Notes: generated by a model from the letters alone, not told the origin. A DNA stretch of 64,000 nucleotides from an uncultured Bacteroidota bacterium (GCA_963793485.1 CAWCAB010000002.1:332787-396786), one strand, 5' to 3'; counted from the first letter of the stretch, positions 1 through 64,000 are shown. A program made the numbers and translations.

Positions 1-747
1 GATACTGAAGCCCGCTCAAAAATGTCGGCCGAAAGCTTGCAACAAATACAAACGGAGGAGATAAATGCTGTCATGGGGCCCTATGTTGGGGTCGCAGCTG
101 TGCTGTTACTGATATGGATCATGATAGCCATATATAAAATGCCCCGTGCATCCGACGGGACAGAACTAAACATGATACCTACCATCAGGAAGCTTCTAAA
201 AAACAGGAATTATGTTTACGGGGTGGTCGCACAATTTTTCTATGTGGGGGCACAGATCGGGGTCTGGTCTTTCACCATCAGGTACGTCATGCAGGAGCTG
301 GAAATGAACGAAGAAAGTGCTTCGAGTTATTACATAGCAGCACTGGTGGCGTTCACACTTTCACGTTTTGTTTTTACCGGCCTGATGAAATATTTCAAGC
401 CGGGGAAACTGCTGGCTTTTGCTGCAATGGCTGCCATGCTTTGCAGTGTGGTCGTCATACTAGGCAGCGGACTAATGGCCGTTATCGCCCTGGTCGCTAT
501 TTCAGCCTTTATGTCGCTGATGTTCCCAACCATCTTCGGACAGGCTGTGCGGGGCCTGGGTGCTGACACCAAGATAGGTGGATCCGGCCTCATCATGGCC
601 ATATTAGGTGGTGCCGTACTCACAGCAATACAGGGGCTTGTATCAGATTCGACAGCAAATATCCACTATTCGTATATTGTTCCTCTTTTCTGTTTCGTGG
701 TCATTTTTGTGTATGGCCTCAGATCGGAAAAACTCAGGACTGCATAA
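1..747 (+). CDS. fucP: L-fucose:H+ symporter-type MFS permease, C-terminal ~249 codons (5' end lies outside the window)
   Basis: The frame of ORF 22..747 stays open back to nt 1. The protein is polytopic and hydrophobic, with a ...GQAVRGLGADTKIGGSGLIMAILGGAVLTAIQGLVSD segment typical of FucP-type symporters. It ends 11 nt upstream of fucI. Confidence 0.75.
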   Translation, partial: DTEARSKMSAESLQQIQTEEINAVMGPYVGVAAVLLLIWIMIAIYKMPRASDGTELNMIPTIRKLLKNRNYVYGVVAQFFYVGAQIGVWSFTIRYVMQELEMNEESASSYYIAALVAFTLSRFVFTGLMKYFKPGKLLAFAAMAAMLCSVVVILGSGLMAVIALVAISAFMSLMFPTIFGQAVRGLGADTKIGGSGLIMAILGGAVLTAIQGLVSDSTANIHYSYIVPLFCFVVIFVYGLRSEKLRTA

Positions 748-758
748 AATAATAAGTT

Positions 759-2507
759 ATGGATTATCCAAAAATTGGCATTCGGCCAAGCATCGACGGG
801 CGTGAGGGCGGAGTGAGGGAATCCCTGGAAAAACAGGTAATGGCCATGGCGCAATCAGCGGCCGGCTTCATCAGCAAGAGCCTGAAATACCCCAACGGGC
901 AAGCTGTGGAATGCATCATTGCCGACAGCTGTATTGGTGGTGTTGCTGAGGCAGCAGCATGTGCTGAAAAATTCCGCAAAGAAAATGTCGGGGTTTCCCT
1001 GACCGTAACACCTTGCTGGTGCTATGGCAGTGAAACGATAGATATGGATCCGCATATCCCAAAAGCGATCTGGGGCTTTAATGGAACAGAAAGACCCGGG
1101 GCAGTATATCTTGCTGCAGCTCTTGCAGGGCATAATCAAAAAGGCCTTCCTGCCTTTGGGATTTATGGCAGGGATGTACAGGATGCTGACGATACTTCCA
1201 TCCCTTCTGATGTGCAAGAAAAGCTACTCAGGTTCGTTAAAGCAGGCATGGCTACGGCCATGATGAAAGGCAAATCTTACCTGTCGATGGGATCAGTATC
1301 GATGGGAATAGCAGGATCAATCGTTAATGAAAACCTTTTCCAGGATTTCCTGGGCATGCGCAATGAGTATATAGATATGACCGAATTCCTCAGGAGGATA
1401 GACCAGGGGATCTTTGATCCGGAGGAATATCAACGGGCATTAAAGTGGGTTAAAGAGTATTGCCAGGAAGGTCCCGATTATAACAACAAACCCAAAACAC
1501 GGGAGCAGAAGGATGCCGAATGGGAAAAGGTAGTAAAGATGGCCATGATCGCCCGCGACCTGATGATTGGCAACCCCAGGCTGAAGGAGATGGGATATGG
1601 CGAAGAAGGCCTGGGGCACAATGCCATCCTGGCCGGGTTTCAGGGTCAACGACAGTGGACCGACTATCAGCCTAATGGCGATTTTCTGGAAGCGATATTA
1701 TGTTCATCTTTCGACTGGAATGGAAAACGGGCACCCTACCTGGTGGCAACCGAGAATGATTCGCTCAACGGGATTGTGATGCTCTTTGGATATTTGCTCA
1801 CCAATACAACACAGATGTTTTCCGACATACGTACATACTGGAGCCGGGAGGCCATTGCAAAAGCAAGCGGCCACAAATTGAGCGGATATGATGGATTGAT
1901 ACATCTTATCAATTCCGGGGCATCGGCGCTGGACTTCACCGGGAGACAAGCCATCGAAGGCAAGCCTGCCTTGAAACCGTATTGGGACATCACCGATCAG
2001 GAAGTATCAGATTGCCTGGAGGCCACTTCCTGGTGCCCGGCGATCAGCGATTATTTCCGGGGCGGAGGCTTCTCTTCCGAATTCCTCACCTGCGGGAAAA
2101 TGCCTGTCACAGTTTCCCGGATAAACCTGGTGAAAGGCATCGGGCCGGTATTGCAAATTGCTGAAGGGCATACCGTGGAGTTAACTGAAGAAGTCAATCG
2201 AAAACTGACACAAAGGACCAACCCCAGCTGGCCAACGACATGGTTTGCACCCAGGCTTAACGGAAAGGGAGCTTTCAAAGACACTTATTCCGTCATGGCC
2301 AATTGGGGAGCCAACCATTGTGCCACAAGCTATGGCCACATTGGGGCAGACCTTATCACCCTGGCGTCGATATTACGCATCCCCGTAAACATGCACAATG
2401 TTGATGAGGATAAAATTTTCCGTCCATCGGCATGGAGTATGCATGGAGGCGATAAGGAGGGGGCTGATTATCGTGCCTGTGCCAATTACGGAGCTTTGTA
2501 CAAATAA
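759..2507 (+). CDS. fucI: L-fucose isomerase
   Basis: 582 aa. The N-terminus [24 protein letters not shown] and the overall length match the FucI family. It is flanked by a fucose permease and a FGGY kinase. Confidence 0.9.
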
Positions 2508-2531
2508 ATATATTTTCACGAAGTGGATGCT

Positions 2532-3794
2532 ATGAAAGAGCAGGCAGTGATTGTATTGGATTGCGGAGCCACAAATATCAGGGCGATCGCAGTCAACAGG
2601 CAGGGAAAGATCCTTCGCTCCATGTCATACCCTAACCTCACAAGCCCCGACCCTCATTTTAAAGGGGGCCTTATTTGGGATCATCAATTCATTCTCGACA
2701 AGCTTTCAGAGGCATGCAGGGATGTCTGTTCAGGTCTGAAGAATACAGCAATACAAGGGGTTTGTACTACAAGTTTTGGTGTTGACGGTGCTCCTTTCGA
2801 TAAAGAGGGTAAACAGCTGTACCCTGTGATTTCATGGGCATGTGAAAGAACAAAAGAGATCATTGAAGAGGTACACGAGATCTTCTCTTTGCAAGACCTC
2901 CACAGAATTACGGGCTTGAACCAATTTCATTTCAATACGCTATACAAGCTTTACTGGATCAGTAAATACCGGCAAGACATCTGGGATCAAATGGACCACT
3001 GGCTATTTATGCCGTCTATCATTTCCGGCTATTTATGTGATGAGCTGTTTACTGATATGACCATGGCAGGAACATCCATGCTTTGTGATGGAAACACCCG
3101 GGATTTTTCGGAGGATATTCTTTCCGCTTTTAAGCTTAGCAAGAAACAATTTCCTGCCATGAAGGAAGCAGGGGAAATGGTGGGCAAGGTGACAGAATCC
3201 GCCTCCGGGAAAACCGGCATCCCGACAGGGACTCCTGTGTTCGCTGCCGGTCACGACACCCAGTTTGCCATTTTCGGATCAGGTGCCGGGGTGAATGAAC
3301 CCGTGCTCAGTTCCGGCACATGGGAGATATTGATGGTAAGGACACCGGAGGTTCACCCGGACAATGAGACTTTCCGGGCCGGAATTACAACAGAGTTTGA
3401 TGCCGTTCCCGGTTTATATAATCCCGGTATGCAATGGCTGGCTTCCAAATTTATCGAAGAGATCAAAAAGGAGCATTTTGCGGATGTATTGCAAAGGGCT
3501 GATGTCTACGATATTATGATTGACGAAGCCGAACAGGCTGAAAGCAGCCGTGGCAAGATGTTTCTGAGCCTGCTGAAAGAGCTCAGTGAAAAGACAAAAA
3601 AAAGCCTGCAGCAACTGGAAAAAAACTGTGGATTTAAGGCTACATCTTTAATCGTGGTGGGTGGGGGTTCGAAAAACAAATTCTGGAACCAGCTGCGCGC
3701 AGAAGTCCTGGGAATTGAGGTCAAAACCATCCCGCAGTCGGAAACAACCGTACTCGGCGCAGCCAGAATTATATTCGAAAATTTAAAAGTATAA
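2532..3794 (+). CDS. fucK: FGGY-family carbohydrate kinase, probably L-fuculokinase
   Basis: N-terminal VLDCGATNIRAIAV (actin-fold phosphate-1 motif) and C-terminal VVGGGSKNKFWNQLRAEVLG. It lies directly after fucI. ATG 2532 is preferred over GTG 2523. Confidence 0.7.
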   Translation: MKEQAVIVLDCGATNIRAIAVNRQGKILRSMSYPNLTSPDPHFKGGLIWDHQFILDKLSEACRDVCSGLKNTAIQGVCTTSFGVDGAPFDKEGKQLYPVISWACERTKEIIEEVHEIFSLQDLHRITGLNQFHFNTLYKLYWISKYRQDIWDQMDHWLFMPSIISGYLCDELFTDMTMAGTSMLCDGNTRDFSEDILSAFKLSKKQFPAMKEAGEMVGKVTESASGKTGIPTGTPVFAAGHDTQFAIFGSGAGVNEPVLSSGTWEILMVRTPEVHPDNETFRAGITTEFDAVPGLYNPGMQWLASKFIEEIKKEHFADVLQRADVYDIMIDEAEQAESSRGKMFLSLLKELSEKTKKSLQQLEKNCGFKATSLIVVGGGSKNKFWNQLRAEVLGIEVKTIPQSETTVLGAARIIFENLKV

Positions 3795-3810
3795 ATACAC
3801 AATCGAAAAT

Positions 3811-3833
3811 GGCCCGCAGGCAACCTGTGGGCC
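3811..3833 (-). terminator. Stem-loop terminator after tRNA-Thr, possibly bidirectional for fucK
   Basis: GGCCCGCAGG-caa-CCTGTGGGCC forms a 10-bp stem with one G-U pair. On the minus strand it starts 3 nt after the tRNA 3' end and is followed by ATTTTCGATTGT. It lies 17 nt after the fucK stop. Confidence 0.5.
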
Positions 3834-3835
3834 TG

Positions 3836-3908
3836 AGCCTCTCATCGGACTCGAACCGACGACCTGCTCATTACGAGTGAGCTGCTCTACCAACTGAGCT
3901 AAAGAGGC
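3836..3908 (-). tRNA. tRNA-Thr (anticodon CGT)
   Basis: The reverse complement GCCTCTTTAGCTCAGTTGGTAGAGCAGCTCACTCGTAATGAGCAGGTCGTCGGTTCGAGTCCGATGAGAGGCT folds as a cloverleaf. Acceptor GCCTCTT/GAGAGGC, D stem GCTC/GAGC, anticodon stem GCTCA/TGAGC with loop CTCGTAA, T stem GTCGG/CCGAT with TTCGAGT loop. CCA is not encoded. Confidence 0.93.
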
Positions 3909-3983
3909 TAATAATTTGGGGTTCAAAGTTAAGACTTCTATCATTTTATTCGGTATATTGCATATGAATTTAAACAAAATCAG

Positions 3984-5852
3984 ATGAGATATTCCCGGCC
4001 AGCTCTATTGCTTCTGCCTCTCCTAATGATCGTGTGCAGCTTCAGTCTTCCCCAGATCCGTTTTTCACCTGGAGGAGAACTGCCCGCTACCTATAATGAC
4101 CTCTTTGCCGGATCAGGCACTTGCCAGATGTGCCATAATTCACAGGTAAACCAGGCAGGGGAATCCATATCGATTGTAGCCGACTGGCGGTCGAGCATGA
4201 TGGCCAACGCTGCAAGAGATCCTTTCTGGAGGGCAAAGGTTAGCCATGAAGGCCTGGTCAACCCCGGACATAAAGAAGCCCTCGAAGATGTGTGCACCCG
4301 CTGCCATGCACCTACAGGGAATGTGAATGCTCATCATAATGGACAGCCTCTGTATTCCATTGCAGAGATGCAGGCTGACCCATTGGCCCTGGATGGAGTA
4401 CAATGCTCGGTATGCCACCAGATCCAGGAAGGTGGTTTAGGTAACTTTTCAGGCACATTCGAGATCGGCGACCAGAAGATCATTTATGGCCCCTACATGG
4501 ATCCCTTTACCATGCCCATGATCAATAATATCGGTTACACCCCTGAATATAGTGCACACATAAATGATTCCAGGGTTTGTGGCTCATGCCATACCCTCAT
4601 TACAAATTCAGTTGATAATAATGGGCAGCCCACAGGGAATCAATTTGTGGAGCAATCCATATACCAGGAGTGGAAAAACTCCAGTTATCCGGCCAACAAC
4701 ATACAATGTTCCTCCTGCCATATCCCCAGGATAGATGAAACCATTAAGATCAGCAGCATGCCGCCATGGCTGGAAGGACGTTCGCCTTTCGGAATGCATC
4801 ATTTCCAGGGAGCCAACGTATTGATGAGCACCATTATGAAAGAAAATGGGGAAGAGCTTGGGGTCACCGCATCATCCGAACAGTATGATAAGACCATTGC
4901 ACGCAATGTTGAATCACTGCAGGAAGATGCTGTTGAATTGAGCATAGAGGAGATCGCACGTTCACTCGATACTTTATTTATGGAGGTAGAGATCATAAAC
5001 AAGAGTGGCCATAAACTTCCGGCAGGCTATCCAAGCCGACGCTTTTTTGTTGAAATGACAGTAAAGGATGTGGATGATATTATCATTTTCCACAGCGGCG
5101 CGATGGATGAAAATTTTCAGCTTATCCATGAAGATGCAAGCTATGAAAGCCACTATAATGTCATATCTTCAGAAGAGCAGGTACAGATCTATGAAATGGT
5201 TATGGGCGATATCGATCATACCGTGACCACTGTGCTCGAACGTGCCAACTTCCACCTGAAAGACAACCGAATACCACCACTTGGATTTACAAGCAGCCAT
5301 AATGCATACGACACCATTCAAATTGTTGGCCAGGCAGAAACGGATCCCGACTTCAATAAGCTCTCAGGGGTAGAGGGCAATGGCAGGGATAAACTGCATT
5401 TTCATATCCCTGTGAATGGATATTCCGGCCAGTTGAAGATCGCCGTCAAGCTTCATTATCAGACGGTCTCTTCAAGATGGCTTGAAAATATGTTTAGCTA
5501 TTCATCCGATGAGATCGATGCTTTTCAGGCCTATTATATTGAAGCTGACAAAACACCTGTATTGATGGCAGCCGATTCAAGCATCAGCACCTATACCATG
5601 CAGAAGGAATACATCATGCAATCCGTTTCAATCTTTCCAAACCCTGCCACTTCTGTCCTAAATATCCGTTTTGAATCTGAACCCGGTCCATTGACCATAC
5701 AGATCGTAGATATTCATGGTAGGGAAATGGATTCATTTCAAACTGAAAGCCAGAAAATACAGATAGGCCTGAGTAAATATTCTGACGGGATCTATCATGT
5801 TTTCATCGATGACGGAAAGCGAAAAGTTTCCAGGAAGTTTGTGAAGAAGTGA
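3984..5852 (+). CDS. Secreted multihaem c-type cytochrome (five CxxCH motifs) with C-terminal T9SS sorting domain
   Basis: Signal peptide MRYSRPALLLLPLLMIVCSF. CxxCH motifs are CQMCH, CTRCH, CSVCH, CGSCH and CSSCH. The C-terminus SIFPNPATSVLNIRF...DGIYHVFIDDGKRKVSRKFVKK is typical of a type-A Por sorting domain. Confidence 0.75.
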   Translation: MRYSRPALLLLPLLMIVCSFSLPQIRFSPGGELPATYNDLFAGSGTCQMCHNSQVNQAGESISIVADWRSSMMANAARDPFWRAKVSHEGLVNPGHKEALEDVCTRCHAPTGNVNAHHNGQPLYSIAEMQADPLALDGVQCSVCHQIQEGGLGNFSGTFEIGDQKIIYGPYMDPFTMPMINNIGYTPEYSAHINDSRVCGSCHTLITNSVDNNGQPTGNQFVEQSIYQEWKNSSYPANNIQCSSCHIPRIDETIKISSMPPWLEGRSPFGMHHFQGANVLMSTIMKENGEELGVTASSEQYDKTIARNVESLQEDAVELSIEEIARSLDTLFMEVEIINKSGHKLPAGYPSRRFFVEMTVKDVDDIIIFHSGAMDENFQLIHEDASYESHYNVISSEEQVQIYEMVMGDIDHTVTTVLERANFHLKDNRIPPLGFTSSHNAYDTIQIVGQAETDPDFNKLSGVEGNGRDKLHFHIPVNGYSGQLKIAVKLHYQTVSSRWLENMFSYSSDEIDAFQAYYIEADKTPVLMAADSSISTYTMQKEYIMQSVSIFPNPATSVLNIRFESEPGPLTIQIVDIHGREMDSFQTESQKIQIGLSKYSDGIYHVFIDDGKRKVSRKFVKK

Positions 5853-5914
5853 TTCCGTGCTTAAAAATTTAAGCTTAACTTTGGAATAGCTAGTCACGTT
5901 TAAAAACTTTTATT

Positions 5915-7093
5915 ATGGATAAAAAATATAATTCGGGCAGAAGAAATTTCTTCAAACTTGCAGCATTAGGAGGTTTAGGCGCAAGTATAATGTCACCATT
6001 AATGCTGAAATCATCCATAGCAGGAACAATTAGCGGTGATGATGAAATAACCAAAACTAACATAGATGATGCCTTAAAATATCCCCGCAACGAAAAGTCC
6101 ATACCGGGAAAATATCCGGGAACTGTTGTCAAGGTGAATGATCCGAAAAGTGTTTTGGATGACAAGCCTCAGGAAGAAGAAGCATATTTAATGCTGAAAG
6201 AAGGGATGCTTTTACTTACCGGAGAAAAAAACCTGAGCAAGGCGTGGAAGCAATTCGTCAAAACCGATGAAATAATAGGTTTGAAGGTAAACCCTGTTGC
6301 CGGGAAGCCTTTGTCAACCAGTCATGCTGTAACAAAGTCAATAGTTAAACAACTTCAGGAAGCTGGTGTGCCAAAAGAGAATATTGTCATCTGGGACAGG
6401 CGGCTCATGCAGCTTCATGAAACCGGCTATACAGAAGAGAACTATCCTGGCATTCAGATCAGGGGAACAGAGCAGGAAGACGCTGACGGAGGATTTTATG
6501 ATAAGGATGGTGTGCTTTATGGTGAAAAAATGATTGATAAAGACTGGTACTATTGGGCCGATTGTGAACAGGAATATGATGCTTACACCATTCCTTATAT
6601 GGTTAACAGCGGTAAATATTCATACTTCACTAAAATTTGCACCCAGGAAATTGACAAGATCATCAATGTTCCTATTTTGAAAAATGCCGGACCAACCGTC
6701 ACATTATGTATGAAAAACCTGGCTTATGGTGCCATTACCAATACCGGCCGTTTGCATAAGCCCTTATGGTCGGAAACAAGCGCCGAAGTTTGTGCCTTTC
6801 CTCCCATCAGAGATAAACTTGTACTAAATATAGTCGATGGCCTCAGGGGTTGTTACGAAGGTGGTCCCGGAGCGAATCCCCAGTTTATATATAATTATAA
6901 AACCATGCTGATTGGTACAGACCCGGTAGCTGTCGACCGTGTTGGATATGATATCGTTATTGCAAAACGCATGGAAGAAGGAATACAGGATGAAGAGAGC
7001 CCTGTTGGAGTTAAATTTATGGAACTGGCTGAAAAGCTGGAACTGGGTGTTTCAGATCCGGAAAAGATCCGGCGGATCGAATTGAATATTTGA
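5915..7093 (+). CDS. DUF362-like protein with twin-arginine (Tat) signal
   Basis: The N-terminus has GRRNFFKLAALGGLGA (Tat motif). The body (GLKVNPVAG..., NAGPTVTLCMKNLAYGAI...) resembles DUF362-family proteins. This family call is from memory, not an HMM search. Confidence 0.6.
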   Translation: MDKKYNSGRRNFFKLAALGGLGASIMSPLMLKSSIAGTISGDDEITKTNIDDALKYPRNEKSIPGKYPGTVVKVNDPKSVLDDKPQEEEAYLMLKEGMLLLTGEKNLSKAWKQFVKTDEIIGLKVNPVAGKPLSTSHAVTKSIVKQLQEAGVPKENIVIWDRRLMQLHETGYTEENYPGIQIRGTEQEDADGGFYDKDGVLYGEKMIDKDWYYWADCEQEYDAYTIPYMVNSGKYSYFTKICTQEIDKIINVPILKNAGPTVTLCMKNLAYGAITNTGRLHKPLWSETSAEVCAFPPIRDKLVLNIVDGLRGCYEGGPGANPQFIYNYKTMLIGTDPVAVDRVGYDIVIAKRMEEGIQDEESPVGVKFMELAEKLELGVSDPEKIRRIELNI

Positions 7094-7125
7094 TTTGCAA
7101 ATTCTAAAGACTACACTTTTTTGAT

Positions 7126-7908
7126 ATGAGGTCATTTTCAGGATTATCAATAGTTTTTATAATCAGCATAATCTCATGCAGTTATATTTCCGTGAGCCAG
7201 GAGATCCCGGAAATAACAGCGGATGAATTTCCCGACTTCATTTTAAACCGTAATGAGTGCTTCGATGGTGAATCCCTATGGGGATATATGAATGGCGGAG
7301 CAGATATTTACCTTGAATATGGCTTCGACATCCTGAGAGTTGAAGAGTTTTCCGATGAAGATGAAAGCATTAAGCTGGAGCTTTTTAAGATGGATGATCC
7401 CATTTCTGCATTTGGAATTTATAGCATCAAAACCTTTAAATGCCAGCAAAGCGATGTGACTGCAACCATTGATTGCCTTAACCCTTTTCAGTACCAGCTG
7501 ATATACGGAGAGTATTACATACAGCTAATCAACGAAAGTGGCTCCGAAAAGGCACAACAAGACATGGTAAACCTCGCCAAAATCCTGCTTGAAAAACTTG
7601 AACCTAAAGAGTTGGAACTCCCCTTAAGATATCTTACCGACAGCTTGAATTTTTCACTTTATGATATAAAAATGTTCAAAGGTATTCTGGGGATTCAAAA
7701 TAAAACCATGGGGCTGGCAGATTACTTTTCTGGCATAGAAGCTTACCAGATATACTATGCCAAGACGATAGTGAATGGAGAAAAAGTGAAATACTATGAG
7801 ATCGTTTTTGATGAGCCGGAAATGAAGATTAAATTTCTGGAAAGCAATAAGGATAATGACCTGTACATTATCTATGAAAATGACATCAGCATTCTAATTC
7901 AGCAATAG
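7126..7908 (+). CDS. Hypothetical secreted protein, co-directional with the cytochrome/DUF362 pair
   Basis: 260-aa ORF with an N-terminal signal-like hydrophobic stretch. No motif recognised by eye. It starts 32 nt after the preceding gene. Confidence 0.5.
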   Translation: MRSFSGLSIVFIISIISCSYISVSQEIPEITADEFPDFILNRNECFDGESLWGYMNGGADIYLEYGFDILRVEEFSDEDESIKLELFKMDDPISAFGIYSIKTFKCQQSDVTATIDCLNPFQYQLIYGEYYIQLINESGSEKAQQDMVNLAKILLEKLEPKELELPLRYLTDSLNFSLYDIKMFKGILGIQNKTMGLADYFSGIEAYQIYYAKTIVNGEKVKYYEIVFDEPEMKIKFLESNKDNDLYIIYENDISILIQQ

Positions 7909-7931
7909 GGATAGATCGCGAAAACCGCCTC

Positions 7932-8090
7932 TTAAAGTTCTACACAATATTTTTGAATTGCATATACTTCAGGGCTTTCGTGTCCGAGTTTGGCTAAAAG
8001 CTTACATTTAAAATTACGGCATACATCTTGGTGATGAAATAAAGAATAATAACCAGATTCATGATCCAATAAACGAATTGACTTAGGCAT
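7932..8090 (-). CDS. Possible small ORF (52 aa), MPKSIRLLDHESGYYSLFHHQDVCRNFKCKLLAKLGHESPEVYAIQKYCVEL
   Basis: Hand-translated ATG..TAA ORF below the ORF-track length cutoff. Its 5' half lies in the 82-bp repeat, and the second repeat copy carries a truncated version. No family recognised. Confidence 0.2.
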   Translation of the reverse strand: MPKSIRLLDHESGYYSLFHHQDVCRNFKCKLLAKLGHESPEVYAIQKYCVEL

Positions 8091-8094
8091 TTTT
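8013..8094. repeat. Intergenic ~82-bp repeat, copy 1
   Basis: attacggcatacatcttggtgatgaaataaagaataataaccagattcatgatccaataaacgaattgacttaggcattttt aligns at roughly 80% identity with 10955..11036. The shared core is gaataataaccagattca-gatccaataaacg. Confidence 0.65.
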
Positions 8095-8312
8095 GGCACA
8101 TAGAGATTATATCAATAAACTTTTGCAGCTCATTATAATCGTGCTCAGTTATGTAAATGAATGATTAATTAATAAAGTAATCAAAATGAAAAGAAAAACA
8201 TTTCTATATGAATAAGAGAGCCATCCAAAATATAATTTTGAAAATAAAAAGGTGTTGTTATACCCTAGTTATGTGCCAAATAAGCAAACGCGAAACTAAA
8301 TAGCAAAAGACA

Positions 8313-9110
8313 ATGAAAATAAATTTAATTACTTATTTTTTTCTCATACTGCTGATATCGACCTCTTGCAATAAGAAAGAGACAGCTTCAGAGATTTTGC
8401 AAAAGACGATAAATACAATAGATACAATTGAGACTATTTATTATAAACAAGATATGGCAAGGACAAATCCTCGAAATATAAATGATACAATTTTCCGATA
8501 TCGTGAGATGTATTTCAAAAGACTGATTACTGATTCAATAGTTGGTGTAAAAGGACACTGGTACATGTATGTAAATGATAAAGAAAATGTAACATTTGAA
8601 GATATTTATGACGGTAATCGACTGATTCGTAAAAATAATCGAGATAGTGCTGCAATGATGTATGATTTGGTTAAATATCCTGAGTTTAAGAAAAAGCATT
8701 TTTGGGGACATAATACGCTTTATGGAATGCAATATGAATTTATGTTTATTTTGGATAATACTGATTCATACACATTGGAGAGATTAAATGACACTACCAT
8801 TGGCATCAAGGATTGTTATCAAATTAGAGTTCAATTGGAGAACAAGATGACAATGCCTGGATTCGCAATCGAACTTGAGAAAAACGAAGGTAGTATTTCG
8901 AAAAACTACTATTTCATAGATAAGGAGACAAACTATCCAATTAGAATGGTTGGAGAAAGTTATTCAACAGACAATCCCGAACAAAAGATTTTTATAGACC
9001 AAATGTATTATGACATTAAATTCAACTTGATAATTGACGAAAATGTTCAGTTTAACACATCAAATGAATCAATAAAAGGATTTGAAAATAAAGAGATGAA
9101 ACCAGAATAA
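8313..9110 (+). CDS. Hypothetical lipoprotein
   Basis: Signal peptide ending ...LLISTSC (lipobox-like Cys). AT-rich coding sequence. No catalytic motif recognised. Confidence 0.5.
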   Translation: MKINLITYFFLILLISTSCNKKETASEILQKTINTIDTIETIYYKQDMARTNPRNINDTIFRYREMYFKRLITDSIVGVKGHWYMYVNDKENVTFEDIYDGNRLIRKNNRDSAAMMYDLVKYPEFKKKHFWGHNTLYGMQYEFMFILDNTDSYTLERLNDTTIGIKDCYQIRVQLENKMTMPGFAIELEKNEGSISKNYYFIDKETNYPIRMVGESYSTDNPEQKIFIDQMYYDIKFNLIIDENVQFNTSNESIKGFENKEMKPE

Positions 9111-9263
9111 ATTCGGCATATAACAATGTATAAAAATAATAGCCGAAACAGTAGTAAATTAAAGATTGTAGTCCGCTTCAGCTTTCTTATAATTTGACAG
9201 GAAAGCGCCACGCAGTCGGCTACTTATCTTATACTTAACGTTAGGCCTCCTAAAATTTTGACT

Positions 9264-9785
9264 ATGAAAACAATAATATCCTTATCCTTCTCTATTTTGA
9301 TTCTGCTTTGTAGCTGTAATCAAGCTAGCCATAATGAAAAGGCTGAAGTTTCTATTGAACAAGAAGAAGCAATCAAAAATAAATTGGAAACGATAGCAAA
9401 GGATTTTTTAAAAAGTTGGGAACCACCGTTCAATCCGGAAGGAGCGGTCGCATTATTTACTCAAAGTGAAGATTTTCATCTTGTAATTGATGGTATTAAT
9501 ATCGACACATACAGTAAATGGGCTAATGGTGTTCCTAATTTCATGGCAGATGATAATTATTTCTTCAAATCCTATACCCATGAGATAGAACATATAGAAA
9601 CCGTCGTATTGTCGCCTAAGTCTGGGGTGGTAACTATAGTTTATATCTGGGATAGTATTTCTAAGGAAGGTGTTCACGAACGCACCCCAGGTGCAGCTAC
9701 CCTTACATGCAGAGAAGAAGGAAACGATTGGAAGATTGTGCATTACCATGGATCTCATGGTGATCCAGAGATTGTCAAAGAATAA
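9264..9785 (+). CDS. Lipoprotein with SnoaL-like/NTF2-fold (DUF4440-like) domain
   Basis: Lipobox ILLCSC. The C-terminal ...LTCREEGNDWKIVHYHGS resembles NTF2-like/DUF4440 proteins. ATG 9264 is preferred over TTG 9258. Confidence 0.5.
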   Translation: MKTIISLSFSILILLCSCNQASHNEKAEVSIEQEEAIKNKLETIAKDFLKSWEPPFNPEGAVALFTQSEDFHLVIDGINIDTYSKWANGVPNFMADDNYFFKSYTHEIEHIETVVLSPKSGVVTIVYIWDSISKEGVHERTPGAATLTCREEGNDWKIVHYHGSHGDPEIVKE

Positions 9786-9833
9786 AATGATTACGAGGCC
9801 TAACATGAGTTAGCAGCAATTAAATCTAGTAAT

Positions 9834-10898
9834 ATGAAAAATTCATTATCGTTTCTAATTCTGTTTTTTCTATTCGCAACAAGTATAGTTGCACAGGTTT
9901 TCCCAGGCCAGGATTGGTCATATAATAAAGATCCCGAATCGGATGGGTGGAATTCAAAAAAGATGGCAGAATTCAATCGATTCATTATTGACAGCACTGT
10001 TATAACCGGGTTTTTAATTATCCATGAAGGACAAATTGTTTTTGACTATGGCGACATTAAAGAGAACAGCTACATTGCTTCGTGTCGTAAAAGTGTGTTG
10101 TCTATGCTATTTGGAAAATATGTCGAAAATGGTGATATAAATTTGGACGAAACTATAAATGAGTTAGGTATTCAAGACGTAAAGGAAATGTTGCCAATTG
10201 AAAAAGAAGCAACCATTAAGGATTTAATTTCGGCACGCTCAGGTATATATTTAACGGGATCAAATGGAGGAGATTTTCGCGATTTCGCACCGGAAAGAGG
10301 AACTAAAGAACCGGGATCCTATTGGCTTTACAGCAATTATGATTTTAACTTGGCAGGTTACATTTTTGAGAAGGAAAGCGGTAAAAATATTTATGATGAT
10401 GTTGAAGACCAGCTGGCCATACCGCTTGAAATGCAGGATTGGGATAGATCCTTGCAACAAAAATATGAAGATCCAACAATATCAATATTCCCTGCTTACC
10501 ATATGTGGTTTTCAACAAGAGATATGGCTCGCATTGGTTTACTAATGCTCAATCGTGGTAAGTGGAATGACAAGCAAGTCATATCAGAAGATTGGGTGGA
10601 TGAGATGCTTACACTACGAACAACATCCGAAGAAATGATCGAAAATGTTCCAATATTGAAAGACCTATTTGGTCACTTTGGTTATGGATATATGTGGTGG
10701 CTATTTGAAAACCCGTCCGACGAAAGACTCAAAAATGCTTATTCTGCCCTTGGAGCACTGGGGCAAAGCATTAGTGTTTTTCCGGAAATCGATGTTGTCA
10801 TAGCCTATAAAACAAATTCAGTGTATGGAAAGAGTAATAGTGCTAGAATTACACAGCTACTATTAATTAATGCTGTTAAGATATATGAACCCCAATAA
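9834..10898 (+). CDS. Serine hydrolase, beta-lactamase (class C-like) family
   Basis: Signal peptide, an SxxK motif (ASCRKSV) and a YxN motif (LYSNYDF) at the expected spacing. Confidence 0.7.
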   Translation: MKNSLSFLILFFLFATSIVAQVFPGQDWSYNKDPESDGWNSKKMAEFNRFIIDSTVITGFLIIHEGQIVFDYGDIKENSYIASCRKSVLSMLFGKYVENGDINLDETINELGIQDVKEMLPIEKEATIKDLISARSGIYLTGSNGGDFRDFAPERGTKEPGSYWLYSNYDFNLAGYIFEKESGKNIYDDVEDQLAIPLEMQDWDRSLQQKYEDPTISIFPAYHMWFSTRDMARIGLLMLNRGKWNDKQVISEDWVDEMLTLRTTSEEMIENVPILKDLFGHFGYGYMWWLFENPSDERLKNAYSALGALGQSISVFPEIDVVIAYKTNSVYGKSNSARITQLLLINAVKIYEPQ

Positions 10899-10954
10899 CC
10901 AGCTACTAACAACAGCTCAAGGTTATTGTATAGATTTGGAACTCAGTTGCACCC

Positions 10955-11036
10955 ATTACGGCATAAATATTGGTATTAAAACCTAGAATAATAACCAGAT
11001 TCAGGATCCAATAAACGCAGTGATTTAAATATTTTT
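10955..11036. repeat. Intergenic ~82-bp repeat, copy 2
   Basis: attacggcataaatattggtattaaaacctagaataataaccagattcaggatccaataaacgcagtgatttaaatattttt is homologous to 8013..8094. The small-ORF frame is interrupted here. Confidence 0.65.
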
Positions 11037-11051
11037 TCAAAAAGATATATC

Positions 11052-12515
11052 ATGCATAAAAATCTAGTATTAGCGATTATAATACTTAGCTTTTTCTTCA
11101 AAATATCATTCGGACAGGAACAATCAAAAAGTGAACTCATCCCTCCGGCTGAACTAATAGAAGACTACAATTATATGCTTAGAACACTGGAAGAAACCCA
11201 CCCGGATTTATATGCATATATTTCAAAAGAGGAGTTTGTCGCTAAAACTGATGTCTTTCGGGAATCAATAGACAGGCCCATATCTGTAAGCGAGTTTTAC
11301 AAGATTCTGTATAAAACAATTGCATTGATAAAGCAGGGACATTCCATGGTTTTTGGTGATGCAGGCTTTGGTAAATTTAAGAATGAAGGAGGACTAAGCT
11401 TTCCCTTTAAAATAAGCTATTTCTTTGAGCATATATACATTGACCAAAACTATTCTCAAAATAAAGAACTGGTAAAAGGAACAGAGATAATTGCAATAAA
11501 CAGAATTCCTGTGAGCAGAATTATTGAGGATTTTACACCTTATTTAGTCGTTCGGCCCAACGGTTATATTGCAAAAACACTTGAGTATCACTGGCCGAAA
11601 TTATTATGGCTGGAATATGGGTTTAGCGATGATTTTATCATTAGCTATATCCTGCCTAACAGCGACGAAATAAATACTACAAACATAGACGGAGTGAAAA
11701 AAGAATTTATTATGAAAAATAATTCACCCCGCTATGAAAAGGATTTTGATTATCGTATTGAGCAAGAACGGGATCTAGCTTTAATGGAGATCAATACATT
11801 TGAGTTCCAGTTTGAGCGATACGATAGCCTTTTAAAAAGCTCATTCAAAGACATAAAACAAAGTGGAGTAAATAATCTTATTATTGACGTTAGAGCAAAT
11901 CATGGTGGGAATGGTAACCTTATTGGAACCCTGGTAGATTACCTAACTGACAACCCCTATATTACCGATGCTAAATCTCAGGTTAAGACAAGCGAAGCAA
12001 CGAAAAAGTGTTATACAACGCATCCAATATTTGTGAATGCAATTGAGCAAGCCAGAAAAGCAGAAGATAATTCATCTGAATTTATGGAATTGGTAAATTG
12101 TTTCCTGGAAAAGCCAGCAGGTACTATAACTACATTCCCGGAAAAAATAACTTCTCCTCAGGAGAATGAATATCGATTTCATGGAACCTTATATGTTCTT
12201 ACAAGTGCAAATACTTTCTCCGGAGGAACAGGATTCTCGGTAATTATTAAAGACAATGATATAGGATATATCGTTGGTAACGAGACCTCAGATAATCCAA
12301 CTGATTATGGTTGCATCATGTTATTTGAATTACCCAATACAAAAATTAATATTCAGAATTCAACACAATTCACCCTTCGCCCTGCCGGCTATGATGATGG
12401 CCGAGGCGTAATTCCGGATTTTAAAGTAGTCCCAACATATCGTGACCTGGTGAACGGATATGACAGGGTCATAAATTATACATACTGGCTGATTGAAGAA
12501 AAAATAACTGACTAA
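11052..12515 (+). CDS. S41-family (tail-specific protease-like) peptidase
   Basis: Signal peptide plus the motifs IIDVRANHGGNGN and VLTSANTFSGG, which are characteristic of Peptidase_S41. Confidence 0.7.
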   Translation: MHKNLVLAIIILSFFFKISFGQEQSKSELIPPAELIEDYNYMLRTLEETHPDLYAYISKEEFVAKTDVFRESIDRPISVSEFYKILYKTIALIKQGHSMVFGDAGFGKFKNEGGLSFPFKISYFFEHIYIDQNYSQNKELVKGTEIIAINRIPVSRIIEDFTPYLVVRPNGYIAKTLEYHWPKLLWLEYGFSDDFIISYILPNSDEINTTNIDGVKKEFIMKNNSPRYEKDFDYRIEQERDLALMEINTFEFQFERYDSLLKSSFKDIKQSGVNNLIIDVRANHGGNGNLIGTLVDYLTDNPYITDAKSQVKTSEATKKCYTTHPIFVNAIEQARKAEDNSSEFMELVNCFLEKPAGTITTFPEKITSPQENEYRFHGTLYVLTSANTFSGGTGFSVIIKDNDIGYIVGNETSDNPTDYGCIMLFELPNTKINIQNSTQFTLRPAGYDDGRGVIPDFKVVPTYRDLVNGYDRVINYTYWLIEEKITD

Positions 12516-12529
12516 ATAACTCAATAATT

Positions 12530-13540
12530 ATGAAGCATTTAATTCCATTTCTATTCGTGATCTTCCTATTTGGATGCAACACTGAAAAAACTGAAAATAA
12601 AGCAGATAGTTTTCCTGTATTGACCGGAAAGTATTTAGGACAACCCGAACCGGGACTTATCCCGGAAATATTTGCACCCAATATTGTGTCAACCGGAATG
12701 GATGAGATAAATGCTTGTTTTTCTTCTGACTATACAGAATTTTTATTCTCGGTAATCATGCCCGGCGGTAAATTTGTGATCATGTCCATGACATACAATG
12801 GGCAGCAATGGTCAGCACCGGAAGTAGCGAGTTTTTCGGGTGAATACTCTGAAGCAGATCCCTTTATTACGGCTGATGGAAAATACCTATACTATGTATC
12901 CAAACGCCCTATAGACAGCCTGCAAAAACCTAAAACAGATTGGGATATCTGGCGGGTGGAAAATATTGATGGAGAGTGGGCTAATCCGGAACACCTGGAC
13001 ACAAACATAAATTCAGATGCGGATGATATTTACCCTAGCCTCACAAAGGAAGGAACTTTATATTTTTCATCCGGAAGAGATGGAAGGAATAACCGGGATA
13101 TCTTCTACGCCAAAAGCAATGGAAATAGTTTTGAGCCTTGCATAAAAATGTGCGAAACGATTAACAAACGCTGGGAGGGAGATATTTTTATTTCTCCGGA
13201 TGAAGATTATATGATCTTCAAATCCTATGGCAGGGATGCCGGCTATGGTTTATATATTACATTCAATACCAACGGTGAATGGAGTGTTCCTCAAAATATG
13301 GGCAAAGAGATAAATAAAACAGGGCACGAAGGTTGTCCGATCCTTGATCCCGATGGCAAATATTTTTTCTTTACTTCAAGATACATTATACCAGAAGAAA
13401 CGTCAGGTGAAATATTGACTTATCAAAAGATTAAAGATGAATTTATAAGCTCACATAAATATCCGGGAAATGGCAAAACGGATGTTTACTGGGTGGATAG
13501 TAAAATTATTAATAGTTATAAGGAAAACCTAAACCAATAA
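12530..13540 (+). CDS. Lipoprotein with PD40/TolB-like beta-propeller repeats
   Basis: Lipobox LFGCN. Repeated motifs of the form ...ITADGKYLYYVS..., ...LYFSSGRDGRNNRDIFYA..., ...ISPDEDYMIFKS... and ...DPDGKYFFFTS.... Confidence 0.55.
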   Translation: MKHLIPFLFVIFLFGCNTEKTENKADSFPVLTGKYLGQPEPGLIPEIFAPNIVSTGMDEINACFSSDYTEFLFSVIMPGGKFVIMSMTYNGQQWSAPEVASFSGEYSEADPFITADGKYLYYVSKRPIDSLQKPKTDWDIWRVENIDGEWANPEHLDTNINSDADDIYPSLTKEGTLYFSSGRDGRNNRDIFYAKSNGNSFEPCIKMCETINKRWEGDIFISPDEDYMIFKSYGRDAGYGLYITFNTNGEWSVPQNMGKEINKTGHEGCPILDPDGKYFFFTSRYIIPEETSGEILTYQKIKDEFISSHKYPGNGKTDVYWVDSKIINSYKENLNQ

Positions 13541-13544
13541 CATT

Positions 13545-14030
13545 ATGAATATTTTTAATAAAATACTAGTTCTATTATCTGTCGTATCAATAAGTCTTAC
13601 ATCTTATGCCCAAACGAAGGATAATGATCAGACAAGTAGGGATGAAGTTTTCAGGGTATTGCAACAATTTCAAGATGGATATACCCAAAGAGATACTTTA
13701 GTAATTGACGAATTTCTTGAGATGTTTACGAATGACATCGTATATATGGGCGTTGCTTCACATGAATTCTTTAAGGGAAAGGAAAGTGTTCGAAAACTGA
13801 CTCTTTGGGACTGGAAAAAATGGTTTGACCTCAAAATTCCGGTAGAAAAAGTGGATATTCGGATAGATAATGCGGTAGCATGGTTTGAAGTTGTTGGAGA
13901 GAGTGGACCATGGAGAAATGGAAATACTTATGAGATACGAATGGTGGGATCATTAATATTAGAAAACAACAAATGGTTATTTAAGCAGATATGCTTTTCT
14001 TATCCTGCACCATTAAAAGAGGTAGAATGA
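13545..14030 (+). CDS. Secreted SnoaL-like/NTF2-fold protein
   Basis: Signal peptide, 161 aa, and an ...ENNKWLFKQICFS tail typical of DUF4440/SnoaL-like proteins. The 3' end overlaps the convergent gene by 31 nt. Confidence 0.45.
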   Translation: MNIFNKILVLLSVVSISLTSYAQTKDNDQTSRDEVFRVLQQFQDGYTQRDTLVIDEFLEMFTNDIVYMGVASHEFFKGKESVRKLTLWDWKKWFDLKIPVEKVDIRIDNAVAWFEVVGESGPWRNGNTYEIRMVGSLILENNKWLFKQICFSYPAPLKEVE

Positions 14031-15517
14031 AACTTACTGCTTTCTACTAGCTCACTAATTTCATTCAACAATTCCGTGATTTCGCTATTATCAGGATTTA
14101 ATTGTTGAGCCTTCAACAAGGCCTCTTTCGATAATGACAGTTCTTCATTTTCTTTATATGCGAAACCTAATTCATATTGGGCTTGCCACGAATCCGGATG
14201 CATTTCTGTGTTAAATTTCAATAGTGGAATTGCAGTCTCTATATATCTGTCAATAAACATCTTGCTTAAAAGATTTATCTCGTTTTCTTTTTCTTTAAAC
14301 GCTTCTTGATTTTCGTATAAGAAGCTTTTGGCAGTGTCAATCCCATTCGTTAATATTGAATTGCATAGTTGCATAATCATTGTATTATTACTCGACATAG
14401 GTTGAAAGTATTCACTTGCTTGAAGATCTAATTTTGACTCAGCAACCGCTGTAGGCTCAGCAAGTAAATATTCATCAAAAAATAGCAGCGCAATATTACA
14501 AATGGAATTATAACTGTTGCAGAAATAGTTCACTGATGAGGGAGATGAGCACAAGTCAAAAAATTTCCAATAAGAGATGAATCCACTATGTCCTAAATAA
14601 GGCATGCGAATAATATATTTATTGTCTGCAATTATTGAATTGTAGTATGGATAGATCGAAAAATTCTCAAAGTTATTTATGAGCAGGCAATATGGCACAT
14701 TCGTTTTTTCAAGATTAAAATCTTCTACCTTAAAAAGTGAATTATAGGCTCCATATTCCTGGCTACCATCCATACTGAATACGGCCTTTACGTTTTCATT
14801 TTTCATTTGAAAAATTGAAGTTGCTAAACCGCCACTACTAAATGCCATTAATCCCAAACCTGAGTATTCAATCTTCAAACTATCCTCAAAATAGCTAAGA
14901 ATGTATTCCATATCCTTTACCTGTGCCAGTATGCTTACCTGATCAATACCCCTTTCAATGGAATTTACTCCGGCTGAACCAACAGAAATAACCATATAAC
15001 CATAACTTGCTAAAAACTCACAGATTAGATGGTTTTGAACGGATGATTTACTATTGGATGGAGCATAGATAATCAATGGAAATTTCTCTTTAGTTTTTGA
15101 TATTGTTGCTCCTTGAAGAGCTACTACAGGACAATCTAATATTTGTTGAGTAGTAGTGTTGGTATCCAGGCCTAAATTTTGCCTGGCAAAGCCGGCATAG
15201 GCATTAACAAAATTGAAACTCTGTCCGTCAATTTCTGAATCAGGTTTATTATAATCTTCGCGAATTGCAATTAAGTCTATGTAATTCTTGAAATAATAAC
15301 TTTCCTTATTTGCATTCTCGTCGGAAGGATACCAATAATGAATTAGTAAGGGCCTGGAGATAGTATCATTATTCACAATGTACCTTCTGGAAACATCATA
15401 TGTTCTATGGGTTTTAAAGCCTACATCGTATGGGCCTTTTTCGATATTTTGGGCATGACCAAAACTACTTGATATGAGAAGGAAGAGAACGCTTAGATAT
15501 TGTATTTTACTCTTCAT
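14000..15517 (-). CDS. Secreted alpha/beta hydrolase with C-terminal TPR-like helical region
   Basis: Signal peptide and a nucleophile-elbow-like MAFSSGG. C-terminal helical repeats (...AQYELGFAYKENEELSLSKEALLKAQQLNPDNSE...). Confidence 0.5.
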   Translation of the reverse strand: MKSKIQYLSVLFLLISSSFGHAQNIEKGPYDVGFKTHRTYDVSRRYIVNNDTISRPLLIHYWYPSDENANKESYYFKNYIDLIAIREDYNKPDSEIDGQSFNFVNAYAGFARQNLGLDTNTTTQQILDCPVVALQGATISKTKEKFPLIIYAPSNSKSSVQNHLICEFLASYGYMVISVGSAGVNSIERGIDQVSILAQVKDMEYILSYFEDSLKIEYSGLGLMAFSSGGLATSIFQMKNENVKAVFSMDGSQEYGAYNSLFKVEDFNLEKTNVPYCLLINNFENFSIYPYYNSIIADNKYIIRMPYLGHSGFISYWKFFDLCSSPSSVNYFCNSYNSICNIALLFFDEYLLAEPTAVAESKLDLQASEYFQPMSSNNTMIMQLCNSILTNGIDTAKSFLYENQEAFKEKENEINLLSKMFIDRYIETAIPLLKFNTEMHPDSWQAQYELGFAYKENEELSLSKEALLKAQQLNPDNSEITELLNEISELVESSKFHSTSFNGAG

Positions 15518-15547
15518 AATAGCATGTTTTTCAGAAACATTTAATAT

Positions 15548-16762
15548 TTAAATCAATTCATTTATCGCATCGCGAATCTGCTTGTCAACAGTGCCTCTAT
15601 TATAGCCCCTTATTACTTTCCGGATTACCCGTTTTTCATCAAGAATAAAAAATACCGGGACTGATTGTACTTGATAACTTTTGCTCACCTCTTTGCTCGT
15701 CCTGATCAATGTATAGTTAATGTCGTTTCTATCCTGATATCTTAAAAGTGCATTCCATGATTGGCTCCAACATTCAATGCTTACAAAATCAAAATCCTCA
15801 GCTTCATATTCTGTTACCAATTGTTTTAAAAATGGAATTGATGCCTGACATGGGCCACAATTAACCCCCGTAAACTGAATCATGATCACTTTGCTTTTCA
15901 ATCCCTCAAGTGAAATTAGATTGCTATCCTTATCGCACAACACCCAATCCGATGCTTTTACTCCTTCAAAATTATCCGGAACTGCTCTTTTTTGCCGGTT
16001 GTACGCGTAAACCTTAAAGTCAGATGGGAAATGTTCTTTCGTTTTAAAGTTCTTGACATTGAGATGGTTCAATTTCACATTTTTAATGCTTTCTATGGTG
16101 ATCTGGCTGGGCAATTCCCTCCTGATACGATAAGGCAGTCCATCTGATTTATTTACCCATATATCATATTTTGAAACTTCGCCTATACTTGATCCATAGA
16201 GGGAAGGAAAATGAATAATTCGATTTCCAATAATGTCAACTATGGTGTCATAAATGCTTAAGCTAAATTGAATGGAATCCCCAAAATCAATCGATTCAAT
16301 GAGCAGGCTGTCTTCCGTTTCAAAAGCATATTGAATCAGTCTTTTGGCCCGGGTGAAAAATGGAGCGGTAAGTGGCCTGAAAGGCATTGGGTTGATTTGA
16401 AAACTATCTATCTCAATTGTTTTTCTTTCTCTACTGACAATCGTCCGCATATTTCCATCATAGCAAGATCCAAACTCAGAATAATCTTCCCCTGAAAAGT
16501 ATATAAAACTGGCGCCAACAAATGTATCGGACGGATTAATATACACTTCATAATAACGCTTAGCTATAAAATGAGGGATTGTGTCGCCGGGAGCAAAGGG
16601 CATGATTGTCGAATAATAAGAGGCAGACTCAATATGGTCAAGATTATTGAAAACCTCCTCCAGGAAGTCAATATCATTTTTTTCTGACAGGTAATTTCTT
16701 ACTAATAAAAATGAAACAAGTAAAACTGATATGGATGTACCAAGCAAAAATATTTTTTTCAT
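15548..16762 (-). CDS. TlpA-like thiol:disulfide oxidoreductase (thioredoxin fold) with N-terminal extension
   Basis: C-terminal domain with FTGVNCGPCQASIPFL (CxxC) and ...QVQSVPVFFILDEK.... The N-terminal ~250 aa are of unknown function. Confidence 0.7.
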   Translation of the reverse strand: MKKIFLLGTSISVLLVSFLLVRNYLSEKNDIDFLEEVFNNLDHIESASYYSTIMPFAPGDTIPHFIAKRYYEVYINPSDTFVGASFIYFSGEDYSEFGSCYDGNMRTIVSRERKTIEIDSFQINPMPFRPLTAPFFTRAKRLIQYAFETEDSLLIESIDFGDSIQFSLSIYDTIVDIIGNRIIHFPSLYGSSIGEVSKYDIWVNKSDGLPYRIRRELPSQITIESIKNVKLNHLNVKNFKTKEHFPSDFKVYAYNRQKRAVPDNFEGVKASDWVLCDKDSNLISLEGLKSKVIMIQFTGVNCGPCQASIPFLKQLVTEYEAEDFDFVSIECWSQSWNALLRYQDRNDINYTLIRTSKEVSKSYQVQSVPVFFILDEKRVIRKVIRGYNRGTVDKQIRDAINELI

Positions 16763-16774
16763 TGTAAGCTGTTT

Positions 16775-17770
16775 TTATTCAATCACCCACAGTAAATACT
16801 CATTCAGTAATTCTGTGAAATTTTCAGCAAAATTATGGCCCAGGCCTTCTGTTACTATTATCCTGCTTTGACCTCCAAGGCTATCAATTGTGTTAATTAA
16901 TATTTCTTGATTTTCTAATGCAAAATCATTCTCTCCGGTTATAATTCCAATCTTTTTGTTTTTTTCTACAAAATCCGTAGTCATTTCATCTGTAATATCC
17001 CGGGGGATAACCGGACAATTTAATACCAATCCTGTTGTCGGAAAATAATTATTCATTGTAAACTCAAGTGCTTTATACCCTCCGGCAGACATACCGGCAA
17101 AAATTATTTTAGCCTCATCAACAGGATAATCCGTTAAAATTTGCTTATAAATTTCTTCAAATTCCTTTTTGATTTTCTCATCTTTCGGTACCCATCTAAA
17201 ATCTATGGGAGAACTTGGAAAGTATGATTGTAAAAATACAGTTATAAACTCCTTATTCATTATCGGGGCATCCCACGACATTTTCGATTTCTCAATATTT
17301 CTGTTGTTGCCATGAAAAATGAAAAGTACGGGATAGGTCTTCTCAGGATTAAATCCGCTTGGCAATATTATCTCAGACTTTACATGCATGGTATCCATCC
17401 TGCTTTTCTCTATTTTAGCAAGTCTTTCAAAATCAGCATTATCCTTATAATATTCCTGGTAAGAAATGTTATTTAAACCATAGAAGTACCCTTTGTTAAT
17501 ACCCATTTCCCATATTTCAGTAGCTCTTGAATAATTGCCGGTTCTTGTGTAAACCTGAGCCAGTATTCTGGTTGAACTTCCCAATTCTTCGGGGAAATTT
17601 TCAAGGGCATACTCCAGGAGAATAATTGCGGAATCATTATTGCCGGCCCGCAAATAATTTATTGCCGAGCTTTCTAATTCATCATACGGCAGGTTTTCAT
17701 CAATCTGTCCGAAACAGCTAATCATGAAGCTAATAAAGATGAACTGTAATAAGAATATTCTTTTTGTCAT
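16775..17770 (-). CDS. Secreted esterase-type alpha/beta hydrolase with N-terminal TPR
   Basis: Signal peptide, TPR-like N-terminus, GxSxG elbow (FAGMSAGG) and a late His (GLGHNF). Confidence 0.6.
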   Translation of the reverse strand: MTKRIFLLQFIFISFMISCFGQIDENLPYDELESSAINYLRAGNNDSAIILLEYALENFPEELGSSTRILAQVYTRTGNYSRATEIWEMGINKGYFYGLNNISYQEYYKDNADFERLAKIEKSRMDTMHVKSEIILPSGFNPEKTYPVLFIFHGNNRNIEKSKMSWDAPIMNKEFITVFLQSYFPSSPIDFRWVPKDEKIKKEFEEIYKQILTDYPVDEAKIIFAGMSAGGYKALEFTMNNYFPTTGLVLNCPVIPRDITDEMTTDFVEKNKKIGIITGENDFALENQEILINTIDSLGGQSRIIVTEGLGHNFAENFTELLNEYLLWVIE

Positions 17771-17940
17771 GGGGGAATTGTTAGTGATGTAATAAGTTGA
17801 AAATCTATCCTATTTATGTAAATGATACGAATGAACTTTTAATTCTCAGATTTCTTCATTACAAATGCTGTGCCGCAAGCACTATGTAATTGATTGATTG
17901 CATTATATATAGGCAGTATAAATAAAAACCGGAGAAATGT

Positions 17941-17977
17941 GTAAATGTATTTTACACAAACTGTAAAATACATTTAC
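17941..17977 (-). terminator. Perfect 16-bp inverted repeat (GTAAATGTATTTTACA-caaac-TGTAAAATACATTTAC), either a terminator of the kinase/regulator operon or an operator
   Basis: Read directly from the sequence. It lies 39 nt downstream of the kinase stop (18016) and ~170 nt upstream of the start of gene 16775..17770. The stem is A/T-rich and no clean U-tract follows. Confidence 0.35.
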
Positions 17978-18015
17978 TTAGCAATGCTAATTGGGATGTG
18001 CTTCTTATTACCCAA

Positions 18016-19392
18016 TCAGGTATTTGGAAGAAACTCAGAGTTCAGAATAATGCTAAAGGATGTTAGTTTTTCCTTACCTGTGTTTAAAATGATATCACCT
18101 CCCATTTGTAATATTATTTGTTTACTAAGGCTTAATCCAATACCTGTCCCATTTTCCTTAGTCGTAAAAAACGGAACAAAAATCTGCTCTTTTATTTCCG
18201 GGGAAATTTGTGGCCCATTGTTGGAAATTTCAATTTTAACACTGCCCTCATTTTTGAGCAATTTAATACCTATTCGTGGGCTTACTGTATTTTCTATGAT
18301 CAGTACCTCCAAAGCATTTTTTAAGAGGTTGAGAATAACCTGAGACAGTAATTTCTCATCGGTAGAATACAGAATATCGTTGGGTATATCCTTCTCTATT
18401 TTTATGGTATGAAATCCCGGGTAAGCACTTGCAGCAATCAAATTACTTTCGATTAATGTACCTACGTTTACTTCTTTAAATTGTGGCTCTGGAAGCTTCG
18501 TAAATTTCCTGTAATTTTCAACAAAATTTATCAGACCCAGACCTCTTTCTTCAATCACTTCCAGGCCTTTAACAGTATTTGTAATAGTCGTTGCATCAAT
18601 ATCCTGCGAATTAATCGTTTTCTTATTGCTTATGAAATAGCCAGAAATTACCTTTGATAATGTGGTGATGGGGGCTATGTTATTCATAATTTCATGCGAT
18701 AGCGTACGTGCCAGTTTAATCCAGGAGTCGATTTCCCGGTTATCAAGCTCTTTCGTAATATCACTAACAGCCAGTAGTTTTATGGTATCCTTATTCGTTT
18801 TTATTTCTGACAGTTTAAACAAAAGTTTTTGCCCGGCCGGGTTTTCAAAAATTGTGGATCTCTTGTTTATTTGGCGGGAAGGATTCAAGATAAAATCAGG
18901 CAATTTTTTATCGATAACACTTAATGAATTAACATGTTGGTACTCATTTAAGCCGGTGAGTTTTATTGCAGCAGGGTTAATGTTTATGACTCTTCCCGTA
19001 TTGTCAATAGAAAAAAGTCCTGTGGCTGATTGGTCAATTACCGAACGATAATACTGTTCCTGCGTGCTGATATCTACTTTTATTTGCCTGAAGAGAATGT
19101 TTAGCCTTTCTATTCCCGAATATACCTCATCGATGGATTTGTTATTTGTTTTCGACGGTATCCTTAAAGTAGTATCATCATTTTCGATACCCATAAGGAA
19201 AGAAGCTATCCAATGATTTAAACCGTTAAAATATCGGATAATATTAATCACAGCGAAAATCAATAAAATCACCACCATGATGATGAAGACCAGTGACTGC
19301 TTTTCAAAATACAATATAGTAACAGTTGCCGAAAGCAATATGATGACTAACAGTCGAATGATTATGGCTCGATAGAAATGTTTGTATGACAT
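18016..19392 (-). CDS. Sensor histidine kinase (NtrB/ZraS-like, two N-terminal TM helices plus PAS)
   Basis: H-box LSHEIMNNIAPI, N-box LLKNALEV and G-boxes ISNNGPQI and GTGIGLSLSKQII. It lies 15 nt downstream of the sigma-54 response regulator. Confidence 0.8.
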   Translation of the reverse strand: MSYKHFYRAIIIRLLVIILLSATVTILYFEKQSLVFIIMVVILLIFAVINIIRYFNGLNHWIASFLMGIENDDTTLRIPSKTNNKSIDEVYSGIERLNILFRQIKVDISTQEQYYRSVIDQSATGLFSIDNTGRVININPAAIKLTGLNEYQHVNSLSVIDKKLPDFILNPSRQINKRSTIFENPAGQKLLFKLSEIKTNKDTIKLLAVSDITKELDNREIDSWIKLARTLSHEIMNNIAPITTLSKVISGYFISNKKTINSQDIDATTITNTVKGLEVIEERGLGLINFVENYRKFTKLPEPQFKEVNVGTLIESNLIAASAYPGFHTIKIEKDIPNDILYSTDEKLLSQVILNLLKNALEVLIIENTVSPRIGIKLLKNEGSVKIEISNNGPQISPEIKEQIFVPFFTTKENGTGIGLSLSKQIILQMGGDIILNTGKEKLTSFSIILNSEFLPNT

Positions 19393-19407
19393 CGATGAAA
19401 TAATAAA

Positions 19408-20772
19408 CTATTTATTCAATTTCTTCAATTTCTTATATAGTGTGGGGCGTGTAATCCCCAGTTTTTTCGCCACTGCGCTCAGGTTGCCTTTTTCCTTGTC
19501 GATACTCGCCAGGATCATTTCATTTTCCATTTCTTCAATGGTCTTATCCTGAAAATTAATTTTATGATTTGCGATTGTGCCATTTAAGCTAATGCAATCT
19601 TCATTTAGAACTTTCGTATCTGTTAAAATCACCGCCTTTTCGATACAATGTTGCAACTCTCTTACATTTCCCGGCCAGCTATACTTCAGAAATTTCTGCA
19701 TGGTCTTGTCATTGATTGTCAGTCCGGGCTTATCATATTTTATTCCATATTTATGAAGATAATATTCGGCAATCAATGCCAAATCGTTTCCGCGTTCCCT
19801 TAGTGGAGGTAGCTCGATAGTAATGGTGTTTATGCGGTAAAGTAAATCTTCACGGAACAGGCCATCCTTTACCATCATGTTTAAATCCTTATTGCTTGCT
19901 GATATCAGTCTTATGTCGATGGGTACAGGAGTGTTACTGCCAACCTTAACGATGGTTCTGTTTTGTATGGATGTGAGTAATTTCGCCTGAAGTGACAAAG
20001 GAAGGTTTCCTATTTCGTCGAGAAATAGTGTACCCTTATCTGCTGTTTCAAATTTCCCTATGCGATCCTCCCTGGCATCAGTAAAGGAACCTTTTGTATG
20101 GCCGAAAAGTTCGCTTTCGAATAGCGATTCACTAAGCGCCCCCATATCAACACTGATCATTACTTCATTTTCCCTTTTGGAAAATCGATGAATTTCACGT
20201 GCAATAAGTTCTTTCCCGGTCCCATTTTCGCCGCTCACAAAAATATTGGCATCGGTTACAGCCACTTTTTTCACCATCTCCATCACTTTTTTCATGGGGT
20301 CTGATTGACCGATGATCGATTGCGACGTTGGTTTCAGCTCTTGTTTTAAGGTGTTGGTCGTTTTAAGCAGTTTTGCATTCTCAATTTTAATTTTTCTTAA
20401 CTCTAAAGAAGCATGTAGCGTACTTAATAGTTTGTTATTGTCCCAGGGTTTTAGGATAAAATCGAATGCACCTTCTTTCACAGCTTTTACTGCCAGTTCA
20501 ACATCACCATAAGCTGTAATCAAGACTACACTAATTGTAGGATCAAGCTTTTGTATTTGATGTAACCAATAAATCCCTTCGTTTCCGGTATTTGTTCCGG
20601 CTTTAAAGTTCATATCAAGTAATACCACATCTATTTGATGTTGGTGAATTAAAGCGAGCAAACTATTTGGATTCTGGAGGGTGAACACACCATCGAACTC
20701 GGTTTGGAGCAACATCTCCAGAGCGGTAAGAACACTTTTATTGTCATCCAGAATAAGTATTTTCCCCTTCAT
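19408..20772 (-). CDS. Sigma-54-dependent response regulator (NtrC family)
   Basis: Receiver domain (VVLLDMNF...LKPW). AAA+ domain with [15 protein letters not shown] and [15 protein letters not shown] (GAFTGA-type loop). C-terminal Fis-type [26 protein letters not shown]. Confidence 0.88.
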
Positions 20773-20950
20773 CTGATATGAATATGATTAAGCAAGTTTC
20801 ATTTTTGAACATGAAACTAAAGATTGTATTCAACGAAAGTAAATATTTGTAAACGAATTTAACACTCACTGTAAGATTATTTTACACTTTTTTTATGAAC
20901 CGACAATTCGTTATGCCTTATATGTCTGACAATCATGTTGATATAGATTT

Positions 20951-20966
20951 CGGCATCAGACTTGAA
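20951..20966 (+). promoter_or_regulatory. Weak candidate sigma-54 -24/-12 element (cGGCAT-N5-TTGAA)
   Basis: Has GG at -24 and correct spacing to TTG, but A replaces the conserved C of the -12 GC. It lies ~100 nt upstream of the ABC ATPase start, divergent from the NtrC-type regulator. Confidence 0.2.
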
Positions 20967-21064
20967 CAGAAGCATATGGAAATGCATGAAAGTAGAAAAC
21001 CAGGGACATTCCAAAGTAACAGAGACAAAAAACAAAATATCGTACAACCTTGAAAGAAAATACA

Positions 21065-21748
21065 ATGATAAAAACTGAAAAAGTAACCAAAGTATTCAGG
21101 ACGGAAGATGTAGAAACGCTTGCATTAAACGAAGTGGATGTTCATGTAAAGAAAGGTGAGTTTGTGGCCATCATGGGTCCTTCCGGTTGTGGAAAATCAA
21201 CCTTTCTTAATATTGTTGGCCTGCTTGATAATCTTACGGAAGGCACATACAGTTTTGATGGAACTGATATAACTCATTTAAAAGAAAAAGACCGTACACA
21301 GTTTCGCAAAGGCAACATTGGCTTTATATTTCAAAGCTTCAACCTGATTGATGAATTGAATGTTTTTGATAATGTTGAACTTCCTTTGATATATCTGAAA
21401 ATGAAATCTTCTGAGCGCCGCAAAAAGGTTGATGATGTGCTGAAGCAGATGAAGATAGGTCATAGAGCTAAACACTTTCCCCAACAACTTTCGGGTGGGC
21501 AGCAGCAAAGGGTAGCGATTGCGCGCGCAGTTGTGGCCAATCCGGGCCTTATCCTGGCTGATGAACCTACCGGGAACCTTGATTCAAAAAATGGCATTGA
21601 AGTGATGAACCTCTTATCTGAGCTTAATCAGGAGGGTGCTACTATCATTATGGTAACACATAGCGATCGGGATGCAGCCTATGCCCACCGTATAATTAAT
21701 TTGTTCGATGGACAAATTATTATGGAGAAAGTGAATGGATCACATTAG
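21065..21748 (+). CDS. ABC transporter ATP-binding protein (MacB/LolD-type)
   Basis: Walker [10 protein letters not shown], signature [14 protein letters not shown], Walker B LILADEPT and H-loop VTHS. ATG 21065 is preferred over TTG 21050. Confidence 0.88.
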
Positions 21749-21784
21749 GAGCATTTAAATTAAAAATTTAACACCCAGAGCATC

Positions 21785-24139
21785 ATGTTCAAGAATTATA
21801 TTAAAATCGCATATGCAAATCTTATTAAGAGTAAGGTATACTCCCTGATAAGTATTTCCAGTTTAACCGTTGGCATGGCTGTGTGTATTATGCTGTTGAT
21901 TTATGTAACGCATGAATTAAGCTATGACCGCTACCATGAGAAATCAGATAATATCTATAGGTTATGTCAGGAGCAACATCCTTACCAGGCGCCTGGTGCA
22001 GCGAGGTTGTTGCAAGATAATTTACCGGAAATACAAAAGTCTGCCAGGATTTTAGACAGGGATAATATTACCGTACAAGTTGATGACAAGCGATTTAAAG
22101 AAGACCTTGTTGCCTGGGTGGATGCTGAGCTTTTTGAAATCTTCTCTTTTAAGTTCTTGAAAGGTACGCCTGAATATTCGCTGCAGCAAACTGGCACAAT
22201 GGTAATCACAGAAAGTACTGCTTACAGGTATTTTGGTGATGAAGATCCCATCGGGAAAATGCTTAAAGTGGAGAATGAATATAATTATATCATAACTGGA
22301 GTTATTGAAGATATCCCGCAAAATTCCCACTTCACATTCGATATTTTTATGACGCTCGAAGATGGAGATATAATGTTTGATGATGATTGGATGGATAACT
22401 GGGGATGGTGCAATTTTCTGGTATATTTTGAGATGCAGCCGGAGTTTTCAAAGTCGGATGTTGAGGCAAAGGTTTGTCAATTAATGAAGGCTGAGACCGA
22501 TCCTGAAGGCCCGCTGCCTGTATATACACTTCAGAACCTGGCAGATATTCATCTCTATTCCTCTCACTTTCTGGGTGATATTCAACCTCAAAACAGCATC
22601 ATCTATGTGTTGATCTTTTCAGCCATAGGTTTGCTTATTTTACTCATCGCCTGTTTCAATTATATTAACCTGCTTACTGCAAATGCAACTACCCGGGGAA
22701 CAGAAATAGGCGTAAGAAAAGCTTTTGGCGCCTCGCGCAAGCAACTCGCGATACAATACATTTCCGAATCTTTTATCGTGATTATTGTTTCCTTATTTCT
22801 ATCGATCCTTATTATTCGAATGGGCTTACCCATATTCAACGAGCTTTCGGGTAAAGAGCTATCGTTTTCTATCCTGGCCGATATAAATATTATTTTGAGT
22901 ATTCTTGGGATGGTATTGATCGTAGGCTTTTTGGGAGGATGGTACCCGGCCTTTATCCTTTCCTCCTATAGTCCAACCAAAGCACTCAAGTCTTCAAAAA
23001 TTAGTATGGGTTCCAAATTTCATATAAAAAAAATACTTATTGGTGCGCAATTTACCATTGTGATCGTGCTAATAGCATGTTCAATCATTATGTTTCGACA
23101 AATCAATTTTATACAAAACAAGGAATTAGGCTTCGAAAAGGAGGCCGTTATTACAACAATTTTTGATTATGGCGAGGAAGAAGAATACAACACCTTACGA
23201 CATGCTCTTCTGAGCCAAAGCTATGTATCCAATGTATCAGTAGCCAGCCGCATTCCTTCGGGTTCTCTCAGTACTGTAGGAGTTGTACAAGTTGAAGGAG
23301 AAACAGAATCCATCGAAATACCATATGTACATGTAAATTTCGACTATTTCAAAACGCTAGGCATTGAAGCAATACAAGGTCGATTGTTTTCAGAGGAACT
23401 TAAAACGGATGTAACAGAATCTGTTATTCTAAATGAAGAGGCAGTAAAACATTTGGGACTAGAGGGCAACCCCATAGGACAAACACTTGAATGTATTTGG
23501 CCAAGATCTAGCCGACACATTGTAGGAGTTATTGGCGATGTTTACATTGAACCGCTTTATAATAAAGTTAAACCTATCGTATTTTCATTTTATTATCCTT
23601 GGGTTTATCACCTGATCGTTAAGGTAAACCCATCTGATGCCATGGGTTCTATGGAGTCTGTTACTAAAATCTGTCAAAATCTATATCCCAATGAGGTCAT
23701 TGAATTTAGTTTCCTCGACAACATTCTACAGCAACGCTATGAAAAAGATCAAAACACCTTTCGCCTCATGGGATATTTTGCTTTAGTGGCAATCATACTC
23801 GCCTGTATGGGCTTGTTGGGCATGGCTTCCTTTATTTTAACAAACCGAACCAAGGAAATAGGTATCCGAAAAGTAAATGGAGCAAGCATTAGCGAAATCA
23901 TGCAAATGTTAAACATTAGTTTTGTGAAATGGATAGCTATTGCATTTATTATTGCAACTCCAATAGCTTATTATAGCATGGAAAAATGGCTGGCAAATTT
24001 TGCCTATCAAACGCCACTCAGCTGGTGGATATTTGTGCTGGCCGGAGTGATTACACTTGTCATAGTTTTACTTGCAGTGAGCTGGCTAACATACAGGGCT
24101 GCAAGACGAAACCCTGTGGAAGCCTTAAGGTATGAATAA
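21785..24139 (+). CDS. ABC transporter permease, MacB/FtsX family (duplicated FtsX domains)
   Basis: 784 aa. MacB-like periplasmic domains alternate with two FtsX-type 4-TM bundles. C-terminus ...YRAARRNPVEALRYE. Confidence 0.85.
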   Translation: MFKNYIKIAYANLIKSKVYSLISISSLTVGMAVCIMLLIYVTHELSYDRYHEKSDNIYRLCQEQHPYQAPGAARLLQDNLPEIQKSARILDRDNITVQVDDKRFKEDLVAWVDAELFEIFSFKFLKGTPEYSLQQTGTMVITESTAYRYFGDEDPIGKMLKVENEYNYIITGVIEDIPQNSHFTFDIFMTLEDGDIMFDDDWMDNWGWCNFLVYFEMQPEFSKSDVEAKVCQLMKAETDPEGPLPVYTLQNLADIHLYSSHFLGDIQPQNSIIYVLIFSAIGLLILLIACFNYINLLTANATTRGTEIGVRKAFGASRKQLAIQYISESFIVIIVSLFLSILIIRMGLPIFNELSGKELSFSILADINIILSILGMVLIVGFLGGWYPAFILSSYSPTKALKSSKISMGSKFHIKKILIGAQFTIVIVLIACSIIMFRQINFIQNKELGFEKEAVITTIFDYGEEEEYNTLRHALLSQSYVSNVSVASRIPSGSLSTVGVVQVEGETESIEIPYVHVNFDYFKTLGIEAIQGRLFSEELKTDVTESVILNEEAVKHLGLEGNPIGQTLECIWPRSSRHIVGVIGDVYIEPLYNKVKPIVFSFYYPWVYHLIVKVNPSDAMGSMESVTKICQNLYPNEVIEFSFLDNILQQRYEKDQNTFRLMGYFALVAIILACMGLLGMASFILTNRTKEIGIRKVNGASISEIMQMLNISFVKWIAIAFIIATPIAYYSMEKWLANFAYQTPLSWWIFVLAGVITLVIVLLAVSWLTYRAARRNPVEALRYE

Positions 24140-24186
24140 AGCCAAGAGGGGCGTATATGACGAACGAAAGCAGGAGATTTCTTAGC

Positions 24187-26388
24187 TTAATGCTCTGCCA
24201 TCACCCCAAGGTTTGTATATTCATCAGTAAGCTCAAATTCATATTCCGGATAGTCATAAAGGCTGCTCCTGGCTTCGGTTTCCCCAATGGAATAACCCCA
24301 TATGCTCTCGTAGTCGGAAATGTCCTCCCCAATATCCTCCAGCTGTTGGAGGTATTCGCTAATCGACTTTGATTCGATGATGATCACCTTATCCATCTCT
24401 TTCATTGCAGGACTGTGATTTCGGGTATGATCGAGTTCAAATTCAAGTATGCGCCTGCCATAGCGTGTGATCCCGATAGTTCGGAAAGTAAGGCTTTTTC
24501 CAACACCCGGGAGGTTTAAAACATTCCGGTCGGTGCCAAGAAATGGTAAGTCGGTTTTTACCATAAGCTTATTGATATTTTCTACCAGTGCTTCTGCATT
24601 ATTTGGAAACTCCCTGATTGCATCCTGAAACTTTTCATCGATCTTTCCATAAACCTTCTCCTCCATTTGCTCCTGCACTGCCCGTTCATTAGTTGCAAAG
24701 TTGAAGTTGTTTTCCATATAACCTTTCACACTGAAGGTATAGTAATTAAGTACACCGATTTCATTAAGCACCTGTCGTAATTTGGCAGAATGCCCTCTTC
24801 TTGAAGCAGCAGTAGTAAAGACCAGCTGATTGGTTACTGTCCAGCCGGAAGAGGTAAGCAGTCGTATGGCTTCTTTTGCTTCCGGAGTAACTTCCATAGG
24901 AGACTCAAAATGAGTTTGTATGAAAAACTGTTTGATCCCGATCTTTGAAGATTTTTTCTTGAACTTGCTCAGTATCTCTACCAGTTCCGAAGTAATACGC
25001 TGAGGAAGATAGGCCGGCAGCCTGCTTCCCAGTCTAACCCTAAGCAGTTCGGCATACTTTTCACCCTCAGGCCTCTTTTTATTAGCCTGTATCTTTCTAA
25101 GGGCCATATTATATACTTCATCTAAAATCTTCACCAGTGATTTATCCGAACTCATGAGAGCATCACCTCCGGTGATCAGGATATCGCGGAGTTGTGAATC
25201 CTGTTCGAAATATTCAATCAGTCTTTTCAGCTTTTCGTCCCACGCTTCCTTTGGTTTCAGTTTATCCAGGCTGAAGTTTAGGTTTCCTCTTTGGAAATCA
25301 TACATCCTCTGACATGATGCACAGAGTCCGCCACAGGCTCTGCCCATGGTGTCGGGTATGAGAATAGCCACTTCAGGATAACGGCGATGGAGGTTATGGT
25401 CGGAAGGCAGCAACCAACCGGCTGCATTAGGTTTTCCGGGTTCCACTAGATCTTCCTTTTCCCAGGCAACAATATGATTGTATTCATCGATGAGTTGTTT
25501 GCTGTAAATAACATAGTATCTTATCGCAAGATCGGCTCCAATCGAAAAATAGGGAACCCGCACATGGAGAAGTGAGAGGTAATATGGATTCACAAAGAAG
25601 GGGATACCCTTTTCTTTTGCCTCATTCAGCAATTTCATGGTATCCGGGTCGAGAGAATTGCCAAGCAATTCATTTAAAAGCTCAGGCGAGCGAACAGCAA
25701 AACGTAAATGGAAAAGGGAATTTTTCCACCACTCCAAAGCCTTAAGGTACTTTTGCTCCTGCGACATTTCTGCTTCAAAGAAAAATTTCGAGTCCTTGAT
25801 CTCTCCTTTATCAATTTTATCAATAATGATCTTTAGTATACGTTCCCGGTTTTCCTCTCTAAGCTTTACAATACGTGGATCAAGCCCCGAAGACCAGCGC
25901 GACATCCACTGTTCCAGCAGTTCCCTGTCAGGCAAGGTGCGCACACTTTTTCCTGTCAGCTGACGGAACAACTGAAGCATATCTTTAAAAAAATATGGCT
26001 TTGCTCCGCCGGTACCGTAGTTTACGGCCAGCCATATAAGCTTGATCGGGTTGCTGATGGCCTTTTCGCCACGCAGGTTCAGGTCGTCAAACTTTCTTCC
26101 TGCATTATCAATATAATCCAGAATGCGTATGGCAGCAAAATCCTTCCAGGTCAGTTTCTCAAATGCTTCACGACCGTGGGATTCGTTTCTGTAAAATTTA
26201 TCTGCATCCGGATTTTCAGCCAGTATTGCCGATACCCAGTCCCTGACACCGATCAGTGCTTCCGTCTCATTGCGTGCATGCCGCATGATCTCCTCCAGTT
26301 CAGGATTTTCTTTGAGGAGTTCTTTGAGCAGCATGTGTGATTTGACTGTGATAGCTATCTTATCTAGTTCGTGGGTTATATTGATCAT
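24187..26388 (-). CDS. Long-form KamA-family radical SAM protein (aminomutase-like)
   Basis: CxxxCxxC cluster motif in GRACGGLCASCQRMY. A KamA-like ...ITGGDALM... segment and a late NLPGVGKS segment. The core is about 250 aa further from the N-terminus than in canonical ~416-aa lysine 2,3-aminomutases. Start assigned to ATG 26388 (MINITHELDK...). Confidence 0.72.
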   Translation of the reverse strand: MINITHELDKIAITVKSHMLLKELLKENPELEEIMRHARNETEALIGVRDWVSAILAENPDADKFYRNESHGREAFEKLTWKDFAAIRILDYIDNAGRKFDDLNLRGEKAISNPIKLIWLAVNYGTGGAKPYFFKDMLQLFRQLTGKSVRTLPDRELLEQWMSRWSSGLDPRIVKLREENRERILKIIIDKIDKGEIKDSKFFFEAEMSQEQKYLKALEWWKNSLFHLRFAVRSPELLNELLGNSLDPDTMKLLNEAKEKGIPFFVNPYYLSLLHVRVPYFSIGADLAIRYYVIYSKQLIDEYNHIVAWEKEDLVEPGKPNAAGWLLPSDHNLHRRYPEVAILIPDTMGRACGGLCASCQRMYDFQRGNLNFSLDKLKPKEAWDEKLKRLIEYFEQDSQLRDILITGGDALMSSDKSLVKILDEVYNMALRKIQANKKRPEGEKYAELLRVRLGSRLPAYLPQRITSELVEILSKFKKKSSKIGIKQFFIQTHFESPMEVTPEAKEAIRLLTSSGWTVTNQLVFTTAASRRGHSAKLRQVLNEIGVLNYYTFSVKGYMENNFNFATNERAVQEQMEEKVYGKIDEKFQDAIREFPNNAEALVENINKLMVKTDLPFLGTDRNVLNLPGVGKSLTFRTIGITRYGRRILEFELDHTRNHSPAMKEMDKVIIIESKSISEYLQQLEDIGEDISDYESIWGYSIGETEARSSLYDYPEYEFELTDEYTNLGVMAEH

Positions 26389-26607
26389 GATGAGTGTTTT
26401 GACATTGAATTGTCTGTGATATGTAAAGGTACATAAAAGGCTCGTCTTCATCAAGTTTGAAGTTTAATTTCGCCAGTGTATGAGGGTGTAGGGAGATTAT
26501 TAACTGTTGAGGAATAGCAAATACATCATTTGTGCTTCGAGAAAATTTATAATTTTGCACTTCCATTGCAAAACCTGTAATATTTTGGAATTTGGATTAT
26601 CAAAGTG

Positions 26608-26723
26608 CGGGATGTAGCGCAGCTCCCGAAAATTCGCGAACCTTTGGTTCGCTGAATTTTCGTGGATCCTCGAAAAACTATCGAATCACAGATTCGTTGT
26701 TTTTCGGGACAGCTTAGCGCGCC
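26608..26723 (+). pseudogene. 5' fragment of tRNA-Pro (acceptor 5' strand plus D arm only), interrupted in the D loop by an 86-nt insert
   Basis: CGGGATGTAGCGCAGC[86 nt]CAGCTTAGCGCGCC matches nt 1-28 of the intact tRNA-Pro at 26986 (CGGGATGTAGCGCAGCCAGGTTAGCGCGCC), with one mismatch once the insert is removed. There is no anticodon or T arm. Confidence 0.65.
26624..26709. repeat. 86-nt palindromic insert with 9-bp terminal inverted repeats (TCCCGAAAA...TTTTCGGGA) and two internal hairpins (MITE-like?)
   Basis: Hairpin 1 is CGAAAATTCGCGAACC-ttt-GGTTCGCTGAATTTTCG. Hairpin 2 is CGAAAAACTATCGAATC-aca-GATTCGTTGTTTTTCG. Both were read directly from the sequence. Confidence 0.45.
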
Positions 26724-26738
26724 AAAATAAAGTAATTA

Positions 26739-27009
26739 ATGGAGTTCTTTACATACATAATTAGAATCTGAGCTTGATGGCAGCCTTTATATAGGACAAA
26801 CAAGCTCATTAAAGGATCGAATTAATAGACATAATAAAGGTTACAGTAGGTCAACAAAATCGAAAAGACCTTGGAAACTTATATTTTCAAAGGAATTTGA
26901 AAGTAGATCAGAAGCCTATAAAACGGAAAAATATTTAAAAAGCTTAAAAAAACGGAAAGCAATTTTCGAGTGGATGCAAAATCAGCGGGATGTAGCGCAG
27001 CCAGGTTAG
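26739..27009 (+). pseudogene. GIY-YIG nuclease-family mini-protein (~90 aa), apparent 1-nt frameshift after codon 9
   Basis: MEFFTYIIR then (+1) SELDGSLYIGQTSSLKDRINRHNKGYSRSTKSKRPWKLIFSKEFESRSEAYKTEKYLKSLKKRKAIFEWMQNQ.... This carries the GIY...YIG...R...E signature of small URI-domain proteins. The shift is at AGA-A-TCT (~26766). The last 8 codons are the first 24 nt of tRNA-Pro. Confidence 0.7.
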
Positions 27010-27060
27010 CGCGCCACGTTCGGGACGTGGAGGCCGGGAGTTCGAATCTCCCCATCCCGA
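26986..27060 (+). tRNA. tRNA-Pro (anticodon CGG)
   Basis: CGGGATGTAGCGCAGCCAGGTTAGCGCGCCACGTTCGGGACGTGGAGGCCGGGAGTTCGAATCTCCCCATCCCGA. Acceptor CGGGATG/CATCCCG, D stem GCGC/GCGC, anticodon stem CCACG/CGTGG with loop TTCGGGA (G37), T stem GGGAG/CTCCC. Confidence 0.92.
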
Positions 27061-27069
27061 CAAAGCAAA

Positions 27070-27098
27070 AAAGACCTGTCACGAAGTGATGGGTCTTT
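27070..27098 (+). terminator. Hairpin immediately 3' of tRNA-Pro
   Basis: AAAGACCTGTCAC-gaa-GTGATGGGTCTTT forms a 13-bp stem with two G-U pairs. It is followed by CTGCTT. Confidence 0.45.
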
Positions 27099-27158
27099 CT
27101 GCTTATAGAGCGTTGAAAGTTTACTTTCATAAGCAGTATAAGCAGAAAGAACTATGGG

Positions 27159-27350
27159 GCGTAGCCGCTGGTCTTTTTTGCTTTGTGCCCCCCCTAAGAG
27201 ATCACCGCAGGTAATCTCCTAAATAGCGAAGCAAGCAGGTGCTTTTGGTTTGTACCTCCCCCAATAGAGATCAGCGAAGCTAATCTCAGCGTAGCCGCTG
27301 GTCTTTTTTGCTTTGTGCCCACCCCTCAGAGATCACCGCAGTTAATCTCC
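27159..27350. repeat. Three tandem ~62-69-bp repeat units, each ending in a GAGATCAN-loop-NTAATCTC hairpin
   Basis: Units at 27159-27219 and 27289-27350 are near-identical (gcgtagccgctggtcttttttgctttgtgccc...gagatcaccgcag.taatctcc). The middle unit (~27224-27288) is a diverged copy (ggtgcttttggtttgtacctcccccaatagagatcagcgaagctaatctc). Confidence 0.65.
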
Positions 27351-27425
27351 CCCTATTGGGAAACTCCAAACAAACTCAACCCCAACTTCCACGTTCCAAC
27401 TTCCATGTTCCATGTTCGTTATTCT

Positions 27426-28469
27426 TTATTCCTTCACCACCTTCCCCACTTTCATCACACCAGTATCATCCATCACTTTTATAAAATAAACTCCTCGTGG
27501 CAACACTGACACATCAACAACCGTTTGTCGTTCCGTTATGGGTTGTGTGATGAGTTGTTGACCATTTAGGTTACAGATGGTCAGAGTTGTGTTTTTATTC
27601 GGTGTGGTGGGTAATTCAATGGTTATCTGGGTTGATGAGGGGTTGGGGTAAATTAATAGCCTATTGTTTTGGCTCAATTCATCCACAGATGCATTTTCGC
27701 AAGCCACTTCAATTTCTTCTTGGCTGTTGCAACCAGTAGCATTGTCATTAATATATGGTACTGTATTGGGATTTAACAAATAATCACATATGCTTTCTAT
27801 TTCACACATAGACAAAGAATGATTCTCACTTATAGAAAGTGTGTCTATTGAGCTAGCATCAATATTGGATAAACCAGATATATTTTCAAGTGAATTATTT
27901 TGCCATAAATAGATGCCTCCATCAACTGAATTTACATTAATCAGTTCTGAAATGTTAGTTAAAGAGCTATTTCCAAAAACACCTAAACCTCCTTCAATTG
28001 ACATTATATTATTCATACCCGACAATGTTTCCAAGTTATCATTGCCAATTGAAAATACTTCCATACCATTGAACAGAATTATGCCAATACCTAAACTTTC
28101 ACCAATATGTTTTAAATTGTTTAATCCGTTTAAATTGGTTAATTCGTTATTACCATATATGGAAACTTGCCCAATAATAGTATCAATATTTTCAAGCCCA
28201 GACAAACTATACAATGAATAGTTATGCATAATTCCCAAATCGCCGCTAATCAATGTTAATGAATATAAACTATCAAGATTTGAAATTTCATTGCTTGGGT
28301 AAAGTCCAATTAGAAGAGACCCTTCTATTTCGGTACAATTCGGATAGTTAATCTGAAAACTATCTATCTGGGCTTGTGTCTCAAATGTAATTCCCTCTGG
28401 CAAGCAAGGTTGTGCCATTACACCGCCTGATACAAGCAATCCAAACAATAAAATGTAAAGTGTTTTCAT
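27426..28469 (-). CDS. Secreted leucine-rich-repeat-like protein with T9SS C-terminal sorting domain
   Basis: Signal peptide. Repeated ...L.NL..L..I.G.L.I..N..L.sL.GL.N... units. C-terminus LLIYPNPSSTQITIEL...RGVYFIKVMDDTGVMKVGKVVKE. Confidence 0.6.
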   Translation of the reverse strand: MKTLYILLFGLLVSGGVMAQPCLPEGITFETQAQIDSFQINYPNCTEIEGSLLIGLYPSNEISNLDSLYSLTLISGDLGIMHNYSLYSLSGLENIDTIIGQVSIYGNNELTNLNGLNNLKHIGESLGIGIILFNGMEVFSIGNDNLETLSGMNNIMSIEGGLGVFGNSSLTNISELINVNSVDGGIYLWQNNSLENISGLSNIDASSIDTLSISENHSLSMCEIESICDYLLNPNTVPYINDNATGCNSQEEIEVACENASVDELSQNNRLLIYPNPSSTQITIELPTTPNKNTTLTICNLNGQQLITQPITERQTVVDVSVLPRGVYFIKVMDDTGVMKVGKVVKE

Positions 28470-28736
28470 AGCAGTAATTTTTTATCGAAGTTAAATAGCT
28501 ATGATGATTACTACTATAAGATATGTAACAAATACTATAACTGATGTAACATTTTCTGAATACCCGACTATCCAAATATGGATGATTTGCTTTTATTCAC
28601 CGATAAATATACAAAATGGGAGCAATGAAGTCAAATGTACAGCTAGAACCTAACAAGCCTCTAATTAAATTGAAATAATTACCTCTCTTTAAATCACAAC
28701 ACAGAGGCTACACTTGAAATACCTATCTAAATTCAT

Positions 28737-28744
28737 TATATTTG
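28737..28744 (+). promoter_or_regulatory. Candidate Bacteroidota -7 promoter box (TATATTTG = TAnnTTTG)
   Basis: Exact match to TAnnTTTG, 49 nt upstream of the ompA-family start. A TTG lies ~21 nt further upstream (28714-28716). Confidence 0.3.
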
Positions 28745-28792
28745 TTATCCACCTTATCACCTCAGAGCCAATAATAAACAAATGATAAAGCC

Positions 28793-30040
28793 ATGAAAAC
28801 AATCGTATCCATTTGCATCGTGATCATCTTTTCGCTGAGTTTCTCGAATGTTTCCGAAGCACAGATCAAGAACCCTTTTAAGAAAGTACAAAGAGAGGCG
28901 GAGAAGAAGGCCAACAAGGAAATAGATAAAGGAATAGAGAACGCCATGGATCCCGAGCAAGCCGAAAAAGAAAAACAAGAAAAAGAAAAGCAGCAGCAAG
29001 CACAGGATAAGGATCAAGAACAAGATCAGAATCAGGAAGCTGATAAAACAAATGAAGATCAAGATGATAAAAATGCCCCGCCGGAGCTAATTTGGGCCAG
29101 CTACGATTTTGTTCCCGGTGATGAAGTATTTTTTGAAGATGATCTGGCAGGTGAGGAAAATGGTGAGTTCCCTTCGAGATGGGATATCTATTCCGGTAAT
29201 GTTGAAAACGCTCAGCTCGGAGGCGAAAATGTCATCATGTTCAGGGAAAATTCATTTATCGTACCATTCCTTGAAAACCCGGAAACGGCCTATCTTCCTG
29301 AGGTATTCACCTTTGAATTCGATTGCTATTTTAATAAAGGGGAAACACACCATCATTGTAATGTTCTCTTCTACGACAAGCTGAACCAGCGTCCACCGGG
29401 TATTTCAGAGTTGGCTGTTTACGTGAACAGGGCTTCGATGGGAACTTTTGAAGGAAAATACCCAAGTTCCGGAAAGATACAAAAGGATGAAGGATGGCGA
29501 CATGTGGCCATTTCCTTCAACAAGCGCTCTATGAAAATCTACATCGATGATTCCAGGGTAATAAATATCCCTAACCTGAAAATTAAACCTATTGGGATAT
29601 CGATCTGGGGTATGTATAATCATTATACAGATAAATTCAGCTATATTAAAAATATCCGGCTTGCCAAAGGCGGTACCAAGCTTTACGATCGTATGATGCA
29701 GGATGGAAAGATTGTGGCTACAGGGGTTCGTTTCGATGTTGGAAAAGCTACACTCAAACCTGAATCCATGGGGATCATAAATACCATTGCTAAAATGATG
29801 AATGAGCATCCTGAATTAAACCTTAGCATCGAAGGCCATACCGACAGTGATGGTGATACCGATGCCAATCAGAAGCTTTCTGAAGCGCGTGCCAAAACAG
29901 TGATGGATCAACTTGTCAGCATGGGCATATCTGCTGACCGGATGAGTACCAAGGGTTTCGGGGAATCCAATCCTGCCGGGCCTAATAATACATCGGAAGG
30001 AAAGGCAAATAACAGGCGTGTTGAATTTGTCAGGATCTGA
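28793..30040 (+). CDS. OmpA-family protein (signal peptide, acidic E/K/Q/D-rich linker, central domain, C-terminal OmpA peptidoglycan-binding domain)
   Basis: C-terminus RFDVGKATLKPES...LSIEGHTDSDGDTDANQKLSEARAKTV...NNRRVEFVRI is a canonical OmpA_C-like domain. Confidence 0.8.
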   Translation: MKTIVSICIVIIFSLSFSNVSEAQIKNPFKKVQREAEKKANKEIDKGIENAMDPEQAEKEKQEKEKQQQAQDKDQEQDQNQEADKTNEDQDDKNAPPELIWASYDFVPGDEVFFEDDLAGEENGEFPSRWDIYSGNVENAQLGGENVIMFRENSFIVPFLENPETAYLPEVFTFEFDCYFNKGETHHHCNVLFYDKLNQRPPGISELAVYVNRASMGTFEGKYPSSGKIQKDEGWRHVAISFNKRSMKIYIDDSRVINIPNLKIKPIGISIWGMYNHYTDKFSYIKNIRLAKGGTKLYDRMMQDGKIVATGVRFDVGKATLKPESMGIINTIAKMMNEHPELNLSIEGHTDSDGDTDANQKLSEARAKTVMDQLVSMGISADRMSTKGFGESNPAGPNNTSEGKANNRRVEFVRI

Positions 30041-30144
30041 GCCCAATCAAACGGATATACTTCTCTGCATATTTGACTTTGTCATCAAAATAGGCTACTT
30101 TTATTATAGAATAATTAGTTATAAACCCCTAAACCACAATTTTT

Positions 30145-30924
30145 ATGAAAAAACTCTACTACCTCTTACTTTTTGTACCGGTCATTGCTCTGCTTATTGC
30201 ATTTACCAGTGGCCCCTCAGCCGGATATAGCGGTTCACCATTAGATGGAGCCGATTGTACTGATTGTCATGCTCCGGGTCCCGCGACAATAGTTAATGGA
30301 TGGATCACCAGCAACATTCCTCCCATTGGATATACGCCCGGCGATACTTACACTATCCTACTCAGTACTCCCGGTGCAAATACATCCAAAATGGGATTTC
30401 AGATCACCGCCGAAACCCCGGCAGCAAAAGCAGGATCCTGGATCATAACAAATTCATCGCGAACCCAACTTAAGGGTGCTGCTGCTGTCACACATACTGC
30501 AGCCGGAACAGATCCAATGGGAACACCCAACACCTGGACCATGGACTGGGTAGCTCCACCGGCCGGGACAGGAACTTTAAACTTTTTTGCTGCTGTAAAT
30601 GCCTCTAATGCAGATGGAACTAACGGAGGCGACTTAATTTATAAAACACAGCTGACGGTGAATGAATCTAATGTGGGCATTGCCGAGCATTTCGAAACCC
30701 TGGTTGGCAATATATATCCAAACCCGGCAAGTGCTTTGATCAGCCTTGAAGCACCACTTAATGCGGAAGTAAATGTTTTCGACAACATGGGACGCAAACT
30801 GATGTCGGCAACAGCACAAAGTGAAAAGCTGAATATAGATATTTCATCCCTCGAAATGGGTGTTTATTATGTGAACATTAGCCTCGACGGACAATACGCA
30901 ACCAGGAGTTTTGTAAAAAGATAA
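30145..30924 (+). CDS. Secreted protein with a single CxxCH motif and T9SS C-terminal sorting domain
   Basis: Signal peptide, GYSGSPLDGADCTDCHAPG near the mature N-terminus, and C-terminus IYPNPASALISLEA...MGVYYVNISLDGQYATRSFVKR. Confidence 0.55.
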   Translation: MKKLYYLLLFVPVIALLIAFTSGPSAGYSGSPLDGADCTDCHAPGPATIVNGWITSNIPPIGYTPGDTYTILLSTPGANTSKMGFQITAETPAAKAGSWIITNSSRTQLKGAAAVTHTAAGTDPMGTPNTWTMDWVAPPAGTGTLNFFAAVNASNADGTNGGDLIYKTQLTVNESNVGIAEHFETLVGNIYPNPASALISLEAPLNAEVNVFDNMGRKLMSATAQSEKLNIDISSLEMGVYYVNISLDGQYATRSFVKR

Positions 30925-30942
30925 ATATGATTGATCAGTACT

Positions 30943-32235
30943 TTAGCTGATCAGGATCTTTTGCGAATATTGAATTCCACTTCCCCGGAGGTGCAGTATG
31001 TAAATACCTGCCGGGAGAGCAGATGGTATTTTTATTTGTGTGCTTCCTTTTTCGATGCCGAGAAATCCTTCTAAACAGGTATTGCCTGATTCATCTAAAA
31101 GGCTATAAGAAGTATAATTATGATCGCCTTTGATCATAATGTGATCTTTTGCAGGGTTTGGAAATACAATCACTTTATCCCTTTCCGGGTCCTCCGGCAG
31201 GCCTGTTTCCAGGATGACCAGTGTATCCGAATAAACATCTTCTATCTGGCAGGGAAAATCTGACACCAGGGTCACTACATATGTTCCTGCCCCGGGATAT
31301 TCATGGCTTGGATTTTCGAGTGTAGAAGTATTTAAAGATCCTGAAAGGGGATCACCAAAGTTCCAGAAGTATTCTGATGCGTTTACAGAGGTGTTTATGA
31401 AGTCTGCTTTGTATGCTTCAACATTGAAGGTAAAAGAAGCCTCAACCGGATCAGGATGATAGATATTCCATTGCCCAGGGTTGTCGAGGACGGTTATGGT
31501 GGCAACTTGCTGCAGGTAAGCGGCATCATCCAGACTTAGCCCTGCAGTATATTCCAGGCCATGAGGGCTTTTATTCAGTATAGCAGCATAAAAGGTGCAT
31601 GCTGCCAGATAAGATCCGGCCAGGCTCGGATGTGATTGGTCTGCAGTATACAATTCAATAGGGTCGCCATTTGCGATGGAATTCGACCATGACATCCCCA
31701 CCGGGGAGCAAAAAGCCATATTGTCGATTGTCATTTTCATATAGGCAGACTCAAGAGAATCCTGCATATGGAAATAATCCATGAAAACCGGACTGCAATA
31801 ACCCCCTATGCACTGCTGCCCACCATTCTTCCTGCCCCAGGTCATATAAAACATCGTAGTTCCACATGGGTTATTGACACGAATAAGCTTGTTGAGCGAG
31901 TCGGCAGAAGGGAAAGTGTAGTTGTCACGATAATGAGGTATCGTTGGGAACTGGCTTTGCTCCTGAAGGATAACATAATCCCAGATTCCCTCCTTGATCA
32001 GTGCAATTGATGCGTTATTTTCAAGATGCTGTGAAAGCGAGTAGCCCCCAATAACACTCCTGTCAACATAAATTGAATCTCCCCCTGACAGGGCCAGTTG
32101 TTGTAAGATATTGGGAAGATTGTTGACCCCGGTATAGCTATTACCAAGAAAAGCCACGTTGAGCACCTGGGCACTGATAAGCGTGCTTAAAGAAATACCA
32201 AGGATTGATAAAATGATCTTCAATCGATATGGCAT
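30943..32235 (-). CDS. Secreted SGNH/DUF4886-like domain + PKD domain + T9SS sorting domain protein
   Basis: N-terminal VAFLGNSYT (SGNH block-I-like). PKD-like ...YFWNFGDPLSG...HEYPGAGTYVVTLV. C-terminus VFPNPAKDHIMIKG...AGIYILHLRGSGIQYSQKILIS. Confidence 0.55.
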   Translation of the reverse strand: MPYRLKIILSILGISLSTLISAQVLNVAFLGNSYTGVNNLPNILQQLALSGGDSIYVDRSVIGGYSLSQHLENNASIALIKEGIWDYVILQEQSQFPTIPHYRDNYTFPSADSLNKLIRVNNPCGTTMFYMTWGRKNGGQQCIGGYCSPVFMDYFHMQDSLESAYMKMTIDNMAFCSPVGMSWSNSIANGDPIELYTADQSHPSLAGSYLAACTFYAAILNKSPHGLEYTAGLSLDDAAYLQQVATITVLDNPGQWNIYHPDPVEASFTFNVEAYKADFINTSVNASEYFWNFGDPLSGSLNTSTLENPSHEYPGAGTYVVTLVSDFPCQIEDVYSDTLVILETGLPEDPERDKVIVFPNPAKDHIMIKGDHNYTSYSLLDESGNTCLEGFLGIEKGSTQIKIPSALPAGIYILHLRGSGIQYSQKILIS

Positions 32236-32238
32236 GAG

Positions 32239-34383
32239 CTAAAGATGGTCTATGAAATACTTCGCCATCTTGGCATTCAGGTGGACACGATCCATACCTC
32301 CAACACCATGGCCGTGGCCGGGATAAACAAAATAATCAACTTGCTTCCCTTCTTTTATAAATTTCTTGATCAAAGTAAGCGTGTGCTGCCAGACTACCAC
32401 CGGATCATGGGTGCCATGAATGATCAGCAGGTCGCCCTTGAGCTTATCGGCATGGGTCAGGAGGCTTGCTTCCTCATAGCCTTCGGGGTTTTGCTCAGGA
32501 GTATCCATATAGCGCTCACCGTACATGATCTCGTAATATTTCCAGTCGGTGACCGGGCCGCCACAAACGCCCACTTTAAAGTCATCAGCCTTCTTCAGCA
32601 TAAGGGAGATGGTCATAAAACCACCATAACTCCAACCATTTACTCCTATCCTTTCGGCATCTACATATGGCAGTGACTTCAGGTAATGAATACCATCGGC
32701 CTGGTCTTCCACTTCTATGCTGCCCATGGTCCTGTGTACAGCCTGCTCGAAATCGCGGCCACGATGAGCAGATCCACGGTTATCCAATGTAAAAATGATA
32801 TAGCCTTCCTGTGCCATATAATAGAGGAAAAGGGAAGCTCCACCCATCCAGGAATTGGTGACCAGTTGAGCATGCGGACCGCCATAAACATATACAATGA
32901 CAGGGTATTTCTTTGCAGGATCAAAATCCGGTGGGGTGATCATGCGGCAATAAAGTTCAGTTCCGTCACTGGCATCCATGCTGAAGATATTCATCTTGCC
33001 AAGTTCATATTCAGCAAGGGGATTCGCATTTTCCTGCAATACCTGCTGAAGTTTGCCCTTCGTACTAATGATTGAATATTCCCTTGAAATTGTAGTATCA
33101 CTGAAGATGTCAATATAATATTTGCCATTCTTGCTGAGCATTGCATAATGCGTCCCATTCTTTTCACTGATCTTTGTGATCTCTCCGGATTTCAATTCTA
33201 CTGCATAGACATCCGTGTTTAACGGGCTTTCTTTGGTGGCCGTGAAATAGGCATATTTATCTTTGGGCCCCAATCCTAAGAAATTGCGAACGACCCACTC
33301 CCCGGAAGTCAGTTGCCTCACCATTTCCCCATTGGTATTGAAGAGGTAAAGGTGTCTGTAACCATCCCTCTCGCTGATCCAAATGAATTCTTCAGGATTG
33401 TTCTTCAAAAACACCAGGTCATCTTCCGGTTCAACGTACTTTTCACTCTTTTCTTCGAAGAGGGTCTTGACGAAGTTTCCTGTGCGAACGTCATACTGGT
33501 TCATCTTCATATGGTTCTGGTCGCGGTTCAGCACTGCGATATAAACATACTGATCATGAGGCCCCCAGCTGACGCAGGTCAGGTACTGATCGGCAGGTGT
33601 ACCGGTTTTCAGGAATTTCGTTTTACCGGAGCCAACATCATAGATGCCCAGGGTTACCTCATGGCTGGTCATCCCGGCCATGGGATACTTGATGTTTTCG
33701 ACTTCAGCCACCCTGGCGTCCACATCCACCATGGGATAGTCGCTCACCATGGTTTCGTCTTTCCTGTAATAAGCCAGGTAGTTACCATGTGGCGACCAGA
33801 AGGTGCCCCCACTGATCCCAAACTCATTGCGGTGTACCGTCTGCCCATTTACAATACCGGGATTTTCATCATTGCTTACCTGGATCTGCCGGCCTTCGAA
33901 AGCAATATACAGGTTATTATCAATGGTATATGCTATGGCATAAGTATTCTCCTGAAAGTCAGTATTTCGAGCTTCTTCCGGGTAATCGTTCAACTCTCGG
34001 ATCTGGTTTGAGCTGATGTTATAGATATAAACCTTATTAGCTGCTGTAAAGTAGCCCGACTTTTCATCCATCCAGGTGAATGAGGGTAATCTTCTAAGCG
34101 TATCTTCTTCAATTTTCTTGAGACTGTTATTGATATCATCCAAACCAAACAAACGGAAAGGCTTTGCTGTACTTGCTTTTGAGGCCATCATTTCATTATC
34201 CTCTGTGAAGGAAAACATGTCACTTTTTCCCATCCACTTTAGTCCACGTATAGACTCAGGCATGATACTCCGGTTCATATAGGAAGCATCCTCTATGGTA
34301 AGTTTCTTATCCTGTGCATGGAGGACAAATGGAATTAAGAAGGCCGCTGTGAGCAGCGCAAGGCTGAATTTTTTCATGATCAT
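32239..34383 (-). CDS. S9-family dipeptidyl peptidase IV
   Basis: DPP4 N-terminal propeller and C-terminal catalytic domain with GWSYGGF, plus later D and H (HGTHDPVV..., GHGHG). Start assigned to MIMKKFSLALL... (signal peptide), not the upstream in-frame ATG. Confidence 0.85.
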   Translation of the reverse strand: MIMKKFSLALLTAAFLIPFVLHAQDKKLTIEDASYMNRSIMPESIRGLKWMGKSDMFSFTEDNEMMASKASTAKPFRLFGLDDINNSLKKIEEDTLRRLPSFTWMDEKSGYFTAANKVYIYNISSNQIRELNDYPEEARNTDFQENTYAIAYTIDNNLYIAFEGRQIQVSNDENPGIVNGQTVHRNEFGISGGTFWSPHGNYLAYYRKDETMVSDYPMVDVDARVAEVENIKYPMAGMTSHEVTLGIYDVGSGKTKFLKTGTPADQYLTCVSWGPHDQYVYIAVLNRDQNHMKMNQYDVRTGNFVKTLFEEKSEKYVEPEDDLVFLKNNPEEFIWISERDGYRHLYLFNTNGEMVRQLTSGEWVVRNFLGLGPKDKYAYFTATKESPLNTDVYAVELKSGEITKISEKNGTHYAMLSKNGKYYIDIFSDTTISREYSIISTKGKLQQVLQENANPLAEYELGKMNIFSMDASDGTELYCRMITPPDFDPAKKYPVIVYVYGGPHAQLVTNSWMGGASLFLYYMAQEGYIIFTLDNRGSAHRGRDFEQAVHRTMGSIEVEDQADGIHYLKSLPYVDAERIGVNGWSYGGFMTISLMLKKADDFKVGVCGGPVTDWKYYEIMYGERYMDTPEQNPEGYEEASLLTHADKLKGDLLIIHGTHDPVVVWQHTLTLIKKFIKEGKQVDYFVYPGHGHGVGGMDRVHLNAKMAKYFIDHL

Positions 34384-34504
34384 AAGCTTATTAAATGAGG
34401 GGGCAAGATACAAATTATCAGCATGAATCAGGTAAGGGATTTCACGGATAAAAAATGCCGAGTGATGAGTGCCGAGTGCCGAATGCCGCATACCGCGCAC
34501 CCTC

Positions 34505-35251
34505 CTACACTGATTTCACTGCAGCGGATATCTCCTTGATCAGTTGCACATCTTTTTCAATGGCAGTTCCTACCACCACCATATCGGCACCTGCGCGGCT
34601 GATCTCATGGGCTATTTCCGGATTACTGATCCCACCCCCGACGATCAGAGGTATGCTTATCTGCCCTCTTACTCTCTGGATCATGCTCACGGGAACCGGA
34701 TGTACGGCACCGCTGCCCGCATCCATATAGATCAGTTTCATGCCCAGCATCTCCCCTGCCATGGCTGTACACATGGCAATGTCGTCTTTCTCACGCGGTA
34801 TAGGTGTAGTGTTGCTCATATAGAGTGCGGTCGTGGAATTGCCACTTTCGATAAGCATGTAACCGGTAGGTATAACCTCCAGTCCGCTGGCACGGATATA
34901 GGGTGCAGCTACAACCTGTTTCCCGATCAAAAGTTCAGGGTTCCTGCCGGAGATAAGCGAAAGCAGAAGTATGGCATCTGCCTGCCCGTTGACCTGCATT
35001 TCACTGCCGGGAAAGATGGTCACTGGAAGCTGTGTTTCTTTCTTGATCAGGCGGATGCATTTATCCAGATTGTCATTGATCAACAGGCTTCCACCGACGA
35101 AAATATGATCTACCGCCGACTCATTGGCCAGTGACACCAGCTTACTCAGCACATTGTTTTCACATTGTTCCGGATCCACCAGCACGGCAAACTGCTTTTC
35201 TTTCCTCTCTGAAATCAATCTGTAAATATCCATGGCCATGATAATTGGCAA
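34505..35251 (-). CDS. pcrB: Geranylgeranylglyceryl/heptaprenylglyceryl phosphate synthase family protein (PcrB/GGGPS)
   Basis: FAVLVDPE..., IFVGGS..., TIFPGS..., IYMDAGSGA..., PLIVGGGISNPE... and GADMVVVGTAIE follow the TIM-barrel GGGPS/PcrB motif order. Confidence 0.78.
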   Translation of the reverse strand: MPIIMAMDIYRLISERKEKQFAVLVDPEQCENNVLSKLVSLANESAVDHIFVGGSLLINDNLDKCIRLIKKETQLPVTIFPGSEMQVNGQADAILLLSLISGRNPELLIGKQVVAAPYIRASGLEVIPTGYMLIESGNSTTALYMSNTTPIPREKDDIAMCTAMAGEMLGMKLIYMDAGSGAVHPVPVSMIQRVRGQISIPLIVGGGISNPEIAHEISRAGADMVVVGTAIEKDVQLIKEISAAVKSV

Positions 35252-35304
35252 ATATACAAAAATGAATCCTCCCCGGATAAGCGGAGTTCCTGTTTAATAA
35301 AAGC

Positions 35305-35955
35305 TTAAAAATCAGACGAATCTATAGCAAAGACCAGAAAATAGTCCTCCACCTTTTCAGCATGCATATGATAATGATGCTCTCTTCCCCCTGACATGAT
35401 CATTCCCTTGAAAACCCCTTCGTGGCCGTCAGGGGCATGCAAAACCCGGATATGCTCACGGAAGTCGAGCTCACGTTCTCCATATAACTTGTACAGGGCT
35501 TCCTTGGCACACCAGTGGAGGCAAAGATTTTCAGTGGAAAGATCATGGCTGGCATCTCCCCCTTCCTCAGGGCTCATAAATTTTTCAGCCACTCTGTGCA
35601 GTCGTGGATGCACCTGTTCTATATCAATCCCAACCTGGTGTTTCTTACTGATGATCACAGTGGCAAATTTCCCGGAATGGGATACCGAGATATGGTCATC
35701 GGAAAGATCCAGAAAGGGTTTGCTGTGCGGATTATACTTTACCCTGAGCTGCGTTCCTTTGCCCACAATATTTTTCAAAATATAACGGTATGCCAGCCAG
35801 TGCACCCTGCGCTGATCTGTCCTGAATCCATTATATTTTTCAAGCTCATCTTCATCCAGGTGAAGGCCCGATAAAAACCACTCCGGTGATTCTTCAATCT
35901 CCCAGATCACCAGGCGTGAATGATCGCTTAAGTCCTTATTTGTGTGCAAAGGCAT
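35305..35955 (-). CDS. 4'-phosphopantetheinyl transferase (Sfp-type)
   Basis: GIDIEQV and WCAKEALYK motifs. ATG 35955 is preferred over TTG 35970. Confidence 0.75.
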   Translation of the reverse strand: MPLHTNKDLSDHSRLVIWEIEESPEWFLSGLHLDEDELEKYNGFRTDQRRVHWLAYRYILKNIVGKGTQLRVKYNPHSKPFLDLSDDHISVSHSGKFATVIISKKHQVGIDIEQVHPRLHRVAEKFMSPEEGGDASHDLSTENLCLHWCAKEALYKLYGERELDFREHIRVLHAPDGHEGVFKGMIMSGGREHHYHMHAEKVEDYFLVFAIDSSDF

Positions 35956-35974
35956 AGTGCAAAGATACAAACTA

Positions 35975-36002
35975 GTGTTGGGTGTTGGATGTTGGGTGTT
36001 GA
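35975..36002. repeat. Heptanucleotide tandem repeat (GTGTTGG)x4, imperfect
   Basis: gtgttgg gtgttgg atgttgg gtgttga, read directly. It lies in the divergent intergenic region between the PPTase gene and ahcY. Confidence 0.8.
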
Positions 36003-36039
36003 ATTAGTTTTTAAATTTTGAGTTGCAAACTATTCACTT

Positions 36040-36082
36040 CACTTAGGAACTAGCAACTAGGCACTAGGAACTAGGCACTAAA
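36040..36082. repeat. Heptanucleotide tandem repeat (MACTAGG)x5-6, imperfect
   Basis: cacttagg aactagc aactagg cactagg aactagg cactaaa, read directly. It is followed by the small palindrome GGCACtaaatGTGCC. Confidence 0.8.
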
Positions 36083-36122
36083 TGTGCCATAGACCTTGCT
36101 AGGCTTTTTATCGAAAAATGTC

Positions 36123-36130
36123 TACTTTTG
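36123..36130 (+). promoter_or_regulatory. Candidate Bacteroidota -7 promoter box (TACTTTTG = TAnnTTTG)
   Basis: Exact TAnnTTTG match, 23 nt upstream of the first ahcY ATG. Confidence 0.35.
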
Positions 36131-36152
36131 CAATCCCAAAAAATGAAATTGT

Positions 36153-37578
36153 ATGACACAGGTAATCACAGATAAGATGACAGATTATAAGATCAAAGAT
36201 ATTACGCTGGCCGACTTTGGCAGAAAAGAGATAGAGATCGCGGAGAAAGAAATGCCGGGTTTGATGTCTTTGCGCGACCAGGTACCAGGACAGCAAGCCC
36301 CTGCAGGGTGCCAGGATCACCGGTTCGCTGCATATGACTATTCAAACGGCAGTACTGATAGAAACCCTTCAAGCTCTGGGAGCTGATGTAAGGTGGGCCA
36401 GCTGCAACATTTTCTCGACCCAGGATCATGCGGCGGCTGCGGTTGTACGCGATTCACAGGTGCCTGTTTTTGCCTGGAAGGGCGAGACACTGGAAGAGTA
36501 CTGGTGGTGTACAAATCAGGCACTTAAATTTCCTGGCGGCAAGGGACCAAACATTATCGTTGATGACGGCGGCGATGCTACTCTTCTTGTTCATGTAGGT
36601 TATGAAGCAGAAAATGATGCTTCCATCCTCGACAAAAAAACTGAGAACCATGAAGAAGCAGTAGTCCTGCAAACGGTCAAAGGCATACTGGCAGAGGACA
36701 ACACACGCTGGCACAGGACTGTAGAGGAGCTCAAAGGCGTTTCGGAAGAAACAACCACAGGGGTTCACAGGCTCTACCAGCGCATGGAAAATAACAGTTT
36801 GCTATTTCCTGTGATCAATGTAAATGATTCAGTAACCAAATCGAAGTTCGATAACCTTTATGGGTGTCGCGAATCACTGGCCGATGGCATCAAGCGTGCC
36901 ACCGACGTGATGATTGCAGGAAAGGTTGTTGTAGTTCTTGGATATGGTGACGTTGGTAAGGGTAGTGCCAAATCAATGCGTTCTTATGGCGCTCGTGTGA
37001 TCGTCACTGAGATCGACCCCATATGTGCACTGCAGGCAGCCATGGAAGGTTTTGAGGTAACCACACTCGAAGAAGCCCTGGAAGAAGGAAATATCTTTGT
37101 AACCACAACCGGAAACAAGGACGTGATCAGACTTGAGCATATGGCACAAATGAATGATGAAGCCATTGTTTGCAACATCGGGCATTTCGATAATGAGATC
37201 CAGGTTGATAATCTTAACAACGCTCCAGGTGTTGAAAAGATCAACATCAAACCTCAGGTAGATAAATATATTTTTCCTAACGGCAACAGCATTTACCTTC
37301 TGGCGGAAGGAAGGCTCGTAAACCTGGGCTGCGCTACAGGCCACGCCAGCTTTGTGATGAGTAACTCATTTACAAACCAGACCCTGGCCCAGCTCGACCT
37401 TTGGAAAAATAAATACGAGATTGGTGTGTACAGACTGCCGAAATACCTTGATGAAGAAGTGGCCCGTTTCCACCTCGAGCATATTGGGGTGAAACTTACG
37501 GTGATGACCGACGAGCAGGCTGAATATCTTGGGGTGCCTAAGAACGGACCTTATAAGCCTGAACATTACCGCTACTAA
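36153..37578 (+). CDS. ahcY: Adenosylhomocysteinase, reading frame interrupted by an apparent 1-nt insertion near 36282
   Basis: ORF 36153..36386 gives ...[33 protein letters not shown]. Skipping g36282 continues [53 protein letters not shown]... (ORF 36334..37578), which is the canonical AhcY sequence. The NAD motif [10 protein letters not shown] is present. Confidence 0.85.
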
Positions 37579-37634
37579 TTACCTGCAAAACTCCGGTACT
37601 TTCTCTATCGGCCAACCCAGCGATATGGCAATTT

Positions 37635-39331
37635 TCATATCGTCACATGCCAAATTATACTTGCGAAGCTGCAAGAGTACCATTCCACGCCAGTAATGTG
37701 CTTTTGCCGACGTGCTATCCAGCCTATAGCCCGGTCAAATACTCCCTGCGCAGACTCATAGTCCTTCAGGTTGGCATGCATCAGGCCCAGGTTGATCAGA
37801 TATGCCGCGTTCGCGGGTTCAAGTTCAGAAGCTATGGAAAAGTCTTCAGCGGCCTCTACGAAAACACCATTTGAAGCCCTTAACAATCCACGGCTGTTAT
37901 ATGTTGCCGCATCCCTTGCCCCCAGCTCTATGGCACGGTTAAAATCTTTTAGCGACTGTACAGGGTTTTCCAGCTTATAATATGCCAGGGCCCTGTTAAC
38001 ATAAGCATCGGCTGCGCCTGACTCTGAAATAATGGCCATGGAATAATCCGCAATGGCTTTGCTCATATCCCCTTCCTGTTGCCAGGCGTTCCCCCTGTTG
38101 ATCAGTGCCGCAGAAGCATTGGGATATCGTTCCAGAACGTCATTCCAAAGGCTCAGGCTGTCTTTCCAGATCGCAGCCCTTGAAACAGTGATAACGGAAA
38201 ATGTTGAAACAATCAAGACAGTGATTAACGAGGCATTCTTTTATACTTCCCTACAAAAAGGAAAAGCATCAAAGCTGAAAAGGCAAAATACAACCCAATG
38301 GAAGGAAGGTAAACATAACGCTCCTTCACTACTTGTACACCCACGGGGATGAGTTCCAGAACTATTGCGATTGTTATCAGGAAAAATAAAAATCCGGCCT
38401 TGACAAATCTTTTTTCTTGCCCTTTCAGGCGAAACAAAAGAAAAACAAGCATAATTGTAACCAGGGGAGCTATATAATATTCCACCGGCAAGCCATCCAG
38501 AGGGTATGGATGGAAGGCCGATAGCCTTGTAGGAGCAATCATATGAGTGACATAAAAAGCAATTGCATAAAATACCATCAGGATGCGCTCACCCCATCCA
38601 AATCTTTCCGAAATAGCAATAATATGTCCGGCTTCTTCGCGTGCATAAATGATCACGATGCCAATGAGAATTGATAAAAGTAAGAAAGGTACTTTTTCTA
38701 TGATCAGGCCTAAATTGACCTTTCTGCGTAAATACAGATCGATGAACAGAATAACTATCGGAAATGTAACAGCAGTGGGTTTTGATAAAAGGGAGAGCAC
38801 AAACAAGATAAATGTGAATACCAGATACTTAAATGCTGCTCTACGGACATATTTTAAATATGTGATCAACCCGGCCAGGTAAAAAGATGTGTATAGCAGA
38901 TTGCTTGTGGCCGATACCCAGGCCACCGATTCTGTTTGCATAGGATTCAGTGCAAAAAGTGCTGCTGTAATCAAGGCAATGGTATCTTCCCTGGCAAAAA
39001 GACGCACTAATGAAAATACCAATATGATATTTAAAAGGTGCAGAAGCAATGAAAACGTATGAAATGCCAAAGCATCCTCTCCAAATGCATTATATACTAT
39101 TGCATATAGCTGAGTAGTAACTGGCTGGTACATTCCAACATAAAAAGAACTGAAAATGCTTTTTGTACTTGTGATTCCCAGGCTTTTAACGTCCTTATTA
39201 TTTACTACCTGTTCGAGGTCATCCCAATTAGTAAATCCATTCTGCAGAGAGGGCAGATAGACGAGAAAGGTGACAAGCAATATTACGGCAAGCAGCCAGG
39301 GGGTGTATTTCGATTTGTAAACGGGTCGCAT
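37635..39331 (-). CDS. Polytopic membrane protein (PMT_2/glycosyltransferase-39-like N-terminus) fused to C-terminal TPR repeats, split by an apparent frameshift near 38232-38240
   Basis: ORF 38225..39331 is a multi-TM protein. ORF 37635..38216 has TPR repeats (ALINRGNAWQQEGDMSKAIADY..., AYVNRALAYYKLENPVQSLKDF...). The downstream frame is open from 38240, overlapping the end of the upstream ORF at an AAAAG run. Confidence 0.6.
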
Positions 39332-39354
39332 CGAACTTATGCAGGACGCTAATC

Positions 39355-39828
39355 CTAGTTATTAATATATAGGTTCATACCGTCGTAGTATGCATTATAT
39401 TGTTTCAGGGGTATAGTGGCCGGTGAGATTGGAGAACCATCGATGATCTGATACGACATATCAGAACATGTATCGTAAACAAAAGGATAGTAGTCATCAA
39501 CGAGCAAATACGTACACAGGCCTGTTTCCGGATCACAACAAGAATTTGAATTGACAGGTGGCGTGCGTTCAAAAGCCAGGAACTGTTCCTGGGTCATCCT
39601 GTAAATAATCAAACCACGACTGGGAGGGTTCACATAGGGATAATACATCCATCCACCAATAACATTCAATTCCTGGTAAAGGGTTGAGTTGGGGTTGATC
39701 GTCACATTGATATAGGCATACGGGATATTGCTATTGGGGTCATCCCCTTTCTTCTTGCATGCACTTAAAATAATAGCGAGGAAGAAGAAGCTTATCACCA
39801 ATCCAGACAAAAGTTTTCTGTTCACCAT
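39355..39828 (-). CDS. Hypothetical lipoprotein
   Basis: Lipobox ILSAC. 157 aa, Cys-containing (CCDPETGLC, DTC). No family recognised. Confidence 0.45.
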   Translation of the reverse strand: MVNRKLLSGLVISFFFLAIILSACKKKGDDPNSNIPYAYINVTINPNSTLYQELNVIGGWMYYPYVNPPSRGLIIYRMTQEQFLAFERTPPVNSNSCCDPETGLCTYLLVDDYYPFVYDTCSDMSYQIIDGSPISPATIPLKQYNAYYDGMNLYINN

Positions 39829-39953
39829 AATTACTTGTAAGACTTGATATTTGCCAACGCAAAAATAGTAATATTATTTTCCTCTTCAGCTCATGTTCAT
39901 CGGGCATTCCATGCAATTTGCTAACTTCGTAGTAGATTTTAGGCATCCACAAA

Positions 39954-40256
39954 ATGAAATTTAAAGCCATTTTTATCATCTTTCTCCTTGCCGGAGCCAC
40001 TGTGGTCCTGTCGTGCCGCACCAGGAGGTCACCGGCAGAAAAGCGAGCATATAAGATGGAGAAAAAGATGCAAAAGGAAAATAAAAAGATGGTGGATGAA
40101 TACCTTCAACATCATTACGACATCCAGCATGTGGATACTCAAAAGATGATGAAGAAATCCCAAAAGCGGGCAAAAAAAGCGAACAGGAAGCGGGGTAACT
40201 CCTGGGTTGACCGCACCTTCAAACGAAAAAGATCTAAATCCTGCGATGGCAATTAA
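39954..40256 (+). CDS. Small highly basic lipoprotein-like ORF (100 aa)
   Basis: Signal/lipobox VVLSC followed by a Lys/Arg-rich low-complexity sequence. Its 3' end overlaps the kinase start by 11 nt. Coding status is uncertain. Confidence 0.3.
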   Translation: MKFKAIFIIFLLAGATVVLSCRTRRSPAEKRAYKMEKKMQKENKKMVDEYLQHHYDIQHVDTQKMMKKSQKRAKKANRKRGNSWVDRTFKRKRSKSCDGN

Positions 40257-43200
40257 ATCCATATACTCCCGCTTCTTCATTGTTACCTTCCTGCTCTTTT
40301 CAATTTTTCCCTGCAGTATGGCGCAAGAGTCTTTTGAGGTCAGTTTTGAAAATTTCAAGACTGAAAATATTGAGCGAGTGAAAGGCCTCAGTCAGAATAT
40401 GGTGAACACCATCATTCAAGACAGGCAGGGCTATATGTGGTTCGGGACCTGGGATGGGCTAAACCAGTATGATGGATATGACTTTACCATTTACAATAAG
40501 CTGGATGGCATGAGCGATCCCACAATTAATTCCATTCTGGAAGACGATGAAGGCATGATCTGGATTGGGACACAGGACGGGCTGAACCGATTTGACAGGA
40601 AAAGTTTGAGTTTTTCTGTAATTAAAAATATCCCGGGTGAAAAAAACAGTCTTAGCAACAATACTATTAATCATATTTTTCAGGATAATAAAGATTATTT
40701 GTGGATCAGCACTGTACAGGGCTTAAATCGTTTCGATAAGGAAAACCAGGTGTATAAACGCTTCAACTTTAACTTCGTAGATGTTGACAGCGTACGCACC
40801 AACTGGATCAACAAGGTGATGCAAGACCGGAATGGCTACCTGTGGATTGCTACCCGTTTCGGCCTGTTAAAGTTCGATGACTCAACTATGCTCTTCACGC
40901 CTTATTTCCATTCCCCTGACGATGATCATAGTATTAGTAACAATAGTATCAATGCCATTTTTGAAGACCGTGATGGCAAATTGTGGATCGGAACACAGGA
41001 CGGGCTGAACCTCTTCCTGGGCGAAAGTGAGGGATTCAAGCGTTTTTATCATCAGTTTGACAACGACAGTAGCCTGAGCAATAACCAGGTAAAAACTATT
41101 TTTGAAGACTCCCGGGGCATATTCTGGGTGGGGACAAAAAACAAGCTTAACATTTTCGACCGGCAACAGGGCACCTTCAGCCATTACCAGCATTCGGGAA
41201 AGAGCACCAGCCTCAGCAGTGATGATATAAACTGCATCTATGAAGATGATATGGGCTCGGTCTGGATAGGGACATATAAAGGCGTTAACAAGGTGCAACT
41301 GGGCCTAAGCAAGTTCAACTACTACCGCAGAGATCCTGACGACCCGCACTCATTAAGCGATAATGTTATTCATTCTATCTTCAAAGATTCAGACGGGCTG
41401 ATCTGGCTGGGAACAGGCAAAGGCGTTAACATACTCGACAGGAAGAGTGGCCGGTACAGCAGACTGCATTATATGATAGACCGGGATACCGATCTTGCCA
41501 ATCTAAGGATACGGTGTTTGCATAAGGACAAGCTGGGCAACATCTGGATAGCCACCGATAATGACGGCTTATTCAAGTATGTGCCTTCTACCGGCAAATA
41601 CTCACAATATACTTCTTCACCTTACGACCCTAACACCCTGAACGACAATAACCTTCTGTGGGTTACAGAGGACCATCTCGGATATATCTGGGTGGGCTCC
41701 GGCAGAGGGGTGAATGCTTTCCATCCCGATACCATGTTAATGAGATCCTGGGCGCACGATCCACGTGATCCCACAAGCATTTCCAACGATATAGTATGGA
41801 TCATTTATGAAGATAAAGAGCATGTGAAGTGGTTTGGTACCAATAATGGGCTAAACCGCTATGATGATGAAAGTGATGCCTTCATTTCTTATACTCATGA
41901 CCCTGAGGATGTATTCAGCATCAGCGCAAATGCGGTATTTGGTATCTATGAGGACAGACAGGGTAATTTCTGGGTAGGCACCATGGGTGGTGGTTTGAAT
42001 CATTTCGATCCGATCCGCGAGCGTTTTCTACATCTGGATGAGCAGAACGGCCTTCCCAATAATGTTGTGTACATCACCCTGGAAGACCGTAACGGAAATC
42101 TCTGGCTGACCACCAACTGGGGAATCTCGAAATTCAATCCTGCCAGTGGGGAGTTTGTCAATTACGATATCCATGACGGATTGCAGGGAAATGAATTTAA
42201 TGGAGGAGCCTGGTTTCATGCCGATGACGGCGAAATGTTCTTTGGAGGGATGGATGGATTTAACAGTTTCTACCCGGAGGAAATCCTTCTGAATGAGCAG
42301 GCACCTCGCATCGTAATCACCGATTTCAAGAAGTTAAACGAATCCGTGAAGCGGGATTTTGTCGACGGAGATTCAATACGGCTGAACTACGATGATAATT
42401 TTTTCTCCATTGAGTTCTCAGCCCTGGACTATAACAATCCTGCCAAGAATAAGTATGCCTTCATGCTGGAGAACTACGATGAGGAATGGAAATACCGGGA
42501 TGCCAATCGCAGAATAGCCGAATATACCAGGGTAACCCCCGGCAGTTATGTTTTCCGGGTGATCGGATCAAACAATGACGGGATCTGGAATGAGACCGGC
42601 ACCTCACTCCATATCATCATCCTTCCTCCCTGGTGGGATACGATGATCTTCCGGCTGATATTTGGGGCAATGATCTTTGCGCTGCTATGGTCGTTCATCT
42701 ACTGGAGGATCAGGATGATCAAAAAGAAACATGAGGTAGAAAAGAAAGTCCTGGAAATTGAGAAAGAGCTTTTCGATGTACAGCAAAAAGCATTACAGCT
42801 GCAGATGAACCCTCACTTCATCTTTAACTCACTGAATGCCATACAAAGCTTCGTGATCAGCAGCAACACCGACAAGGCCATCCACTACCTTTCGAAGTTC
42901 TCCCAGCTAATGCGTCTCATCCTGACCAACTCACGCGAGTCGAGCATACCGGTTAAGGATGAACTGACAGCCTTGAAGCATTACATGGATATAGAGCGGC
43001 TTCGATTCGACAACAAGTTTGATTACACGATTAAAGTAGATAAGAACATCGATGATGAGTTCATGGAGATCCCGCCAATGATCATTCAGCCTTTTGTAGA
43101 GAACGCCATATTACATGGCATAGTCCATAGTACTGAACCCGGGCACATAAAGCTTGAGCTGCAACTGCAAAAGAACTTTATTTTCTGCAGCATCGAAGAC

Positions 43201-43413
43201 AATGGCATTGGTCGGAAAAAGGCAGAGGAGCTCAGGAATTCCTCAGGGATCAAACGCAAATCCCGTGGCATGCTTATCACTCGTGAGCGACTCGAGATCC
43301 TGAACAAGCAGAATAAGGAGAAGTTTGCCGTAAATGTGATCGACCTCCATGATAAGAAAGGTGATCCCTCCGGTACCAGGGTGGAAATCAATATTCTGTA
43401 TATAGATGAATAA
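40246..43413 (+). CDS. Sensor kinase: periplasmic two-component-regulator beta-propeller repeats + Y_Y_Y domain + TM + LytS-type His_kinase/HATPase
   Basis: Repeated ...D..G.lWiGT..GLn.fd... units and a Y_Y_Y-like YAFMLENYDEEWKY. One TM helix is followed by QMNPHFIFNSLNAIQSFV (PF06580-type) and an ATPase domain (PFVENAILHG..., DNGIG...). Confidence 0.85.
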   Translation: MAIKSIYSRFFIVTFLLFSIFPCSMAQESFEVSFENFKTENIERVKGLSQNMVNTIIQDRQGYMWFGTWDGLNQYDGYDFTIYNKLDGMSDPTINSILEDDEGMIWIGTQDGLNRFDRKSLSFSVIKNIPGEKNSLSNNTINHIFQDNKDYLWISTVQGLNRFDKENQVYKRFNFNFVDVDSVRTNWINKVMQDRNGYLWIATRFGLLKFDDSTMLFTPYFHSPDDDHSISNNSINAIFEDRDGKLWIGTQDGLNLFLGESEGFKRFYHQFDNDSSLSNNQVKTIFEDSRGIFWVGTKNKLNIFDRQQGTFSHYQHSGKSTSLSSDDINCIYEDDMGSVWIGTYKGVNKVQLGLSKFNYYRRDPDDPHSLSDNVIHSIFKDSDGLIWLGTGKGVNILDRKSGRYSRLHYMIDRDTDLANLRIRCLHKDKLGNIWIATDNDGLFKYVPSTGKYSQYTSSPYDPNTLNDNNLLWVTEDHLGYIWVGSGRGVNAFHPDTMLMRSWAHDPRDPTSISNDIVWIIYEDKEHVKWFGTNNGLNRYDDESDAFISYTHDPEDVFSISANAVFGIYEDRQGNFWVGTMGGGLNHFDPIRERFLHLDEQNGLPNNVVYITLEDRNGNLWLTTNWGISKFNPASGEFVNYDIHDGLQGNEFNGGAWFHADDGEMFFGGMDGFNSFYPEEILLNEQAPRIVITDFKKLNESVKRDFVDGDSIRLNYDDNFFSIEFSALDYNNPAKNKYAFMLENYDEEWKYRDANRRIAEYTRVTPGSYVFRVIGSNNDGIWNETGTSLHIIILPPWWDTMIFRLIFGAMIFALLWSFIYWRIRMIKKKHEVEKKVLEIEKELFDVQQKALQLQMNPHFIFNSLNAIQSFVISSNTDKAIHYLSKFSQLMRLILTNSRESSIPVKDELTALKHYMDIERLRFDNKFDYTIKVDKNIDDEFMEIPPMIIQPFVENAILHGIVHSTEPGHIKLELQLQKNFIFCSIEDNGIGRKKAEELRNSSGIKRKSRGMLITRERLEILNKQNKEKFAVNVIDLHDKKGDPSGTRVEINILYIDE

Positions 43414-43513
43414 CTTATGAAATCCCAAATAATTAGGGTTTGTTTGTTGCTTTTAGAAACTAATCATAACTTTACTGCACAATCGCTGCTGTATTTACTA
43501 AATTTACTCACCT

Positions 43514-44263
43514 ATGATCAGAGGCATTATCATTGAGGATGAAAAGCACTCCCGGGAAACCCTGAGTGGCATGCTTGATCGCTATTGTAAGAATGTAAAC
43601 ATTATTGCTGAAGCAGAAAGCTACCGTGGTGGACTTGAAGCCATACGTGAACATCAGCCGGATGTGATCTTCCTGGATATACAAATGCCGGACGGAAGCG
43701 GCTTCAGGATGCTGGAGGAACTGGATAACATCAACTTCGAGATCATCTTTACAACGGCCTTTGATCAGTTTGCCATCAAGGCCATCAAATACAGTGCACT
43801 GGATTACCTGCTTAAACCCATCGATCCGGAAGAACTGGTCAGGGCTGTGAAGAAAGTCGAACAAAAGATCAGTTCTACCCAGGTGAATCAGAATATACAG
43901 GTATTGCTTGATAATATTAAATCACGGGAGGCTGAACCACATAAGATCGTACTTTCAACCTCTGAGAAGATCCACATTATTGAGACTGACCAGATCATTC
44001 GCTGTGAGAGCGATAATTACTATACCAATTTCTTCCTGTCCGACGGAAAAAAAATACTGGTGTCGAAAACCCTGAAAGATAACGAGGAACTGTTAAGTGA
44101 CCATAATTTTATCCGCCCGCACAAATCACACCTGGTGAATATAAAGTATATAAAAGGATTTCTGCGGAGCGATGGTGGATATATCGAGATGAAAGACGGG
44201 AGCAAAATTCCGGTCTCACGGCGTAAGCGTGAAAAGATCATAGAAGTGATCACACATCTGTAA
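43514..44263 (+). CDS. LytTR-family response regulator
   Basis: Receiver domain (VIFLDIQMPDGSG...YLLKP) plus a C-terminal LytTR DNA-binding domain (...IRCESDNYYTNFFL...FIRPHKSHLVNIKYIKGF...). Confidence 0.9.
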   Translation: MIRGIIIEDEKHSRETLSGMLDRYCKNVNIIAEAESYRGGLEAIREHQPDVIFLDIQMPDGSGFRMLEELDNINFEIIFTTAFDQFAIKAIKYSALDYLLKPIDPEELVRAVKKVEQKISSTQVNQNIQVLLDNIKSREAEPHKIVLSTSEKIHIIETDQIIRCESDNYYTNFFLSDGKKILVSKTLKDNEELLSDHNFIRPHKSHLVNIKYIKGFLRSDGGYIEMKDGSKIPVSRRKREKIIEVITHL

Positions 44264-44305
44264 TATTGTTTGCCTGTTCGGTCTTCCTTCAATCGTTGGC
44301 TGCCT

Positions 44306-44341
44306 ACCGTTAACTGATTGCAAACCACCGAAAACTGATTA
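44306..44341 (+). promoter_or_regulatory. Candidate LytTR box: direct repeats ACCGTTAACTGATT / ACCGAAAACTGATT with 21-bp register
   Basis: Repeats start at 44306 and 44327 and match at 12 of 14 positions. They lie 43 nt after the LytTR regulator stop and ~65 nt upstream of ORF 44406. The 12-mer ACCGTTAACTGA recurs at 54655. Confidence 0.4.
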
Positions 44342-44405
44342 TTGCTTTCATTATTGCAAAATTTTAATATTTTTACACTAGCATAGCCAAAAACCATAAT
44401 TGCAA

Positions 44406-44864
44406 ATGGAAGAATTTATTTACATAATTATCGGCGTGATATGGCTTGCCGCAACCGTGTACAAGGCAAGCCAGAAGAAGAAAGCAGGACCAAAGAAGCC
44501 AGCAGTCCCAGGCCCGGATGGAGAAAAGAAAGTGTCAGCTACCAGGTCACTCCTCGAACAACTGTTAGAAGGGCAAGAACTCAGGATCCCCGATCCGGAA
44601 GTTGTTGAGTTGGAACCTGAATATGATGAGCCCATGGTAGCTGAAGTGGAGGAACGCAAACGCCAGAATACCATCCAGGCAGGATACACAGGTTATGGTT
44701 ATAAAAGCCTGGAATCAGTGTCGGGTGAGGGGGTCAGTTCATTGGGAAAAATCACTTTTGAGGATATCATGCAACAGCATGAAACAAAGGTCAGGAAACC
44801 AGTGAAAATAGACCTTAGAAAGGCCATTATTTACCAGGCAATTCTTGAAAGACCTTATTCTTAA
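44406..44864 (+). CDS. Hypothetical N-terminally membrane-anchored protein (152 aa)
   Basis: One N-terminal TM helix (FIYIIIGVIWLAATVY), then a charged Pro/Glu/Lys-rich region. No family recognised. ATG 44406 is preferred over TTG 44400. Confidence 0.45.
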   Translation: MEEFIYIIIGVIWLAATVYKASQKKKAGPKKPAVPGPDGEKKVSATRSLLEQLLEGQELRIPDPEVVELEPEYDEPMVAEVEERKRQNTIQAGYTGYGYKSLESVSGEGVSSLGKITFEDIMQQHETKVRKPVKIDLRKAIIYQAILERPYS

Positions 44865-44870
44865 CCGGTT

Positions 44871-44941
44871 GTTAAGAGAATGTTAAATTTTTTTGAACGT
44901 AGCGTTAATAATATTTGCATATTAATTTTTTTATTCGTTAA
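44871..44941 (+). promoter_or_regulatory. Cluster of four phased GTTAA motifs upstream of the giant barrel gene
   Basis: GTTAA occurs at 44871, 44882, 44904 and 44937, giving spacings of 11, 22 and 33 nt. The contexts TTGTTAAGA, AATGTTAAA, AGCGTTAAT and TTCGTTAAC resemble the LytTR half-site core. Confidence 0.3.
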
Positions 44942-44990
44942 CTTTACGCTCTTATTGCACAGTGTTTATATAACATAAAATTATCATGGT

Positions 44991-47900
44991 ATGTTAAGAA
45001 ATTTACTTCTAACTATTGGTATTGTACTGGCTGCCAGCTTGGTGGTATTCCCCCAATCGTCCGGTACGCTGCAGGGAAAGGTGATTGACAAGGACACCAA
45101 GGAAGAACTTCCCTTTGTTAATATCGTACTCGAGGTTGGTGGATCCCAGGTCTTTGGGGCATCCTCTGACATCGACGGGAAATATTCTATCAAACCAATC
45201 CCTCCTGGAAAATACGATGTCAGGGCTACATCCGTTGGTTACCATCCCCTTCTTATCCGGGGAATCCAGATCAACTCCAACCAGACACGCTTTTTTGATT
45301 TAGAAATGGGATCATCAGCGATCGGACTTGAAGAGGTAGTCATTGTCGACTATATAGTCCCGTTGATCGATAAAGATAAAACCGTTAGTGGCGGTACCAT
45401 GACATCGGATGAGATCAAGAAGATGCCTAACAGGTCCGTAGGTGCTATTGCCGCCACCATTGGTGGTGTATTCTCCAGAGATGGTGAAGCAGGCAACGTT
45501 CGTGGTGCCCGTGGTGATGCCACCAGGTATTATATCGACGGCATGCCCGTAATCGGGTCTCTATCTCTTCCACAATCAGCTATTGCACAGCAGTCGGTGA
45601 TCCTCGGTGGTCTGCCGGCCCAGTATGGTGATGCTACCGGTGGTGTGATCGAGGTAACCACAAGGGGCCCGTCAAGGATTTTTGGAGCCGGTGTCGAGGT
45701 CGAAACTTCTGAGTTTCTTGATCCTTTCGGATATAACCGTGTGGGATTGAACCTCAACGGACCTATTTTCAGAAGAAAAACAGATGTACCTGGTAAAAAA
45801 GGCGAATCACTACTTGGTTACTTTATCGGTGGGGATTTTACTTATCGTCAGGATGGTGCACCTATGTCAGGTGATATGTACCGTGGGACAGATGATTATA
45901 TCTCATACCTGCAACAGGATCCGCTTCGCGTATCCGGCCTTGAATCAGGTGGTACATTCCTGAACGGAGAATATACCACTATGGATGACCTTGAAAAGAT
46001 TAAAACCACATCCAACACTTCAAGGTATAATATCAACCTTACAGGTAAGATAGACGTGCGCACCGGACCTACAATCAACCTTACCTTTGGTGGTTCATAT
46101 AACTATGGCCGGGGAAATAACTTCGATTACGGAAGTTCATTGTTCAACTACGACAAAAACTCCCTGTATTACACCCAAACCTGGAGGGTGTTTGGCCGCT
46201 TCACACAACGATTCCAGAACGACCCACAAAAAAACTCAAAGGTTAAAAACGTATATTATTCAATACAAGCTGATTATCAAAGTTTTAGCGGATCAACGCA
46301 TGATCCTGACCATAAGGAAGACGTTTTTAAATATGGCTACCTGGGTTCTTTTACATCCCATCTGGCCCAAAACTATACCCTTACTTCCGACACCATCGGT
46401 GGTGAATATTACCAGGATGTATATGTAATGGATAACTATTTTGATACTCTGTTCACTTTTGCTCCCGGTAACCTAAACCCATATGTAACCCAGCATACAC
46501 AGACTTATTATGATCTGTATCCGAATCCTAACGGAAACTGGAGAAATGCTGACCAGGTACAATTAGGTGGCGGTCTTATCAATGGACAGGGACCTCCTAA
46601 CGTTTATGGTATGTTTGCACTCCCGGGTGCTAACCAGTCAGGATATTCAGAATACAACAATTCACAGATTGCTGTGAATGCTACCGGATCTATGGACATC
46701 GGCAACCATGAGTTGAAGTTCGGGATACAATATGAACAAAGGAAGGATGCAGGCTATGCTGTTGGCCCCACAGGACTTTGGACACTGATGGGTGGATTAA
46801 CAAACTTCCATATTCAGGAACTTGATGTTGACAACCCTGACTTTATTTACATTGATGGCGTTTTCCAGGATACCGTTGAGTATCACAGGAAATATGATGA
46901 AGCTTCCCAGCGCGTATTCGATGCGAATCTGAGGAAGAAACTCGGTCTGTCAGTTTCAGGTACAGATTATATAAACATCCAGTCATATGACTATAATACC
47001 AACAGCATACAGTATTTCGATGAAAACAATGTTTCTCATACTGTCTCCACTGGTGAAGAGTTGTTCGATCTTGGTATGTTCAGCCCTGATGAATTGCTGA
47101 ACGACGGTAACTGGTATGTAACTGCTATTGGTTATGATTACACAGGAAACAAACTAAAGAGCAAACCTACTTTCGCTGATTTTTACAATCAGACCGATGA
47201 TGAAGGCATCTATACCCGTGAGGTTGGTGCATTTGAACCCATCTATATGGCAGGATTCATCCAGGATAAGTTTGCTTTCAAGGATCTGATCTTCAACCTT
47301 GGTGTTCGTGTTGACCGTTTCGATGCGAACCAGATGGTTCTAAATGATCCCTTTCTCCTCTACCCGGCTAAAACTGCATCTGAGGTGAATAGTGTAGGCG
47401 GACAGGCTGTCACACATCCCGGAACCATTGGATCTGATTATATTGTTTATGTTGACAATACTGACAATCCTACAGCAATTACCGGTTATCGTGATGAGAG
47501 CACATGGTATAACGCGGAAGGTACTGAGATTCAAGATCCGAATGTCTTGAACGTAGGATCAGGAGTTTCTCCTTATCTTCAAGACCCAAGCCTCACCAGG
47601 CCTCCGCTGGAATCATTTACTGATTATGATCCACAGATCAATGTGATGCCCAGGATTTCATTCTCATTCCCAATCTCTGATGTGGCCCTGTTCTTTGCTC
47701 ACTATGACGTGCTCACACAACGTCCGACATCGAACCTGCGTTCCGATCCAAGGGTTTATTACTATTTTGACAATATTGGTGGAACCATTAATAACCCGAG
47801 TCTGGACCCATCCAAAACCATTGACTATGAGCTTGGTTTCCAGCAGAAGCTGTCACCAACTTCATCACTGAAGCTGGTTGCCTTCTACAGGGAGATGAGG

Positions 47901-48704
47901 GATATGATTCAGATATACCGTTTCACAGGTGCTTATCCTAAAGATTATACATCTTATAATAATATTGACTTTGGTACTGTTAAAGGTTTTACTCTCCAGT
48001 ATGACCTGAGAAGGACCAACAATGCCAGGGTAAGTGCATATTACACACTACAATTTGCAAATGGTACTGGTTCAAGTACAGTAACTGCTGCCTCACTTGT
48101 AGCTGCCGGACTGCCAAACCTGAGAACTACCTTCCCACTCGCATGGGACCGTCGTCACAGTTTTAATGTCTTCTTCGACTACAGGTTTGGAAAAGGAACC
48201 GAATATAACGGACCAAACATCAAACGTGAAAAGAAAGGCAAAGCGCCGCTTCAGCTGCTTAATAATACCGGTATTTCAATGACACTGACCGGTGGTTCAG
48301 GTACGCCTTATACACGCTCACGTAACATTTACAGCCAGTTAAGTGGTGGAACCAGACTTCTGCAGGGTACCTATTTTGGATCACGCCTCCCATGGCAGTT
48401 CCGCATGGATATCCGTATTGACAAGGACATTGCACTTAAAATGGGTAAAGGTGAAAGACCAGGGAACCTGAACGTTTACTTTTCCATTAATAATGTCTTG
48501 AATACGAAGAATGTGATGAATGTTTATCCTGCCACTGGTAACCCTGATGATGATGGATACCTGGCCGCTCCTGAATGGCAACGTGAGATCAACGAGCAAC
48601 TTGATCCTCAATCATTCCGCGACTTGTATGCTATCTTCATAAACCGTCCATGGTATTACAGCAGCCCCAGGACGATTCGCTTTGGATTAATCTTTAACTT
48701 TTAA
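44991..48704 (+). CDS. Giant outer-membrane barrel: CarbopepD_reg-like N-terminal domain + TonB-dependent-receptor plug/barrel-like protein (1,237 aa)
   Basis: Signal peptide. GTLQGKVIDKDTKEELPFVNIVL...GKYSIKPIPPGKYDVRATSVGY (carboxypeptidase-regulatory-like fold). Plug-like ...NVRGARGDATRYYIDGMPV.... Long beta-rich body ending ...IRFGLIFNF (aromatic OMP terminus). Confidence 0.78.
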   Translation: MLRNLLLTIGIVLAASLVVFPQSSGTLQGKVIDKDTKEELPFVNIVLEVGGSQVFGASSDIDGKYSIKPIPPGKYDVRATSVGYHPLLIRGIQINSNQTRFFDLEMGSSAIGLEEVVIVDYIVPLIDKDKTVSGGTMTSDEIKKMPNRSVGAIAATIGGVFSRDGEAGNVRGARGDATRYYIDGMPVIGSLSLPQSAIAQQSVILGGLPAQYGDATGGVIEVTTRGPSRIFGAGVEVETSEFLDPFGYNRVGLNLNGPIFRRKTDVPGKKGESLLGYFIGGDFTYRQDGAPMSGDMYRGTDDYISYLQQDPLRVSGLESGGTFLNGEYTTMDDLEKIKTTSNTSRYNINLTGKIDVRTGPTINLTFGGSYNYGRGNNFDYGSSLFNYDKNSLYYTQTWRVFGRFTQRFQNDPQKNSKVKNVYYSIQADYQSFSGSTHDPDHKEDVFKYGYLGSFTSHLAQNYTLTSDTIGGEYYQDVYVMDNYFDTLFTFAPGNLNPYVTQHTQTYYDLYPNPNGNWRNADQVQLGGGLINGQGPPNVYGMFALPGANQSGYSEYNNSQIAVNATGSMDIGNHELKFGIQYEQRKDAGYAVGPTGLWTLMGGLTNFHIQELDVDNPDFIYIDGVFQDTVEYHRKYDEASQRVFDANLRKKLGLSVSGTDYINIQSYDYNTNSIQYFDENNVSHTVSTGEELFDLGMFSPDELLNDGNWYVTAIGYDYTGNKLKSKPTFADFYNQTDDEGIYTREVGAFEPIYMAGFIQDKFAFKDLIFNLGVRVDRFDANQMVLNDPFLLYPAKTASEVNSVGGQAVTHPGTIGSDYIVYVDNTDNPTAITGYRDESTWYNAEGTEIQDPNVLNVGSGVSPYLQDPSLTRPPLESFTDYDPQINVMPRISFSFPISDVALFFAHYDVLTQRPTSNLRSDPRVYYYFDNIGGTINNPSLDPSKTIDYELGFQQKLSPTSSLKLVAFYREMRDMIQIYRFTGAYPKDYTSYNNIDFGTVKGFTLQYDLRRTNNARVSAYYTLQFANGTGSSTVTAASLVAAGLPNLRTTFPLAWDRRHSFNVFFDYRFGKGTEYNGPNIKREKKGKAPLQLLNNTGISMTLTGGSGTPYTRSRNIYSQLSGGTRLLQGTYFGSRLPWQFRMDIRIDKDIALKMGKGERPGNLNVYFSINNVLNTKNVMNVYPATGNPDDDGYLAAPEWQREINEQLDPQSFRDLYAIFINRPWYYSSPRTIRFGLIFNF

Positions 48705-48722
48705 TCCCCGGAAGCAATCAGG

Positions 48723-51700
48723 ATGAACGCCTACATTATGAAAACAAAAAATAATACAGCAATCATGAAAAATATATTTCGCCATTTATTTATTGCATTA
48801 CTCTGCTTAGCGCTGGTTCAGGGCGCATATGCCGAGGAATATCAGGGAGATGGATCAACAGGCCAGAAGACCATTAAAGAGAGTGCTGCTGGTTGTGCTG
48901 CAGCATCTGGCTTTCGCTACCTTGATGTAAACAATGTACGCGCGAGGATCAACACTGGTGGTGACATGTGGTGGGATCTTCCCGGTGGTATCGGAGCCCA
49001 GTATTTTATTCCAAAAGCAGGGACCGCGACCTCACTGTTCTCCGGGTCTTTATGGATCGGTGGACTTGATATCAATAACCAGCTGAAACTTGCCGCCGTG
49101 CGTTATCGCCAGGTAGGTAATGACTACTGGCCGGGACCATTGACCATTGATGGAACAGCTTCTGTTGATGAATCTACCTGTGCCAAATACGATAAGCATT
49201 TCCTGGTTACGCGCGCTCAGGTTGATGAATTCCTGGGATGGTGGAACAGCGAAGACAGGGCAACTGAATACCCTGATTACGCTATTCCGCAAGCGATCCT
49301 TGATTATCCTGCACACGGTGATGTTGCAAAAAACCAGAGTTATTACCTGGCTCCTTTCCGTGATGTTGATGGTGATGGCGATTATAACCCTAACCAGGGT
49401 GACTATCCTTATTATGATATTACCAACGAACTTTGCCCCCTGAATTATGCCGGGGATCCAAACTATGTTCCTCAGGAAACAATGGAGGAAGAGTTAATGG
49501 GTACAGTAAAGGGTAGTATTCTTGTTGACCAGGTGCTGAAAGGCGACCAGACCCTGTGGTGGATCTTTAATGATAAAGGAAATTATCACTCAGAAACACC
49601 GGTGCGTCCATCGGATTTGAAATCCGTGCCCAGGCTTTCGGATTCGCAACAAACGATGAGATCAACAACATGACCTTTTACACATATGAAATCATTAACC
49701 GTTCTACCTTTACGCTAACCAATACTTTTTTCAGCCCATGGGTTGACACCGACCTTGGTTATGCATGGGATGATTATGTAGGTTGTGATGTTGGCAGGGG
49801 ACTTGGTTACTGTTACAATGGTACTTCAGTTGATGGTTCAGGCGAAGTTGAAGCCTATGGCGACCAACCGCCGGCTATTGGTGTTGACTTTTTCCAGGGA
49901 CCTTATATTGACCCTGATTTACGTGACAACCCTAAATTTACAGGCGACTGTTCTCTCATCAATTCACCATACCCATGGGATCAGATGGCAATCAATGGTG
50001 TGAACTTCGGAAACGTTATCGTGGATGATGAACGTTTTGGTATGCGCCGTTTTGTATACCACAATAACTCAGGAGGCCCGCAGGGTGACCCGGGTATCGC
50101 TCCCGAATATTATAATTACCTCCGTGGATTCTGGAAAGACAATACCAGGATGCTTTATGGTGGTAATGCCCACTTCAACTCAGGTGCCGTAGGCCCTGAG
50201 TGTGACTTCATGTTCCCGGGTGATTCCGACCCATGTAACTGGGGTACAAGAGGTGCTCCACCAAATGGTGGTTATAACCAAAATGGCCTTTACTGGACAG
50301 AAGAAACAGCCGACAACAATCCTTATGACAGGCGATTCATGCAGTCTGCAGGACCATTTACCCTCGAACCTGGGGCAGTCAACTATATCACAGTTGGTAT
50401 CCCCTGGGCACGTGCTACCTCAGGTGGCCCATGGGCTTCTGTTGAACTGCTGCGCGTTGTAGATGACAAATGCCAGAAACTTTTCGACAACTGTTTTAAA
50501 GTACTTGACGGACCTGATGCTCCGGACCTCAGCATTGTTGAAATGGATAAAGAACTTATTTTCTACATCTCTAATTCAAAGACATCCAACAACTACCGGG
50601 AAAAGTATGATGAATATGACAATACCATTACTCAACCATTACCCGGTGGTGAAGATGGTGAACGTTCCGATTCAACCTATGTTTTTGAAGGTTACCAGAT
50701 TTATCAGCTGGCTAATGCCTCTGTTACCCTGGAAAGTAAAGACAATGCAGACCTTGTAAGGCTCGTGGCTCAGTATGATGTCAAGAACGGTGTGGGAATG
50801 CTTGTTAATTACTACTATGATAAAGCAATTGGTGGTAACGTACCTGTTGTTGAAGTTGAAGGTGGCGACAATGGTGTTGTTCACTCATTCAAAGTGACTG
50901 AAGATCAGTTTGGAACTTCCAATCGTCAGCTTACCAACTTCAAACAATATTATTTTACTGTCGTTGCGTATGCCTACAATGAATACATGCCTTACAGCCA
51001 GGAACCTGGTATTTTGAATGGCCTTCTCGGACAAATGAAACCTTACCTGGCCGGCCGTAGGAACATCAAGACTTACAGTGCTATTCCTCATCCTACAGTA
51101 AACGGAACTGTGATTAACTCCGAATATGGTGAAGGACCACAGGTGACCAGGATAAAAGGTAACGGTAATGGTGGAATGCTGATCGAACTCACAAATGAAA
51201 CAGTTGAGGAGATTCTCAGCAAGCCCCCGGCTGATTCAGTCAATAAGATGGGCGGTCCTGATTACCCGATCGCCTATAACGCCACATATGAGTATGGTCG
51301 CGGGCCATTGAATGTGAAAGTAATAGATCCTCTGAATGTTATCAATGCAGAGTATTTGCTCGAGTTTACAAATGTTAGCTATATTGATGACAACGACTCG
51401 ATCAATATCGATACAGCATCCTGGATACTTACAAATACTTTAACTGGAAAAGTTTATACAGCCGACAAAGGCACACAGCATAATTATGAACAATTATTCC
51501 TCGACCTGGGACTTTCAGTACAGATTGAACAACCAGCAAATCCCGGTGACAGCGCATCTTCAAATAACGGACTGATCACTTCCTACTCTGCTTATCAAGA
51601 CAGTTCACAAAGATGGATGGGCGGTGTACAGGATATTGATCTTCCGGGAAGTTCTGCTGACTGGATCCGTTCAGGAACATATCAAGATCAGGATGATCCA

Positions 51701-52960
51701 GCCAATCTCAATGATTGGGATGTACCGGATCGTGCATATGACCCTGATGCTGTTTATGAAAAGATAGAATCAGGAACATGGGCTCCTTACATGATGACAG
51801 CCTTTAATGCTCAAAATGACGCAGGGCCGGCATTCGATCGTGTTTCCAAAGAAGCTTATCCAATGGCGGATCTTTCCAGCGTGGATATCGTATTTACATC
51901 TGACAAATCGAAATGGACACGTTCAGTAGTTATTGAAATGTGTGCTGACAATGTCCTTTCTGAAGGCGGCATTGATCGTTTTAACATCAGGGCAGGGCAG
52001 TCTGTTGATAAAGATGGCAACCCTGCACCTGTTGGCAGTGGGGTCAGCAGTGATCCTAATGATCCAAACTATATCGGAGAAACAGGAATGGGGTGGTTCC
52101 CGGGTTATGCCATTAACCTTGAAACAGGTGAACGACTGAATATTATGTTCGGTGAAAACTCATACCTGGTTGGGGAAAATGGTCGTGACATGATATTTAA
52201 TCCATCTTCCAATCAATATGATTTCTTAGGAACACCATTGTTTGGAGGTATGCACTATGTATATGTGATGAATCATACTACACGTAAGGTGCAAAACGAT
52301 GATAATATTTATGAATTCCCTGCTTATGACGCAGGCTTACACCTGAATACATTGTTTGACACACTCACTTCAAACATCCTTTGGTTAGTGAGATATCAGC
52401 CAATGATCTTTTCTACACCTATGTGGGTTGGTATGCCATTATCCGTTGACGATGAAGAATGGTTACCTGAAGGCAACGACTGGAAGTTGAGTATCAGGAT
52501 GGCTAAACCTTATAAGAGGTATTTCTCACTACCGGCAGCTCCTGAGTGTGCCAGTGAGGATACAACAGATATGGACTGGCCAACATATACTTTCAAAACT
52601 GAAGGCGTAGCAACCACACAATACAGTGCTTCTAAGGCGGAAACAGATCTTGACCTAATTAATGTAGTGCCGAATCCGTATTATGCATACGATTCATATG
52701 AGAATAATGCACTTGATAACAGGATCAAGATCACAAACCTGCCAGAGCAGACCACTGTTACCATTTATAATATCAATGGTACACTTGTTCGCCAGCTAAC
52801 TAAAGACTCACAGGAGACCTATATTGACTGGGATCTCAAGAACTTTGCTGGAGTTCCGGTCGCCGGAGGTATTTACATCATACATGTTAAAACAAATGCA
52901 GGCGAAAAAGTGCTGAAATGGTTTGGTATCTTACGTCCACCTGATCTGAACACATTCTAA
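48723..52960 (+). CDS. Giant (~1,410 aa) secreted protein with T9SS-CTD-like C-terminus, paralogue 1; apparent 1-nt deletion near 49599-49600
   Basis: ORFs 48723..49673 and 49670..52960 align end to end with the single 1,392-aa ORF 54814..58992. Across the junction the alternative frame reads GASIGFEIRAQAFGFATNDEINNMTFYTYE versus GASIGFEIRAQAFGFSTNDEINNMTFYTYE in the paralogue. The start could be 48723, 48738 or 48765. Confidence 0.7.
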
Positions 52961-52963
52961 TGC

Positions 52964-54064
52964 ATGTTTGAGAAAATGAAATTAATAACACTAAATATAG
53001 TAAGTATGAAGAGTTTTTATAAATACTTAATTACACTCGTCATAGTCGGCATGTTGATCATACCGGAGAGCAGCTTGTATGCTGGGAACAAAGACCGTTC
53101 GGGACAGGCTGGAGCCACTGAGTTGTTAATAAATCCATGGGCCAGAAGTTCTGGATGGGGCAATGTCTCAACCGCCAATGTTAATGGGCTTGAATCAATG
53201 TTTATTAATGTTGCAGGACTTGCTTTTACAAACAAGACTCAACTGGTGTTTTCTCATACCACATACCTTAAGGGTTCCGACATTAATATGTTTGCGTTCG
53301 GCTTTTCTCAACGAATTGGCGATGCCGGGGTTATTGGTTTAAGCGTGGTATCGATGAACTTTGGTGAAATCGAGGTAACCACAACAGATTCCCCGGAAGG
53401 TGGCCGCGGTACCTTTAAACCAAACCTGATGAATATTGCCATAGCTTATTCAAAAGCCTTTTCAAACAGTATTTATGGGGGTATTACCGTCAAGATTATA
53501 TCCGAGACGATTGCCGATGCAAGCGCCCAGGGGATCGCCATTGATGCCGGTATCCAATATGTTACCGGTGAGATGGATCAGATCAAGTTTGGGATTGCCC
53601 TGAAGAATATAGGGCCAAGGATGAGCTTTTCCGGCGATGGACTGTTGCGTACAGTCTTCCTCCCTGAACAGGAAAATGCATACTCTATGAGTGTGCCATC
53701 TGAATCATTCGAACTCCCGACAGCATTAGATATTGGTGCTGCATATGACTTCTATATTGGTGACTGGAACAGGATAACCCTTGCTTTCAACTTCAGGTCA
53801 AACTCCTTCGGAAAAGACCAGTTCATTGGTGGTTTGGAATATGCACTGAAAACTTATCTCATGCTTCGCGTTGGATATACTTACGAGCAAGGTATCACTA
53901 ATAAGGCAGACAGGACAACTGTTTTCACGGGACCCAGCGCCGGTTTAACAGTGGCCATTCCTCTGAACAAGGAAAAAGGTTCTTCAATCGATATTGATTA
54001 CTCATACCGTGCAACCGATCCGTTCTCAGGAACACATAGTATCGGGGCACGAGTGGTATTCTAG
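52964..54064 (+). CDS. PorV/PorQ-like outer-membrane beta-barrel protein
   Basis: Signal peptide, then GQAGATELLINPWARSSGWGNVSTANVNGLESMFINVAGLA, which resembles the conserved N-terminal motif of PorV-family barrels. Alternating beta-strand pattern and an aromatic C-terminal residue (...GARVVF). It starts 3 nt after the preceding gene. The family call is from memory. Confidence 0.6.
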   Translation: MFEKMKLITLNIVSMKSFYKYLITLVIVGMLIIPESSLYAGNKDRSGQAGATELLINPWARSSGWGNVSTANVNGLESMFINVAGLAFTNKTQLVFSHTTYLKGSDINMFAFGFSQRIGDAGVIGLSVVSMNFGEIEVTTTDSPEGGRGTFKPNLMNIAIAYSKAFSNSIYGGITVKIISETIADASAQGIAIDAGIQYVTGEMDQIKFGIALKNIGPRMSFSGDGLLRTVFLPEQENAYSMSVPSESFELPTALDIGAAYDFYIGDWNRITLAFNFRSNSFGKDQFIGGLEYALKTYLMLRVGYTYEQGITNKADRTTVFTGPSAGLTVAIPLNKEKGSSIDIDYSYRATDPFSGTHSIGARVVF

Positions 54065-54100
54065 GCCACTTTAATTCAGACTTTTAATTATTCAAATAAA

Positions 54101-54136
54101 TGAAAGACCCTGTTGCAGGGTCTTTCATTCTTTTTC
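54101..54136 (+). terminator. Rho-independent terminator
   Basis: TGAAAGACCCTG-ttg-CAGGGTCTTTCA is a perfect 12-bp stem followed by TTCTTTTTC. It lies 37 nt after the PorV-like stop. Confidence 0.75.
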
Positions 54137-54154
54137 AAAACAAAGACAAGTTCT

Positions 54155-54628
54155 ATGGATGAAGTAAAATATTATACAAAGGAGGGCTTTCAGAAACTGA
54201 AAGAAGAACTTGAACATCTTGAATCAGTACAACGCCCGGAAATATCCAGGCAGATAGCAGAAGCTCGCGACAAAGGTGATCTATCCGAAAACGCCGAATA
54301 CGATGCTGCAAAAAATGCCCAGGGTATGCTCGAGCTGCAAATAGCAAAACTGCAGGCCGAAATCCGCAATGCACGTATCATCGATGAATCAAAGATGGAT
54401 ACCTCGAAAGTACTCATCCTCTCAGTAGTAAAGATCAAAAACCTGAAGAACAATGCTGTAATGACATATACGCTTGTTCCGGAGAACGAGGCGGACCTCA
54501 AGTCCGGAAAGATCTCGGTGAGCTCACCCATCTCCAAAGGTCTTCTGGGGAAAAAAGTTGGAGATACTGCAGAAATCCAGGTGCCTGCCGGCAAAGTAAC
54601 CTTTGAGATTATTGAAATCTCAAGATAA
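54155..54628 (+). CDS. greA: Transcription elongation factor GreA
   Basis: MDEVKYYTKEGFQKLKEELEHLESVQRPEISRQIAEARDKGDLSENAEYDAAK... is the canonical GreA coiled-coil with the acidic tip, followed by a C-terminal FKBP-like domain. Confidence 0.9.
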   Translation: MDEVKYYTKEGFQKLKEELEHLESVQRPEISRQIAEARDKGDLSENAEYDAAKNAQGMLELQIAKLQAEIRNARIIDESKMDTSKVLILSVVKIKNLKNNAVMTYTLVPENEADLKSGKISVSSPISKGLLGKKVGDTAEIQVPAGKVTFEIIEISR

Positions 54629-54654
54629 GCCTTCCCGAATCCTTTCCTGCAAAA

Positions 54655-54689
54655 ACCGTTAACTGAACGGACATCGCCGTTTACTTTTC
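54655..54689 (+). promoter_or_regulatory. Candidate LytTR box: direct repeats ACCGTTAACTGAAC / GCCGTTTACTTTTC with 21-bp register
   Basis: Repeats start at 54655 and 54676. The first 12 nt are identical to 44306-44317. The box lies ~125 nt upstream of the paralogue-2 start (54814). Confidence 0.35.
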
Positions 54690-54813
54690 CATGCTTGAAA
54701 TCAAGCGTGGTAAGTTGTACTTTTTATCTCCAGAATACAAAATGAGGTAAAACCATATCGTTCTTTTCATCTTCTCATTTTGTGCATAGTGTGCCGAACC
54801 AAAACCACCTAAC

Positions 54814-57800
54814 ATGAAAAAACGCCTACCCTATGCACTCGTCATTACATTATTACTCGTCCCATCTTATAACTGCCTCGCTAAAAAATACCGTGGCAAT
54901 AAGCAATCTTCGCATACTACGGAGATAAAGCAGAATGCAGCTGGTTGCTCAGCAGCATCAGGCTTCCGCTATCTAACCGTTAACAATGTGCGGGCACGGA
55001 TAAATACCGGCGGGGATATGTGGTGGGATCTCACCAACTTTTCGCAATATTTTATCCCGGCCAACGGATCCGCAACATCACTCTACTCAGGATCACTGTG
55101 GATCGGTGGATTGGATGTCAACGACCAATTAAAGCTTGCAGCCCTGCGATTCAGAGGCAGCGGGAATGATTATTGGCCCGGCCCGCTCACCATCGATGGT
55201 ACGGCATCAGTTGATGAGGTAACATGTGCTGAATATGATAAGCACTTCCTGATCACAAGGGCTGAGATCGATGAGTACCTGGGATGGTGGAATAGCGAAG
55301 ACAGAGCAAGCCAGTATCCTGATTATTCTATCCCGCAGTCCATACAGGATTACCCTGCTCATGGAGATGTTGCTAAGAATCAGAGCTATTACCTCGCCCC
55401 TTTCCGCGATGTGAATGGTGATGGCGACTATGATCCAGGTTCAGGTGATTATCCATACTATGATATAACGAACGAGCTCTGCCCATTGAACTTTGCCGGT
55501 GACCCTAACTATGTGCCCCAGCGAACAATGGAAGAAATACAGGAAGGAACAGTGCATGGCAGCATCCTGGTCGACCAGGTGCTAAAGGGAGACCAGACCC
55601 TCTGGTGGATATTCAACGACAAGGGAAACTTCCACTCGGAAACACAGGGCGCTTCAATAGGATTTGAGATCAGGGCGCAGGCATTTGGCTTTTCTACCAA
55701 TGATGAGATCAACAATATGACATTTTACACCTATGAGATCATCAACAGGTCAACGTTCACCTTGCAAAATACCTTTTTCAGTCCCTGGGTGGATACTGAC
55801 CTGGGGTTTTCTGATGATGATTACGTGGGCTGTGACGTGGCCAGGGGTTTGGGATACTGTTACAACGGAACCTCTGTTGACGGAAGCTCACAACCCGAAG
55901 CTTATGGAGACCAACCGCCTGCCATCGGTGTTGACTTCTTCCAGGGCCCATATATCGACCCTGACGGAAGGGACAACCCTGAATTTACCGGTGATTGCTC
56001 CATCATTAACTCACCATTTCAATGGGATCAGATGGCTATTAATGGGGTGAATTTCGGAAACCAGATCGTCGATGACGAAAGATTCGGCATGAGGCGTTTT
56101 GTATATCATAATAATGATAACAGCCCACAGGGCGACCCGAGAATAGCCCCGGAATACTACAATTACCTTCGTGGGTTCTGGCGCGACAATACCCGTATGC
56201 TATATGGCGGAAATGCCCATTTTAACTCCGGGGCAGTGGGGCCTGAATGCGACTTTATGTTTCCCGGTGACTCTGATCCCTGTAATTGGGGTACACGGGG
56301 CATCCCTCCCAACGGGGGTTATAACCAGAATGGATTGTACTGGACCGAGGAAACTGCTGACAATAATCCCTTTGACAGGCGCTTTATGCAGTCGGCTGGG
56401 CCATTTACCCTTGAACCCGGTGCTGTCAATTATATTACTGTAGGTATTCCATGGGCCCGGGCCACCTCAGGTGGTCCCTGGGCTTCCGTGGAACTACTTC
56501 GGGTGGTTGATGACAAATGCCAGAAGCTTTTCGATAATTGCTTCAAGGTATTGGATGGGCCTGACGCACCCGACATGGCCATAGCTGAGTTCGACAAGGA
56601 GTTGATATTCTATATTAGCAACTCGCAAATATCAAACAACTATCTGGAAGAATATGCCGAGTATGATAATACCATTACACAACCTCATCCGGTCGACTCC
56701 ACACAAAGAAGTGATTCCTTATACCGCTTCGAAGGATACCAGGTCTATCAGCTATCCGATGCTACGGTAACCCTTGAAAGCAAAGATAACCCTGACCAGG
56801 TACGCCTGGTAGCTCAATTTGATATCAAGAACGGTGTAGGCATGCTGGTGAACTACTACTATAACAAGGACATACAAGCGAATGTGCCCATCGTAGAAGT
56901 TGAAGGAGGAGATAATGGTATCAGGCATTCTTTTGCAATCACTGAGGATGCTTTCGGAACTTCAAACCGACAGCTTACCAATTTCAAACAATACTATTAT
57001 ACCGTTGTAGCTTACTCTTATAATGAGTACATGCCCTATAGCCAGGAACCCGGCATATTGAATGGCCTGCTTGGTCAGAAAAAGCCCTACCTGGCGGGAA
57101 GAAGGAATATACGCACCTATACCGCAATACCACACCCAAGCGTAAACGGAACTGTGCTAAACTCCGTTTACGGCCTGGGTCCTCAGCTTAGCAGGCTTGA
57201 AGGCAACGGCAATGGGGGTATGATACTGGAACTTACAAGTGAAAGTATTGAAGAGATCCTGGGTAAGCCACCGGCAAATACGGTCCATGACCTTGGCAGC
57301 CCGGATTATCCCATAGCTTATGAAGCCACATACGAATACGGTTTGGGGCCCTTAAACGTGAAAGTGATAGATCCCCTGAATGTAACCAACGCAGATTACC
57401 GGCTTGAATTTACAGAAGTGGTATATTCAGATGAGGAAAACATCATTATAGACTCGGCACAATGGGTACTGACAAATATCACCACAGGGGATGTATATCA
57501 TTCCGACAAGGACATCAACTATAACAATGAGCAATTGTTCCTTGACCTGGGCCTGTCGGTTCAAATAAATCAGCCTCTCTATCCCGGCGATAGTCTTGCG
57601 GTGAACAATGGCTTGATCACTTCCTACACCTCATATCAAGACAGCTCACACAGGTGGGTAGGTGGTGTAGAAGATATTGACCTGCCGGGAAGTTCTGCTG
57701 ACTGGATCCGCTCCGGCACTTACCAGGATCAGGATGATCCGACCAATCTGAACGACTGGGATGTTCCGGATCAAACCTTTGACCCGGAATCTGTTTATGA

Positions 57801-58992
57801 AAAAATCGCTTCCGGAACATGGGCACCCTATATGATGACAGCATATAATGGCCAGAATAATGCAGGCCCTTCATATAACCGCAATTCCAAATTAGACTAT
57901 CCTATGGCCGATCTTGCCAGCGTAGATATAGTATTTACGGCCGATAAATCGAAATGGACACGCGCACTTGTGCTGGAGATGTGCCCTGAAGACATTCTTG
58001 CTGAAGGCAATGCCTGGCGTTTCGATCTAAGGGCAGCACAATCTGTAGACAAGGATGGCAACCCGGCACCTCACGGCAGTGGCTCCAGCGATAATCCGAA
58101 TGATCCAAACTATATAGGAGAATCAGGAATGGGATGGTTTCCCGGCTATGCCATTAATCTTGAAACAGGTGAACGTCTGAATATTATGTTTGGGGAGAAT
58201 TCATTCCTGGTTGGCGAAAATGGCAGGGATATGCTATTCAATCCCTCACCCAATCAATATGACTTCGCCGGAAACCCATTGTTTGGAGGCATGCACTATG
58301 TATATGTCATTGATCATACGGTTCGTCAGCCTCAAAACGACACCAACATATACGTGTTTCCTGCATATGATGCCGGTTTGCAGCTGTATACTTTGTATGA
58401 CACTCTCAAAACCCATGCTCTATGGCCGGTCAGGTACAAGCCATTGCTATTATCTGCAACTATGTGGGTTGGAATGCCTCTGTCGGTAGAAGATGAAGAG
58501 TGGCTGCCGGAGGGGAACGACTGGAAGTTAAGCATACGTATGTCGAAGCCATACCGCAGGTATTACTCCAGGCCAGAAGGGCCCGAATATGCCGGTACAG
58601 GAACCTCCTGGCCTGCCTATGGATTCAAGACTGATGGGGTTGCTACTACTACTTATAGTGAAAGTAAAGCAGAAACAGATCTCGACCTGATCAATGTTGT
58701 TCCTAACCCATATTACGCATATGATAGTTATGAAAACAACGCACTCGATAACAGGATCAAGATCACTAACCTACCTGAGCAGGCTACAGTAACCATTTAC
58801 AATATTAATGGAACGCTGGTCAGACAGCTAACAAAAGAATCTAATGACACCTACCTCGACTGGGACCTGAAGAATTTTGCAGGGGTTCAGATCGCAGGAG
58901 GCATATACATCATTCATGTAAATACCAATGTAGGCGAAAGGGTGCTGAAATGGTTCGGTATCTTGCGGCCACCTGACCTGAACACATTTTAG
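54814..58992 (+). CDS. Giant (1,392 aa) secreted protein with T9SS-CTD-like C-terminus, paralogue 2 (intact)
   Basis: Signal/lipobox-like N-terminus (LLLVPSYNC). Colinear with 48723..52960 along its whole length. C-terminus VVPNPYYAYDSYENNALDNRIKITNLPEQATVTIYNINGTLVRQL...GGIYIIHVNTNVGERVLKWFGILRPPDLNTF. Confidence 0.75.
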   Translation: MKKRLPYALVITLLLVPSYNCLAKKYRGNKQSSHTTEIKQNAAGCSAASGFRYLTVNNVRARINTGGDMWWDLTNFSQYFIPANGSATSLYSGSLWIGGLDVNDQLKLAALRFRGSGNDYWPGPLTIDGTASVDEVTCAEYDKHFLITRAEIDEYLGWWNSEDRASQYPDYSIPQSIQDYPAHGDVAKNQSYYLAPFRDVNGDGDYDPGSGDYPYYDITNELCPLNFAGDPNYVPQRTMEEIQEGTVHGSILVDQVLKGDQTLWWIFNDKGNFHSETQGASIGFEIRAQAFGFSTNDEINNMTFYTYEIINRSTFTLQNTFFSPWVDTDLGFSDDDYVGCDVARGLGYCYNGTSVDGSSQPEAYGDQPPAIGVDFFQGPYIDPDGRDNPEFTGDCSIINSPFQWDQMAINGVNFGNQIVDDERFGMRRFVYHNNDNSPQGDPRIAPEYYNYLRGFWRDNTRMLYGGNAHFNSGAVGPECDFMFPGDSDPCNWGTRGIPPNGGYNQNGLYWTEETADNNPFDRRFMQSAGPFTLEPGAVNYITVGIPWARATSGGPWASVELLRVVDDKCQKLFDNCFKVLDGPDAPDMAIAEFDKELIFYISNSQISNNYLEEYAEYDNTITQPHPVDSTQRSDSLYRFEGYQVYQLSDATVTLESKDNPDQVRLVAQFDIKNGVGMLVNYYYNKDIQANVPIVEVEGGDNGIRHSFAITEDAFGTSNRQLTNFKQYYYTVVAYSYNEYMPYSQEPGILNGLLGQKKPYLAGRRNIRTYTAIPHPSVNGTVLNSVYGLGPQLSRLEGNGNGGMILELTSESIEEILGKPPANTVHDLGSPDYPIAYEATYEYGLGPLNVKVIDPLNVTNADYRLEFTEVVYSDEENIIIDSAQWVLTNITTGDVYHSDKDINYNNEQLFLDLGLSVQINQPLYPGDSLAVNNGLITSYTSYQDSSHRWVGGVEDIDLPGSSADWIRSGTYQDQDDPTNLNDWDVPDQTFDPESVYEKIASGTWAPYMMTAYNGQNNAGPSYNRNSKLDYPMADLASVDIVFTADKSKWTRALVLEMCPEDILAEGNAWRFDLRAAQSVDKDGNPAPHGSGSSDNPNDPNYIGESGMGWFPGYAINLETGERLNIMFGENSFLVGENGRDMLFNPSPNQYDFAGNPLFGGMHYVYVIDHTVRQPQNDTNIYVFPAYDAGLQLYTLYDTLKTHALWPVRYKPLLLSATMWVGMPLSVEDEEWLPEGNDWKLSIRMSKPYRRYYSRPEGPEYAGTGTSWPAYGFKTDGVATTTYSESKAETDLDLINVVPNPYYAYDSYENNALDNRIKITNLPEQATVTIYNINGTLVRQLTKESNDTYLDWDLKNFAGVQIAGGIYIIHVNTNVGERVLKWFGILRPPDLNTF

Positions 58993-59015
58993 GCGAATTA
59001 TATTTGTGTATCTTT

Positions 59016-59055
59016 GATACTGTCCGGCTGCTGTACCGGGCAGTATCTTTTTATT
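59016..59055 (+). terminator. Rho-independent terminator
   Basis: GATACTGTCCGG-ctgctgta-CCGGGCAGTATC pairs at 11 of 12 positions and is followed by TTTTTATT. It lies 24 nt after the paralogue-2 stop. Confidence 0.7.
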
Positions 59056-59071
59056 AGATAAATCAAGTGCC

Positions 59072-59467
59072 ATGACTAGCATATTTACAAAGATCATACA
59101 AGGGGATATCCCTTGCTATAAAGTAGCGGAAGATGATCAATTCTTTGCATTCCTCGACATCAGGCCATTGGCCAAAGGCCATACTCTGGTGGTACCAAAA
59201 AAGGAGGTCGATTACATCTTTAATATTGATGATGAATTACTTGGGGAGATGATAAAGTTTTCAAAACGCCTGGGCCTGGCCATTGAGAAGGTTGTGCCCT
59301 GTAAACGCATGGGTATGACAGTCCTGGGTCTGGAAGTGCCGCATGCACATATCCATTTGGTACCTATCAATAGTGTTTATGATATCGACTTTAAAAAGCC
59401 GGCCGTGGAAATGAGCCAGGATGAATTTGTCGTACTGGCAGAAAAGATATCAGCTGCCTTCGAATAA
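59072..59467 (+). CDS. HIT-family (histidine triad) protein
   Basis: IFTKIIQGDIPCYKV... and the histidine triad HAHIHLVP. Confidence 0.85.
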   Translation: MTSIFTKIIQGDIPCYKVAEDDQFFAFLDIRPLAKGHTLVVPKKEVDYIFNIDDELLGEMIKFSKRLGLAIEKVVPCKRMGMTVLGLEVPHAHIHLVPINSVYDIDFKKPAVEMSQDEFVVLAEKISAAFE

Positions 59468-61369
59468 TCAATAAGCCCTTTTGTTTGTGCCTTCGATATA
59501 GTGAATATAAGAGAGGTTGACCACCTTGTTGCCCCCGGCAGTAGGATAGTTCCCCGTAAAATACCAGTCGCCTGTATGGTCAGGTATCGATCTGTGAAGG
59601 TCTTCGATATTTTGATAAATGATCTTTAACCCTGGCTTCAGCCCGGCAGGTTTAAGCAGTTCTGCGATCTTATCAGAGATCTCCTGGGCACTGAAAGGTT
59701 TGTAGATATCCTTTACATGGTTCACTATCTCTTCCTTTGGTCGTCCCTGCTGCTCTTTGCATTTTAAATATACTTCATTTATCACATCCTGCCTGCTGGT
59801 CTCCTTAAGTAAATCAATGGCAGCACGGAAGGCAATAAAATCGCCGAGCTTGGCCATATCGATCCCGTAGCAATCAGGATATCGGATCTGTGGTGCAGAG
59901 GATGCGATAACTATATTCTTTGGCTCAAGTCGGGCCAGAATGCGGATGATACTTTGTTTCAGGGTTGTTCCCCGCACAATAGAATCATCGATCACCACCA
60001 GGTTATCAATTCCGGGACGAATGATACCGTAGGTTACGTCATATACGTGTCCGACAAGGTCGTTGCGCTGACTGTCCTGGGTAATGAAAGTGCGAAGCTT
60101 TACATCTTTAACGGCAATATTATCTACACGAGGGCGGAAAGCGAGGATCTCTTTCAGTTTCTCAGGTTCCTTTGTAGGATCTATCAGGCTGATCTCCCGC
60201 TCCTTCATCTCATCACAAACATTGTGAAGCTCATTGATCATCCCCCGGAAAGCTGATGAAGCTGTGTTTGGAATATAGGAAAATACAGTATTTGTCAGGT
60301 CATTTTCTATGGCTTCCATCACGGTCGGTACCAGAGCGCGTCCAAGGTTTTTTCTTTCTTTATAGATATCAGAATCCGTACCACGGGAGAAGTAAATCCT
60401 TTCAAAGGAGCATGATTTCTTTTCCAGGGGCTTAAGGAAAGCTTTCTCGGAATAAGTACCATCCTTTTTGATAATCAGGGCATGTCCGGGCTGAACTTCC
60501 TTAACATCCTCCTGTGAAACATTTAATGATGTTTGTATCACCGGTCTTTCTGAGGCTGCCACAATAATCTCTTCATCAGCATAATAGAAAGCCGGCCGTA
60601 TCCCTGCAGGATCACGCATCAGGAAGGCATCACCATGGCCCAGAAGTCCTGCAATAGCATATCCGCCATCCCAGTCTTTGCTTGAATTGATGAGGATCTG
60701 TTGAATATCGAGGTCTTCAGCTATGCGTGGAGAAATATCACGTTTCTCGTAACCTTCTTCCTTAAACTGTCGGTAGAGCTTTTCATTTTCGGCATCCAGA
60801 AAATGCCCGATCTTTTCCATTATGGTGATGGTGTCAGAAGTCTCCACCGGATATTGCCCCAGGTCGATCAGCAGGTTAAAGAGCTCATCTACATTGGTCA
60901 TATTAAAATTTCCGGCCAGCACAAGGCTCTTGGTCATCCAGTTGTTGAAACGAATCATCGGTTGCAGGTTCTCAACCACATTGGCTCCAAAGGTACCATA
61001 GCGAAGGTGTCCCAGAAAAAGTTCACCGGTGAACTCCATATACTCTTTAAGCCACTGAACATCATTGATACGTTCCGGTTTCTTTTCTGCCAGTTTCATG
61101 ATTGGCTTGTAAGCCTTCTTGAAAACATCCTGTATTGGGGAAACCGAATTGGAGCGTATCCTGTTGATGTATTTATTGCCCGGTTCAAGGTCGAACTTGA
61201 GGCATGCCATGCCAGCTCCGTCCTGGCCCCTGTTATGCTGTTTCTGCATCATCAGGTGCAACTTATTCAGACCATAAAAGGGTGTGCCGTACTTTGAAAG
61301 GTAGTACTCCAGCGGTTTTAACAATCGTACGAGGGCGATCCCGCATTCATGCTTGATGGGTTCACTCAT
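59468..61369 (-). CDS. purF: Amidophosphoribosyltransferase, long Bacteroidota-type (class II glutamine amidotransferase + PRTase)
   Basis: N-terminal ...HECGIALV (Ntn Cys), QHNRGQDGAG and the PRPP-binding loop VVIDDSIVRGTT. Confidence 0.85.
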   Translation of the reverse strand: MSEPIKHECGIALVRLLKPLEYYLSKYGTPFYGLNKLHLMMQKQHNRGQDGAGMACLKFDLEPGNKYINRIRSNSVSPIQDVFKKAYKPIMKLAEKKPERINDVQWLKEYMEFTGELFLGHLRYGTFGANVVENLQPMIRFNNWMTKSLVLAGNFNMTNVDELFNLLIDLGQYPVETSDTITIMEKIGHFLDAENEKLYRQFKEEGYEKRDISPRIAEDLDIQQILINSSKDWDGGYAIAGLLGHGDAFLMRDPAGIRPAFYYADEEIIVAASERPVIQTSLNVSQEDVKEVQPGHALIIKKDGTYSEKAFLKPLEKKSCSFERIYFSRGTDSDIYKERKNLGRALVPTVMEAIENDLTNTVFSYIPNTASSAFRGMINELHNVCDEMKEREISLIDPTKEPEKLKEILAFRPRVDNIAVKDVKLRTFITQDSQRNDLVGHVYDVTYGIIRPGIDNLVVIDDSIVRGTTLKQSIIRILARLEPKNIVIASSAPQIRYPDCYGIDMAKLGDFIAFRAAIDLLKETSRQDVINEVYLKCKEQQGRPKEEIVNHVKDIYKPFSAQEISDKIAELLKPAGLKPGLKIIYQNIEDLHRSIPDHTGDWYFTGNYPTAGGNKVVNLSYIHYIEGTNKRAY

Positions 61370-61532
61370 GCTATAGTGTTGAGATTAGCTGTATTCTGAT
61401 GCAAAGTTAATATAATTCAATACGGACAATTGAAAATCCAACAGTGGTTTCAAACATTCCCCCTTCCAATTATCAACATCCGGGGATATTTTGTTATTTT
61501 AGTTAACTCAATTCAAACTAAACAACATCTCT

Positions 61533-63142
61533 ATGACCATTTCAAGGACTCAACTTATCAAATCGCTATCATTTCTCATAGCCCTCAATCTGTGTTTAAG
61601 CTTATCTGCACAGACTTGATCCGCGCTCACCCTCACCCTACCCCGATGAATGTACAAGTATCACAGCCGGCAAGCTTGCCACTGCCGATGGCTCGGTAAT
61701 CACATCACATACTGATGACAGTCACCGTACACGCTCCTGGATGGATATTGTTCCTCCGGCGAATCATGAAGAAGGTAGCATGCTGACAATGTACAAACGT
61801 ATCAGCCAGCGACAGTTTCGCCATGCCTTCCTATGCACATGTGCCTATTGGAGAGATACCACAGCTACCATACACTTACGGATATGTCAATACCGCCTAT
61901 CCATGCATGAACGACCACCAGCTGGCCATGGGCGAATCTACTTTCGGTGGCCGAAGTATATTACAGTCGGATGAAGGTCTGATCGATTGCCAGCGACTTT
62001 GCCTCTTGATGCTGGAACGATGCGCAACAGCTCGTGAAGCTATCAAAATGGCCGGGGAACTGACCAAAAAATACGGATGGAATGATGCCGGTGAATGCCT
62101 TACCATTGCCGATAAAAAAGAAGTCTGGCATTTTGAGATCGTAGGCCCGGGAAAAGGAAAAGTTGGTGCCATATGGGTAGCCCAGAGGGTCCCTGACGAT
62201 CATATTTCGGTAAATGCCAATGCCAGCACCATCAAGCATATCGATCTGAACGATCCGGATTATTTTATGGCCTCTGAAAACATCTTTGATATGGCCCTGG
62301 ACTCTGGCTGGTGCAATTCTAAAGAAGACTTTCAGTTTTGTTATGCCTATGCTCCACATAGCCGGACCTCTCTGGCATCCCGCCGGAGAGAATGGCGTGT
62401 ATTTGACCTGGTGGCCCCATCATTGCACCTGGATCCGAATGCCGAGAATCACCCCTTTTCAGTAAAACCGGATGAGCCAGTGACCATGGAAAAACTGGTA
62501 AGCATCTTCAAGGATTATTATGAAGGAACTCCCTTTAATTTTGTGAAAGATATTACAGTGACCGATGATTCAGGAAAAACAGTATTGTCGCCGCTGGCCA
62601 ATCCTTTTATGCCCTATGACATGAATAAAGTGTTCAAGATCAATGGCGGATGGGGTTGGCTGGGCGAACGCACCATTGCCCGCTGGTACACCATGTATGC
62701 AACCATCATACAATGCCGCGACTGGCTCCCGGATGAGATAGGAGGCGTGGTATGGCTGGCCCAGGATAATGTTGCCAGTTCCATCTACATCCCTGTATAT
62801 TGCAGTGTAACTGACCTGCCCGAATCATATAAAACACCCGGCAGGCCGAACGGCTATACTACCGAATCAGCCTGGTGGGCTTTCAACCGACTGGGCACCC
62901 TGACTGCCCAGCGATGGGGCGACATGCGCCATGATGTGGATGCCGTTTGGAATCCACTCCAGAAAGAACTATTTGAAAATCAAGAGTATATTGAAAAAGA
63001 AGCCATGAAGCTTTATAAGAAAGACCCGGACAAGGCACGTCAGTTCCTGACCGAATATACCTTGAAATGGGGTGACAAAGTAGTGATTGATGCCTGGAAG
63101 CTCGGAGACTACCTCTGGACCAAATATGACGAACTATTTTAA
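61533..63142 (+). pseudogene. C69-family dipeptidase, reading frame broken twice near the 5' end (about 61600-61617 and about 61787-61822)
   Basis: Frame 0 has the signal peptide MTISRTQLIKSLSFLIALNLCLSLSAQT*. Frame +1 has ...DECTSITAGKLATADGSVITSHTDDSHRTRSWMDIVPP... (Ntn Cys motif). Frame +2 (ORF 61823..63142) has the rest of the C69 body. Confidence 0.7.
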
Positions 63143-63166
63143 GGATGTTATCCAAATCTCACTCGT

Positions 63167-64000
63167 ATGATTGCCATAAAAAGAAGTGCCCGAATCATTT
63201 TGCTTGCTGTCCTTTTAAGTGGTATGCATTTATTTACCCAGGCCCAGGAAGTTCCAAAACCGGTAGATTTTTTCGGTTTCGAACCCGGTGCCGACCGTAT
63301 GCTTTTCAATTATGATCCACTCATTGATTATCTGAAAGAACTTGAAAAGATTTCAGACCGAATCCACCTGGAAGAGATCGGCATCAGCCCTATGGGAAAG
63401 CCCATATACATTGCATTTATTTCTTCAGCGGAGAACATTGCACGGCTGGATGAATTGAAAGAAATCAATAAGAAACTGGCCTTGAGTGGAGATTTAAGTG
63501 AAGAAGAACAGGCAGAACTTGTCGAAAGAGGAAGGGTGTTTTTCCTGGCAACCCTATCCATGCATTCCACAGAGGTAGGTCCTTCTCAATCAGCTCCGCT
63601 GATCGCTTATGATCTCGTAACAACTAACGATCCTGATAAGCTTTCCTGGATGAACGGAGTGGTGTATATGATGAACCCCTGCCACAACCCTGACGGGATG
63701 GATATGGTGGTGAACCACTACAATGAGTACAAAGGCACTCGCTACGAAGGAAGCTCACTGCCAAGGGTTTATCATAAATATATCGGGCACGATAACAACC
63801 GTGATTTTGTAGCACTCACCCAAACGGATACCAAGGCCATTGCCACGACATATAATACCGAATGGTACCCTCACGTGGCTGTTGAAAAGCACCAGATGGG
63901 CTCAAGAGGAGTGCGATATTTTGTACCACCTCCACATGATCCTATTGCCGAAAACGTGGATGCAGGTATCTGGAACTGGGTGGGCATCTTTGGCTCGAAC
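63167..64000 (+). CDS. M14-family zinc carboxypeptidase-like protein, N-terminal 278 codons (3' end outside window)
   Basis: Hand-translated ORF from ATG 63167, open to the window end. Signal peptide MIAIKRSARIILLAVLLSGMHLFTQAQ. HxxE zinc motif (SMHSTEV), NPCHNPDG and GHDNNRDF. Confidence 0.7.
   Translation, partial: MIAIKRSARIILLAVLLSGMHLFTQAQEVPKPVDFFGFEPGADRMLFNYDPLIDYLKELEKISDRIHLEEIGISPMGKPIYIAFISSAENIARLDELKEINKKLALSGDLSEEEQAELVERGRVFFLATLSMHSTEVGPSQSAPLIAYDLVTTNDPDKLSWMNGVVYMMNPCHNPDGMDMVVNHYNEYKGTRYEGSSLPRVYHKYIGHDNNRDFVALTQTDTKAIATTYNTEWYPHVAVEKHQMGSRGVRYFVPPPHDPIAENVDAGIWNWVGIFGSN

Follow-up and report, generated by a model that had tools for sequence, protein, structure and literature searches.

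A deeply conserved, unstudied outer-membrane module of Bacteroidota encoding a TonB-dependent transporter, a giant T9SS-type protein and a PorV/PorQ-like barrel

The window analyzed here, a 64,000-nucleotide stretch of DNA from an uncultured Bacteroidota bacterium (GCA_963793485.1 CAWCAB010000002.1:332787-396786), contains three closely spaced genes on its plus strand: a TonB-dependent transporter (the barrel, 44991-48704, 1237 aa), a giant protein (copy 1, 48723-52960, 1412 aa after repair) and a PorV/PorQ-family outer-membrane barrel (the PorV-like gene, 52964-54064, 366 aa). Only 18 nt separate the stop of the barrel gene from the start of the giant gene, and 3 nt separate the latter from the PorV-like gene, in keeping with the tightly packed operon that an earlier note, made from the sequence alone, had described. 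A terminator-like hairpin with a 14-bp stem followed by a T-run (plus strand, 54099-54129) ends the operon, and beyond it lie greA (54155-54628, its true start being the ATG at 54155) and a second, intact copy of the giant gene (copy 2, plus strand, 54814-58992, 1392 aa) with its own terminator-like hairpin (12-bp stem and T-run, plus strand, 59016-59047). Upstream and in the same orientation are translated ORFs for a small K/R/E/Q-rich protein with a signal peptide (39954-40256, 100 aa) and a small single-pass membrane protein (44406-44864, 152 aa), as well as a propeller LytS-type sensor histidine kinase with an uncertain TTG start (40207-43413) and a LytTR-family response regulator (43514-44263), both identified by Pfam. 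The strong terminator, the greA gene, the second giant paralogue and the co-directional kinase-regulator pair are all where the same note had placed them.

As sequenced, giant copy 1 consists of two ORFs (48723-49673, 316 aa, and 49670-52960, 1096 aa), the frame being broken at about position 49599/49600, where one base is missing by comparison with copy 2. Insertion of one base restores an uninterrupted ORF of 1412 aa, which shares 79% identity with copy 2, so the length of ~1,410 aa proposed earlier holds after repair, although the frameshift itself had been missed. The public record has the same break, since a 1096-aa fragment (P0039) is found on the same 1.23-Mb contig; the frameshift is either an assembly error or the mark of a very recent pseudogene. 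Copy 1 is the positional orthologue of the single giant gene in other genomes, and copy 2, inserted between greA and a HIT gene, is a duplicate specific to the lineage; the related locus L003 is arranged alike. Both giants, of ~150 kDa, begin with a hydrophobic N-terminus (a Sec signal peptide, by inspection) that is shared with the family consensus. The strings quoted earlier, namely NNVRARINTGGDMWWDL, the DGDGDYNP-type loops (DGDGDYNP/DYDP) and the tail KWFGILRPPDLNTF, can all be read in the translations.

At the C-terminus of the giants (about 52697-52921 in copy 1 and 58729-58950 in copy 2) is the predicted T9SS-type sorting domain (CTD), here assigned to type A, with 31.8 bits for copy 1 and 27.1 bits for copy 2 against a TIGR04183 cut-off of 23. 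It is a divergent member of this type, because Pfam PF18962 gives 24.7 and 21.6 bits, under its cut-off of 27; three ordinary T9SS cargos in the same window have stronger Por_Secre_tail matches of 31-57 bits. The PorZ model NF052228 also matches the giants in the CTD region alone (6.8e-12 for copy 1, 3.6e-10 for copy 2 and 3.6e-08 for Halocola), and a search of the PDB with the giant family profile found solely the CTD of PorZ (5m11, residues 663-747). By these profile comparisons, the giant CTD is closest to that of PorZ, more so than to generic CTDs. The giant itself is not PorZ, as the match to NF052228 is restricted to the CTD at 32-45 bits, against a cut-off of 260 for the full-length protein with its two beta-propellers. 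The conserved extra tail beyond the CTD, which had also been pointed out, has the form KWFGxxRPxDLxxF and is near-invariant across the giant family, with K, W, F, G, R, L and the final F invariant or nearly so across Bacteroidales and Flavobacteriales. It ends with GILRPPDLNTF at 52957 in copy 1, and the tails of the two copies are identical.

The giant body of some 1,300 aa has no sequence match in Pfam, NCBIfam or the PDB, the CTD alone being matched in the first two, apart from one Pfam GH65N match at E 0.1. AF2 models, which were used for copy 2, are mostly beta-sandwich with FN3/Ig-like domains. With the 1200-aa model, Foldseek returned no match below an E-value of 0.001, and the confident N-terminal half reached TM scores of only 0.15-0.26, to the N-terminal beta-sandwiches of glycosidases (GH15-like, GH94, GH116, GH63 and GH65). 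These models suggest a body with no close structural relative, in which any likeness to the beta-supersandwich domains of glycosidases is weak and confined to the level of domains. Sequence searches of Pfam, NCBIfam and the PDB and structural searches with Foldseek placed the giant in no characterized enzyme or adhesin family, and a catalytic motif was looked for and none identified, in agreement with the first reading of the protein. Identity with the PorU sortase is ruled out by the lack of a Peptidase_C25 or PorU model match in Pfam and NCBIfam, and Foldseek gave no gingipain-like structural match. The family is very large, comprising 7150 clusters at 50% identity. Its sequences are non-repetitive and share numerous invariant residues (D, E, H, R and W), and the best 120 database matches keep 58-88% identity over 1400 aa.

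The first gene of the trio, previously taken for a 1,237-aa CarbopepD_reg/TBDR-like barrel, is a true plug-containing TonB-dependent transporter (TBDT) with an Oar-type N-terminal domain. Pfam identifies CarbopepD_reg_2 (1.5e-15), CarboxypepD_reg (4.2e-12) and Plug (PF07715, 3.2e-06, 28.1 bits against a cut-off of 23.9) in a layout that runs from a signal peptide through the CarboxypepD_reg extension and the plug to a large barrel with an FNF C-terminus. Between the extension and the plug, inspection revealed a loosely conserved, TonB-box-like hydrophobic strand of the EEVVIVDY type. A set of 20 orthologues, those of Flavobacteriales included, shares the motifs of the plug and the F at the C-terminus; barrel orthologues carry generic names only, with PF00593 precomputed in several. 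No SusC/RagA model (TIGR04056/04057) matches the barrel at E<=0.01, nor does any other equivalog, and SusD-family Pfam domains are absent from all neighbors in the window and in four related loci (L001, L002, L083 and L084), bearing out the remark that no SusD-like gene is present and ruling out a SusC/RagA-SusD PUL.

The PorV-like identity of the third gene also stands, as its product scores 163.7 bits with the PorV/PorQ family model NF033709 (cut-off 90; orthologues 137-154) and 37.9 bits with Pfam PorV, and its sole PDB sequence match is PorV of F. johnsoniae (6h3i_F, E 2.5e-8). The cut-offs of all three equivalogs are failed: the protein scores 91.2 bits with PorV (NF033710, cut-off 250; orthologues 63-80), 81.1 bits with PorQ (NF033711, cut-off 220; orthologues 64-66) and 46.3 bits with PorV2 (NF052325, cut-off 325; orthologues 43). 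The orthologues reach 22-25 bits with the PorP/SprF model TIGR03519, against a cut-off of 90.55. These scores place the protein within the PorV/PorQ family but outside PorV, PorQ and PorV2 proper, and they suggest indirectly that the gene is other than the housekeeping porV.

In 75 of 80 related genome loci the barrel, giant and PorV-like genes lie side by side, and Flavobacteriales also keep the order barrel-giant-PorV-like-greA-HIT, so that synteny of the trio extends well beyond this genome. The gap between barrel and giant genes, 18 nt here, has a median of ~58 nt across loci, and the two proteins have similar identity to their window counterparts within the same loci, indicating parallel divergence. 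Gene order and sequence comparison thus show the three genes to be co-inherited across classes of the phylum, and together they form a real, deeply conserved and unstudied outer-membrane module of Bacteroidota, of which no description was found in the literature searched. Shared inheritance of the three genes is not in itself proof that the TBDT forms one complex with the other two products. The neighborhood of the module is of a housekeeping kind (greA, HIT, purF-like and AdoHcyase), and this setting, combined with the unusual conservation among the best 120 giant matches, is unlike that of typical nutrient-specific PULs. The two small upstream genes recur as well. ORFs similar to the 100-aa protein, for which a family search gave no credible match, lie just upstream of the barrel or the two-component system in L001, L083 and L084, Flavobacteriales included. 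The 152-aa membrane protein has no match in Pfam or NCBIfam; it was found upstream of the barrel in many loci by tblastn, L001 and L004 conserve both the TM helix at its N-terminus and the motif RKAIIYQAILERPYS at its C-terminus, and its gene is probably the first of the operon in Bacteroidales lineages.

The neighboring kinase combines periplasmic Reg_prop propellers (3.2e-64, in 10 stretches) and a Y_Y_Y domain (2.9e-16) with a LytS-type His_kinase domain (8.4e-23) and a HATPase domain, and the regulator has Response_reg (1.8e-22) and LytTR (1.4e-19) domains. Between the regulator and the 152-aa ORF, the sequences ACCGTTAACTGAT and ACCGAAAACTGAT form a direct repeat with a period of exactly 21 nt (Site A, plus strand, 44306-44339), and between greA and giant copy 2 are ACCGTTAACTGAA and GCCGTTTACTTTT, again 21 nt apart (Site B, plus strand, 54655-54688), the second of which overlaps a weak hairpin at 54664-54683. 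These are the only two such repeat pairs in the window, and both are at module promoters. Their 21-nt period fits known sites of LytTR regulators, which consist of 9-bp repeats with a 12-bp spacer (PMC2766830). In 1.61 Mb of loci there are 17 repeat pairs, 15 of them no more than 900 nt upstream of a barrel gene and one upstream of a second giant copy; in L003 the motif occurs three times in succession ahead of that locus's second giant copy. The ACCGWWWACTGAT repeats are therefore a putative target of the LytTR regulator, Site A being a candidate binding site for the operon promoter and Site B for giant copy 2; these LytTR-type repeats upstream of the operon and of copy 2, recurring in related loci, are new here. 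The proposed link between the module and the LytS/LytTR pair gains from this conserved element, found at the same place in 13 of the 23 loci that have an adjacent response regulator, although kinase and regulator lie directly upstream of the barrel in only those 23 of 80 loci. The module is probably switched on by a neighboring two-component system in many lineages, this one included.

How might these parts work together? The reading that we favor, at a probability of roughly 0.4, is a surface complex of three proteins under two-component control, in which a T9SS-exported giant remains attached to a barrel of its own and cooperates with the TBDT for import. The giant would be exported by Sec and then cross the outer membrane via the T9SS. 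PorZ and PorU retain their CTDs and bind PorQ and PorV, respectively (PMC10202324; PMC12365241), and by analogy the CTD and tail of the giant may be kept uncleaved and bound to the dedicated PorV/PorQ-like barrel. Such docking would hold the giant on the outside of the cell, beside or over the TBDT, with neither lipid nor A-LPS as its anchor. There it would capture or process a large substrate from the surroundings, possibly a glycan in view of the HTCS-like propellers of the sensor and the modeled beta-supersandwich domain. Import of the product by the TBDT would use TonB energy, and the propeller-LytS kinase would sense periplasmic products, upon which the LytTR regulator would induce the operon. 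Between uptake and surface assembly, we infer substrate import as the role of the module, which would be a functional SusD-free, T9SS-dependent counterpart of the SusC/SusD pair.

The resemblance to SusC/SusD (RagA/RagB) lies in an Oar/SusC-type TBDT with a CarboxypepD_reg extension, encoded beside a surface-exposed partner and, in many lineages, under a sensor whose propeller and Y_Y_Y domains recall those of HTCS. In contrast to that pair, the module has neither the SusC/RagA signature nor a SusD-like lipoprotein, its partner protein is a T9SS cargo that would be anchored by a beta-barrel rather than by lipid, and it is a conserved core locus rather than a variable PUL. The PorZ-PorQ and PorU-PorV pairs of P. 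gingivalis likewise join a large T9SS-exported protein to a cognate PorV/PorQ-family barrel, with the CTD nearest that of the giant in PorZ and with adjacent genes in the case of porU-porV. Unlike these pairs, the module has a barrel that fails both equivalogs, a linked TBDT and an extra tail on the giant, the body of which resembles neither the PorZ propellers nor the PorU C25 peptidase; CTD retention, known for PorZ and PorU, is carried over to the giant by analogy.

This likeness also underlies an alternative that we consider unlikely, though less so than the others: the trio could be an accessory or alternative T9SS sub-complex for cargo attachment or surface-coat assembly, in which a PorQ/PorV-like barrel carries the giant in a PorZ- or PorU-like role and the TBDT-like barrel takes the part of PorF. 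The specifically PorZ-like CTD and the nearly equal scores of the partner barrel against PorV and PorQ would fit, as would the very high conservation and fixed housekeeping locus across classes, which suit core machinery. Moreover, TonB-dependent-receptor-like barrels such as PorF (PG0534) and CHU_1606 are tied functionally or physically to the T9SS or PorV: PorF is a TBDT-like T9SS component of P. gingivalis, and in C. hutchinsonii a TBDT co-purifies with PorV (PMC8564354), two precedents that count for the preferred complex as well. However, these are proteins of ~91 kDa, and PorF, compared here by description, is reported to be plugless (PMC8564354), whereas the module barrel has 1237 aa, a complete plug and a TonB-box-like motif. 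The giant is unlike both PorU and the PorZ body, a two-component system of its own and repeated doubling of the giant gene are more suggestive of cargo deployed conditionally, and the organisms named among the giant matches are MAGs and Halocola ammonii, with no model T9SS organism.

Quite unlikely, in our estimate, is that the giant has a structural role at the surface, as an adhesin or as part of a coat or S-layer-like structure anchored by the PorV-like barrel, the TBDT being merely co-inherited and transporting independently. Adhesins and S-layer proteins are usually fast-evolving and repetitive, which the giant, from its conservation among the best 120 matches, its invariant residues and its non-repetitive sequence, is not. 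The very short barrel-giant gap, the linkage of the TBDT in 75 of 80 loci and its divergence in step with the giant also speak against independent transport, although the FN3/Ig-like beta-sandwich architecture and the lack of a catalytic motif would suit a structural protein. A T9SS cargo gene beside a dedicated PorV-like barrel, thought to be a surface anchor, has a precedent in the type-B CTD adhesins with PorP/SprF, for example SprB-SprF (PMC9143113; PMC10202324), but the giant CTD is of type A by TIGR04183, the module barrel belongs to the PorV/PorQ rather than the PorP/SprF family, and a TBDT is included. That the TBDT acts in export, helping the giant or another factor to cross or assemble at the outer membrane as Oar of Myxococcus xanthus does for PopC, is very improbable: the shared CarboxypepD_reg extension, plug and 22-strand-type barrel are the commonest architecture of Bacteroidetes TBDTs and not export-specific (PMC6434023), Oar is from another phylum, and the giant already has a T9SS signal above the TIGR04183 cut-off.

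Taking the preferred reading of a docked giant serving a TBDT to the scale of the phylum, we tentatively propose a phylum-wide, undescribed machine in which a TBDT is served by a ~150-kDa T9SS giant, with its PorZ-like CTD and tail docked in a PorV/PorQ-family barrel of its own. If true, this would be a third, T9SS-dependent way of coupling surface capture to TonB-powered import, beside the SusCD-type and BtuBG-type lipoprotein systems.

The ORF map bears out the tight packing that the earlier note had described for the barrel, giant and PorV-like genes. The gene for the 1237-aa TonB-dependent barrel (TBDT; 44991-48704, +) is followed after 18 nt by giant copy 1 (48723-52960, +), and this after 3 nt by the gene for the 366-aa PorV-like protein (52964-54064, +). 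A strong hairpin with a T-run (54099-54129), greA (real ATG at 54155, end at 54628, +) and a second giant paralogue, the 1392-aa copy 2 (54814-58992, +), lie in the order first proposed, with a further hairpin after copy 2 at 59016-59047, and every peptide string quoted at that stage is present in the translations. Copy 1 had been taken for a single gene: its extent stands, but not its continuity, the sequence being broken into ORFs of 316 and 1096 aa. With copy 2 as the reference, the break is a single-base deletion at about 49599/49600 (window 49590-49605); insertion of one base yields a clean 1412-aa ORF with 79% identity to copy 2, from which it does not differ at all over its final 14 residues. 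Since both giant copies are intact in L003, the locus most closely related to the window, and the deposited contig carries the same break (protein P0039), we think that either the assembly is wrong here or the gene was disrupted very recently and is a fresh pseudogene; the intact L003 copies likewise disfavor a programmed frameshift.

The giant belongs to a large family, with at least 6759 matches in a word-indexed database and 7150 clusters at 50% identity, 2037 of these at E<=1e-30. Of 599 matching stretches among those listed in a genome scan, 586 were confirmed to encode a giant relative, which places the family in at least 586 species genomes. The best 80 loci were kept, nearly all labeled as uncultured Bacteroidales, Lentimicrobiaceae or Bacteroidota MAGs; named carriers also include Flavobacteriales (among them the cultured Halocola ammonii), Crocinitomicaceae, Chitinophagaceae and Sphingobacteriales. 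In 75 of these 80 loci the genes for barrel, giant and PorV-like protein lie side by side on one strand; greA is among the downstream neighbors in 74 and a HIT gene in 73, and the same five-gene order is kept in two Flavobacteriales genomes. Of the five loci departing from the standard trio, L042 and L058 are truncated contigs, L063 and L070 are additional solo giants, and L003 has the two-giant layout of the window. Neither solo giant has a barrel or PorV-like gene adjoining it; the one in L063 belongs to a MAG whose complete trio is locus L052, and the one in L070 has a propeller kinase directly upstream. The window and L003 have their second giant gene between greA and the HIT gene; in four other loci (L067, L068, L080 and L081; about 13400-17440) it immediately follows the PorV-like gene. 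These two different positions mean that the giant was duplicated independently more than once (at least two times), and in none of the lineages concerned does the barrel or the PorV-like gene have a second copy.

The product of the third gene passes the PorV/PorQ family model (163.7 bits, cut-off 90) and falls below the equivalog cut-offs for PorV (91 of 250 bits), PorQ (81 of 220) and PorV2 (46 of 325). The same pattern of passes and failures recurs in orthologues from other Bacteroidales and from Flavobacteriales, and the sole PDB relative of the 366-aa protein is F. johnsoniae PorV (E 2.5e-8). The giants, for their part, were thought to end in a beta-sandwich resembling a type IX secretion system (T9SS) sorting domain with an extra tail, and both features are found: the type-A C-terminal domain (CTD) model TIGR04183 is passed at 31.8 and 27.1 bits (cut-off 23), and beyond the CTD lies the tail KWFGxxRPxDLxxF, which hardly varies within the family. 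The PorZ model fits the giants better still over its CTD part (6.8e-12), and a giant-family profile compared with all PDB sequences matched only the PorZ CTD (5m11 residues 663-747). Generic CTD scores are much higher for three ordinary T9SS cargos in the window (31-57 bits) than for the giants (22-25), from which it follows that the organism has a working T9SS and that the giants carry what is, judged by sequence, a special CTD variant.

One of these ordinary cargos, a 622-aa protein (3984-5852), joins multihaem cytochrome domains of MtrC/MtrF type to a strong T9SS CTD (49.7 bits); in a Bacteroidota genome it would represent a cytochrome that the T9SS delivers to the outer cell surface. The two further cargos, at 27426-28469 (-) and 30943-32235 (-), one with a Receptor L domain and a CTD and the other with DUF4886, PKD and a CTD, show the standard T9SS cargo set with canonical CTDs.

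Outside the CTD, the window giants contain no Pfam or NCBIfam domain, 33 diverse family members gave only CTD or FlgD_ig matches in Pfam, and a PDB sequence search with the giant returned no match. An AF2 model of residues 42-1241 (pLDDT 72.9, about 90 over the C-terminal 440 residues) matched nothing in the PDB at E<0.001 when this 1200-aa structure was searched with Foldseek. A second model, of residues 24-800 from a deeper alignment of 129 sequences (pLDDT 88.1, pTM 0.84), is almost wholly beta and lacks an (alpha/alpha)6 catalytic barrel. Its best PDB matches were to the N-terminal beta-supersandwich of a GH15-like dextran dextrinase (E 2e-5, TM 0.25), with other low-TM matches to the N-terminal sandwiches of GH94, GH116, GH63 and GH65 enzymes, and a search of viral structures gave a generic FN3 match only (TM 0.09). 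The likeness of the modeled fold to glycosidase sandwiches hints weakly at carbohydrate binding, as a domain-level lead and nothing more, and the numerous invariant D, E, H, R, W and C residues of the family would fit a constrained binding or catalytic surface. PDB sequence, profile, Pfam and Foldseek searches thus placed the giant in no characterized enzyme or adhesin family, and a PorU-PorV operon was rejected as a reading because the giant has no Peptidase_C25 or PorU match and no structural match. Public records name the family simply "T9SS type A sorting domain-containing protein". Many representatives (e.g., P0150, P0183 and P0215) align only from query residue ~215 or ~380, and therefore represent a subfamily whose N-terminal module is either absent or of another kind; a Sphingobacteriales MAG supplies one named example.

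The barrel combines CarbopepD_reg_2, CarboxypepD_reg and Plug domains with a TonB-box-like strand (EEVVIVDY, by sequence) and an FNF C-terminus, and its plug motifs are kept in 20 orthologues, whose public names are generic. Equivalog models gave no SusC/RagA match and no other equivalog match. With both the SusC signature and SusD missing, a SusC/SusD PUL is ruled out, as the earlier note had held. The Bacteroidota BAM complex (BamG/BamH), considered as a description of the trio, is unrelated.

In 23 of the 80 loci the barrel is directly preceded by a propeller-LytS kinase and a LytTR regulator (40207-43413 and 43514-44263 in the window). The kinase has a Reg_prop and Y_Y_Y sensor, a kind that binds glycan fragments in Bacteroides hybrid two-component systems. 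The suspected tie between this kinase-regulator pair and the module is strengthened by direct repeats. Pair A, ACCGTTAACTGAT and ACCGAAAACTGAT exactly 21 nt apart, is located at 44306-44339, between the regulator stop and the first operon gene; pair B, of ACCGWWWACTGAT type with a 21-nt period, is located at 54655-54688, 158 nt upstream of giant copy 2. They are the sole CCGNNNACT-type 21-nt pairs in the 64-kb window. Both strands of 1.61 Mb of related loci contained 17 pairs, 15 of them on the coding strand no more than 900 nt upstream of the barrel, one elsewhere, and one, in L003 (7810-7864), a triple repeat that precedes the second giant copy; ACCGWWWACTGAT repeats of 21-nt period precede the operon in the window and in 13 other loci. 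LytTR regulators bind 9-bp repeats with a 12-bp spacer, giving a 21-nt period (PMC2766830). The module in these lineages, including the duplicated giant gene, is therefore very probably the regulon of the adjacent two-component system acting through putative LytTR sites; these candidate direct repeats at the module are new here. Regulator-positive loci lacking the CCGNNNACT motif showed no alternative periodic repeat. A palindrome, CGTTAAC, was set aside as a regulatory motif because it is not kept across loci, and the CCGNNNACT 21-nt repeat was adopted instead. A sigma-70 promoter scan, with a model unsuited to Bacteroidota, found 41 sites against 35.6 expected, which is no enrichment. The barrel ATG is preceded by an AT-rich gap of 126 nt containing four GTTAA copies (44871, 44882, 44904 and 44937) at spacings of 11, 22 and 33 nt, consistent with helical phasing.

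From Bacteroidales to Flavobacteriales, a secreted K/R/E/Q-rich ORF of ~100 aa with a signal peptide and no family match keeps its place upstream of the module (window 39954-40256; L001 5282-5623; L083 5670-5975; L084 5735-6055); its overlap with the TTG start predicted for the kinase gene in the window makes that start doubtful. A 152-aa single-pass membrane protein (44406-44864; ~155 aa across loci) has a conserved position upstream of the barrel, its gene being the first after the LytTR-type site in many Bacteroidales loci. Its conserved N-terminal TM helix, low-complexity P/E/K linker and conserved C-terminal motif RKAIIYQAILERPYS form a layout that recalls TonB; a search for TonB_C gave no match. 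Elsewhere in the window, ~12 kb (8000-20000) with a GC content of 0.32-0.37 (0.44-0.49 in the flanks) encodes beta-lactamase-like, S41 peptidase, PD40 and redoxin proteins and a sigma-54 two-component system, and may be a horizontally acquired island.

The analysis establishes what the components are, that the three genes are inherited together and that a cis-element is present; the parts belong to known kinds, and there is a real chance that they constitute a distinct machine. In PorZ and PorU the CTD is not removed, and the two proteins remain attached to PorQ and PorV, respectively; it has been proposed that cognate barrels of the PorV-like kind shield CTDs from cleavage (PMC10202324; PMC12365241). 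By analogy, the giant would be exported through the T9SS and would stay docked on its private PorV-like barrel via its PorZ-like CTD and tail; we put the probability that it is such a barrel-anchored T9SS cargo at roughly 0.6. The tight linkage, the parallel conservation with a complete TBDT and the inducible control lead us to propose further that the anchored giant may feed the TBDT, in an arrangement equivalent to SusCD but lacking SusD, and this full uptake model we advance tentatively, at somewhat under even odds. That the trio is a T9SS accessory or attachment sub-complex would suit its PorV-like barrel and PorZ-like CTD, and seems unlikely beside a complete, inducible TBDT. A giant that is a structural surface protein, with the TBDT unrelated, would agree with its almost wholly beta model and is slightly less probable again, given how closely the two genes are linked and conserved. 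Oar-like export by the TBDT is highly improbable.

Literature searches on PorV2/PorU2, on PorV-like proteins with TBDTs and on the annotation names found neither the trio nor the giant family described. Despite its high conservation, this family has no Pfam domain in its body and no solved relative. The conserved putative LytTR operator offers an immediate experimental handle, and a cultured carrier exists in H. ammonii. If the barrel, the anchored giant and the PorV-like protein form one complex, they would provide a mechanistic tie between the T9SS and TonB-dependent transport, and would extend cargo retention by cognate PorV-like barrels beyond PorZ/PorQ and type-B CTD proteins. Such a complex would also define a core function of the cell surface, shared by many Bacteroidota of environmental, rumen and marine origin, that model organisms may not show.
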